Sequence record: PZ445534.1
From: a phage
Direction: 5' to 3' (one strand)
DNA length: 64,000 nucleotides
A program made the position numbers and the translations under genes. Shown here one piece after another: positions 1 to 64,000 of this stretch. The notes below the pieces were generated by a model. It saw only the letters and a list, made by a program, of their open reading frames with translations, searched no databases and had not been told where the DNA came from. The first letter of the stretch is position 1. The number at the start of each line of letters is the position of its first letter.

Positions 1-4
1 TATT

Positions 5-571
5 GTGACGTGGTTTAACAGTAATGTTAACCCTAATACAGCACTGCCTGGTCTAACTTGGACGTATCTGAACAATGGTGTTGGTAGAACTATCAGAATT
101 GCAGCAGCAAACGGTTCAGATGTTGCTACAACTGGTGGTTCAGACTCTGTGACGTTAGCTGTTGGGAACTTGCCTTCACACACTCACAGTTTTTCTGCGA
201 CTACCTCATCGTTTGACTACGGAACAAAAAACACTAACACGACTGGTGCTCACACACACTCTGTAAGTGGCTCTACTTCATCTGCTGGTAACCACAACCA
301 TTCCATTTCGTGGATTGGTCAGAACTCTACACACTACTCTGGTGGTGGTGGTGGTAAAATCGGTACAGGTCCGGGTTACACTGATGCTGCTGGTGCGCAC
401 ACCCACTCTGTAAGTGGTACTGCTGGTTCTGCTGGTAACCACGCTCACAGTGTTGGTATTGGTGCTCACAGTCATACAGTTAGTGGTAACACTGGTGGTA
501 CAGGTTCTGGTTCCGCATTTAGTGTTACTAACCAGTTCTATAAGTTAATGGCTTGGGTAAGAACTGCTTAA
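5..571 (+). CDS. tail fibre-like protein, C-terminal fragment (5' end probably outside window)
   Basis: Gly/Ser/Thr-rich ORF with repeated G-x-H-x-H-S motifs ([30 protein letters not shown]) like His-rich distal tail fibre tips; ORF runs to window edge. Confidence 0.4.
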
Positions 572-650
572 TCCCTTGTTGACTGATTGTTAAGATGGTG
601 TTAATATTCTTTATGGGTATTCTCACCATCTTGGCTGATGAGGTGATTAA

Positions 651-848
651 ATGCCTACAATCCTAGCAATTCTTCTAAAAAATCTAGGTAGCTTCTTCTG
701 GAAACTCATTTTATCCCTTCTAAGTGAATACATGATTGAGAAAGTGTTCTTTAAGCTTGCAAGATACCTTGCGAGTAAAACAGACACACCTATTGATGAT
801 GAGTTCGTAGATAACTTAGAAAAAGCTTTTAAGGGGGAGAATAAATGA
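651..848 (+). CDS. hypothetical small hydrophobic protein
   Basis: 65-aa ORF with hydrophobic N-terminus; no recognisable motif. Confidence 0.3.
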   Translation: MPTILAILLKNLGSFFWKLILSLLSEYMIEKVFFKLARYLASKTDTPIDDEFVDNLEKAFKGENK

Positions 849-1216
849 AGTGGCTAGAGGAAGCTTTTAAAAACAATATTGGTGCAATTGTTGTTGGTAT
901 TTTTAGTGTTATTGGGATGTATACCACTATGCAAGTTTCAAGTGGTAAGCAAGAAGTGTCTGTCACAACAAAGTTACAGCAGCTAGATAATTATTCCAAA
1001 AGTAACTATTCAGCTATTCGTGATTTACAGTCTGACATGAGACTGATTCAGCTAGGGATGGAGAACCAGAAAGTTCAGTTAGAGAATGTTAAGGGTGAAA
1101 ACGCAAAACTCACCAAAACTCTTGATAAATTCTCTGACAGTGTGAACAATCTGGCTCAATCAGTATCAGCCCTCCAAGCTATTACTGAAAAGAACACAAA
1201 GAATACTGAAAAATAA
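845..1216 (+). CDS. hypothetical membrane-anchored coiled-coil protein
   Basis: N-terminal TM-like segment IGAIVVGIFSVIGMY followed by heptad-like region; start overlaps previous stop. Confidence 0.3.
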   Translation: MKWLEEAFKNNIGAIVVGIFSVIGMYTTMQVSSGKQEVSVTTKLQQLDNYSKSNYSAIRDLQSDMRLIQLGMENQKVQLENVKGENAKLTKTLDKFSDSVNNLAQSVSALQAITEKNTKNTEK

Positions 1217-1222
1217 AGTTTA

Positions 1223-1248
1223 AGGCTCCTTTTTACGGGAGCCTTTTT
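1223..1248 (+). terminator. rho-independent terminator (hairpin GGCTCC/GGAGCC plus T-run), between convergent genes
   Basis: GC stem followed by TTTTTT at 1243-1248. Confidence 0.6.
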
Positions 1249-1252
1249 TGTT

Positions 1253-2152
1253 TTACTTACCTACTGACAAAGGTGCTTCAATCTTTCCTGCATGTTGGTA
1301 GTTGCTAATACCACCAATAAAATCACTTGCGGTAAGGTGTTTTAGGTCACTTAGTGTGTTAAGCTGCACACCAATCTCAAAAGTAGGTGCATGGAACTCT
1401 TTATTGTTCATCAGTTCATAAACCTGCTTCATATGGTTCTGATAAATCTGAGTATCTCCAAAGACACCTATCAAGTATCGTGGAGTATACCCAGTCATCT
1501 TGCAAAGAACTTCCAGAATAAAGCCATAGGATGCAATGTTAAACGGAAGTCCTAAAAAGGTGTCTACAGAACGTTGATACCATTGTAAATCAACTTCACC
1601 CTCATTAGTAATGTAAATCTGAAACAGAACATGACAAGGTGCTAAAGCCATCGAGTTGGCTGCAATATCTGCTGCATTCCAAGCATTAACAAGCATGTAA
1701 CGGTCTGTGATATCACCTTTCATCTTCGTTACTAAGGTCTCTAACTGGTCTACAACACAACCATTATGACCTTCAAAGTTTCTCCACTGAACCCCGTAGA
1801 TTCTTCCACCTGCATCTTCTAACCAGTCTTGCTCAGAGGAATAGCTAGAGCTTAACCAGCGTTTAAAATCATCTGACCAGATAGTCCAACGTTCCCCATC
1901 ATTTTCACCCCAAGTACGGTAACGGAGTTCACCAAGTTTATTCTCACCGTTCAGGAACCATAAAGCTTCCCCAATAACTTGCCGTGTAAACACCTGTTTA
2001 GATGTTAAGAGTGGGAAACCAGTACGCATATCAAAACGAAATTTTGGTGGAGCAAAAGCAGAGATAACATCTCCAGTTCGTGTAGTACGCAGTTCACCAA
2101 CTGATAAAACATGGTTCAGGATATTTTTGTAGCTTGTATCTGCTTGTGACAT
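1253..2152 (-). CDS. thyA: thymidylate synthase
   Basis: ThyA-like sequence including active-site Cys motif APCHVLFQ and overall length about 300 aa. Confidence 0.9.
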   Translation of the reverse strand: MSQADTSYKNILNHVLSVGELRTTRTGDVISAFAPPKFRFDMRTGFPLLTSKQVFTRQVIGEALWFLNGENKLGELRYRTWGENDGERWTIWSDDFKRWLSSSYSSEQDWLEDAGGRIYGVQWRNFEGHNGCVVDQLETLVTKMKGDITDRYMLVNAWNAADIAANSMALAPCHVLFQIYITNEGEVDLQWYQRSVDTFLGLPFNIASYGFILEVLCKMTGYTPRYLIGVFGDTQIYQNHMKQVYELMNNKEFHAPTFEIGVQLNTLSDLKHLTASDFIGGISNYQHAGKIEAPLSVGK

Positions 2153-2153
2153 A

Positions 2154-2699
2154 TTAAAAGTGCCCTTTTACTTGTGGAACATAAATTTCAAAGGTTGCTT
2201 TACCATCCTCTGATGGTTTTGACTGTACCTTTGTAAATACACGGTTATCATACAGCTTCTCAAAGAAGTTTTCAAAAGGTAAATGCACAGTGGCCTCTTC
2301 AGTAACTTTATGGAAAACAGTATGGAACACCACACTAGCATATGGTAAAGCGTTGACAAGGATACCTGCACCACCAATTACAAAGATATCTTCATCAATA
2401 GAGCTATCAAGATACTTCAAAAATGCTCCAAATGACTCTTTACTGGCTTTAGCATACATTACATCATCTTTGCCAAAGTCTATGCCTAAGTATGGTACAG
2501 AATTTGTTAAGATGAGGTTTGCACGTTCTGGTAAAGGTTTACTACCCAGAGTCTTAAAAGTCTCATTACCCATGACTACTAAGTTATTTTTAGTGAGTCT
2601 CTTAAACTCTTGCATGTCCTGTTTATGTCGAGGCCACGGCATACCAGTCGGTGTACCAAATTCACCGTTTTCACCACTTGCAAATATTAGTTTAATCAT
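2154..2699 (-). CDS. folA: dihydrofolate reductase
   Basis: DHFR-like N-terminus MIKLIFA...GMPWPRHKQDMQEFKRLT...NLVVMGNETFKTLG; adjacent to thyA. Confidence 0.85.
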   Translation of the reverse strand: MIKLIFASGENGEFGTPTGMPWPRHKQDMQEFKRLTKNNLVVMGNETFKTLGSKPLPERANLILTNSVPYLGIDFGKDDVMYAKASKESFGAFLKYLDSSIDEDIFVIGGAGILVNALPYASVVFHTVFHKVTEEATVHLPFENFFEKLYDNRVFTKVQSKPSEDGKATFEIYVPQVKGHF

Positions 2700-2956
2700 T
2701 TTGTAAACCCTTTCTTAATGAACCAGTTGATGACACTCTTCACAAATTTACTACGATGGTAGATAAAATGTGGAGAGGGTTGGTATGAACCATAAGCCCA
2801 GAAAGCGATAATTTCATTACACCCTGTGCATCGGGTACTTTCTTCAGCAATATGACCGTTGACTATTTCATTTACCTCACCTTGTAAGTCTGTACACCCA
2901 CAATGTGGACAACGGATAGGTGTTCCATCAGACTCATAGCAGTGTTCAATTTTCAT
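2696..2956 (-). CDS. small zinc-ribbon protein
   Basis: CPHCGC ... CTGCN paired CxxC motifs in 86-aa ORF. Confidence 0.4.
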   Translation of the reverse strand: MKIEHCYESDGTPIRCPHCGCTDLQGEVNEIVNGHIAEESTRCTGCNEIIAFWAYGSYQPSPHFIYHRSKFVKSVINWFIKKGFTK

Positions 2957-3472
2957 CTATTTAACCTCAAAAACTGGCTCAAGAACCAATATAAAGTCTA
3001 CACAGTCATCTTCTTCATCCAGAACACCATCAAAGTTCTTAGGAACGAAGTCGAAGAGGCTCATAACAAAACAGTCAGAAGTGACCCTGATAGTTCCTCC
3101 CATGTTCTCTACAGTTAACACTGTACGACTTTCTTTTACCTCCCTCAGAAGATTACCCACAAAGTCATCCAAGAAGTGCTTCATCAGTGACTTAAAACCT
3201 TTAGGGTAATCTGTACCAGAGTATGTTTCAATCTGGGGAACAAGCTTAACATTTATACTAGTCTTTGTTAAGAATGTATTAGAGAACATACTATCAGGTA
3301 ACTTACAAACAGTCTTTCCAGTACCTTCATGTTCAATCTCAACAAAACCAGCTTCATCGCCACATGTAACTATTTTAAAAGATGCTTCATTCTCATACTG
3401 TGAAGCCATAAACTTTTTAAGCATCACTTTAAGGAAGTCTGCATGAGCATCTTGTAAGAAGATATCAATCAT
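2957..3472 (-). CDS. hypothetical protein
   Basis: 171-aa ORF in operon-like arrangement, no motif recognised. Confidence 0.35.
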   Translation of the reverse strand: MIDIFLQDAHADFLKVMLKKFMASQYENEASFKIVTCGDEAGFVEIEHEGTGKTVCKLPDSMFSNTFLTKTSINVKLVPQIETYSGTDYPKGFKSLMKHFLDDFVGNLLREVKESRTVLTVENMGGTIRVTSDCFVMSLFDFVPKNFDGVLDEEDDCVDFILVLEPVFEVK

Positions 3473-3485
3473 AGTTAATCACCTA

Positions 3486-3845
3486 TTATGGGAACAAGCA
3501 CTTAATGTCATCGTTTTTGAAAACAAAACTTGTGTAGTTATGACCATCAACATCCAGCCAAACAGCCTGAACATCTACACCATCAAGATTCTGGTAAAGT
3601 TCTTTGATGAAGTGGTCTTTCACAATCTGACTGCTAGTTGTTTCCAGCTTAATGTTCGAGATTGCTGAACCTACAGCCATATAGCCCATGACACGTTTCT
3701 TCTCAGTATGCTTAATCTTACCATCTTTGTAAGCCATAATGAGATTGGAAAGAATCTTTACACCATAATACTTTTCAAGGTGAGTAGGTACACCATAAAA
3801 GCCTAATGCGAAGTTTTCAGAGTGGATAATGTTTTCACGTTTCAT
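3486..3845 (-). CDS. hypothetical protein
   Basis: 119-aa ORF, no motif recognised. Confidence 0.35.
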   Translation of the reverse strand: MKRENIIHSENFALGFYGVPTHLEKYYGVKILSNLIMAYKDGKIKHTEKKRVMGYMAVGSAISNIKLETTSSQIVKDHFIKELYQNLDGVDVQAVWLDVDGHNYTSFVFKNDDIKCLFP

Positions 3846-3846
3846 A

Positions 3847-4176
3847 TTAATCTGCCAGCCTTAAATTAAAATTAACACCAAATTTTTCGCATACTTCCAA
3901 CATATACTCAAGCGAGACATTACCAGTGAGGTGGACTATGTTGGATACACGAGCTTGAGAGATACCACAAATTTTAGCAACTTGCTCTTGAGAAAGACCT
4001 CTGGATTTAATCTCTCTCTTAAAACGATGTGCAACGAAATCTCTCATTTCGTCTACATCCATTGGACAAATATAACTCTCCATTTCAGCCTCTCTGTCAG
4101 CCTCCCAATCATCTTGTGGAGCATAAGGGTCAAAAACCTCATTCATCTTTCTTCTTCCGTTTGCGTGAAGTGTCAA
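3847..4176 (-). CDS. helix-turn-helix DNA-binding protein (XRE-like)
   Basis: C-terminal segment LSQEQVAKICGISQARVSNIV resembles XRE-family HTH. Confidence 0.5.
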   Translation of the reverse strand: MTLHANGRRKMNEVFDPYAPQDDWEADREAEMESYICPMDVDEMRDFVAHRFKREIKSRGLSQEQVAKICGISQARVSNIVHLTGNVSLEYMLEVCEKFGVNFNLRLAD

Positions 4177-4352
4177 TCAATGAATCTATGTTTGTAGCCC
4201 TAACCTTTTCACGTTCATCATTAAGATAATCGTCAAGAGCCTTTTCAATCTGTGAATCATCTTGACAGATAACTGTAAAGACTGTAAAGCCATCTGTATC
4301 GTCAATTATCTTGCCATAACCACTTCTGGGATGTAACTTTTTAAGAGCCATA

Positions 4353-4736
4353 TCAAATACCTGTGCAGCTTCTGTTTTCTAAGAAATACTCAACACCATA
4401 CATAGCTTTTTGCATCAAATCCTCTTTAAACTGGATACGATGATTTAGCATAGCCTGTACATCAATATTATCAGGGTGCTTCTCTTTAATGTTTGCAGAT
4501 TGCAAGAAATACTCTGCAAGAACACGATACTGATAGTCAGTTACTTTATCAGTCATCTCTGTTAAAGACTCTTCAGAGATTGGTTTAAGTAACTCACCAT
4601 TAGCCAGAGCAACACCTTTAACAATCTGACAAGTATCTTCTGGAACACCTGATAAGTCCACATTTGGGAGTTCTGTTGCATTGACTGGTAAATTCATTGC
4701 CATAACCATTGCAGCAGCTAATAAAATCTTTTTCAT
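4353..4736 (-). CDS. secreted/periplasmic hypothetical protein
   Basis: N-terminal signal peptide MKKILLAAAMVMAMNLPVNA. Confidence 0.4.
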   Translation of the reverse strand: MKKILLAAAMVMAMNLPVNATELPNVDLSGVPEDTCQIVKGVALANGELLKPISEESLTEMTDKVTDYQYRVLAEYFLQSANIKEKHPDNIDVQAMLNHRIQFKEDLMQKAMYGVEYFLENRSCTGI

Positions 4737-5169
4737 AATGACCTCAAAGTTATATTAAATTTTGTATTACATTGAGTATAAAAATAAGCTATAATACCTG
4801 ACTTGTCAACAGATTTTATAGCTTATTTGGCAGATTTTTTATAAGGCTACTGCCATCCTTCCATACCAGACCACACCATGCCAAACCAGACTTCACATCA
4901 CCTTACCGTGCAATACATTACTTAAAAACCCTCTTAAAAGGGTCTTAAGTGATGCTGGTGAGTACCCGTTGGTTTATGCTGCTCAGTATACTCACCAAAT
5001 TTTCTATGTCAACAACTTTTTATATAAAAGTCCTGATAGCTATATGTGTTACAAAACAGAAGATTGTGAACAAGACACCCATTGCAAAGGATGTGTTCAA
5101 AAGCTTACTTGTGATGTAAGACAACACAAAGATAACTAATGCAAATAGTATGATTATGCTTAGCATAGT

Positions 5170-6273
5170 TTACTCATAATCCCTAATAACTAGCCCGACA
5201 GGGAACTGTAAAGAACCCTTACGAGTCATCTTCTGGAACTGAACCGTTAGAGGCTTCCCGATAAACTCTTCAGGATGCTCAGCAAGATACTGTTTCTTCT
5301 CATGAGTAGTCTTCCATGAGACATCTACAAAGACGTTAGGAAGAGTCTCTACAACGAACTTACCATGACCACGTTTATCAGTCTTTACACCAGTAACTTT
5401 AAACTCTTCAGTGTGCATCTTCTTGTGCTTAATCAAGAAGTATGAACGGTGACCACACTCATAGAAAGATTCTTCAGAGATTGAACGGTACATTGCACCT
5501 TCAAACTTAGCTTCAACCCACTTATCATGAGCTTCATCAAATTCTTCCCAAGAATTTACACGACGAGACTTAACAGGAACAACTTTACAGCCATCTCTAA
5601 AGTCATTCAATGGTGAAGTCTCAATAATATCTCTACGCTCAGGCCACGTCTTAGTGCTGTCACAGATATCGTACCAGTAAAACTTGAGTAAATGTCGGTC
5701 AGGATTGTCTTCATTTTTAATCATGGAGACAATATCTTCTAAGTCCCACCCATGAGCATAAATCTCACCATCAAATTCATCAACATCTTTATGGAGCCTC
5801 AACATTGCCATAATGTCAGGTATTAGCTCAGTAGGAATTTTATAAATAGTGTTCTCACGAGAATATGCTGTAAATACACTGCCAATACTCAAGTGTCTTG
5901 AAATTCTACAACGGACACCATCAAGTTTTGGTTGAGCATCAGCAGGGAACTTCAGATACTTTGCATGGCTAACCTTTGCAGCATCATGAGCAAGCTGTAC
6001 ACCTACCTTCTCAGTATTCTGTGCAGACTCTTTTGTGTAAGCATAACCTTTGCGGTCTACTTGCTTTTTATACTTAGCAGCAACTTCAAAGAGAGCTTGC
6101 TGTTCAGCATTACGCTCATTCTTTTTACCGATGTTCTTAGGCTCTGCTGTGTACTCTTCAAACATCATCTTGCCATTTTCTTTACCATAGGTTGTAATAA
6201 CTTTGTTACCTATAGCACCGCATGACCAGATGTTGAAGGAACCGTCTTTATTTTGTTTGTATAGTGTTGTCAT
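5170..6273 (-). CDS. ATP-dependent DNA ligase (nucleotidyltransferase, T7 gp1.3-like size)
   Basis: Motif I lysine in PKLDGVRCRI (KxDGxR) within a 367-aa ORF; could alternatively be an RNA ligase. Confidence 0.6.
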   Translation of the reverse strand: MTTLYKQNKDGSFNIWSCGAIGNKVITTYGKENGKMMFEEYTAEPKNIGKKNERNAEQQALFEVAAKYKKQVDRKGYAYTKESAQNTEKVGVQLAHDAAKVSHAKYLKFPADAQPKLDGVRCRISRHLSIGSVFTAYSRENTIYKIPTELIPDIMAMLRLHKDVDEFDGEIYAHGWDLEDIVSMIKNEDNPDRHLLKFYWYDICDSTKTWPERRDIIETSPLNDFRDGCKVVPVKSRRVNSWEEFDEAHDKWVEAKFEGAMYRSISEESFYECGHRSYFLIKHKKMHTEEFKVTGVKTDKRGHGKFVVETLPNVFVDVSWKTTHEKKQYLAEHPEEFIGKPLTVQFQKMTRKGSLQFPVGLVIRDYE

Positions 6274-6575
6274 TTTCTCTTACCACCAATCTCTACGTCG
6301 ATAACCTGAACATCACCAGCAACATCAAACTTATGAATGATGCTTTCCACAGTGTAAGTCCAACCATCAATGCGAACCAACTCACCTTCTCGTGGGACGA
6401 TTGGATTACGTTGAGCTATGGTTGTAGTGGAGTGAACAACATCATAACGATAGATATAGTTTACTAATACTTCCATCGTGAAAACCTCACTCAATAACCG
6501 TAGTATGTGATTGACCATTTTTGCCATAGCTATAAGATGTTGTTGTTTGAGAGTTTGGGCATCTGACAACAACAA
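6270..6575 (-). CDS. hypothetical protein
   Basis: 101-aa ORF; 5' part overlaps the lipoprotein ORF so true start may be internal. Confidence 0.3.
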   Translation of the reverse strand: MLLSDAQTLKQQHLIAMAKMVNHILRLLSEVFTMEVLVNYIYRYDVVHSTTTIAQRNPIVPREGELVRIDGWTYTVESIIHKFDVAGDVQVIDVEIGGKRK

Positions 6576-6744
6576 TATCTCTGCTTATAGCATCACCATT
6601 GAGTTTGTAGATTTTGCAGTCTTGCATCTCTGGAGGGAGGCTGTAAGAAGCATCTTTGTTTTCATAAGATGGGTTGCAGCCAGCCAGAAAAATTACTCCA
6701 AGTGCAACCATTGCTTTCACACAACTCTTAACCTTATTGTTCAC
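6487..6744 (-). CDS. putative lipoprotein
   Basis: Signal peptide with lipobox FLAGC. Confidence 0.4.
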   Translation of the reverse strand: MNNKVKSCVKAMVALGVIFLAGCNPSYENKDASYSLPPEMQDCKIYKLNGDAISRDIVVVRCPNSQTTTSYSYGKNGQSHTTVIE

Positions 6745-6876
6745 GATAGTCTACCTCTCTGTATGTTTTTAAATAGTGAGTGATGAGTTCTGGTAATTCA
6801 CTACGTTTAACGTTTGAACGAAGAAGTGTCCAGTCAAAACCCTTACCAACCCTTCCCCAGAGACTGTACATTTTCT

Positions 6877-7110
6877 TCATAGCAACTCCAGAATATCAAT
6901 ACGTTCGCCTTTGAGTACTCCAGTACGGTCTTTTGCAATCTTACCGTCAACGATAAGGATGTGTGTAGACCTTAAAGCGTCGTTGTTAAAGGTTTTTACG
7001 AACTTGCTAGGCATGACTACAATGGACATCTCCTGAATTAACTCTGGAGTGTAGCAGTTATCATGAAGTTGCTGAATAACGTCTGCAAGTGTCATTTTTG
7101 ATGTCTCCAA
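6877..7110 (-). CDS. hypothetical protein
   Basis: 77-aa ORF. Confidence 0.3.
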   Translation of the reverse strand: METSKMTLADVIQQLHDNCYTPELIQEMSIVVMPSKFVKTFNNDALRSTHILIVDGKIAKDRTGVLKGERIDILELL

Positions 7111-7301
7111 TATTCAATATCTACAAGTTCTTGTGCAATGCTTTTCAGATTACCTTTCAAGAAAACCTTCTCAGAACCTGAAAGAGATGAATTGTCAATT
7201 AACCTGTTCATTCTCTCAAACAACTTCTGCTTACGATTTTTGATAGTCTCCTTTGAAGCACCTTTCATCATCGCTGCATGGGTTCTTCCACGATGGCTCA
7301 T
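7092..7301 (-). CDS. hypothetical protein
   Basis: 69-aa ORF. Confidence 0.3.
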   Translation of the reverse strand: MSHRGRTHAAMMKGASKETIKNRKQKLFERMNRLIDNSSLSGSEKVFLKGNLKSIAQELVDIEYWRHQK

Positions 7302-7352
7302 AAGCCCTCCTATATAAGATATAGTATAAGGTACTCTTCCATGAGCACCTTG

Positions 7353-7886
7353 TCAACTTAGTTTTGCAAACTCTCCGTGGAGTTTAATAGCAGCTTCACA
7401 GTAAGCTTTATGGGCTTCTTCAGGTGTGTCATGGTGACCTAAAAACATCTTCTTACCTTTATAACTTATCTGTGCGACCCACTTACCAGACTTCTTCTTA
7501 AGACTTACACCCTTGTACCCAGATTTATTGGTGACCGGTTTACCTTTATTCCAAGCACTTTGAAAATCATCTGCTTCCCTTAAGTTTACAATCCTGTTGT
7601 CAAGTGAGTCTCCGTTGATATGGTCAATGATACCTTTTGGCATCTTGCCATACACGTAAAGCCATGCGAGTCTGTGTGCTTTATGTGCTTTCTTGTCAAA
7701 ATAGATACTAACCTGTTTATGACCACTTGAATCAGTCTGGATATTACCTGCCACCTTTCCTGCATAATTACTGTTAAAAACACTAACAGCTCTTGATTTA
7801 CCTTCTCTACGAAGCCAAGTAAAGACCCCTGTTTCGGGGTCATAGTGCAGCAGCTCCTTTAAACGTTTTTGTAAAATTAAATCCAT
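7353..7886 (-). CDS. HNH homing endonuclease with AP2-like DNA-binding domain
   Basis: HNH_3-like core DHINGDSLDNRIVNLR and AP2-like SGYKGVS...GKWVAQI...EEAHKAY; N-terminus LHYDPETGVFTW shared with ORF 17725-18240. Confidence 0.7.
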   Translation of the reverse strand: MDLILQKRLKELLHYDPETGVFTWLRREGKSRAVSVFNSNYAGKVAGNIQTDSSGHKQVSIYFDKKAHKAHRLAWLYVYGKMPKGIIDHINGDSLDNRIVNLREADDFQSAWNKGKPVTNKSGYKGVSLKKKSGKWVAQISYKGKKMFLGHHDTPEEAHKAYCEAAIKLHGEFAKLS

Positions 7887-7889
7887 TAA

Positions 7890-8444
7890 TCAATGTACCT
7901 CATACCAGCTCTTACCAACCTTTGCTGTACCAGTTACAAGTGTTTCTTTCCTCAAACCTAAGTTTTTTGAAGCTTGTCCATACATCCAGTCAGCAATTGC
8001 TTTCATATCATGTGTCATACCCTCTGGACATTCCCAACTATTTTCATCGTGATATGCCAGAAGTAACCTTGCTCCGATAGCTGGTTTTCGAGCATTCAGT
8101 TTTGTCAGGCCATCTTCACAGGCTTTTCTTGCTGCTAGGTTGATGGCCTCATTCTGAATCTGTGCTTCCGAACTCATCAGGAGGTAGTTCAGTAGTTTAT
8201 GTGGAGATTTGCACCATATCCATGCTCCAGCGACCCTGATATAACCACCTTTAGCAATTGAAGAATTCTTCCCAAAAACCTCTTCCAGAGCCTTTTTAGA
8301 CGCCTTAAAATCGGCTTCTAAGCTATCAAGTAACTTCTTAATCTTTGGCAGACGCATATAGTAAGTTTGTTTAGTCAATGCACCTTCTTCCGTAGATGAT
8401 GCCTTGATAGTTTTTGCAAACTTCTCGTCTCCAGCCCCGAACAA
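7890..8444 (-). CDS. DNA polymerase (family A), downstream exon/fragment (motif B second half to motif C)
   Basis: FGAGDEK, KSPHKLLNYLL and AYHDENSWEC align with T7 gp5 YGAGDEK, RSPHAALNTLL, AWVHDEIQVGC; ORF track start is a TTG preceded by stop, no good RBS. Confidence 0.75.
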   Translation of the reverse strand: MFGAGDEKFAKTIKASSTEEGALTKQTYYMRLPKIKKLLDSLEADFKASKKALEEVFGKNSSIAKGGYIRVAGAWIWCKSPHKLLNYLLMSSEAQIQNEAINLAARKACEDGLTKLNARKPAIGARLLLAYHDENSWECPEGMTHDMKAIADWMYGQASKNLGLRKETLVTGTAKVGKSWYEVH

Positions 8445-8705
8445 TACATCTGGTCAATACACTCGCAAGGTGTACCAGTTCTCTTATGAACTTCTCCGCA
8501 TTTCTACGGAGTGTCGGACTATATCACGTAGCAGTGGTGCTACCGTTGCACTTGGGATGGTCATTAGCTTACCACCCTACTCTACTCAGTTCATACGTTA
8601 AGTATGCTTTTCGATAGTCTCTGAACGTTCCTCTTAAGAGGCTTCGCTGCTGATTACCATATCTTTACAGACTTAGGCTTCCAGCAATTCACAACGTTTT
8701 ACATG
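8445..8705 (-). ncRNA. putative ORF-less group I intron interrupting DNA polymerase motif B
   Basis: Intervening sequence with stop codons; coding strand has R-like GTTCAGAGACTA and S-like GATATAGTCC elements, ends in G; exact splice sites not resolved. Confidence 0.6.
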
Positions 8706-10886
8706 CGCCACTGACGCATAAATGCCATTTTTGGCTTTCTTACGACCTTTTGTAATCTCGTGGAGAAGTTCCTCATCCTGTGTCTCCCTACAACGAACAA
8801 TGTCTTCTTCCTTGTTCAGACCAAAGTAAATACTATTCAGTGTATGTGCATCAGTACCTGTGTAGACTTCATAGAGGTCATTCTCAGCATCATAACGCAG
8901 ATACTTGTCAGTTTCTGGGTTAAGATACTTGTCAAGATGCTTGCAGTAGTATCTACCATCATCTTGCTTAGTGAACTCAACTGACTCTTTACCCTCAGTT
9001 ACCGCTTTAGTGAAGTCTTCATCACCCATAAAGTTACAAAGAAGAACTAGCTGGGCTGAGTTTTGGTCTACAGAGACAACGTTAGTACCTTCTTCACAAA
9101 TCCACACCTCCCTCATAGGTGCTCCATAGACAGCAGCACCAGACGGTACGTTTACAATACCATATTGTGTCATACGTCCAGTTGAAGTACCAAACACCAT
9201 TGCACCAGCACTAAGGCGACCATCAGGACGAATCTGGTTCAACCAACCTTTTTCATCATCTTTTGAGTTCTCAATAGTTCTACGTCGGTGCATCAAAGTA
9301 TAGTACTTAGCAATCTTCTGTCCAAGCTCACCTTCAATCGTATCATAAGATGATTCAGTAAGTTTTGGTGAAGTACGGATTAAGCAAGGCTCAAGCAAAT
9401 CTGTGTATTTCTTCACAGACCAGTTATGCTCAATGTACTGGACACCTTCATGCTCAACATAGCTCAAACCACACCGCTCAACCATTTCCTGCCACTTAGG
9501 ATGCTTTGTAATCATCTTTTTATTGTCTTTGAAACGACAAACTTTGATAGGGCGACCATCTGAGTCTTTCTTGTAATTCCAGTCATCTGGAATCCAACCA
9601 ACTGATTTCAAGTAGTCTTTAACAACTGCTACCTGAGTCATACGAGAAACTTCAAACTCAATTGGTGTATATGGTGCATCAATCAAACCTGTGTAGCGAC
9701 TTGACTCAAGTTCAAAGTGGTTAACAACGTGGCTGTTATAGTACTTCACAGTTTTGACTGTTTTTACTGGCTTCCAGTCTTTGCATTTCTTACCAATCTT
9801 TGCGTTCAACTCATTGCAAATTGCACGAGCATCCTTCATTGCTACAAAACCTTCCTTGTACTCTTCACCAGTTACAGAGTTGGTTGGTGTATAGCAATTC
9901 CTTTTTTCAATGTTAAAAATCTTTGTAGTTGGCTTACCAAATGGTTTGATTTCGTATGTCTGCATCTCACCATTACGTACCTGCTGACGATACTTTGTCT
10001 TAGGGTACTTGGTAATTCTTTTCAGTCCATCTGCATGACCAAATGTTTCAACATACTCATTCCAAGCTTTTGCAAACTCTTCTCCAGTGACTTTACCTTT
10101 GGTCTTAATAGTTGGAGGAAGATGTGGTTCAACCTCTGAAGCAAGCTCATTAGTCAACTTGTCAAGTTCCTTTACATGGAACTCCATAAGCTCTTTATCA
10201 GCTTTCCAACCATTAATAGCTTGTTGACTCATCCAGAAAGATGTTTCTTTAGCTCGCATGTAGGTTTCATAAGTGTCTATGCCACACTTCTTAAGCTTGA
10301 GATACTCATTATCAAGTGCCCGTTTAGTTTTGGCGTTAATACGGATATCTTCTACAACACGAGTGAAGATTTCTGCATTCCACACACCCCAATGTTCAAT
10401 CTCTGGTTTACGAACACCAACACGAGCACCCCATGCAGCCAAGCCATGAGCACCTTTATAACCCTTTGGAGTTGGTCTATCCATCCACTGAACACGAGAC
10501 TGGATAAGAGAATCCTGAAAGAAATTACTCCACGGCTTACACTTTGGATTATCAAAGTTCCATAAATCCGGTGCAATGTGATTGAAAACCCACCAGTCAT
10601 AACCTAGACCATTATGAATGCAAAGACGTTTTGCCTTTAACGCAAACTCAACACCTTCACGTAAGCCACCCTTAATGTACTTGGTATACTTGTGACCGAG
10701 GATAGGCTCATCTGTAAAGACCCATACAGGCGGCTCTTTATCGTCAGATTTATAGTCTGCGAAAGCCATTACGTGCACTTTAGTGAACTCAAGGAGTAAA
10801 CCATCAGTTTCTGTATCACCAACTAAATGTAAGTTTTTAAAATCTACGTTTTCCATTTTTACTCCCTCTAAAATCATTAACCTCAT
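8673..10886 (-). CDS. DNA polymerase (family A, T7 gp5-like) upstream exon/fragment with 3'-5' exonuclease domain
   Basis: Exo motif VGDTETDG near N-terminus; ORF ends inside motif B (RKKAKNGIY...) shortly before an in-frame stop. Confidence 0.85.
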   Translation of the reverse strand: MRLMILEGVKMENVDFKNLHLVGDTETDGLLLEFTKVHVMAFADYKSDDKEPPVWVFTDEPILGHKYTKYIKGGLREGVEFALKAKRLCIHNGLGYDWWVFNHIAPDLWNFDNPKCKPWSNFFQDSLIQSRVQWMDRPTPKGYKGAHGLAAWGARVGVRKPEIEHWGVWNAEIFTRVVEDIRINAKTKRALDNEYLKLKKCGIDTYETYMRAKETSFWMSQQAINGWKADKELMEFHVKELDKLTNELASEVEPHLPPTIKTKGKVTGEEFAKAWNEYVETFGHADGLKRITKYPKTKYRQQVRNGEMQTYEIKPFGKPTTKIFNIEKRNCYTPTNSVTGEEYKEGFVAMKDARAICNELNAKIGKKCKDWKPVKTVKTVKYYNSHVVNHFELESSRYTGLIDAPYTPIEFEVSRMTQVAVVKDYLKSVGWIPDDWNYKKDSDGRPIKVCRFKDNKKMITKHPKWQEMVERCGLSYVEHEGVQYIEHNWSVKKYTDLLEPCLIRTSPKLTESSYDTIEGELGQKIAKYYTLMHRRRTIENSKDDEKGWLNQIRPDGRLSAGAMVFGTSTGRMTQYGIVNVPSGAAVYGAPMREVWICEEGTNVVSVDQNSAQLVLLCNFMGDEDFTKAVTEGKESVEFTKQDDGRYYCKHLDKYLNPETDKYLRYDAENDLYEVYTGTDAHTLNSIYFGLNKEEDIVRCRETQDEELLHEITKGRKKAKNGIYASVAHVKRCELLEA

Positions 10887-11113
10887 ACATTACTGCAAAA
10901 AATTATAAAAAGCAAGTTGACAATGCACTTGACAAGGTGTTAATCTTTGCGAAGTGGGTTTTTACTTAAAAGGTTACTTAACAGTTTAACTATACAGATA
11001 CTTTAAAACTCTTAAAAGATTATTTAATAGCTTTTAAAAAGCTTTAAAATATAACGTATAGAATACGTTAAGATAAAAGATTAAAACTTAATAGTTACTT
11101 AAAAGAGGCTTAC

Positions 11114-11536
11114 ATGCAGAAAATGTTTGTTCACCCAGACATAGCTGACTTTGTTAGAGCTTTGCAGAAGTTGGAAGAACTTGACATTGCTGCTCAACGG
11201 GAATATGCTCACCATCACAGGAGAATGGTTGATATACAACATGAAATAGAGTTGTCTGAAAACTATGAAGATGACTTAAAATGCTCTGTATTTGAGCATA
11301 TGAAAGATGTTGCTACAGCTAGACGTAAAGCTAAAGACACAGTTGCTTTACTAGATTCTCTTAAAAAGAGGTTGCAAAGTGGTACAGACCTGTGTAATCT
11401 AGCGTCACTGATTAACGATGTTGAAACTTCTTGGGATAGGCACTATTATCCACGTTCTGAAAAGACACTTGACTTTTCTTCATCAGAAAACTTAAAATGT
11501 TCTAGAAAGAAACTTAACCAACTGAGAGAGAAATAA
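11114..11536 (+). CDS. hypothetical protein
   Basis: 140-aa ORF, first gene of plus-strand block. Confidence 0.35.
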   Translation: MQKMFVHPDIADFVRALQKLEELDIAAQREYAHHHRRMVDIQHEIELSENYEDDLKCSVFEHMKDVATARRKAKDTVALLDSLKKRLQSGTDLCNLASLINDVETSWDRHYYPRSEKTLDFSSSENLKCSRKKLNQLREK

Positions 11537-11537
11537 T

Positions 11538-12338
11538 ATGAATATCGATGTAGAAAAGATGCTTGAAGAGAAAGGTATTGATGAAGCATTTTTAATCAAT
11601 GCCGTAGAAAGCATGGCTATGATTCTTCGTGGCAACAACTACACAGAAAAGTTTATGCCTGCAAGCTATAACTTGCCTGAAGACAAGTCTGATAACGGTG
11701 CTTTTGCAGAACAGGTTAATATGATGTTGACAGACACTACACTTGCTCTGGCATCTATTGCGGTTGGTGTTGATGCACTTGCTGAGTTCATTTTTTATGA
11801 AATGCAAAAGAATGACTATATCAGGATGTCAGACGAAGATAAGGAACTGTTGCTGACTAAGGACACTGATTTCATTATTGATACGCTTATCTCATCAACG
11901 AGTGCTGTTATGGCTGTTCTTGAGAAGCGTATGGAAGAGAAACTTTCACGATATGAAAAACTTGATTGGGGCGTAGAAGAATTAAACCCACGAATCAAAG
12001 AGATTATCCAGCAAACTAAAGAGTCTTTGGAAGAAGCTGTTGAAAATGACTCTGTAGCTGACATTGAACCACTTCAGGTGAAAGTTGCACTGATGATTCC
12101 AGCTATATCTACGATGATGAATATCGTTGCACTAATCCAACTGTCACAGATGATGGGTGTGAGTATTGAGTTCATTGAGGAAATGACTGGTGGCGTTAGT
12201 ATGCAAGCAATCAATGATGTTTTGGTGAACATTGGTGCTTCAATCATTGAAGAGAAACTACGCATTAACTTCGGTGATGATTTTGTGAAGCAAATCTCAG
12301 CTATGGCTGAAAAAGAGTCTGCTGAGCAACTGCACTAA
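11538..12338 (+). CDS. hypothetical acidic protein
   Basis: 266-aa ORF, tightly coupled to upstream gene. Confidence 0.4.
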   Translation: MNIDVEKMLEEKGIDEAFLINAVESMAMILRGNNYTEKFMPASYNLPEDKSDNGAFAEQVNMMLTDTTLALASIAVGVDALAEFIFYEMQKNDYIRMSDEDKELLLTKDTDFIIDTLISSTSAVMAVLEKRMEEKLSRYEKLDWGVEELNPRIKEIIQQTKESLEEAVENDSVADIEPLQVKVALMIPAISTMMNIVALIQLSQMMGVSIEFIEEMTGGVSMQAINDVLVNIGASIIEEKLRINFGDDFVKQISAMAEKESAEQLH

Positions 12339-12356
12339 GTCTTTATAAATCTTACA

Positions 12357-12381
12357 AGCCTCCTTAGTTGGGGGCTTTTTA
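12357..12381 (+). terminator. rho-independent terminator
   Basis: AGCCTCC/GGGGGCT stem followed by TTTTT. Confidence 0.55.
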
Positions 12382-12399
12382 GTAATTAAGGGAGATAAA

Positions 12400-13143
12400 A
12401 TGAGTAATATTATCGCATTTACTGGAAAGGCACGTTCTGGAAAAGACACCTCATGTTCTATTGTGAAGAACATCTTAGAGGATGAGTATGGCTACAATGT
12501 TGCTGTAATGGCCTTTGCAGACAACCTTAAACTATCTGCATCAAAGATATTTGACTTGACTTGGAATGACCTGTACGGTGAAACTAAAGAGACTCCGCAG
12601 GTATTTGACTTATCATATCATGAACTGATGTTTAAAGTTACGGAAGCTATGGAGTTCACCTTCAGGGATGAACGTTACCATATGGACTTCAAGCTTATGT
12701 CAGAGTTAACCGGACGATTAATCATGGAGCTTAAGAAGGTTGCTAAACCGACTCTATTGACACGTCTGGGGTTTAGTAAAAAGTATAAATTCTCATCAAG
12801 ACAAATTCAACAGATTTGGGGTACTGAAGTTGTCCGTAAAGTAATGGGCGACAAGTTCTGGTCTAAAGACCTTGAAAAAAGAATGGTTAGATTCCATGAA
12901 ATGTGCTCACTTAGAAACCAATATGGTTTTGTCTTAATCAGTGATTTAAGATTTGACTCTGAAGCTGAATGGCTGAGTAGATTTGCACACCAAACTATTG
13001 AAGTAAAAAGAGACAATGTGGACAAAGTTTCATCACATGTTTCAGAAAATGGGATTTCTACAAAATATGAGCGTGACATTATTCATAATAATGGTACTCT
13101 TGCAGACCTTGAGAACAAGCTAAGAGCCATCATTAAAGTTTAA
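12400..13143 (+). CDS. deoxynucleoside monophosphate kinase (T4 gp1-like)
   Basis: P-loop FTGKARSGKDT near N-terminus, length 247 aa. Confidence 0.6.
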   Translation: MSNIIAFTGKARSGKDTSCSIVKNILEDEYGYNVAVMAFADNLKLSASKIFDLTWNDLYGETKETPQVFDLSYHELMFKVTEAMEFTFRDERYHMDFKLMSELTGRLIMELKKVAKPTLLTRLGFSKKYKFSSRQIQQIWGTEVVRKVMGDKFWSKDLEKRMVRFHEMCSLRNQYGFVLISDLRFDSEAEWLSRFAHQTIEVKRDNVDKVSSHVSENGISTKYERDIIHNNGTLADLENKLRAIIKV

Positions 13144-13151
13144 AAGAGAGA

Positions 13152-13352
13152 ATGAAGATGAGAGTAAAAGACAATTTTAAAGTTATTGACCACCGTTTAG
13201 TGGAACTCTCATCTCTTTCCAATGAGGTAATGATTGAACGTCTTAAGAGAGTTGAATCACGAAGGAAAGAGATTGCAGATGAAATTCATGAACTGGACAA
13301 GATTGAAAATGGATTGAAGGCAGAACTACAACGAAGAGGTGCTAATGTCTAA
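13152..13352 (+). CDS. hypothetical small protein
   Basis: 66-aa ORF. Confidence 0.3.
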   Translation: MKMRVKDNFKVIDHRLVELSSLSNEVMIERLKRVESRRKEIADEIHELDKIENGLKAELQRRGANV

Positions 13353-15330
13353 AGGTCGTAAATTGAAAGAGGCTGGTCAGTTTGTTGGTCATTGCGCATG
13401 TCCACGTTGTGGTTCATCAGATGCTGGTTCAATCTATCATCATGACGATGATTCTTATTCAATGACTTGCTTTAGTTGTAACAAAGGTTTCCCAGAGTGG
13501 GATTTTGATAAAGGACAAATCGTGAGCACTTATTCTACTGGTTCAGACAATAAAAACCGTACTTTCCGTGGAATGGATTTAGACGATGTAAAAGAAAACC
13601 TTGAAGCAATGGACTTAAAGGATAGGAAGATTCCTGCAAAAGTCCTTGAACGCTTAGGTATCAAGGTTGACATTGACAGTGACGGTGAAATTGATGCGCA
13701 CTTCTATCCAACTTACAAACGTAATGAAGATGGTAAGCTAGAACATGTTGGCTACCGTGTTCGTCACCGTTACCCAGAAGACCATCCAAAAGAGCACCTA
13801 CGTGGTAAGCTAAAAGACTTTTCTGGTGGTGTTGGAGACATTAAAGGTGAACTAGCAATGTTCGGTTCATGGATTGCTCCAGAAGGTGGTAACCGTCTAT
13901 TCATCTGGGAAGGTGAGATGGAATGTGCGACAGCAATCTATATGACTTCTCTTGCGATTAAGGACAAGTCTCGTCGTAAGAATTACTGTCACGTATCTGT
14001 TCCATCAGGTGCAAACATTAAGTCTATCAAAGACAACTATCAGTACATCACATCATTTGATGAGATTTACTTGTGCTTTGATAACGATGAAGCAGGTGCT
14101 AAAGCTACCAAAGAGGCTGCTGGTATCCTACCTATTGAGAAGGTTCGCTTATTCCAGTATCCAGAAGGCGTAAAAGACCTTAACGAGTGGTGGACAAAGT
14201 TCTATAAAGAGAAAGATACAGTTCTGGAAGGATTTAAGCAGCGTATCTACAATGCACCTCGTTACTGTCCTGCTGGTATCAAGAACTTTGCAGATGGTTT
14301 TGAGGCAATGAAGAATCGTGGTCAGATTCCATTGATTCCTTTCCCAGAATCTTTCGGAGATTTGAACAGGCTGACTTATGGTGGTTATGGTCTAGGTGAG
14401 ATTACAACTATTGCAGCCCCATCTTCAGTAGGTAAGTCAGCTTACACTCGTGAGATGATTTACTCAGCTTGGAAAGAAACTGATTATAATATCGGTGTAA
14501 TTCCTGTAGAAGATACCTATGAAGAGTTGATGGAGATGCTCTGTGCAATCCACTTAAGCAAGCAGATTTCTGAGATTCCTTATGATGAACGAGATTGGGA
14601 TGAATTAAAGGGAGCACACGCCGAGCTTTCAAAAGGTCGTCGCATCAATATCGTTGACCATCAAGGGGCAATTGACCAAGATAACCTGCTGGAGTTTGTT
14701 GACTATCTTGTTAATAGCTTAGACTGTAAGATTATCATTCTTGACCCTATTACGTTGGCTCTGTCACGTTCAGATACGGATGAAGAGGAAGTTTTATCTG
14801 AGCTATTGCGTCGTTGCAAACGCTACCAGTATGCACAGGTAAACGTCTGTCACGTTCGTAAGAGTGCAGGTGGTCAGAAAGCTAACTCTGAAGGTGGAGA
14901 TATCTCTGAAGAGGACATTAAAGGTTCTGGTGCGTATTTCCAGATTTCCATGAACAACATTCTGTTAATGCGTAACAAGGTTGACCCAGACCCTGTTAAG
15001 AAAAACTTGACAAAAATTAAGTTAACTAAGTGTCGTCGTCATGGCAAGTCAACAGGTATTGCTGGTCATACTTGGTACAATCCAGACACAGGACGTCTTA
15101 TCAAAGCTTCTGGATGTGGTGTTGACATTGATGGTGCAGCAGAAAATATTCGTCAACAGTTTGGTATTGGTGAAGCCGAAGACCATTATGACGACTCTTT
15201 GCCTCATTATGAGGATGAAGTGTTTGACCGTGAGACTGGTGAAGTCTATACTGAAGAACAGCGTCAAAGCTCAACGATTCCACCTGTATTAAGTGAGGAT
15301 GCAGATGACTGCCCGTTTGAAACTGAGTGA
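13339..15330 (+). CDS. DNA primase/helicase (T7 gp4-like)
   Basis: N-terminal zinc finger CPRCGS...CFSCNKG, TOPRIM-like FDNDEAGAKA, DnaB-like Walker A AAPSSVGKSAY. Confidence 0.9.
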   Translation: MLMSKGRKLKEAGQFVGHCACPRCGSSDAGSIYHHDDDSYSMTCFSCNKGFPEWDFDKGQIVSTYSTGSDNKNRTFRGMDLDDVKENLEAMDLKDRKIPAKVLERLGIKVDIDSDGEIDAHFYPTYKRNEDGKLEHVGYRVRHRYPEDHPKEHLRGKLKDFSGGVGDIKGELAMFGSWIAPEGGNRLFIWEGEMECATAIYMTSLAIKDKSRRKNYCHVSVPSGANIKSIKDNYQYITSFDEIYLCFDNDEAGAKATKEAAGILPIEKVRLFQYPEGVKDLNEWWTKFYKEKDTVLEGFKQRIYNAPRYCPAGIKNFADGFEAMKNRGQIPLIPFPESFGDLNRLTYGGYGLGEITTIAAPSSVGKSAYTREMIYSAWKETDYNIGVIPVEDTYEELMEMLCAIHLSKQISEIPYDERDWDELKGAHAELSKGRRINIVDHQGAIDQDNLLEFVDYLVNSLDCKIIILDPITLALSRSDTDEEEVLSELLRRCKRYQYAQVNVCHVRKSAGGQKANSEGGDISEEDIKGSGAYFQISMNNILLMRNKVDPDPVKKNLTKIKLTKCRRHGKSTGIAGHTWYNPDTGRLIKASGCGVDIDGAAENIRQQFGIGEAEDHYDDSLPHYEDEVFDRETGEVYTEEQRQSSTIPPVLSEDADDCPFETE

Positions 15331-15804
15331 TAGTTATAAAAGAGAGGGATTCATACCCTTCTTTCAAGAAAAAAGTTTAAATGAATTTCAGGAAGAGTGT
15401 TTGACAAAGATTGATAGGTTCTATAGAATGCTCTACATGAAATGTGATGGAGGTGTTGAGGTAGAAGAAAAGTTCCATCATAGTATTATCACAGTCACTA
15501 TTACTATACCTGAACATAATATTGGTTGGCTGTTTATAATGAAAGAAAATGTGTTTGAATATCAAGTATATCGGAGAATATCATGAAACACTCTAAAGCA
15601 TTTGAAAAAGTTTTTGGGGATTCCTTAAAAGCCACTGCTGGAAAACCAGCAAAATACTATGAAGAGAAGCGTGTAAGAACTGGAAAAACTGCACGTAAAG
15701 CAGCTTCTAAAGATAAGCACAACTTCCAGTAATTAGTATTTGACAATAGAGTATCAACAAATTAGAATTGGTACTCTTCATAAATTGAGATAGAGGTTTA
15801 AATA

Positions 15805-16662
15805 ATGTCTAAAGTTGTTAAAATGAAAGCTCCGGTAGAGAAGTACAACGGTACTGAACGTCAAACTCTGCGTTACCTGCTGAAAGATGTCTGGTTTTAT
15901 TACCTGAACACTTCACCACGTCCGGGAAAAGGTAAGTCTATTGATAAGAAATTCCCAGGAAAAGATTGTAACTACAGCGTATCAATTCTGGCAGAAGACG
16001 GTAACAAACTGTTTAAAGAGTTTACTAAGTCTAAGAAAAATCCAGAAGGCTGGGATAAAGTTACTACTGAAGCAGTTGATGCAGATGACTTCGAAGAGAA
16101 GTTTGGTTGTAAACCACCTTTTGAAGCAGACACTTACTACATCTTGAAAGTAAGTCGTGCAGCAGCTTATAAAGATGGTGCTGTATGGACAGCTAAACAG
16201 TCATTCCCTGTAATGCTGATTGAAGAAGTAAATGGTAAGCGTGTAGCTGTTAAGCAGCCGATGAAGAAAATCAAAGCTCAAGCATCTGATAAACATGAAG
16301 ATGACAAGAACTATGATGTAATTCATCCAGATATTGCAGTTGGCAACGGTTCTTTTGGTAGTGTGATTCTTTCTACTCACTTCTACACTTTTGAGAACAA
16401 TGTTCTGACAAAACCTATTCAGGAACAGTTTATCATTGACACTCTTGTACCTTACACTGGTGGTAACGGTGCTAATGGTGAGCCTGAACTGGATGAAGAT
16501 GAACTGGCTATGCTTGGTCTTGATGGTGTTGAAGATAACGGTGAAATCACTGAAGAAGACGCAACAGACCATAAACCTTCGAATGCTTCTGATGATGGTG
16601 ATGATGAAGATTTACCAGACCCAGATGACGAAGAAGATGAAGACTTCGATACAGAAGACTAA
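15805..16662 (+). CDS. putative ssDNA-binding protein (gp2.5-like, acidic C-terminal tail)
   Basis: Position between primase-helicase and exonuclease; C-terminus DDGDDEDLPDPDDEEDEDFDTED. Confidence 0.4.
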   Translation: MSKVVKMKAPVEKYNGTERQTLRYLLKDVWFYYLNTSPRPGKGKSIDKKFPGKDCNYSVSILAEDGNKLFKEFTKSKKNPEGWDKVTTEAVDADDFEEKFGCKPPFEADTYYILKVSRAAAYKDGAVWTAKQSFPVMLIEEVNGKRVAVKQPMKKIKAQASDKHEDDKNYDVIHPDIAVGNGSFGSVILSTHFYTFENNVLTKPIQEQFIIDTLVPYTGGNGANGEPELDEDELAMLGLDGVEDNGEITEEDATDHKPSNASDDGDDEDLPDPDDEEDEDFDTED

Positions 16663-16681
16663 TCTCTAAAAGTTACTTTAA

Positions 16682-16708
16682 AGCCCTGTACTTAGTATGG
16701 GGCTTTTT
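16682..16708 (+). terminator. rho-independent terminator
   Basis: AGCCC/GGGCT stem plus TTTTT. Confidence 0.5.
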
Positions 16709-16724
16709 CATATGGAGAGCCATA

Positions 16725-17771
16725 ATGGAGAAGTACACATTAACAAAACTTCCCGATTCAGTTACACATGTTTTTATTGACTCTGACAGTATTGCCTATA
16801 AAGGTGCTTGTGTAGTTGAGAAAGCAAAGTATAAATATGTCAATAAACTCACAGCAGAAGAATCTGAACCATTTGATAATGCGAAAGATGCTGCAAGATG
16901 GTTAGCAGACCAGAGAATCCTTGTGGAAGAACTTGGCCTGACATTTGATGAAGATGAATGGGAAAGACAGACTTGGAAAGAAGCTAAGAGTGAAAAAGAA
17001 GCTATCATGGCTACTCAACAGGTTCTTCAGGAATGGCTTAAGGTTGTTGGTAAAGAGAGAATTTGGGTAGGTTATCTAACAGAGAAAGGTGTGCATAAGC
17101 ATAAAGACATTAAAGGTCTTGAGCACCAATATCAAGGTAACCGTAAAGATGCTGTCACACCAACACACTTAGTTGCTTGTCGTGAGTATCTTCTGTCAAG
17201 ACCAGAGTTCAAACTAATTCTTGATGGATTTGAAGCCGATTCTATCGTTATTGCTAAAGCTGAAAAGATGGGTAAAAAGGCTGCCTTGATGAGTATTGAT
17301 AAAGACCTTCGTCAAGCTGAAGGGACTTACTGCATTGATATGACCTATGAAAAGTCACCTTTGATTTTCATTGCTGACAACAACGTAGGTGAAATTTGGG
17401 ATTGCCCAATAAAATCGACACCAAAAGCTAAGAAGACAGTTGGGGTAGGTTTTAAATTTCTTTGTTACCAAGCTGTGGCTGGTGATAATGCTGATAATTA
17501 TTTTGGTTTAAAGGGCGTTGGTAAGGCTACTGTAATGAAAGCACTTGAAGGTAAAACCACCTACAAAGAGTGTCTTGATGCAATTTATGAGCTTTATGCT
17601 AAGAAAGAGTCATACACTTATGTCTCGTGGGATGGTCAAACAATTACCAGAACACCTTTAGAGTTAATGCAGCAACACTTTTTCTTAGCTTATCAGGAAA
17701 GAAACAAGAAAGACGATTTTACTTTTGATAAGTATGGGTGGACACCAAATGTTAACTCAACAAACTCTTAA
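16725..17771 (+). CDS. 5'-3' exonuclease / flap endonuclease (FEN family, T7 gp6-like)
   Basis: Acidic cluster FIDSDSIAY near N-terminus, AGDNADNYFG and H3TH-like LKGVGKATVMKAL. Confidence 0.65.
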   Translation: MEKYTLTKLPDSVTHVFIDSDSIAYKGACVVEKAKYKYVNKLTAEESEPFDNAKDAARWLADQRILVEELGLTFDEDEWERQTWKEAKSEKEAIMATQQVLQEWLKVVGKERIWVGYLTEKGVHKHKDIKGLEHQYQGNRKDAVTPTHLVACREYLLSRPEFKLILDGFEADSIVIAKAEKMGKKAALMSIDKDLRQAEGTYCIDMTYEKSPLIFIADNNVGEIWDCPIKSTPKAKKTVGVGFKFLCYQAVAGDNADNYFGLKGVGKATVMKALEGKTTYKECLDAIYELYAKKESYTYVSWDGQTITRTPLELMQQHFFLAYQERNKKDDFTFDKYGWTPNVNSTNS

Positions 17772-18240
17772 AGAGTACCTACATTATGACCCCGAAACAG
17801 GGGTCTTTACTTGGATTAAGAAATCTGCTAGACACACAAAAATTGGCTCTGTTGCAGGTACAAACTTAAGAGGGTATACCAGAATTTATTTGTTTGGTAA
17901 GGGCTATTATGCACATACCCTAGCCGTTCTGTATATGGATGGATACCTACCTGAGTGTGTTGACCATAAAAATCATGTAACACTAGACAATCGCTGGGTA
18001 AATCTTAGGGCATGTACGTTATCAGAGAACCAATGTAATAGGTTGCTCAATAAGAACAATAAATCAGGTGTTAAAGGTGTGTACTACAAAAAACAGTATG
18101 GTAAGTGGTCTACACAGATAACTTTTAAGAAGAGGGTTTACTTCTTCGGCAACTATGACACTATTGATGAAGCAGCAGAGGTTGTAAATAGGGAACGTCA
18201 ACGTTTACACAAAGAGTTTGCTAATAAAGGTGATGAATGA
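17725..18240 (+). CDS. HNH homing endonuclease with AP2-like domain (paralog of 7353-7886)
   Basis: LHYDPETGVFTW N-terminus, VDHKNHVTLDNRWVNLR HNH core, SGVKGVYY...GKWSTQI AP2-like. Confidence 0.7.
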   Translation: MISMGGHQMLTQQTLKEYLHYDPETGVFTWIKKSARHTKIGSVAGTNLRGYTRIYLFGKGYYAHTLAVLYMDGYLPECVDHKNHVTLDNRWVNLRACTLSENQCNRLLNKNNKSGVKGVYYKKQYGKWSTQITFKKRVYFFGNYDTIDEAAEVVNRERQRLHKEFANKGDE

Positions 18241-18737
18241 GAAAAATAAAAGGTTTTGGCAATTGCCCTGAATATGGACATTGGGTTTCACTATGTGGTG
18301 AAGTTGACCCAGCAAAGCACTTTGGTTTTGTCTACCTAGTGTACTGCAAAAAGACTGGACAGTACTATTTGGGTAAAAAACAGCTTAACAGTGTGACCAA
18401 AAGAAAAGTTGCTGGGAAGACTCGGAAGAAGATAGTCACTAAGGAAAGTGATTGGATGACTTATGAGACTTCTTCTGAGTATATTAAAAAAGATATTGAA
18501 AGCTTTGGAAAAGAATTTTTTGACTTTTACATTATTCAGACCTACTACACAAAAGGTGGCCTAGTCTATGGTGAAGCAAACCTTCAACATAAATTCGATG
18601 TAATGACAAAAAGGATTGACTCGAAGCTCAGACTCTTCTACAATGCCAATATTGCAGCAATTAAGTTTATTACTAAAGAAACTTATGAAGATGCTGAAAA
18701 AAGAATCCATAAGGTAATGAAAGCAAACTGTGCTTGA
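18237..18737 (+). CDS. putative GIY-YIG homing endonuclease
   Basis: GFVYLVYCKKTGQYYLGKK matches GIY-(10 aa)-YIG spacing. Confidence 0.5.
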   Translation: MRKIKGFGNCPEYGHWVSLCGEVDPAKHFGFVYLVYCKKTGQYYLGKKQLNSVTKRKVAGKTRKKIVTKESDWMTYETSSEYIKKDIESFGKEFFDFYIIQTYYTKGGLVYGEANLQHKFDVMTKRIDSKLRLFYNANIAAIKFITKETYEDAEKRIHKVMKANCA

Positions 18738-18743
18738 TAACTA

Positions 18744-18989
18744 TTGAGAGAGAATAAAATGTTTAACAAAAGTAAAGCTGTGAGTCATGTAGCAAAGGTT
18801 GACAGCAAGATTGAAGAACTTGAGCGCATTCTTGCAAATGCCAGAGAGTCAATAATTAAAGAAGTTGAAGCTGTTGAATCTCAAATGCAACACCTAATGC
18901 TTAAACGTCAAGAGTTACGTGAGCATCTGGAATATATTGAAACACGAGAGCTAAAGGTTAACAGATTTTTAAGGAGTCCAAATGTTTAA
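18744..18989 (+). CDS. hypothetical coiled-coil protein
   Basis: 81-aa ORF. Confidence 0.3.
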   Translation: MRENKMFNKSKAVSHVAKVDSKIEELERILANARESIIKEVEAVESQMQHLMLKRQELREHLEYIETRELKVNRFLRSPNV

Positions 18990-19737
18990 CTCAAGAGAAG
19001 CAGTAAAAAACTGGAATCTTCGTTGTGGAAACACTCAAAAGCAACCTTACAGTGATGAGTATTGGGAATCTTTAAAATCCCAGTCTCTGTGTATGCTTGA
19101 AGAAGCAAAAGAGCTTGTAAAAGCAATTGAAGAGAAAGACCCCATTGAGACACTGGATGCTCAGGCAGATTTGCAATATGTTCTTGATGGTCTGATTTAT
19201 CTGTCACAACATGACCATAACGGTGCTATGAAAGCTGTTTGCCATAATAATGACCTGAAATACACAGATAACTATGAAGAAGCTTTAAAACGTCTTGCAG
19301 ATATTGAAAAGCGTACTGGTCAAGAGTGTATTATCAGAATGTCAGTAGTTGATGGTAAAGAGTGGTATGCAATTGTTCGTGCAGCAGATGGGAAGATTAT
19401 GAAGCAATCAAATCTCCCTAAAGTACAGCTTGGTGAATACATTGTAGAACTTGAAAGCCAAGAACTTTTTGTGGTAGTATCTGAGACATGCGTTATCTGC
19501 AAAGGTATTGTATGTAGCTTAAAGGATTTGGGTGTAGATGGTTTTGTAGAAGTTAATCCAATTACCTCTAAAGCAGATAAAGATTTCTGTAAAGAGAATG
19601 GACTATGGATTGCAGATATTGTCTACTATGATGGTGAGCAGTTCCATGTAACCTCATACCCGAAACTGAATTATGATGCTAATAACCTGAAGTGCTGGTT
19701 AAAAGGGGTTGGTTATAATGGATTCACAGAACATTAA
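18982..19737 (+). CDS. hypothetical protein
   Basis: 251-aa ORF. Confidence 0.4.
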   Translation: MFNSREAVKNWNLRCGNTQKQPYSDEYWESLKSQSLCMLEEAKELVKAIEEKDPIETLDAQADLQYVLDGLIYLSQHDHNGAMKAVCHNNDLKYTDNYEEALKRLADIEKRTGQECIIRMSVVDGKEWYAIVRAADGKIMKQSNLPKVQLGEYIVELESQELFVVVSETCVICKGIVCSLKDLGVDGFVEVNPITSKADKDFCKENGLWIADIVYYDGEQFHVTSYPKLNYDANNLKCWLKGVGYNGFTEH

Positions 19738-20041
19738 TAAAGAGGGTGTGGCTCAGAAGAGCCACTTCTCAAACTACAATATTTCTATGACGGTGTTTAT
19801 GAATGACCCGTTACTAGAAAAATATGGTGAGACTCCAGATACACTTCTGGACAATGAACAAGTTTTAAAAGCAGTCCTGTACAAATATGGGATTGATATT
19901 GAGAAAGAGTATTCTTTTGAAATCTGCCAACACAGAAATACTTTTGGGAAAGTTGTAATGGCTCCACTCTTCATGGGTGTAGAAAGGACTGACTATGGTT
20001 GGTTATATCTAAAAAGAAACTTGGAGAAATACCGTGTCTAA
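19709..20041 (+). CDS. hypothetical protein
   Basis: 110-aa ORF. Confidence 0.35.
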   Translation: MVIMDSQNINKEGVAQKSHFSNYNISMTVFMNDPLLEKYGETPDTLLDNEQVLKAVLYKYGIDIEKEYSFEICQHRNTFGKVVMAPLFMGVERTDYGWLYLKRNLEKYRV

Positions 20042-20369
20042 AACAAAAAAGCTATCTTATGATGACATTATCTCAGGTGCTAAGTTAGGTGTTGACAGTA
20101 TCGGACAAGATATCAAGCACGGAGACACAGTCATGTACTGTGATGACCGAAGAGGAAGAAGTGCAATCTTGTTTGGAAGGATTGTTTGCAAGATGCGAGG
20201 TAATTACGTTGTTGCAGACATGGATGTGAACGTTACACAAAAACTTGAAACAATTATGGATGATAATACACCATCATGGTTCCTAAATTGTATGCACACC
20301 TCGTCAGTCACAAAAGTAAGTGATAAGTTTTACGATATGTGGCAGAATGAGCAAATTTTCAAGATTTAA
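20034..20369 (+). CDS. hypothetical protein
   Basis: 111-aa ORF. Confidence 0.35.
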   Translation: MSKTKKLSYDDIISGAKLGVDSIGQDIKHGDTVMYCDDRRGRSAILFGRIVCKMRGNYVVADMDVNVTQKLETIMDDNTPSWFLNCMHTSSVTKVSDKFYDMWQNEQIFKI

Positions 20370-20374
20370 ACTAT

Positions 20375-20398
20375 GGAGCCTCTTCGGAGGCTCTTTTC
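20375..20398 (+). terminator. rho-independent terminator
   Basis: GGAGCCTC-TTCG-GAGGCTC stem-loop plus TTTT. Confidence 0.65.
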
Positions 20399-20415
20399 AT
20401 CTGTAGGATTCAAAA

Positions 20416-22650
20416 ATGATTAAGACAATTAAAAAATCAAACGGTACAGTAGTAAGCTTTGACCCAGAAAGACTGAATAAGTGGGCATCATGGGCAGATA
20501 AACGTGGGATTATCTGGTCAGAAGTCACTATGGAAGCCATGAAACGTGTCTATGAGGGTTGCACTACAAAAGAGATGCACCAAGCCATGATTGATGTTTG
20601 TGTTGATAAACAAACTCAAGAGTACTCAGATATGGCTGGACGACTGCTTTTGGGTATTATCTACAAAGAAGCCTTTGGAGGCTTTACTAAGGTTCCTACG
20701 CTGGTTACCTTCGTTAAAAATATGGAGAGAGCAGGACTTTGGGAGAAGATGGACTATTCACAGGAAGAGCTTGAATATCTGCAAGGTTACATCGTACACT
20801 CAAAAGATATCTCTTACGGCTATGCAGTCTTGAAACAGTTCAGAGACAAGTATGGTATCCGTGATATTAAAACTGGAAGACTTTTTGAGTCACCACAATT
20901 TATGTTTATGGGTATGGCTATGAAAGCCTTTGAGAAGCAACCAAAGCACCGTAGACTGCAAGATGTTATCAAGCTGTACACTTACCTATCCGACCTGAAG
21001 ATTAACGCTCCTACGCCTTATTTAAATGGTTTAAGAGCAACTAAATCAGGTTATGCGTCATGCTGTTTGATTAAGGCAAATGATACTGCTGAGTCTCTCG
21101 GTATTGCTGCAAAGGTTGCTTATGATATGACCACAAAGCAAGCTGGTATTGGTATGCTGATGGAGACACGTACTATTGGTGATGGTATCCGTCAAAACAC
21201 TATTGAGCACATGGGTAAACTACCTTATTACAAGCTTGTACGTTCATCTGTAGAGGCAAACAAACAGAAGAGCCGTGGTGGTTCAGCTAATAACTTCTAC
21301 ACCGCTCTAGACCCGCAGATTGAAGACTTACTGCGTTTGAAGCACCCTACAACGGTTCCTTCTAAACGTATTAATGAGATGGACTACTCATTCGGCACAA
21401 ACGATTATTTCTGGCAGTGTGTTCAGTATGATACAGATTGGTTGCTATTCTCGTACAAAGATGCACCAAAACTCTATGACATGTTCTACACAGCATCTGC
21501 TGATGAGTTTGCTATGGCAGTTGGTCACGCAGTACACTCAGGAGTTAAGCACAGACGAGTTAAGGCTCGTGAAATTGCTAAGCTGTTTATTCAACAGCGT
21601 TATGCTACAGGACGTGTGTATCCATTCTTCACTAACAATGCAAACACACATACACCATTTAAAGAGCCTTTGAAGATGTCAAATCTTTGTATGGAAATTG
21701 TGTTGCCAGTGTATGGTTTTGAGAAAGAGACAGACCTTTACAGAGACGATGCTGTGAAAGAGGATGGTGAGGTGGCTCTTTGCTTCCTAGCTAGTTTGGT
21801 TGCAGGGAGAATTTCAGAAGATGAATACGCTGACGTTGCTTATTATGCTCTTGCAATGGTTGACTCCGTTATTGACCTTATGGATTATCCGTATCCGTCG
21901 ATGCGTAACCATGTTCAGAAGCGTCGTTCTGTTGGGATTGGCCTTACAAATGTGGCTCATTACCTTGCGAAGAACTACGTGAACTACTCTTCACGAGCAG
22001 GTAAAACGAAACTTCATGAACTTGCAGAGATGCACTCTTACTATCTGCATGAAGCTTCTCTGAGACTTGCTAAAGAGCGTGGTGTTCCAGAGTACATGAA
22101 GTTCACTAAGTATCCTGAAGGCTGGGTTCCTCCAAAGACAGCTAACAAGAAGATTGATGAAAAGCATGATGCAAAACTACGATATGATTGGGATGACTTA
22201 GCACAACGTATCAAAGAAAATGGTGGAATCCGAAACTCTGTATTAGAAGCTTACATGCCTAATGAGAGTTCTTCACTAGCAACTAATACGACAAACGGCT
22301 TGTACCCAATTCGTGACTTTATTTTAACTAAAAAGTCTGCAACTGGTAACGTACTGTTTATTGTTCCAGATTATGAAGAGTTGAAGTATGTCTATGAAAT
22401 TGCTTGGAATATTGACACCTTTGATATGATTGATTGTTATGCAATTGTTCAAAAGTTCACTGGTCAAGCTATCTCTTCAGACTTCTATGTTGACTATGCA
22501 AAGTCTAAGAAGGTATCATTGGCTCAAGCTCTGAAGTACATGATTTATGCCAACTCGGTAGGTATGAAAACAATGTACTACCTTAACAGTCGCATTGGTG
22601 TAGGTAAATCTGCACTGCAAGATGCTTATTGCGAGGGTTGTGGTGTTTAG
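20416..22650 (+). CDS. nrdA: ribonucleoside-diphosphate reductase class Ia large subunit
   Basis: N-terminal ATP-cone-like segment, 744 aa, C-terminal CEGCGV cysteine pair. Confidence 0.85.
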   Translation: MIKTIKKSNGTVVSFDPERLNKWASWADKRGIIWSEVTMEAMKRVYEGCTTKEMHQAMIDVCVDKQTQEYSDMAGRLLLGIIYKEAFGGFTKVPTLVTFVKNMERAGLWEKMDYSQEELEYLQGYIVHSKDISYGYAVLKQFRDKYGIRDIKTGRLFESPQFMFMGMAMKAFEKQPKHRRLQDVIKLYTYLSDLKINAPTPYLNGLRATKSGYASCCLIKANDTAESLGIAAKVAYDMTTKQAGIGMLMETRTIGDGIRQNTIEHMGKLPYYKLVRSSVEANKQKSRGGSANNFYTALDPQIEDLLRLKHPTTVPSKRINEMDYSFGTNDYFWQCVQYDTDWLLFSYKDAPKLYDMFYTASADEFAMAVGHAVHSGVKHRRVKAREIAKLFIQQRYATGRVYPFFTNNANTHTPFKEPLKMSNLCMEIVLPVYGFEKETDLYRDDAVKEDGEVALCFLASLVAGRISEDEYADVAYYALAMVDSVIDLMDYPYPSMRNHVQKRRSVGIGLTNVAHYLAKNYVNYSSRAGKTKLHELAEMHSYYLHEASLRLAKERGVPEYMKFTKYPEGWVPPKTANKKIDEKHDAKLRYDWDDLAQRIKENGGIRNSVLEAYMPNESSSLATNTTNGLYPIRDFILTKKSATGNVLFIVPDYEELKYVYEIAWNIDTFDMIDCYAIVQKFTGQAISSDFYVDYAKSKKVSLAQALKYMIYANSVGMKTMYYLNSRIGVGKSALQDAYCEGCGV

Positions 22651-22705
22651 TTTTAACAACTATGAGGGTCGTAAAAGACCCTCTAAAAATAACTTTGGAG
22701 AGACC

Positions 22706-22963
22706 ATGAAAGATTTAATAGAAAAACATGAGCGACCTATATACTTGCTCCACAAGCCTCGGAAAACGATGTACTATGTGAGTAGCACAGACATGATGAT
22801 AAAACAAAATGATGACTCATGGGTTGCTGGTATCTCTTACATCTCTACAGCAGATGGTAAAATCTATGCAAGACCTTATGAGATGTTTAACAAAGAAAAT
22901 TGGGAAGTTTTAGACAGAAAACAAGCCTTAGAAATGATAAAGAAAGGAGAAATCACACTATGA
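22706..22963 (+). CDS. hypothetical protein between nrdA and nrdB
   Basis: ATG at 22706 with GGAGA RBS; ORF track gives longer version from 22622. Confidence 0.35.
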   Translation: MKDLIEKHERPIYLLHKPRKTMYYVSSTDMMIKQNDDSWVAGISYISTADGKIYARPYEMFNKENWEVLDRKQALEMIKKGEITL

Positions 22964-24033
22964 TTAACCAGCACCCAATCTTTTTAGGTGGTGAGAGAAA
23001 AACTTTTGACTCACTTAATAAACACTACCCAAAAATCTTTGAGCTTTATAAGCAACAAAAAGCACAAGACTGGTCAGAAGATGAGTTCCCTTTTGAACAA
23101 TCACGTCTTGATTTTGAGAGTGTCCCAGCATCAATGTCAGGTGTAATGCTTGAGATTCTTAAGTGGCAGTGGGAAGCAGATACCCAAGTTGCTAAGAGCT
23201 TGGCATTTGCCTTTGCACCATTTATCTCTGATGACATCTATGCAACTGCAATTATGAAGCAGTCTGAGATTGAAAACCTACATGCTCTTACTTACTCAGA
23301 GATTGTAAGGCAATGTATTAAAAACCCTGAAACAATCTTAGATGAGATTAACCAGAATGTTGCTGTGCAAGACCGATTAAAAACTGTGAATCGTGTTCTT
23401 GAAGAATTACTGGATGAAGGTATAAACTATCGTCTGAATTATGTTCGTGATTCACTTCTGGACAAAGACCCTTTACACTTCCATAAAGTGATTCTGAAAG
23501 GGCTGTTTGCAGTGACTGCACTTGAAGGTATATCTTTTATGGCATCATTTGCATGTACTTTTGCACTTGATGCTCAAGATAAATTTCAGGGTATTGCTCA
23601 AGCTGTCCAGAAAATTATGCTTGATGAAATCCTTCACACTAAAATTGATATTGAAGTTTTAAAAGAAACTTTAAGAGATGATGAGTGGCAGAAAGCTTTT
23701 CAACAGATTCTTCCAGAGATTAAAGTAATCTTAGATGAAGTAGTTGAAAGTGAAGAGAAATGGTCGTATTATATCTTCTCCGAAGGACGTGCTGTAGTTG
23801 GCTTAAATACAAAGCTTCTTCATGAGTGGGTTTACTATAATGCTGCCCCACTGTATGATATGTTTGGCATTCCCAGAGATTTTGTAGCTCCTAAAGAACC
23901 ACCTTTGAAGTACATGATTAAGAAGATGGAAATTGATAAAGAGCAGAATGCTAATCAGGAGCAACAGAACGGTGCGTACCTATTGAATACTGTTGTAGAT
24001 GATTTGAATAGTGGATTTTTAGAGGTTCCTTAA
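22960..24033 (+). CDS. nrdB: ribonucleoside-diphosphate reductase small subunit
   Basis: R2-like iron-ligand region ...ENLHALTYSEIV...; start at internal ATG 22960 with AAGGAGA RBS (ORF track start 22900). Confidence 0.8.
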   Translation: MINQHPIFLGGERKTFDSLNKHYPKIFELYKQQKAQDWSEDEFPFEQSRLDFESVPASMSGVMLEILKWQWEADTQVAKSLAFAFAPFISDDIYATAIMKQSEIENLHALTYSEIVRQCIKNPETILDEINQNVAVQDRLKTVNRVLEELLDEGINYRLNYVRDSLLDKDPLHFHKVILKGLFAVTALEGISFMASFACTFALDAQDKFQGIAQAVQKIMLDEILHTKIDIEVLKETLRDDEWQKAFQQILPEIKVILDEVVESEEKWSYYIFSEGRAVVGLNTKLLHEWVYYNAAPLYDMFGIPRDFVAPKEPPLKYMIKKMEIDKEQNANQEQQNGAYLLNTVVDDLNSGFLEVP

Positions 24034-24275
24034 TGACTTATGTAATTTACTCCAAAACTGGATGCCCTCAGTGTGAGACTGCAAAGAATTTTGCAAAAGC
24101 TCGTGGTATTGACCATGTTGTGAGAATGTTAGGGCAGGATTATGAACTGTCAGACCTGATGGATATTGCACAGATGCCAGTCCGTCAGATGCCATTCATC
24201 ATGAAAACCGATGGACAAAACCTAAAACCTGTTGGGACGCTACAGAATTTTATGGCAGAGGTGAATAATGCTTAA
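24033..24275 (+). CDS. glutaredoxin-like protein (NrdH/NrdC-like)
   Basis: CPQC redox motif near N-terminus of 80-aa ORF directly after nrdB. Confidence 0.7.
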   Translation: MTYVIYSKTGCPQCETAKNFAKARGIDHVVRMLGQDYELSDLMDIAQMPVRQMPFIMKTDGQNLKPVGTLQNFMAEVNNA

Positions 24276-24474
24276 ACGCATTTGGGAAGGTTTGGTTGTT
24301 GATGCACCAGCTATTGTGATTGGTATGCTTATTGTTAACCTATTTACTGACTTTGAACAAGGTTCATTGTTTGGAGCCATGTTACTATGGGTTATCTTCG
24401 AAATATTAGAGATACAGCTAGGCATCACTGAAAAACTAAGAGAAATCTTTGCGAAGTTTTCTAAAAAGATTTAA
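24268..24474 (+). CDS. hypothetical small membrane protein
   Basis: 68-aa hydrophobic ORF. Confidence 0.3.
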   Translation: MLKRIWEGLVVDAPAIVIGMLIVNLFTDFEQGSLFGAMLLWVIFEILEIQLGITEKLREIFAKFSKKI

Positions 24475-24481
24475 AATGAAA

Positions 24482-24504
24482 GGGTCTCTTCGGAGACCTT
24501 TTTA
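24482..24504 (+). terminator. rho-independent terminator
   Basis: GGGTCTC-TTCG-GAGACC plus TTTTT. Confidence 0.65.
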
Positions 24505-24522
24505 GCATGTAAAGGGGCAATA

Positions 24523-25722
24523 ATGAACAAAGTACAGATTATTAAAAAGAATGGCTCACTTGAAGAACCTGATATCAAAAAAGTTTTAGCAGCAGTCACA
24601 AAGTCAGCTAACAGAGTTGGTTATAAAGAGCTTCCACCAGATGTTACTCAAGCTCTTGAGTCAGCATTTATGAGGATTCTGGTAAAGTCCACTAAGCAGA
24701 ATAATTTGCTAATTTCGGTAAATGATATTCACAGTATTGTTGAGGGTGCTTTGGCAGAAGTCAATCACGAGATTTATGAGTCTTACTCAACATATAGAAA
24801 TTACCGTAAAGAGGTTGCTCAAAATTGGGATGAACTCTACCAGAAGACCAAAGATACACTCTTCTTAGGCGACCGAGAAAACGCTAATTTTGACAGCAGT
24901 TTAATTTCTACAAAAGGCTCAATTATTCGTGGTTACCTGACTAAAGAAATCTTTAAACAGTACCATTTAACACCAGAGGAACTTGAAGCCATTGAAAAAG
25001 GATTTATCTATATCCATGATTTAAGAGACCTAATTTTTGGTGGTATCAACTGTTGCCTGTTTGACATTGGTAAAGTCCTGAAAGGTGGCTTTGAAATGTC
25101 TGGCATTGAATATTGTGAACCGAAGTCTGTGCTGTCAGCCTTACAGGTTATTGGTGATGTAGTTCTTTCAGCAACTGCACAGCAATTTGGTGGCTTTACT
25201 TTAGCAGAGATTGATAAGGTACTTGTACCGTATGCTAAGAAGTCTCTACGTTACCATGCTGAAAAAGCAACAGCTTATGGTATTCCTAAAGAACATTACC
25301 ACAACTATGTCATGGAGCAGCTACAGATTGAATTAACTCAAGGTTTTCAGTCTCTTGAAATGAAGCTCAATACTGTGCCTTGTAGCCGTGGTGATTTTGC
25401 ATTCACAACTTTGACATTCGGGTTACTTGACTCAGATATGTCTAATGAAGATAACCGACTGCAATACATGATTGCGAGCACTCTCCTAGATGTTCGTATG
25501 AATGGACAAGGTAAGAGCAAGAAACCTGTTGTATTCCCTAAACTGGTTTATATTTATGACCAGAAGAGACACAATGAGAATATCTGTCAAGGCCACCTGT
25601 ACAGTAAAGCTATTGAGTGTTGCTCTAAAGCTATGTATCCAGATTTCTTAAGTGTATCTGGACATGGTGCTGTAGCAGAGGCTTTTGAGCGTTCTGGCAA
25701 GGTAATTTCCCCGATGGGTTAA
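24523..25722 (+). CDS. nrdD: anaerobic ribonucleoside-triphosphate reductase, exon 1
   Basis: ATP-cone-like N-terminus; ORF ends at TAA 25720-25722 which lies at start of intron-like sequence. Confidence 0.75.
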   Translation: MNKVQIIKKNGSLEEPDIKKVLAAVTKSANRVGYKELPPDVTQALESAFMRILVKSTKQNNLLISVNDIHSIVEGALAEVNHEIYESYSTYRNYRKEVAQNWDELYQKTKDTLFLGDRENANFDSSLISTKGSIIRGYLTKEIFKQYHLTPEELEAIEKGFIYIHDLRDLIFGGINCCLFDIGKVLKGGFEMSGIEYCEPKSVLSALQVIGDVVLSATAQQFGGFTLAEIDKVLVPYAKKSLRYHAEKATAYGIPKEHYHNYVMEQLQIELTQGFQSLEMKLNTVPCSRGDFAFTTLTFGLLDSDMSNEDNRLQYMIASTLLDVRMNGQGKSKKPVVFPKLVYIYDQKRHNENICQGHLYSKAIECCSKAMYPDFLSVSGHGAVAEAFERSGKVISPMG

Positions 25723-26023
25723 CAAGCTCTATAGCTCATCTAAAACGTGCCTAAACAGGGAAACTCTACAGATGTAGACAATCCTGTGCTAAATGATGTA
25801 CGATGTAAGAAACTATACAACATAGGAGTCTTACATGCCAAATAACTTCGAATATGAGTTTGAATACATCTAAATGCCGAACGACTAACCGTGATGAATG
25901 TAGCGGTGTAGGGTCAAGCGACTCGAAATGGTACGCTACTTAGAAATAAGTAGAAGATATAGTCTGGACTTACTGGCGACAGTAAGCAGCTTGAATAAAG
26001 CGGGGTAAGCTTAGCGAACTTAC
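25720..26023 (+). ncRNA. putative ORF-less group I intron in nrdD
   Basis: AAACAGGGAAACTCTACAGATGTAGACAATCCTGTGCTAAAT closely resembles the T4 td intron core as recalled; S-like AAGATATAGTC element present; 3' boundary uncertain (26014-26038). Confidence 0.7.
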
Positions 26024-26983
26024 TTGAACAACAAGTGTAGAGCATTTTTATCACCATACCATAACGAACATGGTGAAGAGTTTTATGTAGGTCGTGCTAA
26101 CATTGGTGCTGTATCTTTGAACTTACCAATGATTTATCAGTACACCAAAGAGAATGGCTTAGATTTCTGGAAAGAGCTTGATAAGTACCTAGAAATGATT
26201 CGCAGCTTCCACAAGAAACGTTACGAAATGATTGCTAATATGCCAGCAAGTTCTAACCCTCTTGCATTCACACAGGGTGGTCTGTACAAAGGGAATAAGA
26301 AACCTACTGACAAGGTTGGCTGGGATATCGTGAAGTCCTTCACAGCTTCTTTTGGGGTTACTGCGCTTGATGAGCTATCTGTTCTTGCTGAAGGTAAACG
26401 ACTCCATGAAGTTGGAAGCTGTAGTTTTGCATATGATGTTCTGGCATACATTAACATGAAAACTGAAGAGTTTAAGAACGAAGATGGCTTCTTGTATGCG
26501 GTATATGGCACTCCAGCAGAATCACTTTGTGGAACTCAGTTAAAACAGTTCAGAGATATGTTTGGCGTTATTAAAGGTGTCTCTGACAAGGAATACTTTA
26601 CAAACAGTTTCCATATGAATGTTGCAGCAGACATCTCACCATTTGAGAAGCAGGACTTAGAAGAGCCATTCTTCCATATCTGTAGAGGTGGTAGAATCCA
26701 GTATGTAAGGGTAGCTAACCCAGAAAACTTAACAGCACTTAAAAGTTGTATTACAAGAGGGATGTTGAAAGGTTTCTATCAGGGGCTTAACTTTGACTTA
26801 GCAATCTGTGAACATTGTGGTAACAGACCAAAGGCTGATGTTGAAGAATGTGAGGTTTGCCATTCACATGATATCTCTGTGATTAACAGGGTGTGCGGGT
26901 ACTTGTCATTCACAAAAATTAAAGGTCAGTCTCGAATGAATGACGCTAAGATGGCAGAAATTAAGGATAGGGTTTCTATGTAA
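26024..26983 (+). CDS. nrdD: anaerobic ribonucleoside-triphosphate reductase, exon 2
   Basis: C-terminal CEHCGN...CEVCH zinc site and glycyl-radical motif RVCGYL; true exon start probably slightly upstream of ORF-track start. Confidence 0.75.
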   Translation: MNNKCRAFLSPYHNEHGEEFYVGRANIGAVSLNLPMIYQYTKENGLDFWKELDKYLEMIRSFHKKRYEMIANMPASSNPLAFTQGGLYKGNKKPTDKVGWDIVKSFTASFGVTALDELSVLAEGKRLHEVGSCSFAYDVLAYINMKTEEFKNEDGFLYAVYGTPAESLCGTQLKQFRDMFGVIKGVSDKEYFTNSFHMNVAADISPFEKQDLEEPFFHICRGGRIQYVRVANPENLTALKSCITRGMLKGFYQGLNFDLAICEHCGNRPKADVEECEVCHSHDISVINRVCGYLSFTKIKGQSRMNDAKMAEIKDRVSM

Positions 26984-26994
26984 AACTTGACAAG

Positions 26995-27381
26995 GTGGTG
27001 TGGGTCTTGATAGGCTTACATCACCTTTTTATTTGGAGTTACATTATGGACTTGTGGCTTTATGTAGCAGTTTGTGGGATTGTATGTCTGATAATCTTAT
27101 TTATTCTTGGAATAATGCGATTTAGAGACATCATACAGTCAGATTTTTTGCCTGAGTTTACCATGATAGTTGGAGTTATTACACTTTGTGTCTTGGCTGT
27201 GTTCTATTCATACAAAACTGTGATATGGATGGAGGCAAACAATTGTGTAAAAACTCATCAGCATCGTGAGGTTACTCATTCTGTGAGTGTACTTAGTGGT
27301 AGCACCACTATACTTGTCCCACAAACTTCTGTAGAGTATCTTTACACATGTGATAATGGTAAAACTATATGGTGGAATTAA
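26995..27381 (+). CDS. hypothetical membrane protein
   Basis: TM-like segments. Confidence 0.35.
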   Translation: MVWVLIGLHHLFIWSYIMDLWLYVAVCGIVCLIILFILGIMRFRDIIQSDFLPEFTMIVGVITLCVLAVFYSYKTVIWMEANNCVKTHQHREVTHSVSVLSGSTTILVPQTSVEYLYTCDNGKTIWWN

Positions 27382-27584
27382 CAATGACAACACTCTTAAA
27401 AGTATTGATACCCATACTACATATAGCAGTCTTCTTTTTTGGTGTTAGTGTTATGGTATGGGGATTTTCAGACCCACAATGGAGTTTCTCATATCATGGT
27501 CAGATGGATTTATGGTCATGCTTCAAACCATTTTTAGGGTTAGCTATAGCATTCAGTGCATTACCAACTAAGGTGAAATTATGA
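27369..27584 (+). CDS. hypothetical membrane protein
   Basis: 71-aa hydrophobic ORF. Confidence 0.3.
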   Translation: MVELTMTTLLKVLIPILHIAVFFFGVSVMVWGFSDPQWSFSYHGQMDLWSCFKPFLGLAIAFSALPTKVKL

Positions 27585-27976
27585 TTAAGTTGAACCAAAA
27601 ACAGTTAGAGTGGCTTAAAGATTACGCCTCAGAGTGTGGCTCTTGCGAAAAGAATCACGTAAAATACTCAACATTCCATACAACCTTCACATTGTATATT
27701 GGCGACAACGTTCTAAGTGATTCCGTAGAAGATGGTGTACCGTTGCCTAATGAATTGCTTGACAAATTAGCTGTAGTCACTGGAACTTGGTCTGAAGAAG
27801 ACGGTCATGAATTATCTGACAATGTTGTCTTCTACAGTCTTGAAAATATTATGAATCCAGAGTACATTATGCTAATGACTTGTGCACAAGATTGTGTGCC
27901 ATTGCAAAACTTCATTAAAGAGCACTGTGAAGAATTTATTACTAAACAGGTTCCCTGTCAGGTAGTGTTTGAATGA
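27581..27976 (+). CDS. hypothetical protein
   Basis: 131-aa ORF. Confidence 0.35.
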   Translation: MIKLNQKQLEWLKDYASECGSCEKNHVKYSTFHTTFTLYIGDNVLSDSVEDGVPLPNELLDKLAVVTGTWSEEDGHELSDNVVFYSLENIMNPEYIMLMTCAQDCVPLQNFIKEHCEEFITKQVPCQVVFE

Positions 27977-28035
27977 GTAAAACAATTCGAAGAAAAGGTT
28001 TAAAGAGCGATTAAATAAATTGGTGAGGTAACTAG

Positions 28036-28521
28036 ATGAATTACATGGAGATTAGACCATTCGATACATCTAATGGTGAAGGGGTTCGTGTAAGCCTCTT
28101 CGTAGCTGGTTGTAAGCATCACTGTGAAGGCTGCTTTAACAGGGAGTCTTGGAAGTTTAATGCTGGTAAAGTATTTACTTATGCAAACTTCTACGGCATC
28201 ATTAAGTTAATGGATGATGATGCTGTCAGTGGGCTGTCAATACTTGGTGGAGAACCTCTGGATGATAGAAATATTCAAGAGGTTACCAACATATGCAAAC
28301 GTATTAAAACCGTTTACCCAGAAAAATCTATCTGGCTCTGGACAGGTTTTCAGTTACACGAAAAAATTCACCTAGATGTGATGAAATATGTTGACGTGGT
28401 GATTGATGGTAAGTATGATTCATCTAAACCAACAGTTAAACCATATCGTGGTTCTGATAACCAAAACCTCTGGAGAAAAGAGTATGGATGGCAAGGCGAT
28501 TGTCAATGGCGAGCAGAGTGA
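28036..28521 (+). CDS. nrdG: anaerobic ribonucleotide reductase activating protein (radical SAM)
   Basis: CxxxCxxC cluster GCKHHCEGCFN near N-terminus, about 160 aa. Confidence 0.8.
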   Translation: MNYMEIRPFDTSNGEGVRVSLFVAGCKHHCEGCFNRESWKFNAGKVFTYANFYGIIKLMDDDAVSGLSILGGEPLDDRNIQEVTNICKRIKTVYPEKSIWLWTGFQLHEKIHLDVMKYVDVVIDGKYDSSKPTVKPYRGSDNQNLWRKEYGWQGDCQWRAE

Positions 28522-28759
28522 TTATTCTGGCAAATGGACTTACGACATCAACAAGTTAGATGCTTGGATGATTTATACGAGAGAAAAATTTGGTGCAAGT
28601 TCATTATGTGCTCTTGCAACGATGGTGAAGAACGTTACCTTTGACATTCATGACTCAGATAAGTTTGGAGACTTCTACAGGATTCAAAACATCAGAGAAG
28701 GCATGACTCCAATTGGTATCACTGAAGAAGAACTTCATAAGTTCTGTATTAAACTTTAA
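28484..28759 (+). CDS. hypothetical protein
   Basis: ATG at 28484 with GGAGAAAAG RBS; overlaps nrdG 3' end in another frame. Confidence 0.3.
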   Translation: MDGKAIVNGEQSDYSGKWTYDINKLDAWMIYTREKFGASSLCALATMVKNVTFDIHDSDKFGDFYRIQNIREGMTPIGITEEELHKFCIKL

Positions 28760-29040
28760 TGAGAGAGACTAAAATGGGAATTTTAGGTAATATGAAAGCT
28801 GGCTTCTTGAAGGCACTGGCAAAAGCAGCAGCAATCATTTCTATGACTGGAAAGCAGGTTGGTGTAGATGCTTCAGCAGTTGCACAAGTTCTTACAAGCC
28901 AAATTGAACAGCAACCTTACATCTACGTAGGCCGTGGCAAAGGTGGTAAAAAACAAGCACATCGACCAACTGGTGCAGCAGCAATTAAACGTGCAGCTAA
29001 AAAAGCTCGTAACCGTAAACGTAATAAGAAGGCTAAATAA
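28759..29040 (+). CDS. hypothetical small basic protein
   Basis: Lys/Arg-rich C-terminus. Confidence 0.35.
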   Translation: MRETKMGILGNMKAGFLKALAKAAAIISMTGKQVGVDASAVAQVLTSQIEQQPYIYVGRGKGGKKQAHRPTGAAAIKRAAKKARNRKRNKKAK

Positions 29041-29042
29041 TC

Positions 29043-29363
29043 ATGAGCAAAGTTTATAACACTCGCAAATTACAGATTTTCGTACTGTGCCAGTTTATGG
29101 CTAAAGAATACAACTTCTACTATTGCGGCACAGGTTTTATTAGCGACGATGATGGTTCATACCTACCATTCAAAGAAGCTGTAAAACTCTTTAATGAAGA
29201 GAAAAGCTCTAAGAAAGATATTGAAAAGGTTAAGCTAACTTACAGTAAGAAAGATAAGAAGATTATCTGCCTAGATAACTTTGTAAAAGTTACTGGAGAA
29301 GCAAAAGAGTTTATGGATGAGAGTGAGATTTCATTCACAAGCATCTTGAAAGTAGCTCAGTAA
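29043..29363 (+). CDS. hypothetical protein
   Basis: 106-aa ORF. Confidence 0.35.
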   Translation: MSKVYNTRKLQIFVLCQFMAKEYNFYYCGTGFISDDDGSYLPFKEAVKLFNEEKSSKKDIEKVKLTYSKKDKKIICLDNFVKVTGEAKEFMDESEISFTSILKVAQ

Positions 29364-29376
29364 ACAGATACTATAA

Positions 29377-29405
29377 GGGAACTGTAAAGGTTCCCTTTTT
29401 ATTTT
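29377..29405 (+). terminator. rho-independent terminator
   Basis: GGGAAC/GTTCCC stem plus TTTTTATTTT. Confidence 0.65.
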
Positions 29406-29527
29406 GGAGATGATATGTATCTGTCAAACCTAAAACGTTCTGCTGCAATGTCAGTGTTAAGACTTAGCTTTGAGGAACGTCAAGAGTTCATTGACTCCAC
29501 CAATACGACCCCTCAAACTCCAATCAC

Positions 29528-29800
29528 ATGATTCTCTGGAATCGTGAAAGTACTCGTGAAAGAGTACTATTCCGTTATTACCCACACTACACTATAGATA
29601 ACCTGTATGAATGTTTTGTTGTGAAGAACACCATTGCAGTGCTCAATAAGCTTTGTAGATACACAGGTAGTCAATCCTTCACATTAGGCCACCACAAACC
29701 TGTTACAAAAGGTGGTGAACATCACTGTGCAAACTGGTTTATTCAGACTAAAGCTGATAACCAGAAGCAAGGAGATAACCTTTTAAGTGCCCTAAGATGA
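29528..29800 (+). CDS. putative small HNH endonuclease
   Basis: LGHHKPVTKGGEHHCANW...QTKADNQKQ resembles HNH His/Asn core. Confidence 0.35.
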   Translation: MILWNRESTRERVLFRYYPHYTIDNLYECFVVKNTIAVLNKLCRYTGSQSFTLGHHKPVTKGGEHHCANWFIQTKADNQKQGDNLLSALR

Positions 29801-29920
29801 CCTATGAAGAGCAAGAGAGATATATCAAAAATAATATGCCAGATGTGCTTGACAACAACTATACAGATTTGGCAATATCTCTCCTGTTGAAGTTCGAGAC
29901 AGTTTATAGGGCAACTTATA

Positions 29921-30199
29921 ATGGCTAAAGAAAAGTGGGAGATTTTACCATTAGTCAGTGAAGGAGGTAATGGTTGTGAAATGTACATGATACGTGGTCA
30001 TGTTCCAGAGCCAATTGCACTTGAGATGGTAAACAACTTTACAGATGGTTCTTACAAAGACTTAGGCGAACCAACTGTCAAGCAACAATGGGTTAAACCT
30101 GTACCAGACAGCACAGGTAACTGTAGTGTACTTTATCACGTTGTAGACCCTGCAAAATGCAAATCTGCAATGGCAGTAACAAACGTAACTTTTGATTGA
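29921..30199 (+). CDS. hypothetical protein
   Basis: 92-aa ORF. Confidence 0.3.
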   Translation: MAKEKWEILPLVSEGGNGCEMYMIRGHVPEPIALEMVNNFTDGSYKDLGEPTVKQQWVKPVPDSTGNCSVLYHVVDPAKCKSAMAVTNVTFD

Positions 30200-31092
30200 G
30201 AGAGAAAACTATGAAAACTGTTATTGAAGCCGTCATCACCGCTCAAGAGAAATTCTTCCACACAGAAAAATTTAATATCATTCAATTCCCATCTGGAGAA
30301 ATTGGTGGAAACTTCTCTGAAGATTTTGTTAAGTTTACTGAGCGTAATGCCGGTAAGATTGATAATGTTATAATTACTGTACAGGGATATGACAAAGATA
30401 CACTGTTTGCATTAGCTTTGGCTAAGGATGCCGTTGACAGTCTTGTTCCCCAGAAATCAGCGATGAAAACCGTTGTTTTCGGGTTCTTACCAAATGCTCG
30501 ATATGACCGCCACATGTTCAAAGGTGATGCAGCAGCACTGAAAGTCTTTGCCAACCTAGTTAATGCAATGGGTTTTGATGCAGTATGTGCTCTTGACCCT
30601 CATAGTAATGTTGCAGAAAACTTATTTAAGTGCTTTCAAAGCATGAAGCAAAAAGATGTGGCAGTACACTTTGCAAGTGACCCACGCATTGATTTCTTGG
30701 TAGCCCCAGATGCAGGTGCAGCTAAGAAGACTGAAGATACCGCTAAAGAGGTGGATAAACCGTATATCACAATGTCTAAGGTGCGCAATCTTAAGACTGG
30801 AGAAATCACTGGTATGCGAATCCTAGACGATGTTGATTTGACCGATAAAACTGTCATGATTCTTGATGATATCTGTGATGGTGGTCGAACCTTCGTAGAG
30901 GCAGCTAAACACCTACGTGAAGCAGGTGCAAAACGTGTGGAACTCTATGTAACTCATGGTATTTTCTCTAAAGGTGTTGAAAACTTACTTGACAACGGTA
31001 TTGACCATATCTACACTACAAACACCTTAGGTGAAGCTAAAGACCGTGGCTTAACACATTACGCCCAAGTTACTGTAGCAACCATTGATTGA
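30196..31092 (+). CDS. ribose-phosphate pyrophosphokinase (Prs)-family protein; candidate ADP-ribose pyrophosphate synthetase (Adps-like)
   Basis: PRTase-type motif VMILDDICDGGRT and NARYDR (cf. Prs GYARQDR); adjacent to NAMPT-like gene. Confidence 0.7.
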   Translation: MREKTMKTVIEAVITAQEKFFHTEKFNIIQFPSGEIGGNFSEDFVKFTERNAGKIDNVIITVQGYDKDTLFALALAKDAVDSLVPQKSAMKTVVFGFLPNARYDRHMFKGDAAALKVFANLVNAMGFDAVCALDPHSNVAENLFKCFQSMKQKDVAVHFASDPRIDFLVAPDAGAAKKTEDTAKEVDKPYITMSKVRNLKTGEITGMRILDDVDLTDKTVMILDDICDGGRTFVEAAKHLREAGAKRVELYVTHGIFSKGVENLLDNGIDHIYTTNTLGEAKDRGLTHYAQVTVATID

Positions 31093-31141
31093 AACTTTAT
31101 ATGGGCTTGAAAGCCCCACTTTGAGAGAGAGAGATTAAAAG

Positions 31142-32923
31142 ATGACTAAATCACTTTACGCAGTACCAGCAGGTCTTAATGCAGATGCTTACAAGGCATC
31201 ACATATATATCAGTATCCAGATGCTACGCAATATCTTATGTTGAACCTGACACCACGTAGTGATAAATGGTTTAACAGCCCTTTGGCAATTGACGGTGTA
31301 GTGGCTTTTGGTATTCAACGTTTCGTTAAAGATTACTTGATAGACCACTGGAACGCCACTTTCTTTGAACGTGATAAAAAAGAAGCCATTGATGAAATCT
31401 TAGAAGTCATGAATGGTGTTCTGGGTAAAGATGCTATCGGTCGAGAGCACTGGGAAGCACTTCACGACTTAGGTTATCTACCAGTTGAAGTATACGCTGT
31501 AGAAGAAGGTACAGTTGTCCCTATGCGCGTCCCAATGATTGTCTTCCAGAACACTGTTTCAGGCTTCCATTGGGTAGCGGGGTATCTGGAAGATGCTTTC
31601 TCTGCTGAGATTTGGAAGGCTTGTACCATTGCAACTATTGCATTGCACTACAAACGTATCTGTAAGAAGTGGGCTGACCTTACTTGTGACAACGACTTGC
31701 ATTTGCCTTATCAGTGCCATGACTTTGCTATGCGTGGTATGTCCGGCTTTACTGATGACGCATTTAACGCTGTAGGCCACTTAACCAGCTTTAAAGGAAC
31801 TGATAGCTTCCCTGCTGTGTATACGGCTAAACGAATCTATGGACAGTCCTACCCAATCTCTGATATTGGTAGCTCTGTACCAGCCACTGAGCACTCTGTA
31901 ATGTGTGCAAACATTGCTTGGGAAGGTGGTAATGAGTTGATTGAAGAAGAAAGACGCTTTAAAGGTGAGTTACAAACCTTCCGTCGTTTCTTAACAGAAA
32001 CTTACCCAACTGGTATTGCAAGTGTTGTTTCAGACACTTATAACTTCTGGAGAACTGTGTCAGAAATTTTACCAGCACTTCGTAAAGAAATTATGGAACG
32101 TGATGGCAAACTGGTAATTCGTCCTGACTCTGGAGACCCTGTACATATTGTCACAGGTTATAAAGCAATCCACTTAGAATGTGCTAAAAAGGCTTATTAC
32201 GAGCACCTAAGCAAGCTGGAAGCCAGTGACACAATGTTGAATGCTGTTCTGAACATGAAGCTTGAAAATATCAACTATGGTATTGCTGGATGGCTACTGT
32301 CAGAAGGCTACGAAATGGTTGTTGACAGAGAAGACTTTGAAGTTGCTGATACAGTGATGTTGAAAAATGCTTATATGGTTGGTTCTGCAAACGTTGTAAC
32401 ACGTCCTGTAGCTGAGATTGATGGAGCTATTAAGACACTGTACAACATCTTCGGAGGGACTATTAACTCTAAAGGGTTTAAGGTACTGGATGAGCACATC
32501 GGCCTTATCTATGGTGACTCTATCACGCTGGAACGTGCAAACGAAATCCTGAAGCGTCTGTATGAAATGGGTTTTGCAAGCTCTAACGTAGTGTTTGGTG
32601 TAGGCTCTTACACTTACCAGTACATGACTCGTGACACCTTTGCATTTGCTGTCAAAGCAACTCTTGCAAGCATTGGTGGTAAAGAGATTATGCTTGCAAA
32701 AGACCCTAAAACAGATAGTGGTGTTAAGAAATCTGCCTTTGGTGGTGTAGCACCTATGTGGGATGGTGATAAGCTGAAAGCTGTAGATGGCTATGGATTC
32801 CAGAGTTTTGCAGATGTACTTGACCACCAAGCTTGTGCTTTACGTTTAGTCTTTAGCGACTCTGAGCAGTTCGGTTATACAACTCTTGGAGATATTCGAA
32901 ATAATATTGACAAGCAGCTTTAA
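31142..32923 (+). CDS. nicotinamide phosphoribosyltransferase-family protein (NAMPT/NadV-like; candidate Namat)
   Basis: 593-aa ORF with NadV-like N-terminus ...NADAYKASHIYQYP... Confidence 0.75.
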   Translation: MTKSLYAVPAGLNADAYKASHIYQYPDATQYLMLNLTPRSDKWFNSPLAIDGVVAFGIQRFVKDYLIDHWNATFFERDKKEAIDEILEVMNGVLGKDAIGREHWEALHDLGYLPVEVYAVEEGTVVPMRVPMIVFQNTVSGFHWVAGYLEDAFSAEIWKACTIATIALHYKRICKKWADLTCDNDLHLPYQCHDFAMRGMSGFTDDAFNAVGHLTSFKGTDSFPAVYTAKRIYGQSYPISDIGSSVPATEHSVMCANIAWEGGNELIEEERRFKGELQTFRRFLTETYPTGIASVVSDTYNFWRTVSEILPALRKEIMERDGKLVIRPDSGDPVHIVTGYKAIHLECAKKAYYEHLSKLEASDTMLNAVLNMKLENINYGIAGWLLSEGYEMVVDREDFEVADTVMLKNAYMVGSANVVTRPVAEIDGAIKTLYNIFGGTINSKGFKVLDEHIGLIYGDSITLERANEILKRLYEMGFASSNVVFGVGSYTYQYMTRDTFAFAVKATLASIGGKEIMLAKDPKTDSGVKKSAFGGVAPMWDGDKLKAVDGYGFQSFADVLDHQACALRLVFSDSEQFGYTTLGDIRNNIDKQL

Positions 32924-32937
32924 AAGTATATGATAAG

Positions 32938-32959
32938 AGGCTCCTACGGGAGCCTTTTT
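32938..32959 (+). terminator. rho-independent terminator
   Basis: GGCTCC-TAC-GGGAGCC plus TTTTT. Confidence 0.65.
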
Positions 32960-32976
32960 AATTTCTGGAGAAGACT

Positions 32977-33312
32977 ATGAAAATCAAAGAAATGAACATC
33001 AACATTGTCTTAGAAGAACGTTGGGAGAACATCAAGAAGCCTGAAGATGGTAAAAAGTTCCTTAACAAAATTTTAGTAGCAGCTAAAGAAGAACTGACTG
33101 GCAAGATTGCAGCAGCAATCACAATAAAAATCTGTGTAAAAGGTCTTCCACAACATCACCAATTTGCACTTGACGAGTTTAAAGAAAGCTTCTACAATCC
33201 AAACAAACAGATGCTTGAAAGTAACTTTGCAGTGTCTACAAGTATCGTCCATGACAGAAGCTTTATCCTTTACAAGAATATGAGAGGTGAGTCATGCAAG
33301 CATATTGGATAG
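32977..33312 (+). CDS. hypothetical protein
   Basis: 111-aa ORF. Confidence 0.35.
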   Translation: MKIKEMNINIVLEERWENIKKPEDGKKFLNKILVAAKEELTGKIAAAITIKICVKGLPQHHQFALDEFKESFYNPNKQMLESNFAVSTSIVHDRSFILYKNMRGESCKHIG

Positions 33313-33498
33313 AAATTTTACTGTCACTTGGTAGTGTAGCAGTATTTGTTTACCTTCTTTGCAAGTACTATGCAGAGCACAAGAAGTGTGATTACTGCAA
33401 CGGGGAAGGGTACACAAGAGCAGGCTGTTGCCCTATGTGTGGTGGTTCTGGTAAAATGTTTAATAAGTAATTTAACAGTAAACTAAGAGGAAAGTATT

Positions 33499-35865
33499 AT
33501 GCGCATGGTAAATGACCACGCAGAAGTGATTAAGAGTTCAACTTCTTTAGAGACGTCTCAAGCACAGATTACAATGACACCTGAGATGTTCAGCCTTTTG
33601 AGTTCTGGTGTATACACCTTTAAAGAAAGGGCAGTGATTCGCGAACTGTCATGTAACGCAGTAGATGCTCAGAAAGAAGCTGGAAAAGAGAACATCCCAT
33701 TCCATGTGCATTTACCTACTCGTTTTGAGCCTTACTTCGAAGTTCGTGATTTTGGAACTGGATTGACTCATGATAAAGTTATGAGTTTGTACCTAAACTA
33801 TGGAGCTTCTACGAAGAATGACTCTAATGACTACATTGGTGCAATGGGTATCGGCTCAAAGTCACCATTTGCAATTGCTCAGTCATTCACAGTATCTAGC
33901 TATGTTGACGGTGTTGTTAATAAATACTCTGTTTATCTTGAGAATGGTATCCCTCAAGTAACTAAGCTGACAACTAACCCAACAAAAGAACCTAATGGTT
34001 TGGCTGTACGTGTGGCAGTTGCTGACCACCGTATCTCAAAGTTCTTTGAAGAAGCTGGAAATGTGTACTCATACTTCACTGTAAAACCAGAAAGTAATAT
34101 TGAGTACGACGATGTATTAGCAGATATGAACGTCATTGCCCGTGAAGAAGGTGTTTATGATGCCATGATTCATAAGCAAAGCTGGCGTTCTAGTGGTAAC
34201 AGGACAGAGTTTAATGTGGTGATGGGTAATATTGCCTATCCAGTGAACATGGAAGCATTACTTGGTGATGATTTCTTCAAAGTCTTGCCAGAGTTTTTCC
34301 GTAGGAGCGTAGACCTTGTAAACATCTACATGCCTATTGGTTCAGTTGCTATAGCAGCTTCTCGTGAAGCATTGCAGATGAATGATACGACAAAAAATGT
34401 TATCATCGAGGCTACCAAAAAGATAACTGAAGCAATTACAAAGGATGTTATCAAGAAAGTTAATAGTCAACCTACACTTATGGATGCTGCACAGGCTTAT
34501 GCTGAGTTACGTTTGAACTCACGAGAGATGTTTAATGCTGTGTGTCCAAAGCTAGAGTGGGGAGGCGTTAAGCTTGATTCTCTGGAAGAAGAATTACTAA
34601 ACATTCGTCGTGGAATTATCTACGCAGAAGACGGCTCAGTCATTTATGAACGTGACGGCAAAGGTAATATTAAGGTTGATAGGAATGGGAACAATATCCC
34701 TAAAGTAGATTATCTTTATGACCCAGTTGCTTATGTCAAGTTCAACTCTTTAGAGAGTAAGATTCGTGCAACATCACTTTCCTACACTCAAGAGGCAAGT
34801 ATGTTCAATATCTTTGGCGCAATGCGTAAAAGCCAAATTGAACAGTTTTTGTTTGTTATAAATGACCGTCGAAATAAAAACGGTACTGAGAAGACTGTAG
34901 GACGCAACCAAATCTTGCGTGGTGCATGTCGAGACTATGCCAGTGAATCAAGTCTGTTTCACAGATACAATGGTATTGTCTTTGTATTCTCTACAGAGAA
35001 AGAGCTAGACGACTTAATCAATCTGCACAAACTTGATAAAAGCTTGTTAAAGATTGTGAAGATGTCTGATAAGGAACATCATTATCAGCGTAAAGAAGCT
35101 GTAAGAGGCGTTGTAAAACTTTGGAAAGCTGTTCCAGCAGAAGGTGTAGCTTCCTATAAAGAGGTTTCAGAGGACTTTGATACAATTGAAGAACCTCAGC
35201 TTTACATTAAGGCAGTCGGTGACACAGTTGATGGTGAATGTTTTTGCTCATCTCCAGAAGATGTAGCTAAGTCAGTTGCTAATGTTACAGGTAAGACAGT
35301 CTATGTTTTCCGAAAAGCAAATTGGAAAAAGATACCAGAAGACTGGATTGAAGTAGATGAGAAACTCTTGAACGACAGCTTAACTGATGTTCATTGGATT
35401 AATCATAACAGGTATATGACACGTATCTATATGAATGGTGTCCTCGACCTTACAAGCAGTTGGATTATTGCCAGAAACTTTACGTTCAATAACAGGAAGA
35501 TTTCTCGTGGCTATTGTTATTCACGGGATACAAACAAAACTATCTTCTTAGAAGGTAATGAAGATGCTGTAGAGGCAATGTTTGGTAAAATCCAATACGT
35601 TGCTGCGCCTTTTGCATACACTTACACTATTAGTGTGTTGCAAGATTTAAAAAGCTGTCTTGATAATGATACAAAGCTGTACAAGAAAATTAAGAAAGCT
35701 GGTGACCGTATGGTCATCAAGGTGACAAACTACCTTTCAAAAAGAAAACAAGAAAACTTCTTGCTTTCTCATTTAGATTGGAATAAAGTGTCACCCATCG
35801 AAGTGAGTAAGTTCTTAGGCTTTGATGTGAAGTGTGTTCCAGAAGGGACTACAATTTACGATTAA
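33499..35865 (+). CDS. GHKL-type ATPase domain protein (rIIA-like)
   Basis: Bergerat-fold motifs: N-box ELSCNAVDA, G1 box VRDFGTGL, G2 box GAMGIGSKS; 788 aa. Confidence 0.45.
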   Translation: MRMVNDHAEVIKSSTSLETSQAQITMTPEMFSLLSSGVYTFKERAVIRELSCNAVDAQKEAGKENIPFHVHLPTRFEPYFEVRDFGTGLTHDKVMSLYLNYGASTKNDSNDYIGAMGIGSKSPFAIAQSFTVSSYVDGVVNKYSVYLENGIPQVTKLTTNPTKEPNGLAVRVAVADHRISKFFEEAGNVYSYFTVKPESNIEYDDVLADMNVIAREEGVYDAMIHKQSWRSSGNRTEFNVVMGNIAYPVNMEALLGDDFFKVLPEFFRRSVDLVNIYMPIGSVAIAASREALQMNDTTKNVIIEATKKITEAITKDVIKKVNSQPTLMDAAQAYAELRLNSREMFNAVCPKLEWGGVKLDSLEEELLNIRRGIIYAEDGSVIYERDGKGNIKVDRNGNNIPKVDYLYDPVAYVKFNSLESKIRATSLSYTQEASMFNIFGAMRKSQIEQFLFVINDRRNKNGTEKTVGRNQILRGACRDYASESSLFHRYNGIVFVFSTEKELDDLINLHKLDKSLLKIVKMSDKEHHYQRKEAVRGVVKLWKAVPAEGVASYKEVSEDFDTIEEPQLYIKAVGDTVDGECFCSSPEDVAKSVANVTGKTVYVFRKANWKKIPEDWIEVDEKLLNDSLTDVHWINHNRYMTRIYMNGVLDLTSSWIIARNFTFNNRKISRGYCYSRDTNKTIFLEGNEDAVEAMFGKIQYVAAPFAYTYTISVLQDLKSCLDNDTKLYKKIKKAGDRMVIKVTNYLSKRKQENFLLSHLDWNKVSPIEVSKFLGFDVKCVPEGTTIYD

Positions 35866-35944
35866 AGTGTTTGACAAGGGGCTTCAAAGCCCCTTAGAAT
35901 AGCCTTACAAAATGATTTATTAACTAACAAGAGAGAGTAATAAG

Positions 35945-37054
35945 ATGACTACTAAAACTAAAGCACAGATTGACGCAGAAATTTACGAACTGGTTAAAGA
36001 AGGTAAGCTGACTAAAACAGCTATTGCACAGAAGTTCAATACTTCAACCCGTTCAGTTGGTCGTGCTGTAGAGCGTCATGAAGCAACCTTAAAAGGTAAG
36101 AAGAAGGTGACTTCTACACCAGCTAAGAAGACCCTAAAGCAAGTTGCTAAGTCAGTTAAAAAGAAAGCTGGCAAACCAGTTGAAAAGGCCGTTAAAGATG
36201 CTGTACAGAAAGCCCCAGTAAATAAACTGCATGAAGCTATGCAGAAAGATGACAAGATTGAGTACATGATTACTGGTGACTCTGTAATTATGACTTACGG
36301 TTCAGAATCTGAAATTGTTGAGTCTACTCATCCGAACTATCAAGAAATTGTAGTCCATGTTGTGAAAGGTGAGTTCAAGAAAGCATTTGAACTAATGAAC
36401 ATTCGTAAGTCTATCGAAAACTTCACTCAGGGTGCTATCACAATCAAAGGCGATAAGCTCTTCTACGGTGCTGTTGAGATGCGTTCTACTCTGGTTGACC
36501 GTATTCTTCACATGATGAAGACTGGAGATAAGGGTTTTGAACGCCTTGTGATGTTCTTCGAAAAACTGATGGAAAACCCATCTAAAGATTCTGTAGAACA
36601 ACTTTGGGGATTCGTATCTCACCTTGATGTTGAAATTGATGAAGAAGGCTACATCATTGGTTGGAAGAAAGTCTCTACTCATGAAGGCAAGCTGGTTGAC
36701 TCCCACACCTACAGAGTACCTAATGATTTGGGTAACATTGTAGAAATGCCACGTTGGATGGTTGATAATAACCGTAACGTGACTTGCTCTCAGGGTCTTC
36801 ACGTTGGTGCTTGGGATTATGTTCGTTGCTTCTCAGGTGATACAATCCTGAAGGTTCGTGTCCATCCACGAGATGTTGTATCTGTTCCAACTGATTACAA
36901 CGATATGAAGATGCGTTCGTCTCGTTATGAAGTTGCAGCAATCGTTGATAATCAACGTAAAGTGCTGAAAGAATGGGATGGCAAGACTGAAGCTTTGCAT
37001 GTCATCGTTGGCACTGCTGGTGAACTAATCTCCCAACGTAAACGTGAAATCTAA
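35945..37054 (+). CDS. hypothetical protein (possible rIIB-like partner)
   Basis: Immediately downstream of GHKL ATPase gene; call by context only. Confidence 0.25.
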   Translation: MTTKTKAQIDAEIYELVKEGKLTKTAIAQKFNTSTRSVGRAVERHEATLKGKKKVTSTPAKKTLKQVAKSVKKKAGKPVEKAVKDAVQKAPVNKLHEAMQKDDKIEYMITGDSVIMTYGSESEIVESTHPNYQEIVVHVVKGEFKKAFELMNIRKSIENFTQGAITIKGDKLFYGAVEMRSTLVDRILHMMKTGDKGFERLVMFFEKLMENPSKDSVEQLWGFVSHLDVEIDEEGYIIGWKKVSTHEGKLVDSHTYRVPNDLGNIVEMPRWMVDNNRNVTCSQGLHVGAWDYVRCFSGDTILKVRVHPRDVVSVPTDYNDMKMRSSRYEVAAIVDNQRKVLKEWDGKTEALHVIVGTAGELISQRKREI

Positions 37055-37071
37055 TAAGTAATTTCTTAAAA

Positions 37072-37093
37072 GGCTGCTTCGGCGGCCTTTTTT
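37072..37093 (+). terminator. rho-independent terminator
   Basis: GGCTGC-TTCG-GCGGCC plus TTTTTT. Confidence 0.65.
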
Positions 37094-37154
37094 ATTTGTA
37101 TTTTGTGCAGAGTGCTGTATAATTGTTGTCACGATAAACTAAACAGGAGAACCA

Positions 37155-37703
37155 ATGAAGAAATTGATTCTAGGTTTGTGCTTAATGTTTACAGCACACT
37201 TATCTTATGCAGTTGACTGCCCAGAGCTATCAATTAGCCAAAAAGTAAACATGTTAAAAGCTTACCAGTATGGTGAGAATAACATGGGTAAAGGTTGGGG
37301 TATCACTCTAGCTGCTATAGCCTTACAAGAGTCAGAGTTAGGTCTGAAGGTAGAGAATAAAAAGACACATGACTATGGTATTTTCCAGAATCACTTGAAG
37401 ACTGTTGTAAAGCGTAACAAAATCAGTCCTAATGTGGCTAAAAAGAAACTCTTAAAAGATTTTGATTATGCTGCGAAGGAAACGCACAAAGAACTTGAGT
37501 TTTGGACAAAGGTGCATGGTCAGCCAAAGTCAAAGAAGGCTTTACAAAAAGTTTTAGCATCTTATAATGCTGGGTATTCGTACAGAATCCCTAAAGCTAA
37601 GAAATATTCTCAAGATGTCTATAACAATATGAAAGTAATTGCTCAATGTGAATTTGCAACAAACATTTCTAAGGTAAACCATGAAAAAATTAAGAAAGTC
37701 TGA
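37155..37703 (+). CDS. secreted lytic transglycosylase-like protein
   Basis: Signal peptide MKKLILGLCLMFTAHLSYA; ALQESELG ... DYGIFQ resembles SLT domain ES / GLMQ motifs. Confidence 0.35.
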   Translation: MKKLILGLCLMFTAHLSYAVDCPELSISQKVNMLKAYQYGENNMGKGWGITLAAIALQESELGLKVENKKTHDYGIFQNHLKTVVKRNKISPNVAKKKLLKDFDYAAKETHKELEFWTKVHGQPKSKKALQKVLASYNAGYSYRIPKAKKYSQDVYNNMKVIAQCEFATNISKVNHEKIKKV

Positions 37704-38376
37704 TGAAGTACTGTGTCATGCTTATGACTTACATCCTCATGAGTTGGGTCTTGATTCCTGTGTATGGACTCCAGAACAGTGTAGAGACTTTGAAGACACC
37801 GCAAGAGAAGTTGTATGTTCACTTGAAGAGTTCCACACATCAGAACCAATTGTGAACGTTGTGGACAAAGAGACTGGGCAATCCATAGGTGTAAAACGTG
37901 ATAGCTTAGTCATAGTCAACAAAGACCTTGTAGAGAAAGGTAATCTTATCTTAGCAGATATTGATGGAGTTCTTACAAATTTTAATCACGAAGATTGTTC
38001 AACGGAATTGACTGATGGTTCATTTTCACAGTACACTAATCTTCTTGATTCTGTAAGAGCAAAACCAACGTATGTTTTCAATATCATTGATGCAATTGCT
38101 AATCATGCTGCCGTTGGACTCTTGACAGCGAGAGGCGAATCTCAGAGAATACCCACTGAGATGTTTTTAAGGCATAACACAGAGCATAACTACATGCTTT
38201 TTATGCGTGGTTTTGGTACTAACTCTATAAGTGCAGAAAGTTTGAAAGTGAGGATGATTCAGTCTTGCATTCTGCCTTACTTTAATATAGTATGTTTTAT
38301 AGAAGATACAGAGAAGAATGTGCAGAAGGTGAACAGAATCCTTCCACACATCAAAACCATGTTAGTTAAACATTGA
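37681..38376 (+). CDS. hypothetical protein
   Basis: 231-aa ORF. Confidence 0.35.
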   Translation: MKKLRKSDEVLCHAYDLHPHELGLDSCVWTPEQCRDFEDTAREVVCSLEEFHTSEPIVNVVDKETGQSIGVKRDSLVIVNKDLVEKGNLILADIDGVLTNFNHEDCSTELTDGSFSQYTNLLDSVRAKPTYVFNIIDAIANHAAVGLLTARGESQRIPTEMFLRHNTEHNYMLFMRGFGTNSISAESLKVRMIQSCILPYFNIVCFIEDTEKNVQKVNRILPHIKTMLVKH

Positions 38377-38386
38377 GAGAAAACTT

Positions 38387-38851
38387 ATGAACAATATCAT
38401 TACGGTAGCACTGGACGTTACGGCAAACAAATCTGAAGTAGTTCGTAACATTATCAAGAGCAACTTTGAGGGTAAAATCTTCCGTGCTGTCAATGTAAAA
38501 GCAGACGGCAACATCCGAGAGTATCGTGCTCTTTTGAATGTTAAGAAACACGTAAAAGGTTCTGGTTCAACGACAGCACACAAAGAAAACCTGATGACCA
38601 TCTATGATATGGGGATGGCTTCAGAATTAGGTGCTGAAGGTATCGTTAAAGAAGGTGCTCCGTATCGCTCTTTCAATCTGGAAACTGCTCTCATGCTTTC
38701 CTTTACAAGTGGTTCTAAAACAACTACTTATCTCTTTACTGATGCTGCAACGGTATCTGCTATCAAGGATAGCACTGTCAAAGCTGGGGTAGCTGCTGCT
38801 GCAAAAGCTTCTTCGATGGCTGCAAATGTCCTTGCTAAAGTCCTCGGTTAA
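38387..38851 (+). CDS. hypothetical protein
   Basis: 154-aa ORF followed by terminator. Confidence 0.4.
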   Translation: MNNIITVALDVTANKSEVVRNIIKSNFEGKIFRAVNVKADGNIREYRALLNVKKHVKGSGSTTAHKENLMTIYDMGMASELGAEGIVKEGAPYRSFNLETALMLSFTSGSKTTTYLFTDAATVSAIKDSTVKAGVAAAAKASSMAANVLAKVLG

Positions 38852-38862
38852 GGTTAAGATAC

Positions 38863-38885
38863 AGGCTCCTTCGGGAGCCTTTTTC
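38863..38885 (+). terminator. rho-independent terminator
   Basis: GGCTCC-TTC-GGGAGCC plus TTTTT. Confidence 0.65.
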
Positions 38886-38903
38886 ATTTCAGGAGATTGT
38901 TAA

Positions 38904-39251
38904 ATGACATTTAAAGAGTTCTGTCAAGCTACTTTCATAATTGTTTTCTTAGTTGGGGCAGGTGTCTGGGGAGGATACTCTTACAGAGACTACCAAGTTG
39001 CTGAAGCTGAGTTAAGCAATGAGAAACTAATAAGTGTTGCTAAAGATGCTTATCAGGAAGGTTTAGCCACACTCAGCACCAATTACAAAAATGATTTGAA
39101 AGATGTGCTTGCTAAGAATAAGCATACAAAAGAGGTACTAACATATGAAAAAACTAAGCCAGAGTTTTATAATGTTTGTGTTACTGATAATTATGTCAGG
39201 GTGTTCAACCAACAAAGTGAACAGTACATTCAAAAACTCCCAAGTAAGTGA
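38904..39251 (+). CDS. membrane-anchored periplasmic protein (i-spanin-like architecture)
   Basis: N-terminal TM FIIVFLVGAGVWGGY then helical region; 3' end overlapped by lipoprotein ORF. Confidence 0.3.
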   Translation: MTFKEFCQATFIIVFLVGAGVWGGYSYRDYQVAEAELSNEKLISVAKDAYQEGLATLSTNYKNDLKDVLAKNKHTKEVLTYEKTKPEFYNVCVTDNYVRVFNQQSEQYIQKLPSK

Positions 39252-39414
39252 GAGTGACAAGTACACTCAAGATGAGTCAAGATTCACTGTCAAAGGTAAT
39301 ACCGGTAGTGATGTGGCAGCAGCCCTTGAGTTTTACCGTGATGGATTCTACCAGTGTACAATCAAAGCTAATAACCTTATTGATATGATTTTATTAGGAA
39401 ACAAACAGCAATGA
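39145..39414 (+). CDS. lipoprotein (o-spanin-like position, not proline-rich)
   Basis: Signal peptide with lipobox IMSGC; overlaps previous gene out of frame. Confidence 0.3.
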   Translation: MKKLSQSFIMFVLLIIMSGCSTNKVNSTFKNSQVSESDKYTQDESRFTVKGNTGSDVAAALEFYRDGFYQCTIKANNLIDMILLGNKQQ

Positions 39415-39680
39415 CAGAGAATGAAGATACTTTTTACGTAGAAGGTTACTTACTGTTACCACGACCAAAAGAAACTTATATGCGGGTTGATTTCTCACCA
39501 ACCATTATGGATAACGTGATGTGTCATATCTTTATGCAAGGTGTCACAGCACAGCTTAAGCACGTTGATAAAGAGTGCAAAATAAAGGTTGACACTCATC
39601 CAGAAATCAAAGAGAATCACTACACATGGTTCTTACCAGACTCTAAAGAAATCTTAGCAGTTCTTAAAACGAGGAAGTAA
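39411..39680 (+). CDS. hypothetical protein
   Basis: 89-aa ORF. Confidence 0.3.
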   Translation: MTENEDTFYVEGYLLLPRPKETYMRVDFSPTIMDNVMCHIFMQGVTAQLKHVDKECKIKVDTHPEIKENHYTWFLPDSKEILAVLKTRK

Positions 39681-39682
39681 CT

Positions 39683-40009
39683 ATGCAGATTAATGGAAGA
39701 GATTTTGTAGCCGTTTACTACGAGAAAGATAAAGAGGTTGGTGTAGCACAAGTAACTTACGGCAATGGTAAGTGGCTATATGGAACAATCGCAGTAGTAG
39801 GAACAAGAAGTGATACAAAAACTTTTAAAGATTGTGTTGACCTTCTTGAAGAATCCATCCACAATCATTGGTGTCTGATATGGATGACTGACAATGAAGT
39901 GATGGAACGTTTCAAAAAGATTGATATCAACATAGACAGCATTGAGCATGTTGACTTGTATGAACTGACTGAGAAGGTAAATTATGAAAGTAATTCTAGC
40001 CAGAGATAA
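39683..40009 (+). CDS. hypothetical protein
   Basis: 108-aa ORF. Confidence 0.3.
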   Translation: MQINGRDFVAVYYEKDKEVGVAQVTYGNGKWLYGTIAVVGTRSDTKTFKDCVDLLEESIHNHWCLIWMTDNEVMERFKKIDINIDSIEHVDLYELTEKVNYESNSSQR

Positions 40010-40211
40010 AAAGACACGGAAAATTATCCGGTCAGCAGTATTTATTGGAAGAAATGAAGTGATTCCTTTTACAGCAAATGATGTGATAGTCTACAGGAAA
40101 AAATTAGCATTCAGTTATTGCTTACGTGGCTTTATCTCCCAGCCATTAGAAGATTTTAAAAATCGTTGTGGTAAAGGCATCATCATTCAAGAGGCAATTA
40201 TTCATGGCTGA
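39984..40211 (+). CDS. hypothetical protein
   Basis: 75-aa ORF. Confidence 0.25.
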   Translation: MKVILARDKKTRKIIRSAVFIGRNEVIPFTANDVIVYRKKLAFSYCLRGFISQPLEDFKNRCGKGIIIQEAIIHG

Positions 40212-40404
40212 CTTCTGTAAAGATTGTTCTATCGAAATGTTCGGACGTGATACAGGTGACTTAAAAGGTCTTATCACTGAAGATGACTTTAAAGCTGGTT
40301 ATGCAATGCCAGTAATCTGTGAAGGTTGTGGGTGCATCTGGGTAGACCACGAAGGGCAGCGTGTAAAACCTTCAGAAGATAAAGAATCTTGGGAGAGATG
40401 TTAA
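40168..40404 (+). CDS. hypothetical Cys-rich small protein
   Basis: CxxC...CxxC pattern; start may be internal ATG at 40204. Confidence 0.3.
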   Translation: MVKASSFKRQLFMADFCKDCSIEMFGRDTGDLKGLITEDDFKAGYAMPVICEGCGCIWVDHEGQRVKPSEDKESWERC

Positions 40405-41190
40405 ATGGGTATTGTAAAAATCATCAATGGCGATATCTTTGCCGCATTTGATAAAGGTAAGTTTGACATTATTGGTCACGGTTGCAACTGTATGAATTTA
40501 ATGGGTGCAGGTATCGCTGACAAGATTTCTAAACTTTACCCAAAAGCATATGAGACAGATACAGAAGTCTATCTATATGCAGGTGGCATAGGTCACAAAC
40601 CCTGTGAAAATTTACTGGGTAATTTCTCTGTAGCACGTTTAAAACAAGGTCGTATAGCTAACCTTTACACTCAGCTTAAGACTGGTAAAGATGCCCGATA
40701 CAGTGCTTTAGAGTCATCTTTGAAGCAACTTAACAGATACTGTGAAGTTAATCAGTTGAAGAAAGTTGGTTTACCTATGATTGGTGCAGGTATCGGTGGA
40801 CTTGACCCTCAAGCCGTCACAGTTATCATCAATCAGGTGATGAAGAGCGTAGATGTTTATCTATATGTCTATGAAGGAGAGATGTACCATAAGTTACTCT
40901 CAGGTTGGAAGAACTACTGTGAACCAGAATACTTTGCAGGTGTAGCAGTGTTCACAGATAACGCAGTTACCCTCTTCAGACGAAGAAAAGGTAAGATACA
41001 TCAAAGTAACCCTCCGGTTGAAAAGATGTCTCTAAGTAACGCTCTAGTTACCCACCTGTCAAAGAGCAATCACAGAATTGCTGTAACATTTGGTAGTGAT
41101 GCAGAAGCTTATATCTATGCAAGAACTGATGAGGATATTGAGGCAATCTTCTCTTCACCAGAAGTTACCTTCTTAGACGCAAAGAACTAA
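40405..41190 (+). CDS. macrodomain protein (TARG1/OARD1-like ADP-ribose hydrolase fold) with C-terminal extension
   Basis: INGDIFAA...IIGHGCNCMNLMGAGIA and GLPMIGAGIGGLD match TARG1 motifs as recalled (GDLFAC...HCISEDCRMGAGIA and MPRIGCGLDRL). Confidence 0.6.
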   Translation: MGIVKIINGDIFAAFDKGKFDIIGHGCNCMNLMGAGIADKISKLYPKAYETDTEVYLYAGGIGHKPCENLLGNFSVARLKQGRIANLYTQLKTGKDARYSALESSLKQLNRYCEVNQLKKVGLPMIGAGIGGLDPQAVTVIINQVMKSVDVYLYVYEGEMYHKLLSGWKNYCEPEYFAGVAVFTDNAVTLFRRRKGKIHQSNPPVEKMSLSNALVTHLSKSNHRIAVTFGSDAEAYIYARTDEDIEAIFSSPEVTFLDAKN

Positions 41191-41254
41191 GAAACTCTGT
41201 AGGATATTCACAATAGACTAAGCCTTTCTTATCTGGTAAATTTTTCAGGTAAGG

Positions 41255-41500
41255 AGGGCTTTTTCATTTCAGATTTGTGCAGGTAGAGTTCTGTAGAGAA
41301 ATCTATAGAGAAAATTTTGAACTCCAAAGAGAAAATTCATTCTCAAACTGTGCAGGTAATCTCCAAAGAGCTTTTTCATTTTCAAAACGTGCAGACCCCG
41401 CTCAGGTCGGGCAAGAAAAATCATTTTAGAATTGTGCAGGTAGGTTTTTATAGACAGCCAGCCCAACCCCTCTCCCCCTCTTACTCCCCCTCTCCCCAAA
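41255..41500. repeat. four tandem imperfect direct repeats (TTCATTTTCA-N4-6-GTGCAGGTA core) followed by a C-rich tract
   Basis: Repeat copies near 41257, 41330, 41368, 41413; C-rich run CCCAACCCCTCTCCCCCTCTTACTCCCCCTCTCCCC at 41461-41497. Confidence 0.6.
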
Positions 41501-41618
41501 AGTCAAGAGAAAAATTTGTAGCGGATTGAAAAATAATTCTTGATTTGCGTTCTGTTTTGTGGTAGTCGTGCGCACCCGTTTCATTACAGTTTTGCCAAAA
41601 ATATTTTTAAAATTTTTA

Positions 41619-41647
41619 TTGACTCTTTGAACGTGGTTATCTAATAT
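41619..41647 (+). promoter_or_regulatory. sigma70-like promoter, type B cassette (TTGACT-17-TAATAT) followed by 5' leader hairpin
   Basis: -35 41619-41624, -10 41642-41647; hairpin GGAGAGGGAATAACCTTCCCC just downstream. Confidence 0.55.
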
Positions 41648-41713
41648 TTGCATCAACGGAGAGGGAATAACCTTCCCCACTAAATAACTAACCTTAAACT
41701 AGGAGACTCTAAA

Positions 41714-42094
41714 ATGGCATATCGTGCACCTAAATTCATCAATAAAGACAACTTTCGCAACGCACTGGAGAAGGCACTTGATGAGAATTTCAAAGGTAAC
41801 GTTATCGTTGTTCACTCGTTCAATTTCAAGTATGATATCAACGGGAACAAAATCAACCACTACACTGCAACCATGCTAGATGGTACACTATCAAGTGAAA
41901 AAGCCGTACTGAATGCACTAGCAGGACGCGGAAAAGTATTAGTAAGATGTGATAAGAGACGTTATCAAGGCGGCGCATATGGTTACGACGATGCTATTTA
42001 TCATCTTGAAAATATGGGCTATCAAGTAGAAAAAGCTGGGGTATCACAAATCATCGGTAGTGATGGCTACGTGACAATCTTCAAAATTAAATAA
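41714..42094 (+). CDS. early-array small protein 1, hypothetical
   Basis: 126-aa ORF with strong SD (AACTAGGAGACTCTAAAATG). Confidence 0.5.
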   Translation: MAYRAPKFINKDNFRNALEKALDENFKGNVIVVHSFNFKYDINGNKINHYTATMLDGTLSSEKAVLNALAGRGKVLVRCDKRRYQGGAYGYDDAIYHLENMGYQVEKAGVSQIIGSDGYVTIFKIK

Positions 42095-42101
42095 AAAGTA
42101 C

Positions 42102-42130
42102 TTTACAAGGGGCTTATAGTTCGATAAAGT
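42102..42130 (+). promoter_or_regulatory. sigma70-like promoter, type A cassette (TTTACA-17-TAAAGT) overlapping hairpin GGGGCTTA...TAAGCCCC
   Basis: -35 42102-42107, -10 42125-42130; hairpin 42109-42137. Confidence 0.5.
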
Positions 42131-42182
42131 AAGCCCCAGATAAAGAGCTTTACCACTAAATCCTAAATTGGAGAACTTAAAA

Positions 42183-42473
42183 ATGGCTACTATCAAAAAC
42201 GTTGTAATTCCTGCAAAAACTCGTGATGACGCTCGCATTATGGCTAAAAAGTTAGGCGGGAAAGTGGTTGACAACGGAAAACAATCTGCTGTAAGATGGG
42301 GCGTGAAGACTGATAGACAGTTGAAGTTAAAAAATTCACCAATAAACCTTTTTACATGTGTAAACACTATCGGGAAGACAAATGTATACACGAAAAAGGC
42401 ATATATTAGACGCGTAGCCTTAACATCCCCCATTCGTACAATGAGAGGTTATGCAAAACTGAAAATTAACTGA
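42183..42473 (+). CDS. early-array small protein 2, hypothetical basic protein
   Basis: ATG 42183 after GGAGA SD; ORF track starts at upstream TTG. Confidence 0.5.
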   Translation: MATIKNVVIPAKTRDDARIMAKKLGGKVVDNGKQSAVRWGVKTDRQLKLKNSPINLFTCVNTIGKTNVYTKKAYIRRVALTSPIRTMRGYAKLKIN

Positions 42474-42482
42474 TAAAGTACT

Positions 42483-42511
42483 TTACAGGGGGCTTAAAAG
42501 TTGGTATCTTA
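42483..42511 (+). promoter_or_regulatory. sigma70-like promoter, type A cassette (TTTACA-17-TATCTT) overlapping hairpin
   Basis: Hairpin GGGGCTTAA...TTAAGCCCC between -35 and -10. Confidence 0.5.
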
Positions 42512-42561
42512 AGCCCCAGATAAAGAGCTTTACCACTAAATCCTAAACTGGAGATTCAAAA

Positions 42562-43074
42562 ATGAAAACTGTAGACGCTACCTTTGAAGTTGTAAAAGAA
42601 AAATTCACCATTATCTATGAAGCGGTAAATTGCTACGAAGCAAGCCATAACCTTGATAATTGGAAGTTTACAGATGACCATCAAGGCGGCGTGACTGTTA
42701 AAAATCCTAACTATCAGCATAATGCATTTAAATATGCAATCCCTTTGCATTACAGCCTTAAACAGCTTTCAAGTGACTATGCAAAACAAGGCCGGGAAAA
42801 TCCATCGAAAGAGGCTTACACCAGCTTACAGAAAGAACTAGAAAGAGATTTAGAGGCTTCAGAATACAACCTTGCCGCGAAAGTTGTGGATGCAAACGGT
42901 AACACGGTTTTAGAAAGTTTTTATCTTGGTTATGCTTTCGATTGGTGCTATCGTGACGGCGATGATTTAGAGGATAGACTAAAAGAAGAGGTGAACAATT
43001 CAGACGCAGAAACTGAAGTATTAGAACGTTTGGAATCGTTGAAAGACTCAGTGATGAATATCTTTAAGAACTAA
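42562..43074 (+). CDS. early-array small protein 3, hypothetical
   Basis: 170-aa ORF with conserved leader and SD. Confidence 0.5.
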   Translation: MKTVDATFEVVKEKFTIIYEAVNCYEASHNLDNWKFTDDHQGGVTVKNPNYQHNAFKYAIPLHYSLKQLSSDYAKQGRENPSKEAYTSLQKELERDLEASEYNLAAKVVDANGNTVLESFYLGYAFDWCYRDGDDLEDRLKEEVNNSDAETEVLERLESLKDSVMNIFKN

Positions 43075-43084
43075 ATAGCTTTCT

Positions 43085-43113
43085 TTACACGGGGTTATCA
43101 AGCTGGTAGGATA
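43085..43113 (+). promoter_or_regulatory. sigma70-like promoter, type A cassette (TTTACA-17-TAGGAT) overlapping hairpin
   Basis: Hairpin GGGGTTATC...GATAGCCCC keeps pairing via U.G wobble. Confidence 0.45.
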
Positions 43114-43166
43114 GCCCCAGATAAAGAGATTTATCAAATAAAGCCCTTAAACTAGGAGATTCTAAA

Positions 43167-43463
43167 ATGAAATTATCAAATCAAGTGCGTGAAAATCTGA
43201 GCAAATTACTCAACAAAATTGATTTCATTGAAACATCAAGGAATAGTCATGATGTTATGGAATGGTTACACGGCAAAATAAAAGGCCGTCGTGTAGTGAT
43301 TTGCTTATGGAATAGTTGCAGGGAATATAAAAAACCTGTATTGCAAGTTAATATTTATGATGATACTTTTAAAAGTCCTGTAAAGTCTAAAAGCGATTTA
43401 TTAGAATCCTATGAGATAACTGTAAATGGCAAAGTATCACGTAAAGAGGAAACACCATGTTAA
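43167..43463 (+). CDS. early-array small protein 4, hypothetical
   Basis: 98-aa ORF. Confidence 0.5.
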   Translation: MKLSNQVRENLSKLLNKIDFIETSRNSHDVMEWLHGKIKGRRVVICLWNSCREYKKPVLQVNIYDDTFKSPVKSKSDLLESYEITVNGKVSRKEETPC

Positions 43464-43789
43464 TGACTGGTATCACTGCAATCATTGCCATTTTCGCGCT
43501 ATATAAGGCATATAAAGCCTATAATCTAGCAAATAAGGCAATCACACAGCAGGTCAGCAATAACCTTGTAGAGAGCTTTCTAGGGCGTCTCAGTGATGAG
43601 CAAATAAAGCGGCTAGAGATGAGCTTCAGATACAAAGCGAAAACCTATCAGATAAGTGACATCTTCAAAGATGATTTTCAGTTAATCGATGATTATAATT
43701 CACTAATAAATGCTTTAAATATCAGTGACTTAAAAGACTACTACGCTGTAATTGTTCAAGAATTGAGCAAACGAAAACAAAACTGTTGA
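43457..43789 (+). CDS. early-array small protein 5, membrane-anchored hypothetical
   Basis: N-terminal TM ITAIIAIFALY; start overlaps previous stop (ATGTTAATGA). Confidence 0.45.
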   Translation: MLMTGITAIIAIFALYKAYKAYNLANKAITQQVSNNLVESFLGRLSDEQIKRLEMSFRYKAKTYQISDIFKDDFQLIDDYNSLINALNISDLKDYYAVIVQELSKRKQNC

Positions 43790-43814
43790 CACTGGTTTTT
43801 AGATAGATTAAATT
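43786..43814 (+). promoter_or_regulatory. sigma70-like promoter, type B cassette (TTGACA-17-TAAATT)
   Basis: -35 43786-43791, -10 43809-43814, hairpin GGGGAGGGAATGACCTTCCCC at 43825-43845. Confidence 0.6.
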
Positions 43815-43879
43815 ACACATCAACGGGGAGGGAATGACCTTCCCCACTAAATAAAGTCCTTAAACTAGGAGATTCTAAA

Positions 43880-44152
43880 ATGTATACTACTAACAACGGT
43901 CGCACTTTAAATGTCACACTACGTCACTATGTAGATGGTGTCATGCACTTTGAAGACTTACAAGCTGAGCAACATATCTTAGATTGGCAAGTAGCAGGAC
44001 TCCAAAAAACTGCTACGGGATACGGTAAAAAGATTCCAACCAGTTGGAAAGTACACTACGAAGGACGTTTGCGCAGAATTTATCAGGATGTGCAAAGCAA
44101 TAGCGCATCGAGTTACATTATAGTAAAAGGCAAAAAACTGCATTTAATGTAA
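43880..44152 (+). CDS. early-array small protein 6, hypothetical
   Basis: 90-aa ORF. Confidence 0.5.
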   Translation: MYTTNNGRTLNVTLRHYVDGVMHFEDLQAEQHILDWQVAGLQKTATGYGKKIPTSWKVHYEGRLRRIYQDVQSNSASSYIIVKGKKLHLM

Positions 44153-44157
44153 AGTAC

Positions 44158-44186
44158 TTTACATGGGGCTTGGAAGTTGATATCTT
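44158..44186 (+). promoter_or_regulatory. sigma70-like promoter, type A cassette (TTTACA-17-TATCTT) overlapping hairpin
   Basis: Hairpin GGGGCTTGG...TTAAGCCCC with two G.U pairs. Confidence 0.45.
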
Positions 44187-44238
44187 AAGCCCCAGATAAA
44201 GAGCTTTACCACTCAATCCTAAATTGGAGAACTTAAAA

Positions 44239-44643
44239 ATGGCTATTAATAACCGTGAATTATCAATGTTAAAAGCACGTTTGACCGTTAATCGAATCAA
44301 CATTATGACATCATCAGCGCCTGATGAGACATTGCACAACATTATCGGAAAGATTCAAAGCGTTATTTTAGACGTTGAAAACGTAAAAAGTTCATTGGCT
44401 GACGTTGCAGCAGGTATCACGCTAGACGGTGCGCAATATGAAATGTCCGACATGTTAGGCAAATCAAAGGTAATGAATAAAGAGCTTGATTTAAAGATGT
44501 TCCGATTTGCTGTTAAAGTATGGCTATCCGTCGAGTATGACGCTAATTTTGCAATCGCTGATTTCTTTGCCACTTGGTTACAACGTAATTTGACAAATCA
44601 CGATTTTCGTGATGTCTGTGATGCAATTTATGCAGAACTCTAA
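44239..44643 (+). CDS. early-array small protein 7, hypothetical
   Basis: ATG 44239 after GGAGA SD. Confidence 0.5.
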   Translation: MAINNRELSMLKARLTVNRINIMTSSAPDETLHNIIGKIQSVILDVENVKSSLADVAAGITLDGAQYEMSDMLGKSKVMNKELDLKMFRFAVKVWLSVEYDANFAIADFFATWLQRNLTNHDFRDVCDAIYAEL

Positions 44644-44652
44644 AAAATTTTG

Positions 44653-44681
44653 TTGACACTGGTTTTTAGATAGATTAAATT
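44653..44681 (+). promoter_or_regulatory. sigma70-like promoter, type B cassette (TTGACA-17-TAAATT)
   Basis: Near-identical copy of 43786-43845 element. Confidence 0.6.
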
Positions 44682-44744
44682 ACACATCAACGGGGAGGGA
44701 ATGACCTTCCCCACTAAATAAAGTCCTAAACTGGAGATTCTAAA

Positions 44745-44948
44745 ATGGCTATTATTAACGGTTTAACCATTGAAACTACACACATCAAAGATATCAAAGT
44801 TGGCGATATAGTCCTTTCCCACGGCGTAGAAAAAACTGTCACTGCAAAGGATATCAAAGAGGATTCTTTCATGGGTAGGACTCTTTTCGGTGATTCTTAT
44901 TGCTTAGGTTACCTTGCAGTTTTAAAAGTTGTCAAAAATAACAAATAA
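44745..44948 (+). CDS. early-array small protein 8, hypothetical
   Basis: 67-aa ORF. Confidence 0.45.
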   Translation: MAIINGLTIETTHIKDIKVGDIVLSHGVEKTVTAKDIKEDSFMGRTLFGDSYCLGYLAVLKVVKNNK

Positions 44949-44953
44949 AGTAC

Positions 44954-44982
44954 TTTACATGGGGCTTATAGTTCGATAAAGT
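44954..44982 (+). promoter_or_regulatory. sigma70-like promoter, type A cassette (TTTACA-17-TAAAGT) overlapping hairpin
   Basis: Same element as 42102-42137. Confidence 0.5.
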
Positions 44983-45032
44983 AAGCCCCAGATAAAGAGC
45001 TTTACACAATCCTTAAACTAGGAGATTAAAAA

Positions 45033-45281
45033 ATGATGAATTATTTCAATATCCCTGATACCTGCCGACTGTTGACACGAGAAGAAAACTTGGGTAAACC
45101 TTTTCTTTACCACATGCCAGATAACACACCAAAAACTTATAGTTACAATGTCAACCGTTTTACCGCATACGCTGCAAAGAACGGTTATAAGTTGGTCACT
45201 CAAAAAGTAATGCTGGTTACAATCGCTGACGAGGTTCCTACGGTTGCAGTTAAACTAATTTTCTCAAAGAAAGTTAAATAA
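45033..45281 (+). CDS. early-array small protein 9, hypothetical
   Basis: 82-aa ORF. Confidence 0.45.
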   Translation: MMNYFNIPDTCRLLTREENLGKPFLYHMPDNTPKTYSYNVNRFTAYAAKNGYKLVTQKVMLVTIADEVPTVAVKLIFSKKVK

Positions 45282-45286
45282 AGTAC

Positions 45287-45315
45287 TTTACAAGGGGCTT
45301 ATAGTTCGATAAAGT
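45287..45315 (+). promoter_or_regulatory. sigma70-like promoter, type A cassette (TTTACA-17-TAAAGT) overlapping hairpin
   Basis: Same element as 42102-42137. Confidence 0.5.
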
Positions 45316-45365
45316 AAGCCCCAGATAAAGAGCTTTACACAATCCTTAAACTAGGAGATTCAAAA

Positions 45366-45908
45366 ATGAAATGCTATCACGGAACTACTCAAGAAAATTT
45401 CCTCAACCTGATTAATAACGGTGATAAACCATCAGGCGCATGGAATTGTTCGGATATGGACGGCAATTTTTACGTGTATCCAGAAAATAAAATCTATGGC
45501 GACGATGAGGAAGAAATAGCATCAGAGGGCATTCAGCAAGCTCTAGGCAATGCCACTATCACCGCAGCTTTTCAGATGAAGACTCAAAATATTGTTATCT
45601 TAGAACTCGATATTCCAGAGGATGAGCTAAATGATGATTATTCTTGTGATAATATGTCGAGTGTAGCAAGTTTTACAGAGTACTTTGATGTAAATTGGAT
45701 TAAAAAGGTCTATACAACAGAGTTTAACGCTATGTATTCACCTTTTTGTCTTCCTTCATTGGATAACCCAAATTTAAACTATCTTGATGAGCCTCTGGAG
45801 CTTCTTGCTAAAAGTGTCCAACAGTCGGACAGTATTCAGGTTTTTTGTGACATCATGGACACACTAACGGGAAACATCGCAGAAGAGGATTTAAAGAGCT
45901 TTTTCTAA
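45366..45908 (+). CDS. early-array protein 10; possible ADP-ribosyltransferase-like fold (tentative)
   Basis: N-terminal CYHGTT resembles the YHGT NAD-binding motif of H-Y-E class ADP-ribosyltransferases; otherwise unassigned. Confidence 0.25.
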   Translation: MKCYHGTTQENFLNLINNGDKPSGAWNCSDMDGNFYVYPENKIYGDDEEEIASEGIQQALGNATITAAFQMKTQNIVILELDIPEDELNDDYSCDNMSSVASFTEYFDVNWIKKVYTTEFNAMYSPFCLPSLDNPNLNYLDEPLELLAKSVQQSDSIQVFCDIMDTLTGNIAEEDLKSFF

Positions 45909-45940
45909 AAACCTATGCAATCGCCTTATAAACACTGATT

Positions 45941-45961
45941 AGCCCCTCACAGGGGCTTTTA
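45941..45961 (+). terminator. weak terminator-like hairpin
   Basis: AGCCCCT-CAC-AGGGGCT then TTTT. Confidence 0.4.
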
Positions 45962-45974
45962 AGAGGCTTAAATC

Positions 45975-46208
45975 ATGCTTACAACCGTTTATCTTATCCT
46001 TTCTATTTGTAATGGTCATTCATGTGATTTTAAAGGGCTTGATGAGTTTACAGGAAGTAAAGAAAATGCTGTTCAGGTCTGTCAGATAGCAAGGCAAGAC
46101 TACCCCGCCAGTGATGACATACAATGTTACTTTAAGACAGAAGATGAAGATGGTATCTATTTCGATAGTGTAGACGGTCAATATGAAATAATTATAGAAA
46201 AAGACTAG
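45975..46208 (+). CDS. early-array small protein 11, Cys-containing, signal-peptide-like N-terminus
   Basis: 77-aa ORF, N-terminal hydrophobic segment. Confidence 0.4.
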   Translation: MLTTVYLILSICNGHSCDFKGLDEFTGSKENAVQVCQIARQDYPASDDIQCYFKTEDEDGIYFDSVDGQYEIIIEKD

Positions 46209-46234
46209 ACAAGCCTGATAAAAATCTGTAAATT
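46206..46234 (+). promoter_or_regulatory. sigma70-like promoter, type B cassette (TAGACA-17-TAAATT)
   Basis: -10 TAAATT 46229-46234 followed by GGGGAGGGAATGACCTTCCCC hairpin. Confidence 0.5.
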
Positions 46235-46297
46235 ACTAATCAACGGGGAGGGAATGACCTTCCCCACTAAACAAAATCCTAAACTGGAGATTCAAAA

Positions 46298-46639
46298 ATG
46301 GCTTATGTAACCGTAATTACCGATAAAGCTGGCGCATCTTGGTCAACTCAGGTTAGTGATAAGATGTCGCCTATGCAGTGCCTAAAATACTTTGAACAGT
46401 GGAACAAAGGCGAGGACACAAGCCCCTTTCACGTAATGCAGATTATTCATGTAGACAATGAAGGGAAGAAAACAACCCTGAATAGTGAGTACTACGCAAG
46501 CCGTTTTGAAACGAGAAGTAAAGCAATGAAGCTCTTACGTGAGGCCGGATATGGTCACATTGCCGCGATAATCTGGGATGACCTTCTAAAAAGTCAACGT
46601 ATCAGCTATGTAAAGCCTGAAAAAATATTCATCAGTTAA
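46298..46639 (+). CDS. early-array small protein 12, hypothetical
   Basis: 113-aa ORF. Confidence 0.5.
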   Translation: MAYVTVITDKAGASWSTQVSDKMSPMQCLKYFEQWNKGEDTSPFHVMQIIHVDNEGKKTTLNSEYYASRFETRSKAMKLLREAGYGHIAAIIWDDLLKSQRISYVKPEKIFIS

Positions 46640-46768
46640 TCAATAACTTACAAAAAACTTTTAAAAAAGTGTTGACAATACCCCTTGACATTGGTAACTT
46701 TGTTCGAGGGGGTTTATCTAAAAGGGATTCACTTAAAAGATTCTTTATAGATAAGCTTAAAAAATTGC

Positions 46769-46797
46769 TTGCAATCAGCTATCAAAACAAGTAAATT
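46769..46797 (+). promoter_or_regulatory. sigma70-like promoter, type B cassette (TTGCAA-17-TAAATT)
   Basis: Followed by variant hairpin GGGAGGGATGACCTCCCC. Confidence 0.5.
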
Positions 46798-46858
46798 ACT
46801 AATCAACGGGAGGGATGACCTCCCCACTAAATAAAATCCTTAAACTAGGAGAGTCAAA

Positions 46859-47389
46859 ATGAACAAGTTTAAAGCTATCAACTTCATTCGTTCAAATGCT
46901 GTAATGTCAAAACCTGTAAAAGACACATACGAATTTCGCTGCAATGGGGTACACTTTGCAACCATCACTAAGTCAGAAAACGGGGCTTATTACGTACATC
47001 GTCGTAATGTTGCAACCGTTGTAGTCTCTCACTTTATGCAAGCTGTAGCGGAGTTATTACCGTTATTCTTAGAGATTTATCTAGGTGAGTGTAAAAACGT
47101 TCGTAACCACGTTAAAAACCTTTTAAACGGTTATAAAATGGCTTATGAACGTTCTATCAAGTCCTTGAACAAGTTCTATAAAGCCCCTGTAAATACTGTT
47201 TCAATGGCTTACAGTGTAAGCGGTGAGTTGGTTAGCCTCTTCGAAGTAGAAGAAATTGAACTATATGACTCACGTCCTAGCGGTTACTCTAAGACACTGG
47301 GAGAAGGATTATCTTTCAATATCAAGAACTTAGAAAAAACTTTAAAAGATATTGAAAAAGATATTGACGAAACAATAAAAAGTCTGTAA
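46859..47389 (+). CDS. early-array protein 13, hypothetical
   Basis: 176-aa ORF. Confidence 0.5.
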   Translation: MNKFKAINFIRSNAVMSKPVKDTYEFRCNGVHFATITKSENGAYYVHRRNVATVVVSHFMQAVAELLPLFLEIYLGECKNVRNHVKNLLNGYKMAYERSIKSLNKFYKAPVNTVSMAYSVSGELVSLFEVEEIELYDSRPSGYSKTLGEGLSFNIKNLEKTLKDIEKDIDETIKSL

Positions 47390-47392
47390 ATT
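47364..47392 (+). promoter_or_regulatory. sigma70-like promoter, type B cassette (TTGACG-17-TAAATT), overlapping 3' end of previous gene
   Basis: -35 47364-47369, -10 47387-47392. Confidence 0.5.
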
Positions 47393-47457
47393 ACTAATCA
47401 ACGGGGAGGGAATGACCTTCCCCACTAAATAAAACCCTTAAACTAGGAGATTCAAAA

Positions 47458-47706
47458 ATGGCAACTATCCGCGCTACTGTTAACGAGTTCGGTTTTTCCT
47501 CTCTGGATGTTAAATTTGACATTGTAGGCACTGATAACGCCTTTGAAATGGTGAAAGGTCTTATCAGTCAGACCATCAAAGGCTATAATCCTTCTAATGA
47601 GTTCTGGGAGGAAACAAAACAGGAAGTTCTTAAAGAGGGTTATTCTTTTCACTATTGGGGTGAAAAAATTGTCTCCCTGTACTACGACAAAGAAGGCACT
47701 AACTAA
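47458..47706 (+). CDS. early-array small protein 14, hypothetical
   Basis: 82-aa ORF, last gene before non-coding region. Confidence 0.5.
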   Translation: MATIRATVNEFGFSSLDVKFDIVGTDNAFEMVKGLISQTIKGYNPSNEFWEETKQEVLKEGYSFHYWGEKIVSLYYDKEGTN

Positions 47707-47744
47707 TCGACGCAGCGGGGCTAAATAGCCCCAGATACCTTTAC

Positions 47745-47770
47745 AGCCCCTTTCCCATAGGGGCTTTTTT
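47745..47770 (+). terminator. rho-independent terminator
   Basis: AGCCCC...GGGGCT stem plus TTTTTT. Confidence 0.6.
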
Positions 47771-49360
47771 ACGTCTATCCAATCCTCATACAACCCCTTT
47801 CCCTTTCCTTTCCAGAATCTTATCAGACCTTAAAAAGCAATAACTTTACAGCCTTTTACTAAGTCAATTAATTGGCCTTATTAATAAGCCCTTAAACATA
47901 AGCCAATAACCCCAGAAAGGGGGCAACCCATTTAAACGCCATATAAAGCCCTATAACGGCCTTTTTAACCTAACTTAAGGGATTGCATTACCTCACCCTT
48001 AAAAGCCCTTTATAAAGCTTCACAGAGCCTTAAAAGAATCTTATAAGGGTGTAAGCTTTATTATCTCGTTAGCTATCTTGTGAACTACTAAACAACCCCC
48101 TTGATAGTAACTGAAAAGTATGTTATAGGGGCTTTAAAGTTACTTTGAAGTAGCTTAAAAGTTACGTAAATGCTAGCCCCCTTAACATTTTCTTAACAAT
48201 TTCTTAACAATCCCTACATAGTTATGCTTTTAAGGCACTTGTTAGCAACTTGTTAGCCCCTTGTTAAATCTCTGTTAAGACCACGTAAAAGCCTTGTAAG
48301 AGTCTTTGACATAGCCTTAAAAGCTCCTGTAAAGCCCTATAAAGAGCTTTCTGTATAGTTGGGGTGTAACTACTAGGAAGAGACTTAAAAGAGCTTACAA
48401 GGAGCTATAGAGAGCTTTTAAGAGGTATGTTTAAAGAATCACTAGGGATTGGTAACAATACCAATTAAGAAGTAAAGGGAACGATAAGAAAAGAGTAGTG
48501 ACCATGTTAATAGCTTGTTAAAAAGATTAAACACTTGTTAGGAACTTGTTAATTATCTTAACAAAATAACTCTTTAAAATTAACTTCTTAGCTCTTGTTA
48601 GTCATCTGTTAAGATTCTGTAAAGCCTATTCAGCACTTGTTAATTGGTATTGTTACCAATCCCTAGAAAACTGTTAAGCCCTTGTTAGTTCTGTTAAGAA
48701 ACTGTTAAGACTTTTGAAGATTTGTTAAGAGCTTGAGAGAGTTGTTAAGAAATTGTTAAGGATATTTTAAAATTTTGCAAAGTACTTGTAAGGGAGCTGT
48801 TAAGGGCTACCAAGCAGATATACATCTTCTACAGATATTTTTCAGTTCCTTCAAAGACCCTAAAAAATGACTTGATAGTCCTATTTTATAAAAATTTTAA
48901 GATTCTGAATAATTACCTAGACAGTCTTTTAAAAATACAGGTAATAACAGGCTTATAAGATACCTTGTTAGTACCGTGTTAGACCTTGTGAGATAAGGTC
49001 TGTAAAGATATTCCTGTTAAGTTTGTTAAAACAGTCTATATAGAGGCTTAGTAATACCTAGTGAACACCTATAGAGGGTATCATAGCTAACCTAGAGATT
49101 AAGAGGTGTATAGGAGCTTCTAAGAGGGTATAGAGAGATGGTTAAGGTGATTGTATAGGTTGTTAAGAAGGCTTGTTAGAGGGCTTGTTAGAAGGGTTAT
49201 ACAGAGGGCTATTAAGACCACTAGATAGTTACTAAGATACTATATAGTACTATATAACTATATAGAGAGTAAGATTAAGAGGGTTGTTAAGAAGGATAGA
49301 TATTTTGTTCACATATGCTGGTGACCCAGAGGTTGGGACAACCGATGGAATTTTATAAAA
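47771..49360. repeat. 1.6 kb non-coding region dense in short (C/T)TGTTA(A/G)(G/C) repeats with a 24-bp perfect inverted repeat pair
   Basis: No ORF over 60 aa; more than 30 TTGTTAAG/CTGTTAAG/TTGTTAGC copies; GGGATTGGTAACAATACCAATTAA at 48445-48468 and its reverse complement at 48640-48663. Confidence 0.7.
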
Positions 49361-49398
49361 ATTAAAAAGCCCCCAATTAAGGAGGCTCTTAAGATATT

Positions 49399-50004
49399 TT
49401 AAATCAGACTTTCTAAAACTGTTTTTAGTGATGACTTGGTTGTCTGATAAAAATGAGTGAATCCGTTGTTGTTATCGAATATCTGCATCATAACAGCATC
49501 TCCCTTGATTGGGTACACTCGGATATCATAGTGAAACCCATTAAAGACAGCAGAACCATTACAGAATACACTAAAATCACTTGCTGAGATATACTCTTCA
49601 TGACCTGTGATTTTTATACAGACACCTTTACTCGGTCTCTTAGGGTTGATATCTTCCATAATAGACATACTCTGTCCACCAAGAGATACCATAGTGACCA
49701 CTTTACGGTTCTTCTGTCTGAAGTACATTTTAACCTTCTGCAAGGTGTCTTCATAGAACGGATAAGACTTCTCTACAAAGATTCCTTCAAGTGGCTCTTT
49801 ACCGTTTACAATACCTCTGGTATGGCGTACTGAGAAGATAAGTTGCTCTAGCAGGTCAAGGCTTTCTTCGGATAGTGCTTCCCGAATATCGCTCCAGTCA
49901 AGTACTAGGTAGTTACCTTCAACTTCTTTTAAGTTATCTTTTTCCATAGCTATCACACCATTATCGTAAAACTTGGTAGGCTGGTACTGCAAACTTGTTG
50001 CCAT
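49399..50004 (-). CDS. hypothetical protein
   Basis: 201-aa ORF. Confidence 0.4.
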   Translation of the reverse strand: MATSLQYQPTKFYDNGVIAMEKDNLKEVEGNYLVLDWSDIREALSEESLDLLEQLIFSVRHTRGIVNGKEPLEGIFVEKSYPFYEDTLQKVKMYFRQKNRKVVTMVSLGGQSMSIMEDINPKRPSKGVCIKITGHEEYISASDFSVFCNGSAVFNGFHYDIRVYPIKGDAVMMQIFDNNNGFTHFYQTTKSSLKTVLESLI

Positions 50005-50425
50005 TGTTCTTAATAAGGTCTTCTTCTGTTACTAAGAATGTAATCCCACATAAGTGCGTATAGTGGCTATCATACTCAAATATTTTAAGTAAGTATTTAC
50101 CATCATGATAAACAGATTCTACTACACCTTTTGCAACAATCTTTCCAGTCTTGAAATCTTTAAGAGGGTATGTATTACCGACTCTAGGGACTGTTTTCAT
50201 CTCAGGCTCTTTTAGCTTATCACCAGCTTCTACATCACCTAGCAAGTGAGAACTTTCAAAAGCTACATATTGCATATAAGCCTCTGAGCATTCCCAGATA
50301 AAACAATGTACAAGAGCCTTAGCAGCATGTCTTGAACAATTCAACTTATCACAAATCTCTTTGTACATTTCATCTTTAGTTGAGTTGTCAAGCATTGCTT
50401 TTTGAACGACTTCTTTAATTTTCAT
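49961..50425 (-). CDS. hypothetical protein
   Basis: 154-aa ORF. Confidence 0.4.
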   Translation of the reverse strand: MKIKEVVQKAMLDNSTKDEMYKEICDKLNCSRHAAKALVHCFIWECSEAYMQYVAFESSHLLGDVEAGDKLKEPEMKTVPRVGNTYPLKDFKTGKIVAKGVVESVYHDGKYLLKIFEYDSHYTHLCGITFLVTEEDLIKNNGNKFAVPAYQVLR

Positions 50426-50477
50426 TTCGCTACCTTCTAAGTTTCTACAAAGGGGCTATCAAGTAACCCCTAAGTTA

Positions 50478-50702
50478 TTACTCAGACTTTTCAGTCTTCT
50501 TGTCGGATTTCTTACTAGTCTTCTTCTCAGCTTTCTGTTCAGGCTCCTTCTCAGAAGTTGCCTTAATAACCATATCAAGAAGCTCTGATAAGTCACTCTT
50601 CAGCAAAGTAACAGGCTGCTCGTTGTAGAAGTTTTTGTCAAGATAAACTTTGAACTCTTCTATAGAAGGAAATCCAAAAATTGGTACAGGTGTCTTAATC
50701 AT
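50478..50702 (-). CDS. hypothetical protein with Lys/Glu-rich tail
   Basis: 74-aa ORF. Confidence 0.3.
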   Translation of the reverse strand: MIKTPVPIFGFPSIEEFKVYLDKNFYNEQPVTLLKSDLSELLDMVIKATSEKEPEQKAEKKTSKKSDKKTEKSE

Positions 50703-50778
50703 TGTTTAGTCTCTCCATAGGCATCTTTTAAGATTGCCTTGTTAATCATTTCAGCGATTGCAAAACGAACACATACAG

Positions 50779-51312
50779 CTATAATTGTAGGTTGCATTCT
50801 TTACTTACCTCTTCAAGTTTAACTTCAGAGTCCTTAAGTCGTTTCTTATGAACTCTGAATCTTAGTAGTGAGATTATGATACCAGCTAAAGGAACAGCAT
50901 ACAAGTACCAAACATCATATACCTTTGCAGTAATCTGTGTAATAGTCAAGTCTTGAGCTATGTAGCTGATTGCTGATACGGCTAGTAATGTTGCTAAGAA
51001 GAAAACCAGTATCATGGCAATATTCAGACAACCTCTGGCATGGTATTCATGCTTAATGCACTTATTCTTCTCTTCAACAACACTGTTGTAGTCATTTGTA
51101 AAGTCTCTGTAGAAAGCTTTCAAGTATTCTTGAGTGTAGCCTTCAAAGCAACCTGTACCGTACCAGTAATCACCACCAAAATGTGCTATGATACCGGTAT
51201 CTCCATTTGGTTTTGTTACTCTTAGGGAGACATGATGACCAGTCTTCTGGTAATCTATTTTGTATCTTTCTTCGTAAATCATTTCCCAACCCCTCTCAAT
51301 CGTTTGTTCCAT
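50779..51312 (-). CDS. hypothetical membrane protein
   Basis: Two C-terminal TM-like segments. Confidence 0.4.
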   Translation of the reverse strand: MEQTIERGWEMIYEERYKIDYQKTGHHVSLRVTKPNGDTGIIAHFGGDYWYGTGCFEGYTQEYLKAFYRDFTNDYNSVVEEKNKCIKHEYHARGCLNIAMILVFFLATLLAVSAISYIAQDLTITQITAKVYDVWYLYAVPLAGIIISLLRFRVHKKRLKDSEVKLEEVSKECNLQL

Positions 51313-51497
51313 TCAAGGTCAACAAATCTTTGCAGAACTTTCCCTCTAGGTGTTACGCCTTTTAAATCTGCATCATAGCAATGGTAAAAATCGCCTTCAG
51401 CGTACTTACCATAGCATTTTCTGATATTCTGGCTTCTGCGATACTGTTCTAACAGGGAAAGTTTGTAGTAATCTTCAACTGTAGTTAACTTTTTCAT
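51279..51497 (-). CDS. hypothetical protein
   Basis: 72-aa ORF. Confidence 0.3.
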   Translation of the reverse strand: MKKLTTVEDYYKLSLLEQYRRSQNIRKCYGKYAEGDFYHCYDADLKGVTPRGKVLQRFVDLEWNKRLRGVGK

Positions 51498-51580
51498 TCT
51501 TTTACCATGTCTCTTCTCTAGAAACTAAAAAGGGAACTACCTCTCGATAGCTCCCATCATAATCAGTTTTGTATACTCGG

Positions 51581-52162
51581 TCAAGAGTATTTTTTAGGCA
51601 GTAATGCACTGCGCTTGTTACTCTCTTCACTCAATAGTGCAATGAAATCATCACTTTTACCTTTCCACGGGCTGAATGAAGGGATGTGTTCACGGATAGC
51701 ATCAATCACTGTTTTAAGTGCTGTGTTCTTCATCCACCAATCAGAATCTGCTGATGCTACCACGTAGTATCCACCATCATCAGTTAAAATTGGCTCTGAA
51801 ATACATGGTGAAATCAAAGTGGTGATGATTGAACCATTGTTCATGTAATATGTGCGCTTAATAACCTTTTCAAGAAGCTTGTGAAGGTCACCAAACAGTG
51901 TTACAAGTTCTTTGTGGTCGATGTCTTTTTCTAGGCTTGCTCGGTACTTCAATAGTGCAGCATCAACCTCTCTGTCATTAAACTTGAAGTACTGGACTTC
52001 ATCAACAAGGCAGACACTAATGTTATTAACATTCATAGTCAACTTGCAAACTTTTGCAGGGGAATTGATACTCGGTTGAAAAAGTGCAACACACCCTTCA
52101 ATGTTTCCAAAATGTTGGACTAATGTTACTTGTGGAATGATATCCTGTTGCTCTTCGGACAT
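51581..52162 (-). CDS. hypothetical protein
   Basis: 193-aa ORF. Confidence 0.4.
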   Translation of the reverse strand: MSEEQQDIIPQVTLVQHFGNIEGCVALFQPSINSPAKVCKLTMNVNNISVCLVDEVQYFKFNDREVDAALLKYRASLEKDIDHKELVTLFGDLHKLLEKVIKRTYYMNNGSIITTLISPCISEPILTDDGGYYVVASADSDWWMKNTALKTVIDAIREHIPSFSPWKGKSDDFIALLSEESNKRSALLPKKYS

Positions 52163-52506
52163 TACAGTTTCCTCATTAAATACTTTTTAAGTTGTGTGTT
52201 AGGTTTCTCAAAAACTTCTATAGAAGATATCTTGACAGCTTCACCACGCATACCTGTATGTTTGAATATGTAATACTCTAACATCCCTATGTACTTTGCT
52301 GGTAAGTCATATTTGACATACACCGTCACAGAATCTTCAAACTCAACAACCTTTGTACCATCTTTGTAGTTGAACTCTTTAGGATGGTTGTAGTTGTCTA
52401 TATCGTACATTAAAAAGAGTCTTTTACGTTGTAAGTCAAGCTTATTTGTTAAAGACTCTTTGATATCTGAGAAGTTTTTGTACACTGTGACATGGAGCTT
52501 ACTCAT
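52162..52506 (-). CDS. hypothetical protein
   Basis: 114-aa ORF. Confidence 0.35.
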   Translation of the reverse strand: MSKLHVTVYKNFSDIKESLTNKLDLQRKRLFLMYDIDNYNHPKEFNYKDGTKVVEFEDSVTVYVKYDLPAKYIGMLEYYIFKHTGMRGEAVKISSIEVFEKPNTQLKKYLMRKL

Positions 52507-52792
52507 CGTTAAACTCTCTGACGAAGAAATAGTTGACTTTATTATTACCTACCATAAGGTCAAAGCAGGTATTTTCAAAAGGCTTGTTGTAGGCATCGTA
52601 TGCAGTGTACGTATCAGCTACTTGTTTAGTGTTGAGCTTTTTACTTGATGGGTTTAAGAGGCCACCATACAGCTTCTTGATAGCCTCTTCTACAACAGAC
52701 CAGATGATTTCGTCAGTAATTTCTTCGTACAGGTCAAGTTCACGCTCTAGTGAGAAGTCACAAATAGGGAAAACAACCTGTACTTTACTCAT
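52499..52792 (-). CDS. hypothetical protein
   Basis: 97-aa ORF. Confidence 0.35.
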   Translation of the reverse strand: MSKVQVVFPICDFSLERELDLYEEITDEIIWSVVEEAIKKLYGGLLNPSSKKLNTKQVADTYTAYDAYNKPFENTCFDLMVGNNKVNYFFVREFNDE

Positions 52793-53181
52793 TAACGAAT
52801 AACCTGTGAGACTTGAATTGCTTCAGTTACAGACAAATCACCAACTTTCTCTTCTTTGATAAAAGTGAAGGTGAGTTCAACAGGCTCTTGCTCTTCTTGC
52901 TCAACTGGAATACCGTTAAGCTCATCACGGATTGATTGAGTTGTCCAATCTTCCCCACCATCTGGATAATGGATTGCATAAAGTGGGAACTCCATGTCAT
53001 ACCAACCAAATACAGGGCAGCCATCTGCATCATCTCGCATCCTACGTAGTGTGCTACCTGAGCCTGTAAAACGAAGGCTGATATTACCATTACACTCAAA
53101 AATTACTGCATCAGCAAGACCAGCGTCTTCACGGCCATCATGGCCAAAAGTGTCAACTTTTACTTGAATCTCTTTATTCAT
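52792..53181 (-). CDS. hypothetical protein
   Basis: 129-aa ORF. Confidence 0.35.
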   Translation of the reverse strand: MNKEIQVKVDTFGHDGREDAGLADAVIFECNGNISLRFTGSGSTLRRMRDDADGCPVFGWYDMEFPLYAIHYPDGGEDWTTQSIRDELNGIPVEQEEQEPVELTFTFIKEEKVGDLSVTEAIQVSQVIR

Positions 53182-53572
53182 AGAAACCTCTCTCTGCTTG
53201 TTCGATTTTTGCTCTTAAAGCTTCGCAATGTTGTAAATGATAGTTAGCTTCTTGTTCATGTGTTGCTAACTGCCTTTCCAGAACAGTTTTATAATAACTT
53301 GCAAGTTGCTCTTTTGTCAATGGGTGCTCTGAAATAATATCAAGTCCACTTTCACCGAGAGGGTTGAATTGTCCATGTTCGTTGACATTGTAAGTCTCAA
53401 ACTTGAACAGGCCATTGTTCACAGACTCAATAGGTGACAGTTCAACAAGCTCTACAGTAAACCGTGTATATACCTTGTCACCTCTTGAAACCACATTGTT
53501 CCCGACAATGCGTACAAGCGAGCCATTACGAGTGTACTTAAAAGTCCCAAAGTCACTAGCCCAAAGTTTCAT
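53174..53572 (-). CDS. hypothetical protein
   Basis: 132-aa ORF. Confidence 0.35.
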   Translation of the reverse strand: MKLWASDFGTFKYTRNGSLVRIVGNNVVSRGDKVYTRFTVELVELSPIESVNNGLFKFETYNVNEHGQFNPLGESGLDIISEHPLTKEQLASYYKTVLERQLATHEQEANYHLQHCEALRAKIEQAERGFYE

Positions 53573-53589
53573 AGTTTTCTCCTTAGAAA

Positions 53590-53616
53590 ATAAAAAAGGC
53601 TCCAGAAGGAGCCTAT
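53590..53616 (-). terminator. rho-independent terminator (minus strand)
   Basis: AGGCTCC-AGAA-GGAGCCT hairpin with A-run on plus strand (T-run on minus). Confidence 0.55.
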
Positions 53617-53623
53617 GAAGATA

Positions 53624-54088
53624 TTACTTTGGGTATACACTGTCAAGATAAATGTCAGCTTCCATTCTACGTCTGTTTTTCAGTCCGTTTGAAGTGACCT
53701 TCTTACCTTTGACTGTAACCTTGTTCCACCACTGCATAGCTTCTGCACAACCCACCTTATTACCAGCATTGTGGCGCTTGATAAATGTGGAATCCTGCAT
53801 AGCTGTGATACCAATGTTGTATGTTTCACTTACAAGTGCGTCAAACTCATTCTGAGAAGTTGGAACATTGACGGCTTTGTTCACTGCTGCAACAAACTTT
53901 TCAACATCTGCGAGAAGATACTGTTCAGCTTGTTCAGCGGTAATCTTCATACCCATCTTAACAGGTTTTCCGTCAATACGGATTGTCCCATACCCGATTG
54001 TTGGGATTCCGGCAGAATCTTCGTAAGCCTCTAACTTCAGACCTTCAAAGAACTTAATAGCTTCTAAACCTTTTCTTGAGAGTTGCAT
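53624..54088 (-). CDS. endolysin (T4 lysozyme-like glycoside hydrolase)
   Basis: LEAIKFFEGLKLEAYEDSAGIPTIGYGT matches the phage lysozyme catalytic region (E...D...TIGYG). Confidence 0.85.
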   Translation of the reverse strand: MQLSRKGLEAIKFFEGLKLEAYEDSAGIPTIGYGTIRIDGKPVKMGMKITAEQAEQYLLADVEKFVAAVNKAVNVPTSQNEFDALVSETYNIGITAMQDSTFIKRHNAGNKVGCAEAMQWWNKVTVKGKKVTSNGLKNRRRMEADIYLDSVYPK

Positions 54089-54972
54089 TATGCCTCCCCT
54101 GCTGGATTAACTGTAACTGTTGCTGCATTAGATGTTACAGAGCCACCTGCGCCAGTAACTACACAGGTGTAGCTTCCTGAATCAGCAGCGGTTGCTCCTT
54201 CTTTGGTGTAGGTTGCAGTAGTTGCATCGAGGATGTCTTCCTCATCTTTCTTCCACTGATAACCTGTTGCACCTGTTGCCACAACATTCAACGTTAAGGT
54301 CTCACCTTCATTGATTTCTTGATTGGTTGGCTGTTGAGTGATGACAGGAAGTGCATTCACAGTCACTGTTGCTGCATCTGAGGTAACACTTGTTCCACCC
54401 TCTCCAGATACAACACAAGTGTATGAACCAGCATCAGAAGGTGCTACTGACTGTTTTGTGTAAGTTGCAGAATTGGCACTAGGGATGTCCTCACCATCCT
54501 TCTTCCACTGATATCCAGTGGCGTTAGTTGCTAGAATGCTTAGAGTAAGTGTGCCACCCTCATTGACTGTTTGACCTGTCGGTTGCTGAGTAATTGCTGG
54601 TGGCTTAATAGCATCCTTCAACTTAGCATTCAACATTGAGAACGGCTTAACTCTTGCCAACCATTCACAGTAAATTGTGTCAACATCTTTACCATTGATG
54701 ATTGCATACTGCAAATCCATGAAGAAATCAGCAGTTCTCATCTGTGCACCAACACTGTAAAGCAATTCATCACTAAATGGAACTTTGTAGTCTGGTTTGT
54801 AGTCAAACTTCTCAACTTCTGCAATATCAGCTTCAGGCCAATATGAACTATAGGTAAGTGGTAAAATAGCCTCTTGATATGTTCTAAAATCATACCTCTT
54901 ACCAGCCTTTACATTTGCAATGAAACCCTTCACAAACTCTTTGAAGTCTGGGTAAGTCTTTGCTTTAATCAT
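54088..54972 (-). CDS. protein with N-terminal domain paralogous to 54969-55340 and two Ig-like (Big-type) repeats
   Basis: Duplicated ITQQPT-N-QxxNEGxTLTLxxxATxATGYQWKKD...SYTCVV repeats. Confidence 0.5.
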   Translation of the reverse strand: MIKAKTYPDFKEFVKGFIANVKAGKRYDFRTYQEAILPLTYSSYWPEADIAEVEKFDYKPDYKVPFSDELLYSVGAQMRTADFFMDLQYAIINGKDVDTIYCEWLARVKPFSMLNAKLKDAIKPPAITQQPTGQTVNEGGTLTLSILATNATGYQWKKDGEDIPSANSATYTKQSVAPSDAGSYTCVVSGEGGTSVTSDAATVTVNALPVITQQPTNQEINEGETLTLNVVATGATGYQWKKDEEDILDATTATYTKEGATAADSGSYTCVVTGAGGSVTSNAATVTVNPAGEA

Positions 54973-55340
54973 TTCTTTTTAGCCTCTAAATGTGCGTTTA
55001 GTCTAAAATAACCTTTGTGATGCGGAGATACATCACCAACAACAATACCTTTAACCTTATAGCCTTTACCAATTACATACTGGATATCCATAAGGAATCT
55101 TCCAAGTCCAACAATATGGAACATTGGATATAATAGGTTCTCAGAATCTGGAATATTGATTTCAGGTTTGTAGGTGCATTGTTCGATTGTTGGTGTAATA
55201 TCTTCTTCAGGCCATTTGCTGAGTCTCCATGTCAAAGGTGTTGGGATAACATCATTAAGGTTGTACCTTTCACCATTTTGCACGGAATTGATATAGGATT
55301 GTAGGAAGCAATAAAAGTCTTTTGCACTCTTAGCTTTCAT
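54969..55340 (-). CDS. hypothetical protein, paralog of N-terminal domain of 54088-54972
   Basis: Shared pattern K-A-K...F...Y...GxRY...WPExDI...YKP...LLY...FxMDxQYxI. Confidence 0.45.
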   Translation of the reverse strand: MKAKSAKDFYCFLQSYINSVQNGERYNLNDVIPTPLTWRLSKWPEEDITPTIEQCTYKPEINIPDSENLLYPMFHIVGLGRFLMDIQYVIGKGYKVKGIVVGDVSPHHKGYFRLNAHLEAKKK

Positions 55341-55387
55341 TAAATATCCTTATAAATAGTTAAAGGGGCATCAGCCCCTATTCACAC

Positions 55388-55978
55388 TTAAGCTTTGGTC
55401 TTAAGTAGGTTCTTAAGTTTTTTAAGATTCATACTCTCATCAAACTTAAAACCAAATCCATTGACATAATCAATGAACTCGGATTTCTTACTAAGTGACA
55501 ATGCGTAACTCATATCAAAGTTCTTACTTGTTTCTGCGTCTGGACTAGAGTTCACATCAAATGAAATTTCTGTAGGCTCTTGCTTACTTTTTCTCATATT
55601 ATCAACCAACAAACATGTATAGTTTGCTGGATAGAAGTTTACACTACCATCAACGTAGCTGTACTTATTATTATGGATAAGGTTGGAAAATACCTTAAGG
55701 AATGTTTCTGAGTCGTGGCAAACAAGTTTGAATTGGCTGCTCTCTCCAAGCGCAACTAATGAGTACGGACTTTCACTATCAAAGTCATAATTTAGATTCG
55801 ATGCCGTCACTGTTACACGCATCAAGTTATTAGCAATAGTCTTCTGTTTAAAAGAATTTTGAACATAGTGAAGACCTCTATCACACTGATTGACTAGCTC
55901 TTTAAGCAGGTCATTTGCATATGGTGAATTAATTGATACAGAGCCATCACTATTGTAATTAAAACTTACTGTTAACAT
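55388..55978 (-). CDS. hypothetical protein
   Basis: 196-aa ORF. Confidence 0.4.
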   Translation of the reverse strand: MLTVSFNYNSDGSVSINSPYANDLLKELVNQCDRGLHYVQNSFKQKTIANNLMRVTVTASNLNYDFDSESPYSLVALGESSQFKLVCHDSETFLKVFSNLIHNNKYSYVDGSVNFYPANYTCLLVDNMRKSKQEPTEISFDVNSSPDAETSKNFDMSYALSLSKKSEFIDYVNGFGFKFDESMNLKKLKNLLKTKA

Positions 55979-56205
55979 TTTTCAGTTCTCCTGCGATTTA
56001 TAATTTTGCTGCAATAGAGAAACGAAGTAAACTCACTGGAAGAAACTACTAAGTGTTGTTCACTAGATTGAGCCATTGCCCTGAAATACATTCCAGTCAA
56101 AGCATCATAGTGACTATTCTTTCCAATTGAGGTTATATAGCCATGACTCTTTGCAGTTTGATATAAATCTATAATATCTGCGATTTCTAATTGGGAACTA
56201 CACAT
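55972..56205 (-). CDS. hypothetical protein
   Basis: 77-aa ORF. Confidence 0.3.
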   Translation of the reverse strand: MCSSQLEIADIIDLYQTAKSHGYITSIGKNSHYDALTGMYFRAMAQSSEQHLVVSSSEFTSFLYCSKIINRRRTEKC

Positions 56206-56597
56206 AGATAATCCTCTTGTCTTCTGTAATTTTGAAAGAACAGGTACAGACCAATTTCAGAGGATGAATAGTAGAGTAACTCTACCCTTTTTGATTCCTT
56301 ACAGTGATTGGTATTTTTACCTTTCTTCGGGTTGTTTGATTTTCTCATTAAGTCTCCTTTGTAGAACAAGGCAGACCTACAGCTTTAAGTAAGATGGTAC
56401 AGTAATCCATACAACAAGTCAAGAACTATTGCAAGTTAAAAAAGTTGTTGACAAAGTACTTGACAAGGTGTAGGCTTATAAATACTTAGAAGATAACTTA
56501 AAAGGTTCCTCTAAAAAGGCTATTTAAACAGATATCTTTCTGGATATCTATCTTTTATCTTAAAAGCCTTTTAAGAGGTCTTATAAGAGGCATACCA

Positions 56598-56969
56598 ATG
56601 AAAAACAGAACAAACAAAGGCCAGTTTAAAAAAGGCCAGTCTGGAAACCCATCTGGAAGACCAAAAGGCTCTCGTAACAAAAGTTCACTCGTAAAAGCTC
56701 AACTGACCATTGATAATTCTGCTGAGTTCGCTGCAAAGCTGTTTGAGGCGATTGTTACAAGGGACGCGGCTAAGCTTGCAGAGTTCGGGTTAAACACAGA
56801 TGACGTAACCATCAAGAGTATGATTGAGGTCGGTAAAACTATCTTTACTCACTCAGCAGGTGAGATGAAAGCACTTGCAGCAGACACTAAGAAGACTCCT
56901 GATAATGGTGGTCAACAACAGACAGATAACAAACCAACGTTCTCTGCTGTAGCGACTCTCAAAAAATAA
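56598..56969 (+). CDS. hypothetical protein with N-terminal GNPSGRPKG motif
   Basis: KKGQSGNPSGRPKGSRN motif at N-terminus; function unknown. Confidence 0.4.
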   Translation: MKNRTNKGQFKKGQSGNPSGRPKGSRNKSSLVKAQLTIDNSAEFAAKLFEAIVTRDAAKLAEFGLNTDDVTIKSMIEVGKTIFTHSAGEMKALAADTKKTPDNGGQQQTDNKPTFSAVATLKK

Positions 56970-56981
56970 TCTTAAAAGATG

Positions 56982-57011
56982 TTGACAGACTCTACAAAGT
57001 TGCTCTAAAGT
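56982..57011 (+). promoter_or_regulatory. sigma70-like promoter (TTGACA ... TAAAGT) embedded in inverted repeat GACAGACT/AGTCTGTC
   Basis: -35 56982-56987; -10 near 57006-57011. Confidence 0.4.
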
Positions 57012-57050
57012 CTGTCACATCAAACAACAAATGAGAGAAGAGAGTAAAAT

Positions 57051-58466
57051 ATGAGCGAGTTATTTAAACATGCGCACCTTCATGCAGGTCGAACTGAAAA
57101 TGGTGCTGTAAACCATACTTCATCAATGTCTGCTCTGGTAGACTTCTACAAAGCCGCTGGCTCAAGCCGTAGCAATGTAGAAGTCTTACCAGACCTGTTC
57201 TACAAAGCTTTGCGTGAGGATGTTGATGTTGCAGTTCGTATTTTACTGCATATGCGAGATGTACGAGAGGGTATGGGTGAGCGTAAAGCCTTCCGAACTG
57301 TTTTACTTCAAGCAATTGAAGATAAGGTTTTAGAACCTACACAGGTTCTTCGCATTATGGATAAGATTGCAGAACTTGGTCGTTTTGATGACTTCAAAAT
57401 CTTCGTAGGTACTCGTTTTGAGACAGATGCCTTCAAACATTTAGAAGCAGCATTACTAGACCCTGCAACAGCAGGTTTGGCAGCTAAGTGGTTACCACGA
57501 GTCAAACCACGTCATAAGCAGTTTGTAAAACGTTTCTGCAAGTTTGCCAACTTGAGTGAGAAAGAGTACCGCACACTGTTGTCTGCACTATCTGATACAG
57601 TTGAGCAAAAAATCTCTGCTAATGAGTTTGGTAAGATTGACTACAGTAAGATTCCTTCACTTGCTGCTGCACGTTACCAAAAACTGTTTAACCGTAAAGA
57701 TGGAGAGCGTTACAAAGCTTACATCGAGTCCTTATCAAAAGGTGAGACTAAGATTAACGCTGGTGCTGTTTACCCATACGATGTGATTAAATCTGTCAAG
57801 TATGGTAATGCAGATGTTGCTAATGAGCAGTGGAAAGCACTACCAAACTGGATGGCAGAAGGTGAAAACATCTTGTGTATGTCTGATGTATCAAGTTCAA
57901 TGTCTTGGGTGAATTTTGGCTCCATTACTGCTCTGGATATTGGTGTATCACTTGCCTTGTATGTAGCAGAACGCAATACAGGTTGCTTTAAGAATGAGTT
58001 AATGGTTTATTCAACAAACCCTCACTTCATCGAACTGAGTGGTGATTTACGAAACCGTCATCGTCAGGTGATGCGACACGTTGAATATGGCTCAACTAAC
58101 TTACAAGCAGCTTTTGACCGCATTCTTGAAACAGGTAAAAGAAACAACTTGACTCAGAAAGATATGCCAAGTAAGCTTATCATCTTCTCCGATATGGAGT
58201 TCAATCAGGTTGATGGAGCTAACGGTCGTACAAACTTTGAAGCAATTCAGAGTAAGTACAAAAAAGCTGGATATGAGATGCCACAACTGGTATTCTGGTA
58301 CTTAGCAAACCGTAATGGTACTTGCGAAGTATCTGTTAAGGATAACGGTGTAGCAATGTTATCAGGGTTCTCTCCAGCCACTTTAAAAGCTCTGCTTGGT
58401 GGTGAGAAGTTTGACCCAATCAGTGTAATGCTCAAAGCAGTAATGATTGACCGTTATATCTGGTAA
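57051..58466 (+). CDS. von Willebrand factor A domain protein (DUF2828/TROVE-like?)
   Basis: MIDAS-like CMSDVSSSMSW (DxSxS); N-terminal TENGAVNHTSS segment. Confidence 0.45.
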   Translation: MSELFKHAHLHAGRTENGAVNHTSSMSALVDFYKAAGSSRSNVEVLPDLFYKALREDVDVAVRILLHMRDVREGMGERKAFRTVLLQAIEDKVLEPTQVLRIMDKIAELGRFDDFKIFVGTRFETDAFKHLEAALLDPATAGLAAKWLPRVKPRHKQFVKRFCKFANLSEKEYRTLLSALSDTVEQKISANEFGKIDYSKIPSLAAARYQKLFNRKDGERYKAYIESLSKGETKINAGAVYPYDVIKSVKYGNADVANEQWKALPNWMAEGENILCMSDVSSSMSWVNFGSITALDIGVSLALYVAERNTGCFKNELMVYSTNPHFIELSGDLRNRHRQVMRHVEYGSTNLQAAFDRILETGKRNNLTQKDMPSKLIIFSDMEFNQVDGANGRTNFEAIQSKYKKAGYEMPQLVFWYLANRNGTCEVSVKDNGVAMLSGFSPATLKALLGGEKFDPISVMLKAVMIDRYIW

Positions 58467-58484
58467 AAAGTTTTAAAAAGGGTA

Positions 58485-58513
58485 TTGACAATGTGTTTAA
58501 TACCCTTTAATAT
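58485..58513 (+). promoter_or_regulatory. sigma70-like promoter (TTGACA-17-TAATAT) embedded in palindrome AAGGGTATT/AATACCCTT
   Basis: -35 58485-58490, -10 58508-58513. Confidence 0.5.
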
Positions 58514-58575
58514 GTTCTACATAGTAGCGAAATGAGAGCTTTTCTAAGATACTGAAAAATATTTTAAAAAAGTTC

Positions 58576-58605
58576 TTGACAATCACTAAAAAATAATGTT
58601 AAAGT
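58576..58605 (+). promoter_or_regulatory. sigma70-like promoter upstream of tRNA array (TTGACA-18-TAAAGT)
   Basis: -35 58576-58581, -10 58600-58605. Confidence 0.45.
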
Positions 58606-58622
58606 GGTTACATAGAGTTTGA

Positions 58623-58699
58623 AAAGTTTATCTCTGTTTAGCTCAGCTTGGTAGAGCGTTCCGTTTGGGGCGGTAAGGCCGGAGGTTCAAGTCCTCCAA
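58623..58699 (+). tRNA. tRNA-Pro (anticodon TGG)
   Basis: Acceptor CTCTGTT/AACAGAG, D-arm AGCTCAGCTTGGTAGAGC, T-arm GGAGGTTCAAGTCCTCC, encoded CCA; one anticodon-stem mismatch. Confidence 0.7.
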
Positions 58700-58706
58700 C
58701 AGAGAC

Positions 58707-58784
58707 CAAATTAATGTTCCAGTAGACAAAATGGTATAGTCACCACTCTTTCAAAGTGGATATCTGAGGGTTCAAATCCCTTCT
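58707..58784 (+). tRNA. tRNA-Glu (anticodon TTC)
   Basis: Acceptor GTTCCAG/CTGGAAC, anticodon arm CCACT-CTTTCAA-AGTGG, T-loop TTCAAAT, CCA. Confidence 0.7.
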
Positions 58785-58786
58785 GG

Positions 58787-58866
58787 AACGCCAGTTTTGA
58801 CAGAAGACCAATTACAGCAAACTTAATCTACTCATCTGAAAGTTAATCGGACAAAGAAGATATTTG
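58787..58866 (+). repeat. inter-tRNA repeat element copy 1 (ACAGAAGACC-N4-TACAGCAA ... GGTCTGG)
   Basis: Conserved 5' and 3' motifs shared with copies at 58953, 59347, 59437. Confidence 0.6.
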
Positions 58867-58875
58867 GTCTGGTCA

Positions 58876-58951
58876 TTAAGAATTGCGGGTATAGAGAAAG
58901 GGCGTCTCACATGTCTCATTAGCATGGTATCGGCAGGTTCGACTCCTGCAC
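58876..58951 (+). tRNA. tRNA with CAT anticodon (Met/fMet/Ile2), irregular acceptor pairing
   Basis: D-arm GAGA-AAGGGCG-TCTC, anticodon arm CATGT-CTCATTA-GCATG, T-arm GCAGGTTCGACTCCTGC; acceptor 6 of 7 pairs. Confidence 0.5.
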
Positions 58952-58952
58952 C

Positions 58953-59025
58953 CGCCTCCAAATTTACAGAAGACCGTTTACAGCAATATTTATTAAATTT
59001 TTAGCGGAAAAATTGAAAGATACGG
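58953..59025 (+). repeat. inter-tRNA repeat element copy 2
   Basis: ACAGAAGACCGTTTACAGCAA ... ACGGTCTGGT. Confidence 0.6.
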
Positions 59026-59034
59026 TCTGGTAAT

Positions 59035-59108
59035 ACTAAATATGGTTAGGAAGCACATAAGGTATGTGCGGTCGCCTGTTAAGCGAATGGCACAGGGTTC
59101 GAATCCCT
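59035..59108 (+). tRNA. tRNA-Asn (anticodon GTT)
   Basis: Acceptor GGTTAGG/ACTAACC, D-arm GCAC-ATAAGGTAT-GTGC, anticodon loop CTGTTAA, T-arm CAGGGTTCGAATCCCTG; no encoded CCA. Confidence 0.6.
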
Positions 59109-59119
59109 GACTAACCGCA

Positions 59120-59207
59120 AAATTAAATGTGTCGTTATCCCGTAGATGGTAGCGGTGGGGACTGTAAATCCCTTGTCATTGAGACTCGGTAGGTTCGACT
59201 CCTACAC
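59120..59207 (+). tRNA. tRNA-Tyr (anticodon GTA), long variable arm
   Basis: Acceptor GTGTCGT/ACGGCAC, anticodon arm GGGGA-CTGTAAA-TCCCT, T-arm GTAGGTTCGACTCCTAC, CCA. Confidence 0.65.
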
Positions 59208-59212
59208 GGCAC

Positions 59213-59289
59213 ACCAATAAAGGCTATGTAGTTTAACTGGAGAAAATACTCCCCTGTCACGGGAGATGATGTGAGTTCAAGTCTCATCG
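59213..59289 (+). tRNA. tRNA-Asp (anticodon GTC)
   Basis: Acceptor GGCTATG/CGTAGCC, anticodon arm CTCCC-CTGTCAC-GGGAG, T-loop TTCAAGT, CCA. Confidence 0.7.
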
Positions 59290-59346
59290 TAGCCGCCAAT
59301 TTTGAGAGGGCTATTTAGCCCCTCCCTTAAAGAGTTCTTACGAGTA

Positions 59347-59428
59347 TTCTTTAAAGGAGCAGAAGACCAAATACAGCAAGAATGTATGATATTTTCAAGC
59401 CAATTCAATTTTGAAAAATTTAAAACTT
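59347..59428 (+). repeat. inter-tRNA repeat element copy 3
   Basis: CAGAAGACCAAATACAGCAA ... CTTGGTCTGGC. Confidence 0.55.
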
Positions 59429-59436
59429 GGTCTGGC

Positions 59437-59572
59437 TCAACAAATTTACAGAAGACCGTTTACAGCAAAACTTAAACAATCTATTTCTCGGTAAAGAAAA
59501 GGCGAAGGTTCGATTCCTTCACTCGGCAGAGGTCGAGTTGGTGTAATGGTAGCACTTAAGATGATAAACAAC
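59437..59572 (+). repeat. inter-tRNA repeat element copy 4 enclosing tRNA halves in permuted order
   Basis: ACAGAAGACCGTTTACAGCAA ... [anticodon-arm-like + T-arm GAAGGTTCGATTCCTTC + 3' acceptor ACTCGGC] GAG [5' acceptor GTCGAGT + D-arm GTGTAATGGTAGCAC] ... ACGGTCTGGT. Confidence 0.5.
59474..59547 (+). other. tRNA-like segments in 3'-half then 5'-half order (permuted tRNA or recombinant tRNA fragments)
   Basis: 3' acceptor ACTCGGC (59512-59518) is complementary, with one G.U, to GTCGAGT (59523-59529) located 4 nt downstream. Confidence 0.4.
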
Positions 59573-59721
59573 GGTCTGGTAATTATCTTTGCAGTAGCTT
59601 ATGTGGCTAATTATGTCGTCCCATGAGTGCCGATGAATTTCCTTAGCATGATTCTAGATTAGCTTAATAGGAAATGACTCTACAGACCCTTTAGCAAGGT
59701 CTGCGTAGGTTACTGCAAAGA

Positions 59722-59797
59722 TGATTTAATGGAAGTGTAGCAGAATGGTGATGCGGCAGACTTTTAATCTGACAGGCGATGGGTTCGAATCCCTCCA
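59722..59797 (+). tRNA. tRNA-Lys (anticodon TTT)
   Basis: Acceptor GGAAGTG/CACTTCT, anticodon loop CTTTTAA, T-loop TTCGAAT with weak T-stem, CCA; homologous to tRNA at 60957. Confidence 0.55.
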
Positions 59798-59802
59798 CTT
59801 CT

Positions 59803-59879
59803 ACCAAAAATGGTTCAGTCGCAGATAAGGTAATGCAAGGGTTTCATAAGCCCTATGAATGTGGGTTCGATTCCCATCT
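59803..59879 (+). tRNA. tRNA with CAT anticodon (Met/fMet/Ile2)
   Basis: Acceptor GGTTCAG/CTGAACC, anticodon arm AGGGT-TTCATAA-GCCCT, T-loop TTCGATT, CCA. Confidence 0.65.
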
Positions 59880-59881
59880 GA

Positions 59882-59957
59882 ACCTCCAATGCTGTGAAAG
59901 CACATATGGATGTGCATTCGGCTGATAACCGAAAGGCAGAAGGTTCGAATCCTTCTC
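59882..59957 (+). tRNA. tRNA-Ile (anticodon GAT)
   Basis: Acceptor GCTGTGA/TCACAGT, D-arm GCAC-ATATGGAT-GTGC, anticodon arm TTCGG-CTGATAA-CCGAA, T-arm GAAGGTTCGAATCCTTC, CCA. Confidence 0.7.
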
Positions 59958-59972
59958 ACAGTACCAATTTCA

Positions 59973-60001
59973 ATAAAGTTGTTGACATTAAGATGTGACT
60001 A
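59973..60001 (+). promoter_or_regulatory. sigma70-like promoter inside tRNA array (TTGACA-17-TATAGT)
   Basis: -35 59973-59978, -10 59996-60001. Confidence 0.55.
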
Positions 60002-60205
60002 CTTTATAGTAACCTTAGTTTTCGTTGCGTAGCGTCTATTTTGCAAATTTAAAATAAATGCAAACGACAATGTTTTTCTGGCAGTAGCTTGATAGGCTAA
60101 ACACCAGTGAGGTCTTCCAATCCCTCATCAAAGAATTTGGCGTACTCGCCCACGGTATGATTAATAAGGTGGGCATCTTTAAGGGCTTTCTAATAGAGTC
60201 TTTAA

Positions 60206-60287
60206 AGATAATTACGGGGCGTATCTCAGCGGTCTTCTAAACCGCCGTTAACCGAGTAAGTGGAGTATGCGGGTTCGAGTCCTGCCG
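60206..60287 (+). tRNA. atypical tRNA-like gene, possible anticodon TCT (Arg)
   Basis: Acceptor CGGGGCG/CGCCTCG, T-arm GCGGGTTCGAGTCCTGC, CCA; hairpin GCGGT-CTTCTAA-ACCGC; D-arm region not canonical. Confidence 0.4.
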
Positions 60288-60430
60288 CCTCGACCAATTT
60301 AGTTAGCAGATTACTTAGACGACCTAAGCGGGTCTTCCTGTAGGGAGGTGGTCTGTATCTCATGTTTTCCAGAACATGTAAATAATCTGAGAAGGGGCTT
60401 TACAGTGTTGAGATAATACGGTAAGCTTCG

Positions 60431-60513
60431 AATTATAGTATGGGACGATGTTAAGACTCTAAGGCATGAGCAACGGCCTCCAAAACCGTTTCAAAGGGGT
60501 TCAACTCCTCCGT
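60431..60513 (+). tRNA. atypical tRNA-like gene, possible anticodon CCA (Trp)
   Basis: Perfect acceptor ATGGGAC/GTCCCAT, T-loop TTCAACT, CCA; enlarged D region. Confidence 0.4.
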
Positions 60514-60526
60514 CCCATGCCAAAGT

Positions 60527-60614
60527 CTTATTAGGGGTAGGTAGCGGCTAATGGCAGCCAAACAGTCTTGAAAACTGTTGCCACTGTAGAGATACGGTGA
60601 GGGTTCGACTCCTT
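60527..60614 (+). tRNA. tRNA-Ser (anticodon TGA), long variable arm
   Basis: Acceptor GGTAGGT/ACTTACC, anticodon arm ACAGT-CTTGAAA-ACTGT, 20-nt variable arm, T-loop TTCGACT. Confidence 0.6.
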
Positions 60615-60770
60615 TACTTACCGCCTAATAAGATTTTAAAGCCAAGCTTCATTCGGATGTCGCTTTGGTATCCCTCGTGTATTGTCGTACACACTGATAA
60701 AACACCTAGTAGGTGTCACGGAGAAGAGATAATATCAAGCTCTCCAAAGGTTCTAGTCACCGGATTAAAC

Positions 60771-60797
60771 AAGACTATGCAAAGACCTTTTTAGGTC
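60771..60797 (+). terminator. rho-independent terminator inside tRNA array
   Basis: AGACC-TTTTT-AGGTCT plus TTTTT. Confidence 0.5.
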
Positions 60798-60872
60798 TTT
60801 TTAGAGGGCTTCTAAGGTTATTACAGCTTGTTGTGGAACCTTGTTGCTTAGGTTCTTAGAAGTTCTCTAAAA

Positions 60873-60949
60873 AGATTTAATGCACCTATAGCCCAACTGG
60901 TAGAGGCAGCAGACTTAGAATCTGCTCAGTGTGAGTTCGAATCTCTCTA
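60873..60949 (+). tRNA. tRNA with anticodon TAG (Leu by anticodon) but short variable arm
   Basis: Acceptor GCACCTA/TAGGTGT, anticodon arm GCAGA-CTTAGAA-TCTGC, T-loop TTCGAAT, CCA. Confidence 0.55.
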
Positions 60950-60956
60950 GGTGTAC

Positions 60957-61032
60957 CAAATTAATGCAGGTGTAGCAAAATGGTTATGCGGCTGACCCTT
61001 AATCAGTAAGACGATGGGTTCAATTCCCTCCA
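60957..61032 (+). tRNA. tRNA-Lys (anticodon CTT)
   Basis: Acceptor GCAGGTG/CACCTGT, anticodon arm GCTGA-CCCTTAA-TCAGT, T-loop TTCAATT, CCA. Confidence 0.55.
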
Positions 61033-61038
61033 CCTGTA

Positions 61039-61114
61039 CCAAACAATGGGGTCATAGTTTATATGGTTAAAATTCGAGTTTTGCAAACTTGGGAACTGAG
61101 TTCAATTCTCAGTG
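61039..61114 (+). tRNA. tRNA-Ala (anticodon TGC)
   Basis: Acceptor GGGGTCA/TGACTCC, anticodon arm CGAGT-TTTGCAA-ACTTG, T-arm CTGAGTTCAATTCTCAG, CCA. Confidence 0.7.
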
Positions 61115-61120
61115 ACTCCA

Positions 61121-61195
61121 CCAATTAGTGCATCCATAGTTTAAACGGGAAAATTACAGTCTTCCAAACTGAGGTTGAGGGTTCGATTCCCTCTG
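61121..61195 (+). tRNA. tRNA-Gly (anticodon TCC)
   Basis: Acceptor GCATCCA/TGGATGC, anticodon loop CTTCCAA, T-arm GAGGGTTCGATTCCCTC, CCA. Confidence 0.7.
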
Positions 61196-61202
61196 GATGC
61201 TC

Positions 61203-61278
61203 CAAATTAATGCTCCTATCGTATAATTGGTTATTACGGTTGCCTTGTAAGCAACTTATCAGGGTTCGAGTCCTTGTG
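61203..61278 (+). tRNA. tRNA-Thr (anticodon TGT)
   Basis: Acceptor GCTCCTA/TGGGAGC, anticodon arm GTTGC-CTTGTAA-GCAAC, T-loop TTCGAGT, CCA. Confidence 0.7.
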
Positions 61279-61384
61279 GGAGCACCAATTCAGAGGTCAA
61301 GTGAAAGACCGCTTTGAGTCAACTGAAGACCGTAACAAATTCCACGAAGTTGAGTTAGCGGCACAACTTCAGACCTCTTTCATA

Positions 61385-61459
61385 CTCGCTTAGTTTATAT
61401 GGTAAAACATCACCCTTACAAGATGAAGAAAAAGGTTCAAGTCCTTTAGTGAGTACCAT
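61385..61459 (+). tRNA. tRNA-Val (anticodon TAC)
   Basis: Acceptor ACTCGCT/AGTGAGT, anticodon loop CTTACAA, T-arm AAAGGTTCAAGTCCTTT, CCA. Confidence 0.6.
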
Positions 61460-61460
61460 G

Positions 61461-61538
61461 TTCCAGTATCCCAATTGGCAGAGGATGCAAGCTCAAACCT
61501 TGTATTAGTGACGGTTCGAATCCGTCTTGGAACACCAA
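61461..61538 (+). tRNA. tRNA with anticodon CAA (Leu by anticodon) but short variable arm
   Basis: Acceptor GTTCCAG/TTGGAAC, anticodon arm GCAAG-CTCAAAC-CTTGT, T-arm GACGGTTCGAATCCGTC, CCA. Confidence 0.55.
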
Positions 61539-61543
61539 TTTTG

Positions 61544-61619
61544 CAGGATTAGTTCAAATGGATAGAGCAACAGTCTACGAAGCTGCTAATAGGGGTTCGA
61601 ATCCCTTATCCTGCGCCAA
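61544..61619 (+). tRNA. tRNA-Arg (anticodon ACG)
   Basis: Acceptor GCAGGAT/ATCCTGC, D-arm GTTC-AAATGGATA-GAGC, anticodon loop CTACGAA, T-loop TTCGAAT, CCA. Confidence 0.6.
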
Positions 61620-61637
61620 TTTAAAGAGGCTATTTAG

Positions 61638-62195
61638 ATGAGATATTTGAAGTATGCTTCATGGATTTTCTTAGCTTTGTTAGAGCCATTTGCAGCAATC
61701 TTAGCAGTTATCTTAGCACCTTTTGTAGTTCCATTCTACAGTGAGAAGAAAGGGCACTTACCTTTCGGGTTCAGATGGATGGAGACATATGACAACCCAA
61801 TTGATGGTGATGAAGGTCACGTTAAAAGATGGGCTAATATTAGATGGATTGGTAAACTAGGTGTCTACATGCAAAGAGTCGGATGGCTCTGGAGAAACAA
61901 AGCTTATAACTTCTCTTACCATGTATTAGGAAGAGATGTAAGAGATGTTACTAAGTGGAAAGGTAATATCAACGTAAGTTCTGACCCCGAAGATAATCAG
62001 ACAGGTTATCTCCTAATGTGGAACAGTAATGCTTGGGGATTATTCGCTTTTATCCCATCAATTAAAATCTTTGGTAAACAATTTTACTGGAGAATTTATA
62101 TTGGATGGAAACTAAAAAGTGTTGTCCCAGAAGAAAGAGCATTCTCAAGGGAAAGAGTTATGTTGGCATTCTTTATTCATCCACTGAGAAAGTAA
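61638..62195 (+). CDS. hypothetical membrane-anchored protein encoded within tRNA array
   Basis: 185-aa ORF with N-terminal hydrophobic segment WIFLALLEPFAAILAVILAPFVV. Confidence 0.45.
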   Translation: MRYLKYASWIFLALLEPFAAILAVILAPFVVPFYSEKKGHLPFGFRWMETYDNPIDGDEGHVKRWANIRWIGKLGVYMQRVGWLWRNKAYNFSYHVLGRDVRDVTKWKGNINVSSDPEDNQTGYLLMWNSNAWGLFAFIPSIKIFGKQFYWRIYIGWKLKSVVPEERAFSRERVMLAFFIHPLRK

Positions 62196-62203
62196 AGATT
62201 TAA

Positions 62204-62279
62204 AGGGGATTAGTTTACAAGGTTAAAACCTCGGTCTTTGAAATCGAAGAAGTTGGTTCAATTCCAACATCCCCCGCCA
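62204..62279 (+). tRNA. tRNA-Gln (anticodon TTG)
   Basis: Acceptor AGGGGAT/ATCCCCC (1-72 mismatch), D-arm GTTT...AAAC, anticodon arm TCGGT-CTTTGAA-ATCGA, T-arm GTTGGTTCAATTCCAAC, CCA. Confidence 0.6.
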
Positions 62280-62281
62280 AT

Positions 62282-62360
62282 GCTCCATTACTCCAATTGG
62301 CAGAGAGGCCAGACTTAAAATCTGTGTTATGTATCGGTTCGAATCCGATATGGAGTACCA
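62282..62360 (+). tRNA. tRNA with anticodon TAA (Leu by anticodon), 7-nt variable loop
   Basis: Acceptor GCTCCAT/ATGGAGT, anticodon loop CTTAAAA, T-arm ATCGGTTCGAATCCGAT, CCA. Confidence 0.5.
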
Positions 62361-62365
62361 AATTT

Positions 62366-62441
62366 AGCGGTATAGCATAACTGGCAATGCAGCAGCCTCT
62401 GAAGCTGTCCTATTAAGGTTCAAATCCTTATGCCGCTGCCA
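62366..62441 (+). tRNA. tRNA-Gln (anticodon CTG)
   Basis: Acceptor AGCGGTA/TGCCGCT, D-arm GCAT-AACTGGCA-ATGC, anticodon arm GCAGC-CTCTGAA-GCTGT, T-arm TAAGGTTCAAATCCTTA, CCA. Confidence 0.7.
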
Positions 62442-62472
62442 CTTCTAAGGATTCTTGCGAGAGTCCTTAAAT

Positions 62473-62548
62473 GTGGCCTTATCATAAACGGTAATGACCC
62501 ATGCTGTGAACATGGTCTATACGGGTTCAAATCCCGTAGGTCACCCCA
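62473..62548 (+). tRNA. tRNA-His (anticodon GTG)
   Basis: Acceptor GTGGCCT/AGGTCAC, anticodon arm CCATG-CTGTGAA-CATGG, T-arm ACGGGTTCAAATCCCGT, CCA. Confidence 0.7.
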
Positions 62549-62554
62549 ATTTAT

Positions 62555-62630
62555 AGTCCAAGTAGCTTATATGGTTAAAGCGCGTGTCTGAAAAACATGA
62601 GAAGAGAGTTCAAATCCCACTGGACTACCA
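62555..62630 (+). tRNA. tRNA-Phe (anticodon GAA), boundaries approximate
   Basis: Anticodon arm CGTGT-CTGAAAA-ACATG, D-arm GCTT...AAGC, T-loop TTCAAAT; acceptor pairing ambiguous between two registers. Confidence 0.5.
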
Positions 62631-62646
62631 ATTTCAAAGGTGCTTA

Positions 62647-63381
62647 ATGAAAGAGATGACAGAACAAGGTAAGGAGATTTTTAATCTCTTAAAAACTGGT
62701 AAAGGGTTCTCTAACCCGCTTATTACTGGTGCAGCAGTTCTCGGTGGAACCGTAGCTGCCTCTACATCACTTGTAAGCTCTATTAGTTCTGTAACAGACC
62801 CTACAATGAAGGAGAAGCTTGTTGCTGCTGGACTTACAACAGTCCTTCTAAACAGCTTTACAACAAGCCTGACAAGCACTACAGCAACCACTAAGACCCT
62901 AACAGACTATGGTCAAAAGTCTATTGATGAGTTTTCATCACGTATGCAGGTAGCAAAGGGATACTCCAATGTTATGGGTGCAGCAGGAGAACAAGTTGGT
63001 TGTACACCATTCAGTGGTATTATGGGTGTTGCTACAGAATATGGTCAAAAAGCTATTGATACGATTAACAGTACACTAGAGAGTGTTAATGGTGTGTTAA
63101 GTGACTTACAAGATGCTATTGATAAGGGTCTTGATACTGTTTCTGATTTAGCTAATCAGGCTGTTAGTAAGATTAATGAAGGTATTTCAAAGATTACAGC
63201 TTATGCAGATGAAGTTGTGCAGATGATTGAAGAAGAAGCTGCCCTTATTGCAGAGTACCTTAAAACGAATATCAATGGGTTCTTAGCAGGTATCTTACCA
63301 GACTGGTTTGATGATGCTTGTAAAACTGGTGTAATCGACACTATTGCAACACCAGAAATGAAGAACGCATTGCAGAAATAA
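62647..63381 (+). CDS. hypothetical Ser/Thr-rich protein
   Basis: ATG at 62647 with AAGGTG RBS (ORF track start 62584 would overlap tRNA-Phe). Confidence 0.45.
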   Translation: MKEMTEQGKEIFNLLKTGKGFSNPLITGAAVLGGTVAASTSLVSSISSVTDPTMKEKLVAAGLTTVLLNSFTTSLTSTTATTKTLTDYGQKSIDEFSSRMQVAKGYSNVMGAAGEQVGCTPFSGIMGVATEYGQKAIDTINSTLESVNGVLSDLQDAIDKGLDTVSDLANQAVSKINEGISKITAYADEVVQMIEEEAALIAEYLKTNINGFLAGILPDWFDDACKTGVIDTIATPEMKNALQK

Positions 63382-63382
63382 T

Positions 63383-63475
63383 GGAAGATTAACCCTAAAA
63401 GGTAAGGGAGCAGTTTGCTAAACTGCCAGTAGCTGAGAAATCGGTGTACCAGTTCAAGTCTGGTATCTTCCTCCA
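63383..63475 (+). tRNA. tRNA-Ser (anticodon GCT), long variable arm
   Basis: Acceptor GGAAGAT/ATCTTCC, anticodon arm GCAGT-TTGCTAA-ACTGC, T-arm ACCAGTTCAAGTCTGGT, CCA. Confidence 0.6.
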
Positions 63476-63480
63476 ATTTT

Positions 63481-63555
63481 GAATCCGTGACAGAAATGGA
63501 TATGTGCCTGTCTGCAAAACAGGTTTATAAGGGTTCAAGTCCCTTCGGATTCTCC
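63481..63555 (+). tRNA. tRNA-Cys (anticodon GCA)
   Basis: Acceptor GAATCCG/CGGATTC, anticodon arm CCTGT-CTGCAAA-ACAGG, T-arm AAGGGTTCAAGTCCCTT, CCA. Confidence 0.65.
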
Positions 63556-63778
63556 AAGTTATTTTACTCTCTCTCAATTAAAATAATAATAATGCCCTGC
63601 TATAAGTATTCTTCCTTTCGCTACCGAAGAGTATTTTTAGACAGGGCTTTTTTACAGAGTTATACTTTATAAGAAGGCTTATACAGTATGTCTCTGACGT
63701 ACATTGTGGTTTCTCCTTGACGGTCTCTGTGCCGTCTTTTTTAAGGAGAAACATGGTTAATTATTTGGAGAAAACATA

Positions 63779-63979
63779 ATGAGTGAGACCGTTTATAAAG
63801 AACTTTATGAAGCTAACAAAAAGCTAGAATTTATGCAGAACACTATCATGGCAATTGCAGATAGATTATCTGTAGCAACAGGTATTGATATCAAAGAAGC
63901 CTCTATAGATGCACTTCTTGATGCTGTTGATGCAAAGTTCGAAGTTAAGAAAGAAGAGACTGCTACAGACTCTGAATAA
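63779..63979 (+). CDS. hypothetical small protein
   Basis: 66-aa ORF with AGGAGA-like RBS (GGAGAAAACATAATG). Confidence 0.4.
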   Translation: MSETVYKELYEANKKLEFMQNTIMAIADRLSVATGIDIKEASIDALLDAVDAKFEVKKEETATDSE

Positions 63980-64000
63980 TTCTATTTGCGGAGGTGCTTA

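What the first reader, a model, noticed from the sequence alone, without database searches (positions are those of the whole stretch)
25720..26023. nrdD interrupted by a putative td-like group I intron
The anaerobic RNR gene is split into an N-terminal ORF (24523-25722) and a C-terminal ORF carrying the glycyl-radical motif RVCGYL (26024-26983). The roughly 300-nt gap contains AAACAGGGAAACTCTACAGATGTAGACAATCCTGTGCTAAAT, nearly identical to the T4 td intron core as I recall it, plus an S-like AAGATATAGTC element. The exon 1 stop codon TAA lies right after a ...GGGT 5' junction, as in T4 introns. No ORF is present in the intron.
Basis: partly seen in the sequence, partly recalled or inferred. 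Interest (0 to 1): 0.8.

Follow-up and report, generated by a model that had tools for sequence, protein, structure and literature searches.

The report
Group I intron splitting phage nrdD
A 316-base self-splicing-type (group I, T4 td-like) intron sits exactly in front of the catalytic cysteine codon of the anaerobic ribonucleotide reductase gene of a Felix O1-like phage; it is a textbook kind of element that has lost its homing-endonuclease gene, and public genome records annotate it only as a "split gene".

Summary
The window is a Felixounavirus (Felix O1-like myovirus).

- **RNA family.** Rfam RF00028 scores 54.6 bits, above the gathering threshold of 50.
- **Splice sites.** An internal guide sequence pairs 7 bp with each exon (P1 and P10). 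Phage Felix O1 itself carries an intron-less nrdD that is contiguous exactly across the predicted junction (GGT|TGY, Gly399|Cys400).
- **Product.** The spliced ORF is a 714-aa NrdD that aligns without a break to solved NrdD structures. Cys400 matches the catalytic Cys290 of T4 NrdD.
- **Structure.** Helices P1-P9.2, including the subgroup IA P7.1/P7.2, are supported by covariation with seven related phage introns.
- **Homing endonuclease.** The intron is not simply ORF-less. It keeps a 12-codon remnant of a 154-aa I-HmuI-like HNH gene that is intact in about 60 sister phages, lost here by an exact 426-nt in-frame deletion.
- **Distribution.** Homologous introns with homologous HNH genes occupy the same codon boundary in rV5-like, Justusliebigvirus and Vibrio phages. 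The T4 nrdD intron sits about 110 codons upstream.

Verdict: an ordinary, unannotated new member of a known kind. Splicing itself is inferred, not shown.

The parts
24523..25719 (+). nrdD exon 1 (codons 1-399, ends ...Ser-Pro-Met-Gly)
   Evidence: ORF list. Contiguous with exon 2 in the intron-less Felix O1 and wV8 genes. NrdD homology to PDB 9d3x and 1h78.
25713..25719 (+). 5' exon strand of P1 (GAUGGGU); U25719 is the splice-site U of the U.G wobble
   Evidence: Pairs 7/7 with 25734-25740. The centroid of an unconstrained RNAfold recovers P1. The helix covaries in relatives (helix 1).
25720..26035 (+). Group I (subgroup IA2, td/sunY-like) intron, 316 nt
   Evidence: Rfam RF00028, 54.6 bits. 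Exact absence in intron-less alleles. Covariation.
25720..25722 (+). In-frame UAA stop as the first three intron bases
   Evidence: Sequence. Same arrangement in the T4-type td intron, GGGT|TAATTG. That it keeps ribosomes out of the ribozyme is inferred.
25727..25740 (+). Internal guide sequence: CUCUAUA (P10 strand, 25727-25733) followed by GCUCAUC (P1 strand, 25734-25740)
   Evidence: Base complementarity to both exons read from the sequence.
25746..25751 (+). P3 5' strand (pairs with 25930-25935)
   Evidence: 100% of cells paired, 4 of 6 pairs with compensatory changes (helix 3). Recovered by RNAfold.
25755..25787 (+). P4 (25755-25760 / 25782-25787) enclosing P5 (25765-25769 / 25774-25778)
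Evidence: Helices 4 and 5; RNAfold.
25788..25877 (+). P6 (25788-25789 / 25876-25877) and P6a (25795-25800 / 25865-25870), enclosing the loop that holds the endonuclease gene in relatives
   Evidence: P6a: 5 of 6 pairs compensatory (helix 7). RNAfold.
25803..25836 (+). Hairpin 'P6b' (AUGUAAGA / UCUUACAU) whose 3' arm covers the spacer and the first two bases (AU) of the AUG of the endonuclease remnant; the Shine-Dalgarno GGAG lies in its loop
   Evidence: RNAfold -9.8 kcal/mol, z = -4.0. The translational-control role is inferred by analogy with the T4 introns.
25835..25873 (+). 12-codon remnant (MPNNFEYEFEYI*) of a 154-aa I-HmuI-like HNH homing-endonuclease gene; deletion joint at about 25840-25843
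   Evidence: Alignment with the 742-nt intron of phage pSJ21: an exact 426-nt (142-codon) in-frame gap with 2-nt microhomology. Pfam HNH_3 on the intact ORF.
25883..25887 (+). P7 5' strand GACUA (old 'R' element); pairs with 25960-25964 UAGUC (old 'S' element). Guanosine-binding helix, pseudoknotted with P3
   Evidence: Invariant in all 8 aligned introns (helix 8), so there is no covariation. Rfam consensus match.
25888..25924 (+). P7.1 (25888-25891 / 25904-25907) and P7.2 (25911-25915 / 25920-25924), the subgroup IA extension
   Evidence: Helices 9-11 (compensatory changes in SD2 and AerTerL). RNAfold.
25936..25953 (+). P8 hairpin (CUACUUA GAAA UAAGUAG)
   Evidence: 6 of 7 pairs compensatory (helix 12).
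25969..26024 (+). P9 (25969-25975 / 25980-25986, GNRA loop GCGA), P9.1 (25989-25992 / 25998-26001), P9.2 (26004-26009 / 26019-26024)
   Evidence: Helices 13-15. Within Felixounavirus copies the P9 loop changes GCGA to GUGA (still GNRA), and P9.2 changes G.U to G-C.
26035..26035 (+). Terminal guanosine (omega-G), last intron base
   Evidence: Position fixed by the intron-less alleles and by P10.
26036..26983 (+). nrdD exon 2 (codons 400-714 plus stop). Includes the P10 strand UGUAGAG at 26036-26042, the Cys400 codon at 26036-26038, and the glycyl-radical motif RVCGYL at 26888-26905
   Evidence: Translation. Cys400 aligns with the MGC cysteine that is residue 290 of T4-type NrdD. Continuous alignment to 9d3x.

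Best explanation
Window bases 25720-26035 are a group I intron of subgroup IA2 inside the anaerobic ribonucleotide reductase gene nrdD of a Felix O1-like phage. It lies in phase 0 between the codons for Gly399 and the catalytic Cys400.

Proposed mechanism:

1. nrdD is transcribed as a precursor. Ribosomes reading exon 1 stop at the UAA that forms the first three intron bases.
2. The RNA folds. The guide sequence GCUCAUC pairs with the last seven exon-1 bases (P1, with a U.G wobble at the cleavage site). The P3-P9.2 core forms, including the P3/P7 pseudoknot.
3. A free guanosine bound in P7 attacks after U25719.
4. The adjacent guide bases CUCUAUA hold the first seven exon-2 bases (P10). The terminal G26035 enters the G site and the exons are ligated to ...AUGGGU|UGUAGA....
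5. The resulting mRNA encodes a 714-aa NrdD.

What is shown and what is inferred:

- **Shown here:** the sequence and structure features, the exact junction, and the comparative support.
- **Inferred from the family:** the chemistry and in vivo splicing.

The element is a decayed mobile intron. Sister phages carry the same intron with a 154-aa I-HmuI-like HNH nicking-type homing endonuclease in the P6 loop. This copy lost 142 codons of that gene in one in-frame deletion, so it can no longer home on its own. It could still spread by recombination, or in trans during co-infection.
For: - **RNA family.** Rfam RF00028 scores 54.6 bits against a gathering score of 50, E = 4e-11.
- **Guide sequence.** P1 and P10 are each 7 bp and lie next to each other in one guide sequence.
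- **Intron-less alleles.** Felix O1, wV8, CL1, BPS15Q2 and the Mooglevirus HP1 have ...ATGGGT|TGC... with nothing in between.
- **Product.** The spliced protein aligns across the junction to PDB 9d3x (E = 4.5e-76) and to T4 NrdD 1h78. Cys400 corresponds to T4 Cys290.
- **Covariation.** On 8 introns, 91.7% of cells are paired against 33-41% when partners are slid. 39 of 77 pairs carry compensatory changes, and 0 of 500 shuffles reach the observed values.
- **Thermodynamic folding.** Unconstrained folding recovers P3, P4, P5, P6, P6a, P7.1, P7.2, P8, P9 and P9.1, plus P1 in the centroid structure, at z = -3.15.
- **Selection on helices.** Among 9 Felixounavirus copies, only 4 of 23 variable sites fall in the 142 paired positions (Fisher p = 0.008). 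Every change in a core helix keeps the pair.
- **Homology.** The 3' half is 70.7% identical to T4-type td. The 5' part is 87.5% identical to a T4-type nrdD intron.
- **Endonuclease remnant.** It is defined by alignment to pSJ21. The intact ORF is HNH_3 and 49-50% identical to the ORFs of same-site introns in other phage groups.
- **Homing footprint.** 11-13 substitutions in the first ~55 nt of exon 2 separate intron-plus from intron-less alleles, against 0-1 in the last 100 nt of exon 1.
Against: - No RNA data. Splicing has not been observed for this intron or, in the literature I could search, for any Felixounavirus nrdD intron.
- P7 is invariant, so covariation does not support it.
- P10 pairs in only 60% of cells across the distant relatives, partly because of alignment register.
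- The structure was derived from the window sequence, which inflates the 'cells paired' measure relative to the slid controls.
- The high intron identity among Felixounaviruses (95.6-99.7%) could reflect recent spread rather than selection.
- Whichard et al. 2010 (PMC3185647) reported no introns in Felix O1. That is consistent, because Felix O1 carries the intron-less allele.
Confidence: 0.93

Rival explanations
1. Genes in pieces. The insert does not splice, and NrdD is made as two polypeptides that assemble, as with Aeromonas phage Aeh1 NrdA split by mobE.
For: GenBank records annotate two separate CDSs. A precedent exists for a phage ribonucleotide reductase (Friedrich et al. 2007, cited in PMC3653736 and PMC7344957).
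Against: - The catalytic Cys400 is the very first codon of exon 2.
- The only in-frame start upstream of it is a TTG at 26024. It has no Shine-Dalgarno sequence and lies buried in the P9.2 stem.
- The ATG-initiated CDSs annotated in GenBank (855-867 nt) lack the cysteine.
- A complete ribozyme core supported by covariation, with guide-sequence pairing to both exons, would be unexplained.
Confidence: 0.03
2. Dead intron. The ribozyme has decayed along with its endonuclease gene, so nrdD is a pseudogene in this phage.
For: The endonuclease gene is clearly degenerate. Anaerobic RNR may be dispensable in laboratory culture. One relative, ST11, carries an imprecise deletion that removes the intron and the Cys codon.
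Against: - Both exons keep intact reading frames.
- All core helices are intact.
- Substitutions among 9 copies avoid paired positions or keep the pairs (p = 0.008).
- The deletion is confined to the P6 loop, where an ORF can be present or absent without touching the core.
Confidence: 0.04
3. Chance resemblance: an ordinary intergenic spacer between two nrdD-like genes.
For: None beyond the two-CDS annotation in public records.
Against: Rfam E = 4e-11. Precise absence in intron-less alleles. Covariation. Homology to experimentally characterised T4 introns.
Confidence: 0.005

Closest known systems
Phage T4 td (thymidylate synthase) group IA2 intron carrying I-TevI
   Same: - Subgroup IA2 architecture with P7.1/P7.2, P9.1 and P9.2.
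- ORF position in the P6 loop, with the ORF's 3' end running into the P6/P7 core.
- UAA stop immediately after a ...GGGU 5' splice site.
- 70.7% identity over the 3' 160 nt, and 35/42 over the P4-P6 block.
   Different: - Host gene is nrdD, not td.
- No P2 helix.
- The endonuclease in relatives is an I-HmuI-like HNH, not the GIY-YIG I-TevI, and here it is deleted.
- P3, P6a, P8 and P9.2 differ by compensatory changes.
Phage T4 nrdD (sunY) group IA2 intron carrying I-TevII
   Same: - Same host gene.
- No P2.
- Near-identical guide sequence (GCUCAUG against GCUCAUC) and 5' domain.
- An identical P7-P7.1 block, CGACTAACCGTGATGAATGTAGCGGTGTAG.
- 87.5% identity over 111 aligned bases in the T4-like phage JK45.
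   Different: - Different insertion site: after ...AYE, about 110 codons upstream of the catalytic Cys.
- The ORF lies 3' of the core, not in P6.
- The ORF is GIY-YIG.
HNH (I-HmuI-type) endonuclease introns of Bacillus phages SPO1/SP82, and I-BasI and I-TwoI
   Same: - Relatives of this intron encode HNH_3 plus an I-HmuI NUMOD-like domain.
- Intron-plus and intron-less alleles differ in a cluster just downstream of the insertion site. From my own knowledge of the literature, not checked here, this is reported for those nicking enzymes.
   Different: - Different genes (DNA polymerase, nrdE) and different hosts.
- No cleavage data for the Felixounavirus enzyme.
- The window copy lacks the enzyme.
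Same-site nrdD introns in Vequintavirus (HMD-6, navn, A13b), Justusliebigvirus SD2 and Vibrio phage F95
   Same: - Identical insertion point (MG|CR).
- Homologous ribozyme.
- Homologous HNH ORF (49-50% aa identity) in the same P6 loop.
   Different: - 762-819 nt with an intact ORF.
- About 71-75% nucleotide identity over the parts of the ribozyme that align.
- The guide sequence is adapted to each host's exon (G-C changed to C-G at position -7).

Membership tests
Group I intron (Rfam RF00028) | Covariance-model score at or above the curated gathering threshold | tested here: met
   54.6 bits against 50, E = 4e-11 for the window.
Group I intron (Rfam RF00028) | P1 helix between the 5' exon and an internal guide sequence, with a U.G wobble at the 5' splice site | tested here: met
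   GAUGGGU (25713-25719) pairs with GCUCAUC (25734-25740), and U25719 pairs with G25734. The helix covaries with exon changes in relatives.
Group I intron (Rfam RF00028) | Terminal guanosine at the 3' splice site, and a P10 pairing with the 3' exon | tested here: met
   G26035. CUCUAUA (25727-25733) pairs with UGUAGAG (26036-26042), 7/7.
Group I intron (Rfam RF00028) | Conserved core P3-P4-P5-P6-P7-P8 with the P3/P7 pseudoknot | tested here: met
   All helices are present. P3, P4, P5, P6a and P8 are supported by compensatory changes. P7 is invariant.
Group I intron (Rfam RF00028) | Removal restores an uninterrupted host gene | tested here: met
   714-aa NrdD. Continuous alignment to PDB 9d3x. 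Intron-less alleles have the same junction.
Group I intron (Rfam RF00028) | Guanosine-dependent self-splicing of the RNA | not testable with these tools
   Needs in vitro transcription with GTP labelling, or RT-PCR.
Subgroup IA2 (T4 td / nrdB / sunY type) | Extra helices P7.1 and P7.2 between P7 and the 3' strand of P3 | tested here: met
   25888-25907 and 25911-25924. Both covary (helices 9-11) and both are recovered by RNAfold.
Subgroup IA2 (T4 td / nrdB / sunY type) | Detectable sequence homology to the T4 introns | tested here: met
   70.7% to td over 160 nt (E = 2e-10). 87.5% to a T4-type nrdD intron over 111 nt.
Orthologue of the T4 nrdD (sunY) intron | Same insertion site in nrdD | tested here: not met
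   The T4-type site lies after ...AFQAYE, about 110 codons upstream of the MGC cysteine. Here the site is immediately before that cysteine.
Autonomously mobile intron (intron plus homing endonuclease) | Intact intron-encoded homing-endonuclease gene | tested here: not met
   Only 12 of 154 codons remain in the window. The gene is intact in at least 61 related records.
Autonomously mobile intron (intron plus homing endonuclease) | Patchy presence among close relatives, with exon changes flanking the insertion site | tested here: met
   Roughly 130 intron-less, ~33 ORF-less and ~61 ORF-containing Felixounavirus records (estimated). There is an exon-2 substitution cluster.

The most novel reading that the evidence does not exclude
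One intron-plus-HNH-endonuclease lineage has been passed between at least four unrelated phage groups: Ounavirinae, Vequintavirinae, Stephanstirmvirinae and a 138-kb Vibrio phage. In each it lands on the same Gly|Cys codon boundary of the NrdD catalytic loop. That part is shown here.

The lineage also shares its guide sequence (GCUCAUG/C) and 5' domain with the T4 sunY intron, which sits about 110 codons upstream at a look-alike 5'-exon sequence (AUGAGU against AUGGGU). This would fit an ancestral jump between two sites of the same gene by reverse splicing into a site that matches the guide sequence, rather than by endonuclease homing. That part is speculative.
Probability: 0.15. Interest if true: 0.55.

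Novelty: new member of a known kind. Interest (0 to 1): 0.33.

Why it matters
- **Annotation.** About 90 public Felixounavirus genomes, plus rV5-like, Justusliebigvirus and Vibrio phage genomes, list nrdD as two genes, a misc_feature or 'split by a homing endonuclease'. It is one gene with a group I intron, and the CDS should be written as a join that restores the catalytic cysteine.
- **Intron biology.** The Felixounavirus set holds all three stages of the homing cycle side by side in near-identical genomes: the empty site, the intron with its endonuclease, and the intron with a decayed endonuclease. It also shows an asymmetric exon-2 footprint. That makes it a convenient natural system for studying HNH-driven intron spread.
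- **Mechanism.** Nothing here changes what is known about how group I introns work.

Tried and rejected
- **Rfam 5' boundary rejected.** The Rfam alignment placed P1/P2 inside exon 1 (25605-25743). I rejected this because P1 and P10 found by hand fit the junction defined by intron-less alleles.
- **Global MAFFT of the window against intron-less Felix O1 and ST11.** It smeared exon 2 across the intron, so I read the junction directly from the sequences.
- **Rfam at gathering threshold on ten related loci.** It found only the two ORF-less introns (Aeromonas terminase, phiKZ-like RNA polymerase). Endonuclease-containing introns are missed because of the 500-740-nt insert, so I fixed their boundaries by exon homology instead.
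- **The other candidate 3' splice sites (26014, 26026, 26038).** Only 26035 restores ...MG|CR..., gives the P10 pairing and matches the intron-less alleles.
- **Same intron as T4 nrdD.** Rejected on insertion site.
- **Literature.** I found no description of this intron.
  - Whichard 2010 states that Felix O1 has no introns.
  - Bardina 2016 calls nrdD 'split by a homing endonuclease'.
  - The 2023 SPJ41 paper lists 'two introns' among ncRNAs without detail.
- **Allele counts.** An exact census of the three allele states was not possible. The numbers given are estimates from BLAST summaries.
Full report
**1. What the window is**

The 2.7 kb around the finding is 94-97% identical to more than 200 Felix O1-like myoviruses (Felixounavirus) of Salmonella and E. 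coli. The gene order nrdB, glutaredoxin, small membrane protein, nrdD is the same as in those phages.

**2. Checking the observation**

The sequence is as described.
- An ORF at 24523-25722 ends ...SPMG followed by TAA.
- A mechanical ORF at 26024-26983, starting at a TTG, carries the glycyl-radical motif RVCGYL.
- Between them lie the quoted P4-P6-like 42-mer (from 25753) and AAGATATAGTC (from 25954).
- Rfam's group I model (RF00028) matches 25605-25986 on the plus strand at 54.6 bits. The gathering score is 50, and E = 4e-11 for the whole window.
- The 3' two-thirds of that Rfam alignment (P3 to P9) is convincing. The 5' third is forced into exon 1 and is wrong.

**3. Splice sites**

NrdD proteins carry a conserved ...PMGCR(S/A)FL... 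motif. Exon 1 ends ...CCG ATG GGT, and TGT AGA GCA TTT TTA begins at 26036.
- Joining U25719 to U26036 gives one 714-aa ORF.
- The ORF aligns to solved NrdD structures without a break at the junction: 'gkvispmgcrafls' against 'GSFKAPMGCRSFLQ' in 9d3x, E = 4.5e-76. It also aligns to T4 NrdD 1h78, E = 1.2e-74.
- A 400-nt synthetic spliced junction matched, in one uninterrupted piece, the nrdD of Felix O1, wV8, KhF2 and more than 100 other Felixounaviruses.
- Those genes read ...CCCGATGGGT|TGCAGAGCT..., with nothing between Gly and Cys.
- The intron is therefore 25720-26035 (316 nt), phase 0, between Gly399 and Cys400.
- In a T4-type NrdD the same MGC cysteine is residue 290. From established knowledge of class III reductases, not tested here, that is the catalytic thiyl-radical cysteine.
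26035 was one of its four candidates.

**4. Guide sequence**

- Intron bases 25734-25740 (GCUCAUC) pair 7/7 with the last seven exon-1 bases (GAUGGGU). The splice-site U25719 sits in a U.G wobble.
- The seven bases just upstream (25727-25733, CUCUAUA) pair 7/7 with the first seven exon-2 bases (UGUAGAG). This is the P10 helix.
- This is the textbook arrangement that aligns both exons on a single guide.
- The TGC-to-TGT difference at the Cys codon between intron-less and intron-containing alleles turns a C x A mismatch in P10 into a U-A pair.
- The first three intron bases are an in-frame UAA, as in the T4-type td intron (GGGT|TAATTG).

**5. Secondary structure and covariation**

I aligned the window intron, with endonuclease ORF interiors removed, to seven relatives:
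- Felixounavirus JH2
- rV5-like HMD-6
- Justusliebigvirus SD2
- Vibrio phage F95
- the T4-type td intron (RB6)
- an Aeromonas phage terminase intron
- a phiKZ-like RNA-polymerase intron

I wrote the structure P1, P3, P4, P5, P6, P6a, P7, P7.1, P7.2, P8, P9, P9.1, P9.2 and P10 on the window row. Counting gave:
- 91.7% of cells paired, against 33-41% when the 3' partners are slid by 1-3 columns.
- 39 of 77 pairs with changes on both sides, against 7-18 when slid.
- No shuffle out of 500 reached the observed values.
- P3 (4/6), P6a (5/6), P8 (6/7), P9.2 (4/6) and P9.1 (3/4) are rich in compensatory pairs.
- P7 is invariant, so it is uninformative.
- P10 holds poorly in the distant introns (60%).

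The structure was derived from the window sequence, which favours it in the 'cells paired' measure. The compensatory-pair counts are less affected by this.

Two further checks support the fold:
- An unconstrained thermodynamic fold of 25713-26042 recovers P3, P4, P5, P6, P6a, P7.1, P7.2, P8, P9 and P9.1, plus P1 in the centroid structure, at z = -3.15.
- Across nine Felixounavirus copies there are 23 variable sites. Only 4 fall in the 142 paired positions (Fisher p = 0.008). The three in core helices keep their pairs, and the P9 tetraloop changes GCGA to GUGA, which is still GNRA.

P7.1/P7.2 place the intron in subgroup IA2, with the three T4 introns.

**6. Relationship to the T4 introns**

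- The 3' half (from P7.2 to the last few bases of the intron) is 70.7% identical to td introns of T4-like phages.
It is similar, not 'nearly identical'.
- The 5' part resembles the T4-type nrdD (sunY) intron of phage JK45, at 87.5% over 111 bases. The shared features are the absence of P2, the guide sequence, and the block CGACTAACCGTGATGAATGTAGCGGTGTAG.
- That intron is at a different place, about 110 codons upstream. Its GIY-YIG ORF (I-TevII) lies 3' of the core.
- So this is not the T4 nrdD intron transplanted.

**7. The 'missing' ORF**

About 61 related records hold a 742-nt version of the same intron with a 154-aa ORF in the P6 loop.
- The window differs from it by one exact 426-nt (142-codon) in-frame deletion with 2-nt microhomology.
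- What remains is a Shine-Dalgarno sequence, ATG and 12 codons (MPNNFEYEFEYI*, 25835-25873).
- The intact protein is Pfam HNH_3. Its homologues in other phages also match the I-HmuI NUMOD-like domain.
- At least 27 records listed carry exactly this deletion, and three checked base by base are also 316 nt. This points to a single event that has since spread.
- The remnant's spacer and the first two bases (AU) of its AUG lie in the 3' arm of an 8-bp hairpin (25803-25836; -9.8 kcal/mol, z = -4.0). The Shine-Dalgarno GGAG sits in its loop.
- That hairpin recalls the translational sequestration known for the T4 intron ORFs. This is an inference.

**8. Population picture and homing footprint**

From the BLAST summaries, Felixounavirus records divide roughly as follows:
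- about 130 intron-less
- about 33 with the ORF-less intron
- about 61 with the full intron

Comparing the window with Felix O1:
- The last 100 nt of exon 1 has 1 mismatch.
- The first 50 nt of exon 2 has 11 mismatches.
- Further out the rate falls to 1-6 per 50 nt on both sides.

The same exon-2 substitutions separate all four intron-containing alleles from the four intron-less Felixounavirus alleles examined; the more distant intron-less Mooglevirus HP1 shares most of them. This is what co-conversion during homing would leave. It is also what selection for endonuclease-resistant target sequence just downstream of the insertion site would leave. The pattern is shown here; the cause is inferred.

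**9. Same site in other phages**

Homologous introns interrupt nrdD at the identical MG|CR boundary in three other phage groups:
- rV5-like phages (HMD-6, navn, A13b)
- Justusliebigvirus SD2
- Vibrio phage F95

They carry homologous HNH ORFs (49-50% amino-acid identity). Their guide sequences track their own exons: exon CAUGGGU with guide GCUCAUG, against GAUGGGU with GCUCAUC here.

**10. Literature**

- Whichard et al. 2010 (PMC3185647) found no introns in Felix O1. That is correct for that strain.
- Bardina et al. 2016 (PMC4837284) describe nrdD of UAB_Phi87, JH2 and HB-2014 as split by a homing endonuclease.
- A 2023 paper on SPJ41 (PMC9951933) lists 'two introns' among ncRNAs without comment.
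- Dwivedi et al. 2013 (PMC3653736) survey split phage RNR genes; in the passages I read (a term search, 12 of 16 shown) no Felix O1-like phage appears.
- None of the GenBank features under the matches is an intron.
- I did not find a description of this intron, its splice sites or its site-sharing relatives.

**11. Verdict**

It is a new, unannotated member of a very well-known kind. It has a degenerate homing-endonuclease gene and sits at a biologically pointed site, the catalytic cysteine codon. Splicing is inferred from sequence, structure and comparative evidence, not demonstrated. Interest is modest.

Noticed in passing
window 8494-8776 (minus strand); flanking ORFs 8673-10886 (-), 7890-8444 (-) and 7353-7886 (-): A second group I intron (RF00028, 61.7 bits) splits the family-A DNA polymerase gene. 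Exon 1 ends ...RKKAKNGIYA and exon 2 contains ...FGAGDEKFAKT. Directly downstream of exon 2 is a free-standing 177-aa HNH_3 + AP2 protein, probably a homing endonuclease. Its splice sites were not determined.
   Followed up: partly
locus L004 (Salmonella phage ST11, MF370225.1 about 75220-75240): ST11 reads ...ATGGGT TA|ATTTTTATC.... The intron is gone except for its first two bases, and the first 8 nt of exon 2, including the catalytic Cys codon, are gone too. This is either an imprecise intron deletion that inactivates nrdD or an assembly artefact.
   Followed up: partly
loci L005 (JK45) 2488-2735 versus L009, L011, L006 and window 25720-25745: The T4-type nrdD (sunY) intron and the MG|CR-site introns share the guide sequence GCUCAUG/C and the following ...UAAAA... 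linker. Yet they sit at different nrdD sites whose 5' exons look alike (AUGAGU against AUGGGU). This could hint at an old site switch guided by the intron RNA. It is speculative.
   Followed up: no
locus L006 (Vibrio phage F95) 1-3700: The nrdD of this 138-kb Vibrio phage is broken at least twice, with a 309-aa and a 168-aa HNH endonuclease ORF between fragments. Only the second interruption, at the MG|CR site, was analysed.
   Followed up: partly
window 58600-63600 (+): A dense array of 24 tRNA genes by Rfam, typical of Felix O1-like phages (22 were reported for Felix O1 in PMC3185647).
   Followed up: no
records MG065664, MG065668 and MG065677 ('Campylobacter phage' A132, A126, A13b): Records labelled UNVERIFIED Campylobacter phages carry Felixounavirus- or Vequintavirus-type nrdD introns at 98% identity to coliphage sequences. 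They look mislabelled or contaminated.
   Followed up: no
loci L012 (Aeromonas phage 4L372XY, terminase) and L013 (Pseudomonas phage HUST_1, RNA polymerase beta): Related ORF-less IA2 introns (RF00028, 85.3 and 83.7 bits) split a large-terminase gene and a phiKZ-type virion RNA polymerase subunit gene. Neither is annotated as an intron.
   Followed up: partly

What the first reader, a model, noticed from the sequence alone, without database searches (positions are those of the whole stretch)
30196..32923. Adjacent Prs-like and NAMPT-like genes resembling the NARP1 NAD+ reconstitution pathway
A divergent ribose-phosphate pyrophosphokinase homolog (PRTase motif VMILDDICDGGRT) sits directly upstream of a nicotinamide phosphoribosyltransferase homolog, with a terminator right after the pair. 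This two-gene arrangement matches the phage NARP1 system described in 2024, in which a Prs homolog phosphorylates ADP-ribose and a NAMPT homolog condenses the product with nicotinamide to rebuild NAD+, countering NAD+-depleting defence systems. It could instead be a conventional NadV-type salvage route using genuine PRPP synthesis.
Basis: partly seen in the sequence, partly recalled or inferred. Interest (0 to 1): 0.8.

Follow-up and report, generated by a model that had tools for sequence, protein, structure and literature searches.

The report
Known phage NAD+ rebuilding operon (NARP1)

Summary
A Prs-like gene (most likely start ATG 30211, stop 31092, 293 aa) sits 49 nt upstream of a NAMPT-like gene (31142-32923, 593 aa). 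A strong terminator hairpin follows 12 nt after the stop.

The window is a Felixounavirus (Felix O1-like) phage. The two proteins are 290/293 and 581/593 identical to bas63_0079 and bas63_0080 of Escherichia phage JohannRWettstein (Bas63). That is the operon whose deletion and metabolomics led Osterman et al. (2024) to define NARP1: Adps pyrophosphorylates ADP-ribose to ADPR-PP, and Namat condenses ADPR-PP with nicotinamide to give NAD+. The closest relative, phage momo (292/293 and 591/593), is listed by name in that paper's Adps and Namat tables.

The published Namat signature is present: the motif GSYTYQYMTRD and the K-W residues of the adenine-clamp loop. So are the catalytic residues of both enzymes.

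No NMNAT, Macro or RyR gene is found next to the pair, so this is plain two-gene NARP1. Verdict: already known, low interest.

The only loose end is a Macro-domain protein 7.5 kb downstream (40405-41190). It belongs to the same phage family as the ADPR-1''-phosphate phosphatase Adpp of "NARP1-AP", and has not been tested.

The parts
30211..31092 (+). adps: ADP-ribose pyrophosphokinase (ADPR-PP synthetase), a Prs homologue of 293 aa. An alternative in-frame TTG start lies at 30196.
   Evidence: It is 290/293 identical to bas63_0079 and 292/293 to momo_89. phrog_619 matches at E 2e-99. It passes only the broad TIGR01251 subfamily model and falls far below every Prs equivalog cut-off, for example 101.5 bits against 297. 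Identity is 28% (66 bits) to E. coli Prs but 39% (130 bits) to the Adps of Vibrio phage Quinn. Against Bas63 there are 23 synonymous and 3 non-synonymous codon differences.
30775..30786 (+). Adps catalytic flexible-loop motif S-K-V-R (K190, R192)
   Evidence: It aligns with the DKRR loop of E. coli Prs and the HKER loop of human PRPS1. The equivalent Lys (K162 in SPbetaL1 Adps, K197 in B. subtilis Prs) is required for NARP1 activity.
30865..30891 (+). Adps ribose-phosphate (PRTase) loop DDICDGGRT
   Evidence: It aligns with DDMIDTGGT of E. coli Prs and DDISDGGAS of Quinn Adps. Both Adps proteins share the Thr-to-Gly change after the Asp. That this change has a role in accommodating ADPR is my inference only.
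31142..32923 (+). namat: nicotinamide ADPR-transferase, a NAMPT homologue of 593 aa
   Evidence: It is 581/593 identical to bas63_0080 and 591/593 to momo_88. The best solved structures are SPbetaL1 Namat 9W5W/9W5X at 434 bits. Xanthomonas Nampt scores 180 bits and mammalian NAMPT about 145. Against Bas63 there are 57 synonymous and 12 non-synonymous codon differences.
31250..31273 (+). Namat selectivity-clamp loop (SCL), TPRSDKWF. K42 is at the position of SPbetaL1 R40, and W43 is the predicted adenine-stacking residue.
   Evidence: Taken from the alignment to 9W5X. The stretch is identical in Bas63. PMC12774641 states that when Lys occupies the third SCL position, the next residue does the stacking, and gives Bas63 Namat as the example.
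31883..31897 (+). Namat catalytic-core motif ATEHS, containing the conserved catalytic His (H251)
   Evidence: The motif is conserved in the alignment to SPbetaL1 Namat. The catalytic His is described as conserved between Namat and Nampt. Other core residues are also conserved: D15, Y17, F195, R198, D221, R327 (SPbetaL1 R306) and D329.
32171..32419 (+). Lineage-specific insertion of about 83 aa in Namat (aa 344-426), absent from SPbetaL1 Namat and from NAMPT
   Evidence: It shows as a gap between the two aligned stretches. tblastn finds it in 254 phage records, essentially all Ounavirinae-type phages, and inside the NAMPT-like gene in every annotated record listed. Its function is unknown.
32603..32635 (+). 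Namat selectivity-clamp helix (SCH) motif GSYTYQYMTRD
   Evidence: [quoted passage not shown]
32935..32968 (+). Intrinsic terminator closing the operon: a 10-bp GC-rich hairpin plus a U-run
   Evidence: Found by the terminator scan. The fold gives -16.6 kcal/mol, z = -3.3.

Best explanation
This is the two-gene NARP1 (NAD+ reconstitution pathway 1) counter-defence operon of a Felixounavirus, orthologous to Bas63 genes 79-80.

How it works: host abortive-infection systems (SIR2-HerA/Nezha, type I Thoeris, DSR, SEFIR and others) cleave NAD+ into ADP-ribose and nicotinamide. Adps (30211-31092) uses ATP to put a pyrophosphate on the ribose C1'' of ADP-ribose, giving ADPR-PP. Namat (31142-32923) then replaces that pyrophosphate with nicotinamide and regenerates NAD+ directly, with no need for host NMN adenylyltransferase. 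The phage can then replicate despite the NADase.

Shown here: orthology, gene order, intact reading frames under purifying selection, conservation of the catalytic and specificity residues, and the terminator.

Taken from the literature on the orthologue or on homologues: the chemistry and the anti-defence phenotype.
For: 1. Protein identity to bas63_0079 is 99% and to bas63_0080 is 98%. The neighbourhood is the same: nrdD/nrdG upstream, rIIA/rIIB downstream.
2. Osterman et al. (10.1101/2024.02.11.579819) worked on that operon. Deleting genes 79-80 in Bas63 cut plaquing about 20-fold on SIR2-HerA cells. NAD+ was restored only by wild-type phage. ADPR-PP was detected only with wild-type phage plus the defence system. 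The effect was independent of host pncC and nadR.
3. The SPbetaL1 homologues in vitro: Adps converts ADPR plus ATP to ADPR-PP, with no product in the control meant to test Prs activity. Namat converts ADPR-PP plus nicotinamide to NAD+, and prefers ADPR-PP over PRPP.
4. The near-identical momo proteins are listed in the paper's Adps and Namat tables as NARP1.
5. The Namat-specific SCH motif and the SCL K-W residues are present. SPbetaL1 Namat structures are by far the best PDB hits.
6. Adps scores well below all Prs equivalog cut-offs. It is closer to the Adps of a validated NARP1-AP-type operon than to E. coli Prs.
7. Synonymous changes dominate in both genes: 23:3 and 57:12.
8. No NMNAT, Nudix, Macro or RyR domain turned up among the immediate neighbours or among the otherwise unassigned ORFs of at least 150 aa that I scanned, apart from one distal Macro protein. 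Nothing of the kind is annotated in Bas63.
Against: No enzymology exists for the Felixounavirus proteins themselves. The Bas63 Adps did not purify, and all in vitro work used SPbetaL1, Paenibacillus or DyoEdafos homologues.

Namat homologues keep a PRPP-to-NMN side activity in vitro, so some conventional NMN synthesis cannot be excluded.

The Felixounavirus Namat carries an insertion of about 83 aa, not present in the crystallised enzyme, whose effect is unknown.

Expression and timing in this particular phage were not examined.
Confidence: 0.93

Rival explanations
1. Conventional salvage. The first gene is a true PRPP synthetase and the second a true NAMPT (NadV). Together they make NMN, which host NadR or PncC-linked routes convert to NAD+, simply raising NAD+ supply during infection.
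For: Pfam, NCBIfam and PHROG all name the proteins as Prs and NAMPT, and all GenBank records carry those names. Namat homologues can make NMN from PRPP in vitro.
Against: Bas63 still overcame SIR2-HerA in a host lacking pncC and nadR. ADPR-PP, not excess PRPP or NMN, was the operon-dependent metabolite. The SPbetaL1 Adps gave no product in the control meant to test Prs activity, and with mixed substrates Namat produced only NAD+. The Adps scores fall far below the Prs equivalog cut-offs. No phage NMNAT turned up among the ORFs I scanned, and none is annotated in Bas63. The Namat adenine-clamp motif is present.
Confidence: 0.04
2. Extended pathway. The operon works together with the unlinked Macro-domain protein at 40405-41190, acting as an Adpp-like ADPR-1''-phosphate phosphatase. 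The phage would then also counter RES-type NAD+ phosphorylases (NARP1-AP, supplied in trans).
For: The 261-aa protein has a Macro domain (PF01661, E 1e-7). It falls in the same PHROG (phrog_335) and has the same best PDB hits as the NARP1-embedded Macro protein of Vibrio phage Quinn. The Quinn protein is 90% identical to the biochemically tested Gary Adpp. Identity to the NARP1-associated Macro proteins is 27-37%, which is within the spread seen among those proteins themselves. The published survey looked only two genes either side of NARP1, and it does not list Felixounaviruses.
Against: The gene lies 7.5 kb from the operon. The family is very large (about 2,850 phage records) and includes T4-like phages; the T4-like member I examined is not next to a NARP1 pair. 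The window protein is at least as close to that T4-like member (35-39%) as to any Adpp. The GGDW motif of the other members reads GGLDP here. There are no experimental data.
Confidence: 0.25
3. The genes are decaying remnants with no function in this particular phage.
For: The gene immediately upstream (the bas63_0077 orthologue) carries two frameshifts in this window.
Against: Both reading frames are intact and full length. All catalytic and specificity residues are conserved. Synonymous changes outnumber non-synonymous ones 23:3 and 57:12 against Bas63.
Confidence: 0.01

Closest known systems
NARP1 of Escherichia phage JohannRWettstein (Bas63), genes bas63_0079 and bas63_0080 (Osterman et al. 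2024, 10.1101/2024.02.11.579819)
   Same: Same genus (Felixounavirus), same gene order and neighbours. Adps is 290/293 identical and Namat 581/593, with identical specificity motifs. The nucleotide identity across the pair is 95.9%.
   Different: There are 3 and 12 amino-acid substitutions, none in a residue known to be functional. The window lacks the small gene bas63_0081 downstream, and its bas63_0077 orthologue upstream is frameshifted.
NARP1 of Bacillus phage SPbetaL1 (biochemically and structurally characterised; Namat structures 9W5W and 9W5X, PMC12774641)
   Same: The same two-gene architecture. The Namat catalytic core and the SCH motif are conserved, and these structures are the top PDB hits at 434 bits.
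   Different: It is a distant homologue. The window Namat has inserts of about 83 aa and about 15 aa. It uses K42/W43 where SPbetaL1 has R40 in the clamp loop, and Y490 where SPbetaL1 has F392.
NARP1-AP of Vibrio phage Gary and Quinn (Adps-Adpp-Namat; 10.64898/2026.01.28.702374)
   Same: Adps is 39% identical and Namat 38% identical to the Quinn proteins. A Macro protein of the same PHROG exists in the window.
   Different: In the window the Macro gene is not in the operon: it lies 7.5 kb downstream. No Macro domain is found among the immediate neighbours.
NARP2 of Vibrio phage KVP40 (Nampt + Nmnat)
   Same: It includes a NAMPT-family enzyme and serves to restore NAD+.
   Different: NARP2 needs a phage NMNAT and uses PRPP. 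No NMNAT was found among the ORFs I scanned, and none is annotated in Bas63. The partner gene here is a Prs-like Adps.
Cellular Prs (E. coli b1207) and NAMPT (human, Xanthomonas)
   Same: The same folds and the same catalytic residues: the Lys/Arg flexible loop and PRTase loop in Prs, and the catalytic His, Arg and Asp in NAMPT.
   Different: Identity to E. coli Prs is only 28%, and scores are below all Prs equivalog cut-offs. The adenine-clamp motif is absent from Nampt. The substrates differ, ADPR and ADPR-PP instead of R5P and PRPP (literature).

Membership tests
NARP1 (Adps + Namat operon) | A Prs-family gene and a NAMPT-family gene adjacent on the same strand in a phage genome | tested here: met
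   ORFs 30211-31092 and 31142-32923 are on the + strand, separated by 49 nt and followed by one terminator.
NARP1 (Adps + Namat operon) | Orthology to an experimentally validated NARP1 operon | tested here: met
   Protein identity to Bas63 genes 79-80 is 99% and 98%. The near-identical momo proteins are in the authors' NARP1 tables.
Adps (ADPR-PP synthetase clade of the Prs family) | Placement in the phage Adps clade rather than with cellular Prs | tested here: met
   I built no full tree. The evidence is as follows. The momo protein (292/293 identical) is clustered under Bas63 Adps in the authors' table. Identity is 39% (130 bits) to Quinn Adps and 28% (66 bits) to E. coli Prs. All Prs equivalog models score far below their cut-offs.
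Adps (ADPR-PP synthetase clade of the Prs family) | Catalytic Lys of the flexible loop (SPbetaL1 K162, B. subtilis Prs K197) | tested here: met
   K190 in the motif SKVR aligns with the Lys of the Prs loop.
Adps (ADPR-PP synthetase clade of the Prs family) | Uses ADP-ribose, not ribose-5-phosphate, as the pyrophosphate acceptor | not testable with these tools
   This needs an enzyme assay. It was shown in vitro only for SPbetaL1 and other homologues, and inferred for Bas63 from ADPR-PP found in infected cells.
Namat (nicotinamide ADPR-transferase clade of the NAMPT family) | [quoted passage not shown] | tested here: met
   GSYTYQYMTRD is at aa 488-498.
Namat (nicotinamide ADPR-transferase clade of the NAMPT family) | SCL loop supplying an adenine-stacking residue (Arg at the third position, or Lys/Tyr followed by the stacking residue) | tested here: met
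   The loop reads S-D-K42-W43 and is identical in Bas63, which the paper gives as its example for the Lys case.
Namat (nicotinamide ADPR-transferase clade of the NAMPT family) | Conserved Nampt-like catalytic core (catalytic His; Arg equivalent to SPbetaL1 R306; Asp equivalent to D215; Phe/Tyr sandwich around nicotinamide) | tested here: met
   H251, R327, D221, F195 and Y17 are conserved in the alignment to 9W5X.
Namat (nicotinamide ADPR-transferase clade of the NAMPT family) | Prefers ADPR-PP over PRPP and yields NAD+ directly | not testable with these tools
   This needs an enzyme assay. It was shown for the SPbetaL1 enzyme.
NARP2 (Nampt + Nmnat) | A phage-encoded NMN adenylyltransferase alongside the Nampt | tested here: not met
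   No cytidylyltransferase/NMNAT or Nudix domain was found in the 8 flanking ORFs or in the 20 other, mostly unassigned, ORFs of at least 150 aa that I scanned. None is annotated in Bas63. Caveats: the window covers 64 kb of an estimated 88-kb genome, and ORFs shorter than 150 aa away from the operon were not scanned.
NARP1-AP (NARP1 with associated Macro-domain phosphatase Adpp) | A Macro-domain gene within the NARP1 operon (within two genes either side) | tested here: not met
   The flanking ORFs have no Macro domain. The only Macro protein is at 40405-41190, 7.5 kb downstream.
RyDEP-associated NARP1 | A RyR-domain (PF02026) glycosidase gene inside the NARP1 locus | tested here: not met
   No RyR hit was found in the neighbours or in the other ORFs scanned. 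The system is described.

The most novel reading that the evidence does not exclude
Felixounaviruses, including the type phage Bas63, may run an unlinked form of the extended pathway NARP1-AP. In this reading the conserved 261-aa Macro-domain protein at 40405-41190 (the bas63_0095 orthologue, annotated only as 'putative phosphatase') dephosphorylates ADPR-1''-phosphate made by RES-type defence NADases and feeds the ADPR to Adps/Namat. The published operon-restricted survey (two genes either side) would then have undercounted NARP1-AP. A much larger phage Macro family (phrog_335, about 2,800 phage genomes) could share this anti-aRES role.
Probability: 0.2. Interest if true: 0.4.

Novelty: already known. 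Interest (0 to 1): 0.12.

Why it matters
NARP1 is an important counter-defence against NAD+-depleting bacterial immunity, but this locus adds nothing to it. It is one more Felixounavirus copy of the type operon; my Adps search found homologues in 1,547 phage records. Its practical value is for annotation: public records still label these genes 'ribose-phosphate pyrophosphokinase' and 'nicotinamide phosphoribosyltransferase', and they should read Adps and Namat. The one testable lead is whether the distal Macro-domain protein extends the pathway to ADPR-1''-phosphate.

Tried and rejected
- **NMNAT, Nudix, Macro or RyR partners.** I ran Pfam on 8 flanking ORFs and on 20 other, mostly unassigned, ORFs of at least 150 aa, and read the Bas63 annotation. 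The only hit was the distal Macro protein. NARP2, operonic NARP1-AP and RyDEP-NARP1 are therefore rejected.
- **Conventional Prs/NadV salvage.** Rejected on the published Bas63 genetics and metabolomics and on the Namat clamp motif.
- **Residues mutated in Adpp.** I tried to find them so I could check them in the window Macro protein. They appear only in a figure, not in the text.
- **Literature on Felixounavirus NAD genes or phage Macro proteins linked to NARP1.** Nothing turned up beyond the aRES preprint.
- **Heavy searches not run.** I did not run the billion-protein searches, structure prediction or fold search. Identity of 98-99% to the type operon already settles the question, so the cost was not justified.
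- **No maximum-likelihood tree of Prs/Adps or NAMPT/Namat.** I relied on pairwise scores, curated cut-offs, PDB ranking and the authors' own tables.
- **Small hairpin between adps and namat (31103-31116).** It is not significant (z = -1.4).
- **Promoter-like hits.** They are only mildly enriched (17 found against 10.2 +/- 2.6 expected), so I did not interpret them.
Full report
**Observation**

The region holds two same-strand ORFs, as described: 30196..31092 (298 aa from a TTG) and 31142..32923 (593 aa).

- The first ORF matches the phosphoribosyltransferase and PRPP-synthetase domains (PF00156, E 7e-12; PF14572, E 2e-10). It also matches the broad TIGR01251 ribose-phosphate diphosphokinase model (138.9 bits, cut-off 113) and phrog_619 (E 2e-99).
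- The second ORF matches NAPRTase/NAMPT_N, NF006629 (471 bits, cut-off 405) and phrog_448 (E 4e-202).
- The quoted motif VMILDDICDGGRT is present.
- Twelve nucleotides after the second stop codon there is a 10-bp GC-rich hairpin followed by UUUUUAAUUU, at -16.6 kcal/mol and z = -3.3 against shuffles.
- A similar terminator-like hairpin lies upstream at 29375-29397.

One correction is needed. The orthologues in related phages are annotated from the ATG that corresponds to 30211 (293 aa). That ATG is preceded by a GAGAGAG run, so it is the more likely start.

**What the window is**

The 2.7-kb stretch has megablast matches in 259 phage records, almost all Felixounavirus or other Ounavirinae phages of Escherichia, Salmonella, Shigella and Citrobacter.

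- The best match is Escherichia phage momo at 99.2% nucleotide identity.
- Escherichia phage JohannRWettstein (BASEL phage Bas63) matches at 95.9%.
- Over 24 kb no record exceeds about 95.7% identity, so this is a new isolate of a well-sampled genus.
- Gene order is the usual one: nrdD, nrdG and small ORFs, then the pair, then rIIA and rIIB.

**Identity with the type system**

Osterman et al. ('Phages reconstitute NAD+ to counter bacterial immunity', 10.1101/2024.02.11.579819) discovered NARP1 in exactly this operon, genes 79-80 of Bas63. Their results:

- Deleting the two genes reduced plaquing about 20-fold on SIR2-HerA cells and abolished the restoration of NAD+.
- The effect persisted in a host lacking pncC and nadR, so it does not run through NMN.
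- ADPR-pyrophosphate and its cyclic breakdown product appeared only with wild-type phage plus the defence system.
- The Bas63 protein purified poorly, so the chemistry was shown with the SPbetaL1 homologues. Adps plus ATP plus ADPR gives ADPR-PP, with no product in the control meant to test Prs activity. Namat plus ADPR-PP plus nicotinamide gives NAD+, and ADPR-PP is preferred over PRPP.

How the window proteins compare:

| Comparison | Adps | Namat |
|---|---|---|
| Bas63 (bas63_0079, bas63_0080) | 290/293 | 581/593 |
| momo | 292/293 | 591/593 |

The momo proteins appear by accession in the paper's supplementary Adps and Namat tables. The Adps is clustered under the Bas63 representative and the Namat is flagged 'Adps-associated'. 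Against Bas63, codon differences are mostly synonymous, 23:3 in adps and 57:12 in namat, so both genes are under purifying selection.

**Family-defining features checked directly**

The structural study of SPbetaL1 Namat (PMC12774641; PDB 9W5W and 9W5X) defines a Namat-only 'selectivity clamp'. It has two parts:

- a variable loop that supplies a further stacking residue.

The window protein has both. GSYTYQYMTRD is at aa 488-498. The loop reads S-D-K42-W43 and is identical to Bas63 Namat, which that paper gives as its example of the 'Lys then stacking residue' case. The Nampt-like core is conserved: D15, Y17, F195, R198, D221, H251, R327 and D329.

Against all PDB sequences, the SPbetaL1 Namat structures are the top hits at 434 bits. 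Xanthomonas Nampt scores 180 bits and mammalian NAMPT about 145.

For Adps:

- The flexible-loop Lys needed for activity is present as K190 in SKVR.
- The ATP and ribose-phosphate motifs are recognisable (FPSGE, ARYDR, DPHS, DDICDGGRT).
- The protein is 28% identical (66 bits) to E. coli Prs and 39% identical (130 bits) to the Adps of Vibrio phage Quinn. Quinn's Adps-Macro-Namat operon is a close relative of the tested Gary operon.
- It scores far below every NCBIfam Prs equivalog cut-off.
- The PDB copy contains no Adps structure. What makes Adps accept ADPR is therefore still not explained structurally. The shared DT-to-DG change in the PRTase loop is only my suggestion.

**Which NARP variant**

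Three elaborations of phage NAD+ reconstitution have been published:

- NARP2 (Nampt + Nmnat);
- NARP1-AP, which has a Macro-domain ADPR-1''-phosphate phosphatase, Adpp, inside the operon and counters RES-type NAD+ phosphorylases (10.64898/2026.01.28.702374);
- NARP1 loci carrying a RyR-domain glycosidase (10.64898/2026.05.28.727677).

Pfam scans of 8 flanking ORFs and 20 other, mostly unassigned, ORFs of at least 150 aa found no NMNAT, Nudix or RyR domain, and no Macro domain next to the pair. The Bas63 annotation shows none either. This is therefore the plain two-gene NARP1.

**A side lead**

One ORF 7.5 kb downstream (40405-41190, 261 aa) does have a Macro domain (PF01661, E 1e-7). It is the orthologue of bas63_0095, annotated 'putative phosphatase'.

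Points in favour of a link to NARP1:

- It falls in the same PHROG (phrog_335) and has the same best PDB relatives (OARD1/TARG1) as the operon-embedded Macro protein of phage Quinn.
- The Quinn protein is 90% identical to the biochemically tested Gary Adpp.
- Identity to the authors' list of NARP1-associated Macro proteins is 27-37%, within the spread of that list itself.
- That survey looked only two genes either side of NARP1 and lists no Felixounavirus.

Points against:

- The family is very large, about 2,850 phage records, and includes T4-like phages; the T4-like member I examined is not next to a NARP1 pair.
- The window protein is at least as close to that T4-like member (35-39%) as to any Adpp.

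So an Adpp-like role in trans is possible but unproven. I put it at about 0.2-0.25.

**Other things seen**

- The gene just upstream of the transcription unit's small ORF is the bas63_0077 orthologue (HNH-like, 171 aa in Bas63). In the window it carries two independent 1-nt deletions relative to both Bas63 and momo, which split it into three frame pieces.
- The window lacks bas63_0081 downstream of namat, as momo does.
- The Felixounavirus Namat carries an insertion of about 83 aa (aa 344-426) that SPbetaL1 Namat and NAMPT lack. tblastn finds the insertion in 254 records, essentially all Ounavirinae-type phages, and inside the NAMPT-like gene in every annotated record listed. Quinn Namat has a shorter, unrelated insert at the same place.

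**Verdict**

The locus is, however, an orthologue of the very operon that defined NARP1, and near-identical copies are already catalogued as such. Novelty: already known. Interest: low. The main remaining uncertainty (confidence 0.93) is that the enzymology was done on distant homologues, not on the Felixounavirus proteins.

Noticed in passing
window 40405-41190 (+): A 261-aa protein with an N-terminal Macro domain (PF01661, E 1e-7), orthologue of bas63_0095 'putative phosphatase'. It shares its PHROG (phrog_335) and its best PDB hits with the NARP1-embedded Adpp (ADPR-1''-phosphate phosphatase) of Vibrio phages Quinn and Gary, but lies 7.5 kb from the operon. It is 27-37% identical to the published NARP1-associated Macro proteins and 35-39% identical to a T4-like homologue. 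It also has a C-terminal extension of about 100 aa with no Pfam match.
   Followed up: partly
window 29415-29928 (+): The orthologue of bas63_0077 (a 171-aa HNH-like protein, motif GHHKPVTKGGEHHCANW) is broken into three reading-frame pieces. Two separate 1-nt deletions relative to both Bas63 and momo cause this, one of them in a C-run. It is either a pseudogene or a sequencing error.
   Followed up: yes
window 32171-32419 (+), Namat aa 344-426: An insertion of about 83 aa in Namat that is absent from the crystallised SPbetaL1 Namat and from NAMPT. tblastn finds it in 254 phage records, essentially all Ounavirinae-type phages, and inside the NAMPT-like gene in every annotated record listed. 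Vibrio phage Quinn Namat has a shorter, unrelated insert at the same site. The text of the Namat structure paper does not mention it. Its function is unknown.
   Followed up: partly
window 32924-32976, compared with L001 6725-7127: The window, like momo, lacks the 345-nt gene bas63_0081 that sits between namat and the bas63_0082 orthologue in Bas63.
   Followed up: yes
related phages LinBro (OR896830.1), ekra (MN850644.1), TH10 (MT446388.1): In these relatives the adps-namat stretch is interrupted by about 465 bp that carries an annotated HNH homing endonuclease. This window has no such insertion.
   Followed up: no
window 29921-30199 (+): A 92-aa ORF (bas63_0078 orthologue) with no Pfam match ends 11 nt before the adps ATG. 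It lies between the upstream terminator-like hairpin (29375-29397) and adps, so it may be co-transcribed with NARP1. Its function is unknown.
   Followed up: partly
window 17725-18240 and 18237-18737 (+): Two adjacent homing-endonuclease-type ORFs: one HNH_3 + AP2 (E 1e-11) and one SegE-like GIY-YIG (E 1e-26). They are typical of the mosaic Felixounavirus genome.
   Followed up: no
one search hit table (phage collection): Felixounavirus Adps sequences fall into two allele groups relative to the window, at about 94-100% and about 77-82% protein identity.
   Followed up: no

What the first reader, a model, noticed from the sequence alone, without database searches (positions are those of the whole stretch)
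40405..41190. TARG1/OARD1-like macrodomain protein
The N-terminal 150 aa carry GD(I/L)FA, H(G)C-N-C-M-x-x-MGAGIA and P-M-IGAGIGGLD motifs colinear with TARG1-type macrodomains, which hydrolyse ADP-ribose conjugates. With the NAD+ reconstitution pair and a possible ADP-ribosyltransferase-like protein in the same window, this suggests a phage toolkit centred on NAD+ and ADP-ribose, for example reversal of host ADP-ribosylation-based defence. The roughly 110-aa C-terminal extension is unassigned.
Basis: partly seen in the sequence, partly recalled or inferred. Interest (0 to 1): 0.6.

Follow-up and report, generated by a model that had tools for sequence, protein, structure and literature searches.

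The report
Phage macrodomain hydrolase with orphan tail
This Felix O1-type phage gene encodes a genuine ADP-ribose-processing macrodomain that most likely undoes bacterial ADP-ribose/NAD+-based defences, fused to a roughly 100-residue domain of unknown fold found only in this phage lineage; it is a credible but not surprising anti-defence gene.

Summary
The ORF (40405..41190, +, 261 aa) is real and residues 1-157 form a macrodomain. Pfam Macro scores above its cut-off, the AF2 model is confident (pLDDT 90), and the best fold matches are TARG1, DarG and Poa1p. The window is a Felixounavirus; more than 200 phages carry the gene, annotated "phosphatase" or "macro domain".

It is not mechanistically TARG1-like. 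TARG1 Lys84 and Asp125 are replaced by an invariant Gln90 and by Gly131. The invariant His25, Asn28 and Gln90 match the Gln-type active site of SCO6735 (a DarT-modified-DNA hydrolase) and of two phage enzymes in the same PHROG (phrog_335):
- T4 Tk.4/AdfM, which counters DarTG2 (34% identical to the query).
- Vibrio phage Gary Adpp, an ADPR-1''-phosphate phosphatase that feeds the NARP1 NAD+ pathway (27% identical).

This phage carries NARP1 7.5 kb upstream (30196..32923). My best reading is an early anti-defence ADP-ribose-1'' hydrolase, most likely reversing DarT2 DNA modification. The Adpp role is almost as likely, and the two are not exclusive.

The C-terminal 104 residues have no sequence or fold relative. 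They occur only fused to this macrodomain in Ounavirinae-like phages, and are under purifying but relaxed selection. Their function is unknown.

The parts
40405..41190 (+). Complete CDS, 261 aa: macrodomain plus lineage-specific C-terminal domain
   Evidence: ORF listing. phrog_335 match at E 5e-113. 203 phage records carry it at 90-99% nucleotide identity. AF2 pLDDT 90, pTM 0.88.
40405..40875 (+). Macrodomain (residues 1-157), TARG1/DarG/Poa1p class, Gln-type
   Evidence: Pfam PF01661 scores 32.4 bits against a cut-off of 22. Profile versus PDB: TARG1 4e-17, DarG 5e-16, Poa1p 2e-15, SCO6735 4e-15. Foldseek TM 0.86 to TARG1 and 0.81 to DarG. dN/dS 0.01-0.16.
40477..40518 (+). H25-G-C-N28-C...M-G-A-G-I-A38: the His/Asn catalytic motif plus the first Gly-rich loop of the ADP-ribose-binding cleft
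   Evidence: H25, N28, C29, M33, G36 and A38 are invariant. H25 aligns with Poa1p H23 and with Gary Adpp H24, whose H24A mutant loses anti-aRES function. N28 aligns with PhiKZ AdfM N23.
40660..40674 (+). N86-L-Y-T-Q90 motif; Gln90 occupies the position of the TARG1 Lys84 / DarG Lys80 catalytic lysine
   Evidence: N86 and Q90 are invariant in every phage homolog aligned. Q90 aligns with TARG1 K84 and with PhiKZ AdfM K78. SCO6735 Gln85 at the equivalent position is essential.
40774..40800 (+). P124-M-I-G-A-G-I-G-G132: second Gly-rich loop of the ADP-ribose-binding cleft; G131 occupies the TARG1 Asp125 position
   Evidence: P124, G127 and G129 are invariant. The alignment to TARG1 'PRIGCGLD' places G131 opposite D125.
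40876..41187 (+). C-terminal domain (residues 158-261): one helix, a six-strand beta region, one helix; orphan fold
40204..40404 (+). 66-aa CxxC...CxxC zinc-ribbon ORF whose stop abuts the macro start codon (possible partner; context)
   Evidence: Translation and junction sequence. phrog_2210. The same pairing is seen in Felixounavirus, Mooglevirus and Suspvirus.
41220..41261 (+). Terminator-like hairpin (17-bp stem plus T-run) ending the transcription unit
   Evidence: Pattern scan. The wV8 record annotates a Rho-independent terminator at the homologous place.
30196..31092 (+). Adps-like PRPS-family gene (NARP1 step 1); context, relevant to the Adpp hypothesis
   Evidence: Pfam Pribosyltran and Pribosyl_synth, phrog_619. 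39% identical to the Adps of the Thalassavirus NARP1-AP operon. NARP1 was shown experimentally in Bas63.
31142..32923 (+). Namat-like NAMPT-family gene (NARP1 step 2); context
   Evidence: Pfam NAPRTase and NAMPT_N, phrog_448. 37% identical to the Thalassavirus Namat.

Best explanation
The gene encodes an early-expressed anti-defence enzyme. It is an ADP-ribose 1''-hydrolase of the TARG1/DarG/Poa1p (ALC1-like) macrodomain class, but it works through a His25/Asn28/Gln90 site rather than the TARG1 Lys/Asp dyad. In this mechanism Gln90, held in place by Asn28, positions the distal ribose, and water cleaves the bond at C1'', releasing free ADP-ribose. The single most likely job is the one shown genetically for its closest characterised homolog, T4 Tk.4/AdfM, and biochemically for the Gln-type enzyme SCO6735: removing the ADP-ribose that DarT2-type toxins attach to thymidines in single-stranded phage DNA, so that replication can proceed. 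The same active site is expected to dephosphorylate ADPR-1''-phosphate as well; see the first rival, which is not mutually exclusive. The 104-residue C-terminal domain is a lineage-specific accessory, inferred to be a targeting or protein-binding module packed against the macrodomain. Shown here: the macro fold, the class, the conserved residues, homology to AdfM, Adpp and SCO6735, early-region context, and purifying selection on both domains. Inferred: the substrate, the in vivo target and the role of the C-terminal domain.
For: - Macro fold and class.
- H25, N28, Q90, P124 and G127 are invariant across 31 homologs and across the characterised phage enzymes.
- Q90 aligns with TARG1 K84 and PhiKZ AdfM K78; N28 aligns with AdfM N23.
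- SCO6735 has H24, N27, Q85 and G128 and cleaves DarT-made thymidine-ADPr DNA faster than DarG or TARG1. Q85A is dead and N27S nearly dead. Our profile hits SCO6735 at E 4e-15.
- The closest characterised homolog is T4 Tk.4 (34% identity, E 3e-24, same NLYTQ motif), the single HIDEN-SEQ hit needed for T4 growth on DarTG2 cells.
- In the NJ tree the two-domain clade (100% bootstrap) groups, weakly, with Tk.4-type proteins rather than with the NARP1-operon macros.
- The nearest single-domain relatives are not next to NARP1 genes but sit in early regions, one directly after rIIA/rIIB.
- The gene lies in the early rIIA-rIIB region and is the last gene before a terminator.
- An extra domain is easier to rationalise for a macromolecular substrate than for a small molecule (inference).
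Against: - There is no experiment on this protein or on any Ounavirinae ortholog.
- The T4 AdfM evidence is genetic and comes from a preprint; its biochemistry is untested.
- The DarG catalytic Lys is absent.
- The DarG HMM scores the query (48 bits) no higher than verified or NARP1-linked ADPR-1P phosphatases (35-49 bits), against 138 bits for the true DarG-like PhiKZ AdfM.
- Similarity to Tk.4 (82 bits) is barely above that to the Pakpunavirus NARP1-AP macros (68-76 bits), and the deep tree nodes are unsupported.
Confidence: 0.42

Rival explanations
1. Adpp-type role. The macrodomain is an ADPR-1''-phosphate phosphatase. It converts the product of RES-domain (aRES) NAD+ phosphorolysis into ADP-ribose, which the phage's own NARP1 enzymes (Adps 30196..31092, Namat 31142..32923) rebuild into NAD+. 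This would be an unlinked 'NARP1-AP' arrangement. It may coexist with the DNA de-ADP-ribosylation activity.
For: - Gary Adpp is a biochemically verified ADPR-1P phosphatase. It is in the same PHROG (phrog_335) and shares H, N, C, N, Q, P and G with the query.
- Its inactivating H24A mutation hits the residue that aligns with our invariant H25.
- The best PDB sequence match of the N-terminal half is Poa1p, the yeast ADPR-1''P phosphatase, with H25 aligned to H23.
- NARP1 is present 7.5 kb upstream on the same strand and was proven in the Felixounavirus Bas63.
- NARP1 and the two-domain macro co-occur in every Ounavirinae-like lineage sampled, including ones only 33-44% identical.
- 15% of NARP1 phages carry a macro gene within two genes of the pair, and one such macro (phiAbaA1) has the same HGCNC / N-x-YTQ motifs.
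- aRES occurs in E. coli, Klebsiella and Enterobacter.
Against: - The gene is not in the NARP1 operon. It lies about 14 ORFs and at least two terminator-like sites away, and Table S1 of the aRES study lists no Escherichia or Salmonella phage.
- The co-occurrence is part of one large syntenic block, so it is not specific evidence.
- Verified Adpp is only 27% identical and falls in a different, well-supported clade.
- Most phages with this macro type (the T-even phages) lack NARP1 (inference).
- Adpp proteins are single-domain, so the extra domain goes unexplained.
Confidence: 0.35
2. The enzyme acts on another ADP-ribose conjugate. Candidates are ADP-ribosylated RNA (for example CmdTAC-type mRNA modification), ADP-ribosylated proteins, O-acetyl-ADP-ribose from sirtuin-type defences, or Appr-1''-p / ADPR-cyclic-phosphate by-products (of RNA repair, or of the spontaneous decay of the NARP1 intermediate ADPR-PP).
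For: - Macrodomains of this class are promiscuous; SCO6735 also de-ADP-ribosylates protein.
- Some public records name the gene O-acetyl-ADP-ribose deacetylase.
- A PNKP-like RNA-repair gene lies 2 kb upstream.
- ADPR-PP decays to ADPR-cyclic phosphate in Bas63-infected cells.
- A related macrodomain (P0026) carries an additional Pfam PF20274 domain; I recall PF20274 as a cyclic-phosphate-processing receiver (cREC) domain, which I did not verify here.
- Comparative genomics predicts that phage macros mainly target small ADPR derivatives.
Against: - No characterised close homolog has any of these as its physiological role.
- The T4-type PNK/ligase repair pathway does not generate Appr>p (established knowledge).
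- No cyclic phosphodiesterase partner was identified here.
- The public annotations are homology transfers, not tests.
Confidence: 0.13
3. It is a true TARG1/OARD1-type enzyme using the Lys/Asp covalent (Schiff-base) mechanism on glutamate-linked protein ADP-ribose.
For: TARG1 is the top hit by sequence and by fold. K92 and D134 lie two and three residues downstream of the catalytic positions.
Against: TARG1 K84 aligns with Q90, which is invariant in all homologs, and D125 aligns with G131. K92 and D134 are not conserved across the family. TARG1 is also the top PDB hit for Gary Adpp, a verified phosphatase, so being the top hit says nothing specific about mechanism.
Confidence: 0.03
4. It is a non-catalytic ADP-ribose or signal binder (a sponge or sensor), with the C-terminal domain as an effector.
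For: Some macrodomains are readers only. The C-terminal domain is unexplained.
Against: All residues needed for catalysis in SCO6735 and Adpp are invariant and under strong purifying selection (dN/dS 0.01-0.16). Related single-domain proteins are enzymes.
Confidence: 0.04

Closest known systems
T4 Tk.4 = AdfM (anti-DarT factor, macrodomain; HIDEN-SEQ preprint 10.1101/2025.11.20.689424)
   Same: Same PHROG (phrog_335). 34% identity over the whole macrodomain (E 3e-24). Identical HGCNC, NLYTQ and IGAGIG motifs, including Gln in place of the DarG lysine. Both are phage early or non-essential genes.
   Different: Tk.4 is a 155-aa single domain; the Felix O1-type protein adds a 104-aa C-terminal domain. 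T4 has no NARP1, whereas this phage does. The anti-DarTG2 function is shown only for T4, and only genetically.
Adpp, the NARP1-associated ADPR-1''-phosphate phosphatase of Vibrio phage Gary (preprint 10.64898/2026.01.28.702374)
   Same: Same PHROG and the same invariant His/Asn/Gln/Pro/Gly residues. Its H24 (inactivated by H24A) aligns with H25 here. The phage also encodes Adps and Namat.
   Different: Only 27% identical, and in a different clade (N-V-Y-G-Q motif). Adpp sits between Adps and Namat in one operon, whereas this gene is 7.5 kb away. Adpp is a single domain.
SCO6735 of Streptomyces coelicolor (PDB 5E3B) and Bt_1257 (2FG1): Gln-type ALC1-like macrodomains
   Same: Same class. Profile E 4e-15 and 4e-14. 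Same His/Asn/Gln/Gly active-site constellation in place of the Lys or Lys/Asp residues. SCO6735 hydrolyses thymidine-linked ADP-ribose on DNA, and also protein ADP-ribose.
   Different: These are bacterial housekeeping or stress proteins. SCO6735 has a mobile loop five residues longer carrying the DNA-contacting Lys89, and whether that loop has an equivalent here was not resolved. Neither has a C-terminal domain.
Human TARG1/OARD1 (PDB 4J5S)
   Same: Best solved-structure match (Foldseek TM 0.86, profile E 4e-17). Colinear GD(I/L)FA, MGAGIA and P-x-IG-x-G motifs.
   Different: Catalytic Lys84 is replaced by Gln90 and Asp125 by Gly131. About 24% identity. TARG1 is eukaryotic and single-domain.
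DarG antitoxin and the DarG-like chimallivirus AdfM (PhiKZ gp104)
   Same: Same macrodomain class and the same conserved Asn. The NCBIfam and PADLOC DarG models are the only curated family hits (48 bits). PhiKZ AdfM is also in phrog_335.
   Different: DarG and PhiKZ AdfM carry the 'FPTK' lysine (K80 / K78) where this protein has Gln. The DarG model scores 48 bits against a cut-off of 250, and 138 bits for PhiKZ AdfM. There is no DarT-binding C-terminal domain and no adjacent DarT gene.
Yeast Poa1p (PDB 6LFQ), ADP-ribose 1''-phosphate phosphatase
   Same: Best PDB sequence match for the N-terminal half: H-x-C-N-C...G-x-G-I-A...Y-P-K-A, with H25 aligned to H23. Fold TM 0.77. It is the probable source of the public 'phosphatase' annotation.
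   Different: About 23% identity. Poa1p S30 aligns with L32 here. Poa1p is a eukaryotic tRNA-splicing by-product enzyme.

Membership tests
Macro domain superfamily (Pfam PF01661) | HMM score above the curated gathering threshold | tested here: met
   32.4 bits against 22, residues 25-141 covering 2-117 of the 118-position model.
Macro domain superfamily (Pfam PF01661) | Three-layer alpha/beta/alpha macro fold with Gly-rich loops lining the ADP-ribose cleft | tested here: met
   AF2 pLDDT 90. Foldseek probability 1.00 to more than 200 macrodomain structures. The MGAGIA and IGAGIGG loops are invariant or nearly so.
TARG1/OARD1 | Catalytic Lys84 (nucleophile) | tested here: not met
   It aligns with Gln90, which is invariant in 31 homologs.
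TARG1/OARD1 | Catalytic Asp125 | tested here: not met
   It aligns with Gly131.
TARG1/OARD1 | Closest overall sequence and fold similarity | tested here: met
   Top hit. This is not discriminating, because TARG1 is also the top hit for Gary Adpp.
DarG antitoxin (NCBIfam NF048014) | Full-length HMM score above the equivalog cut-off (macrodomain plus DarT-binding C-terminal domain) | tested here: not met
   47.5 bits against a cut-off of 250. Only model positions 4-150 of 338 are matched.
DarG antitoxin (NCBIfam NF048014) | Catalytic Lys80 in the 'FPTK' motif | tested here: not met
   Q90 aligns with K78 of the DarG-like PhiKZ AdfM. The DarG sequences read 'FPTKKHW'.
DarG antitoxin (NCBIfam NF048014) | Conserved Asn22 | tested here: met
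   N28 aligns with PhiKZ AdfM N23 and is invariant.
DarG antitoxin (NCBIfam NF048014) | Adjacent DarT toxin gene | tested here: not met
   The neighbours are small phage early genes in PHROGs of unknown function, with no toxin-sized partner.
Gln-type ALC1-like macrodomains (SCO6735 / Bt_1257) | His24, Asn27, Gln85 and Gly128 active-site constellation | tested here: met
   H25, N28, Q90 and G127/G129 are invariant. Equivalence rests on alignment to TARG1 and AdfM plus the paper's structure-based alignment. The profile hits 5E3B at E 4e-15. I could not print a direct residue-level alignment to 5E3B.
Gln-type ALC1-like macrodomains (SCO6735 / Bt_1257) | Elongated mobile loop with DNA-contacting Lys89 | tested here: inconclusive
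   K92 and K95 follow Q90, and K/R95 is conserved within the two-domain clade, but the loop length and register relative to SCO6735 were not established.
Phage AdfM (T4 Tk.4 type) | Homology to Tk.4 with shared motifs | tested here: met
   34% identity, E 3e-24, over residues 3-157. Same PHROG.
Phage AdfM (T4 Tk.4 type) | Confers resistance to DarTG2 | not testable with these tools
   This needs phage genetics. No published data exist for Felixounaviruses.
Adpp / NARP1-AP | Poa1p-like macrodomain with the catalytic His (Adpp H24) | tested here: met
   H25 aligns with Adpp H24 and Poa1p H23.
Adpp / NARP1-AP | Gene located within the Adps-Namat operon (within two genes) | tested here: not met
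   The macro gene starts 7.5 kb downstream of the Namat stop, with rIIA, rIIB, the PNKP-like gene and about ten small ORFs between them.
Adpp / NARP1-AP | NARP1 (Adps plus Namat) present in the same genome | tested here: met
   30196..31092 and 31142..32923. NARP1 is experimentally defined in Bas63.
Adpp / NARP1-AP | ADPR-1''P phosphatase activity | not testable with these tools
   This needs an enzyme assay.
PHROG phrog_335 ('phosphatase') | HMM match | tested here: met
   E 4.7e-113, residues 1-260. The same PHROG holds Tk.4, Adpp-type proteins and PhiKZ AdfM.

The most novel reading that the evidence does not exclude
The orphan C-terminal domain could be a new toxin- or DNA-binding module. 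That would make this protein a non-homologous analogue of two-domain DarG: an enzyme that erases the modification, joined to a stoichiometric blocker or targeting domain. Meanwhile the macrodomain would release ADP-ribose from both DarT2-modified DNA and aRES-made ADPR-1''P, feeding it to the phage's own NARP1. One protein would then link two counter-defences (against DarTG2 and against aRES) to NAD+ regeneration.
Probability: 0.1. Interest if true: 0.7.

Novelty: new variant of a known kind. Interest (0 to 1): 0.4.

Why it matters
Felix O1-type phages (including Bas63, where NARP1 was discovered) are used in Salmonella and E. coli typing and biocontrol, so their resistance to DarTG2 and to NAD+-depleting systems affects host range.

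If the macrodomain works as an unlinked Adpp, surveys that look only within two genes of NARP1 undercount "NARP1-AP" phages, and the archetypal NARP1 phage would already be aRES-proof. If it works as AdfM, the Gln-type active site shared with SCO6735 would be the general phage solution to DarT2.

The C-terminal domain is a compact, selected module restricted to this lineage with no known relative, so it is a candidate new protein-protein or targeting domain.

None of this changes the basic picture. A macrodomain in a phage early region is expected, and public records already annotate it.

Tried and rejected
1. TARG1-type catalysis. Rejected because both dyad residues are replaced.
3. The C-terminal domain as a known family. 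No Pfam hit and no PDB sequence hit. BFVD returns only its own family. AFDB50 was unavailable.
4. The C-terminal domain as a PQQ/BamB propeller blade. The weak profile hits to long propeller repeat proteins look like a shared beta-hairpin motif, not homology.
5. A standalone C-terminal domain. P0032 and P0039 are truncated fragments of the same fusion protein.
6. Using sequence distance, the tree or DarG-HMM scores to decide between the AdfM and Adpp functions. All were inconclusive, and motif signatures do not separate the two either, since the phiAbaA1 NARP1-AP macro has the Felix/T4-type motifs.
7. Neighbourhoods of distant homologs. The two-domain proteins keep the whole Namat-rII-PNKP-macro block, so the co-occurrence is not specific. 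The single-domain relatives are not linked to NARP1.
8. An ART-like protein in the window. None was found by Pfam in ten ORFs.
9. A structured RNA in the 520-bp gap downstream. No Rfam match.
10. Literature on Felix O1/Bas63 macro proteins or on DarTG versus Bas63. Nothing found.
Full report
**1. Observation**

The ORF is at exactly 40405..41190 on the + strand and is 261 aa long. A GGGAGAG ribosome-binding site lies 8 nt upstream, and the start codon abuts the stop of the preceding 66-aa ORF.

The macrodomain assignment holds at every level I tested:
- Pfam Macro scores 32.4 bits against a gathering score of 22.
- A profile of 31 homologs hits TARG1 at E 4e-17, M. tuberculosis DarG at 5e-16, Poa1p at 2e-15 and SCO6735 at 4e-15.
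- AlphaFold2 gives pLDDT 90 and pTM 0.88.
- Foldseek puts TARG1 (TM 0.86), T. aquaticus DarG (0.81) and Poa1p (0.77) at the top with probability 1.00.

**2. What and where**

The window is a Felixounavirus, a Felix O1-like myovirus. 203 phage records carry the gene at 90-99% nucleotide identity, annotated "phosphatase", "putative phosphatase", "O-acetyl-ADP-ribose deacetylase" or "hypothetical". The macro identity is therefore already in public annotation. The full-length protein matches phrog_335 at E 5e-113.

The gene lies in the early region: rIIA, rIIB, a PNKP-like gene (37681..38376), a run of small ORFs, and then this gene. A strong terminator-like hairpin follows at 41220..41261, and the wV8 record annotates a terminator at the same place.

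**3. Active site: not TARG1-type**

- In both the profile and pairwise alignments, TARG1 Lys84 aligns with Gln90 and Asp125 with Gly131.
- Gln90 sits in an "NLYTQ" motif, and Asn86 and Gln90 are invariant in all homologs.
- I fetched PhiKZ gp104, the DarG-like chimallivirus AdfM. It is a true DarG relative (E 1e-24 to Mtb DarG, motif "FPTK").
- Aligned to it, query N28 matches AdfM N23 and query Q90 matches the putative catalytic K78 (residues named).
- So the lysine of both TARG1 and DarG is missing.

This is not a dead enzyme. SCO6735 (PDB 5E3B) is a member of the same class with His24, Asn27, Gln85 and Gly128. It cleaves DarT-made thymidine-linked ADP-ribose from DNA faster than DarG or TARG1. 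Q85A abolishes activity and N27S nearly does. The N-terminal half of the query matches Poa1p best, with H25 aligned to Poa1p H23.

**4. Characterised phage relatives**

Three experimentally studied phage macros fall in phrog_335.

- **T4 Tk.4.** It has been named AdfM because it is the only T4 gene that becomes essential on DarTG2-expressing cells. It is 34% identical to the query (E 3e-24) and has the same HGCNC, NLYTQ and IGAGIG motifs.
- **Vibrio phage Gary Adpp.** This is a Poa1p-like macro encoded between Adps and Namat. It converts ADPR-1''P, the product of the aRES defence, to ADPR so that NARP1 can rebuild NAD+. Its sequence shares H, N, C, N, Q, P and G with the query. The inactivating H24A mutation corresponds to our H25.
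- **PhiKZ AdfM.** This is the Lys-type, DarG-like enzyme.

The Gln-type site is therefore experimentally compatible with both thymidine-ADPr DNA hydrolysis and ADPR-1''P dephosphorylation.

**5. Which role here?**

This phage has NARP1: an Adps-like gene at 30196..31092 and a Namat-like gene at 31142..32923. NARP1 was discovered in Bas63, a Felixounavirus that also carries this macro gene. However, the macro gene is 7.5 kb and about 14 ORFs downstream, not in the operon. The aRES study's table of NARP1-linked macros lists no Escherichia or Salmonella phage, and its main text does not mention Bas63.

Sequence comparisons do not settle the question:

| Comparison | Result |
|---|---|
| blastp bits, query macro vs Tk.4 | 82 |
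| blastp bits, vs Pakpunavirus NARP1-AP macros | 68-76 |
| blastp bits, vs Gary Adpp | 52 |
| DarG HMM bits: query / JG004 NARP1-AP macro / Gary Adpp / Tk.4 / PhiKZ AdfM | 48 / 49 / 35 / 30 / 138 |

In a neighbour-joining tree the two-domain proteins form a clade with 100% bootstrap support. That clade groups loosely with Tk.4-type proteins, while the NARP1-AP macros form other clades. The deep nodes are unsupported.

Gene neighbourhoods give a mixed signal:
- Distant two-domain homologs (33-44% identical, including Kolesnikvirus) keep the whole Namat-rIIA-rIIB-PNKP-macro block. NARP1 co-occurrence is therefore universal in the lineage but not specific.
- The nearest single-domain relatives are not next to NARP1 genes, and one sits directly after rIIA/rIIB-like genes.

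I therefore rank DarT2 reversal (AdfM-type) slightly ahead at 0.42 and the Adpp role close behind at 0.35. They are not mutually exclusive. I estimate about 0.8 that at least one is true and about 0.3 that both are.

**6. The C-terminal domain (residues 158-261)**

- AF2 predicts a helix, a six-strand beta region and a helix. pLDDT is 81 for the domain alone, and the whole-protein pTM of 0.88 implies it packs against the macrodomain.
- It has no Pfam or PDB sequence match.
- In BFVD it matches only a member of its own family.
- tblastn finds it in 245 records, all Ounavirinae-type. The macrodomain, by contrast, has homologs in 2,856 phage records.
- A profile search of 1.84 billion representative proteins finds it only fused to this macrodomain, apart from spurious propeller repeats.
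- It does not resemble the DarG C-terminal domain and has no conserved charge.
- Its dN/dS is 0.13-0.47 against 0.01-0.16 for the macrodomain, so it is functional but evolves 2-4 times faster.
- Its role is unknown. Targeting or protein binding is an inference only.

**7. Verdict**

But the protein is mechanistically Gln-type rather than TARG1-type, an equally good Adpp/NARP1 reading was missed, and no ART-like partner was found.

The macrodomain is a new member of a known phage family. The fusion to an orphan domain makes the protein a new variant of a known kind. Interest is moderate (0.4). The value lies in clear, cheap experiments on Bas63 rather than in any surprise.

Noticed in passing
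window 40204..40404 (+): A 66-aa ORF with CxxC...CxxC zinc-ribbon motifs (phrog_2210) ends exactly where the macro gene starts. The same abutting pair occurs in Felixounavirus, Mooglevirus and Suspvirus. A different 63-aa CxxC ORF sits in the same position in metagenomic locus L008, but not in Kolesnikvirus or in L007. It may be a functional partner.
   Followed up: partly
window 41191..41713: A 520-bp ORF-poor gap lies after the macro gene. It holds a terminator-like hairpin (41220-41261) followed by degenerate direct repeats of about 34 nt (41264-41454). There is no Rfam match. Some relatives annotate tiny ORFs here.
   Followed up: partly
window 41651..43882: Repeated intergenic cassettes (promoter-like sequence, GC hairpin and ribosome-binding site) sit between the small early genes. 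42076-42174 resembles 42456-42554 (81% identical). 34-nt RBS-containing repeats occur at 41683, 43136 and 43849. A 37-nt repeat occurs at 41651-41687 and 43818-43854.
   Followed up: no
window 37681..38376 (+): A PNKP-like polynucleotide kinase/phosphatase gene (phrog_3970; a weak HAD_PNKP hit in relatives) lies 2 kb upstream. It is conserved in the same block in all Ounavirinae-like relatives.
   Followed up: no
window 57051..58466 (+) and 58632..63556: A 471-aa protein with DUF2828 and DUF7788 (annotated 'RNA-binding protein' in VpaE1) sits immediately upstream of a cluster of 25 tRNA genes.
   Followed up: no
protein P0026: An NLYTQ-type macrodomain (35% identical to the query) also carries a Pfam PF20274 domain, which I recall (not verified here) as a cyclic-phosphate-processing receiver domain. 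If so, some relatives may process cyclic or phosphorylated ADPR derivatives.
   Followed up: no
window 30196..32923 versus 40405..41190: The archetypal NARP1 lineage (Bas63/Felix O1) carries a Poa1p-like macro gene outside the window of two genes on either side that the aRES study used to define NARP1-AP. Such phages would be missed by that survey.
   Followed up: partly
C-terminal domain profile (alignment A2): The N-terminal half of the domain (P-x-x-F-D-G-V...G-K-V-H/W-S) weakly matches the blades of PQQ/BamB-type beta-propellers in long repeat proteins. This is probably a hairpin-motif resemblance only.
   Followed up: partly
window 54088..54972 (-): A 294-aa protein with two immunoglobulin-like domains (Pfam Ig_3 and Ig_2), probably a virion decoration or tail-associated protein.
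   Followed up: no
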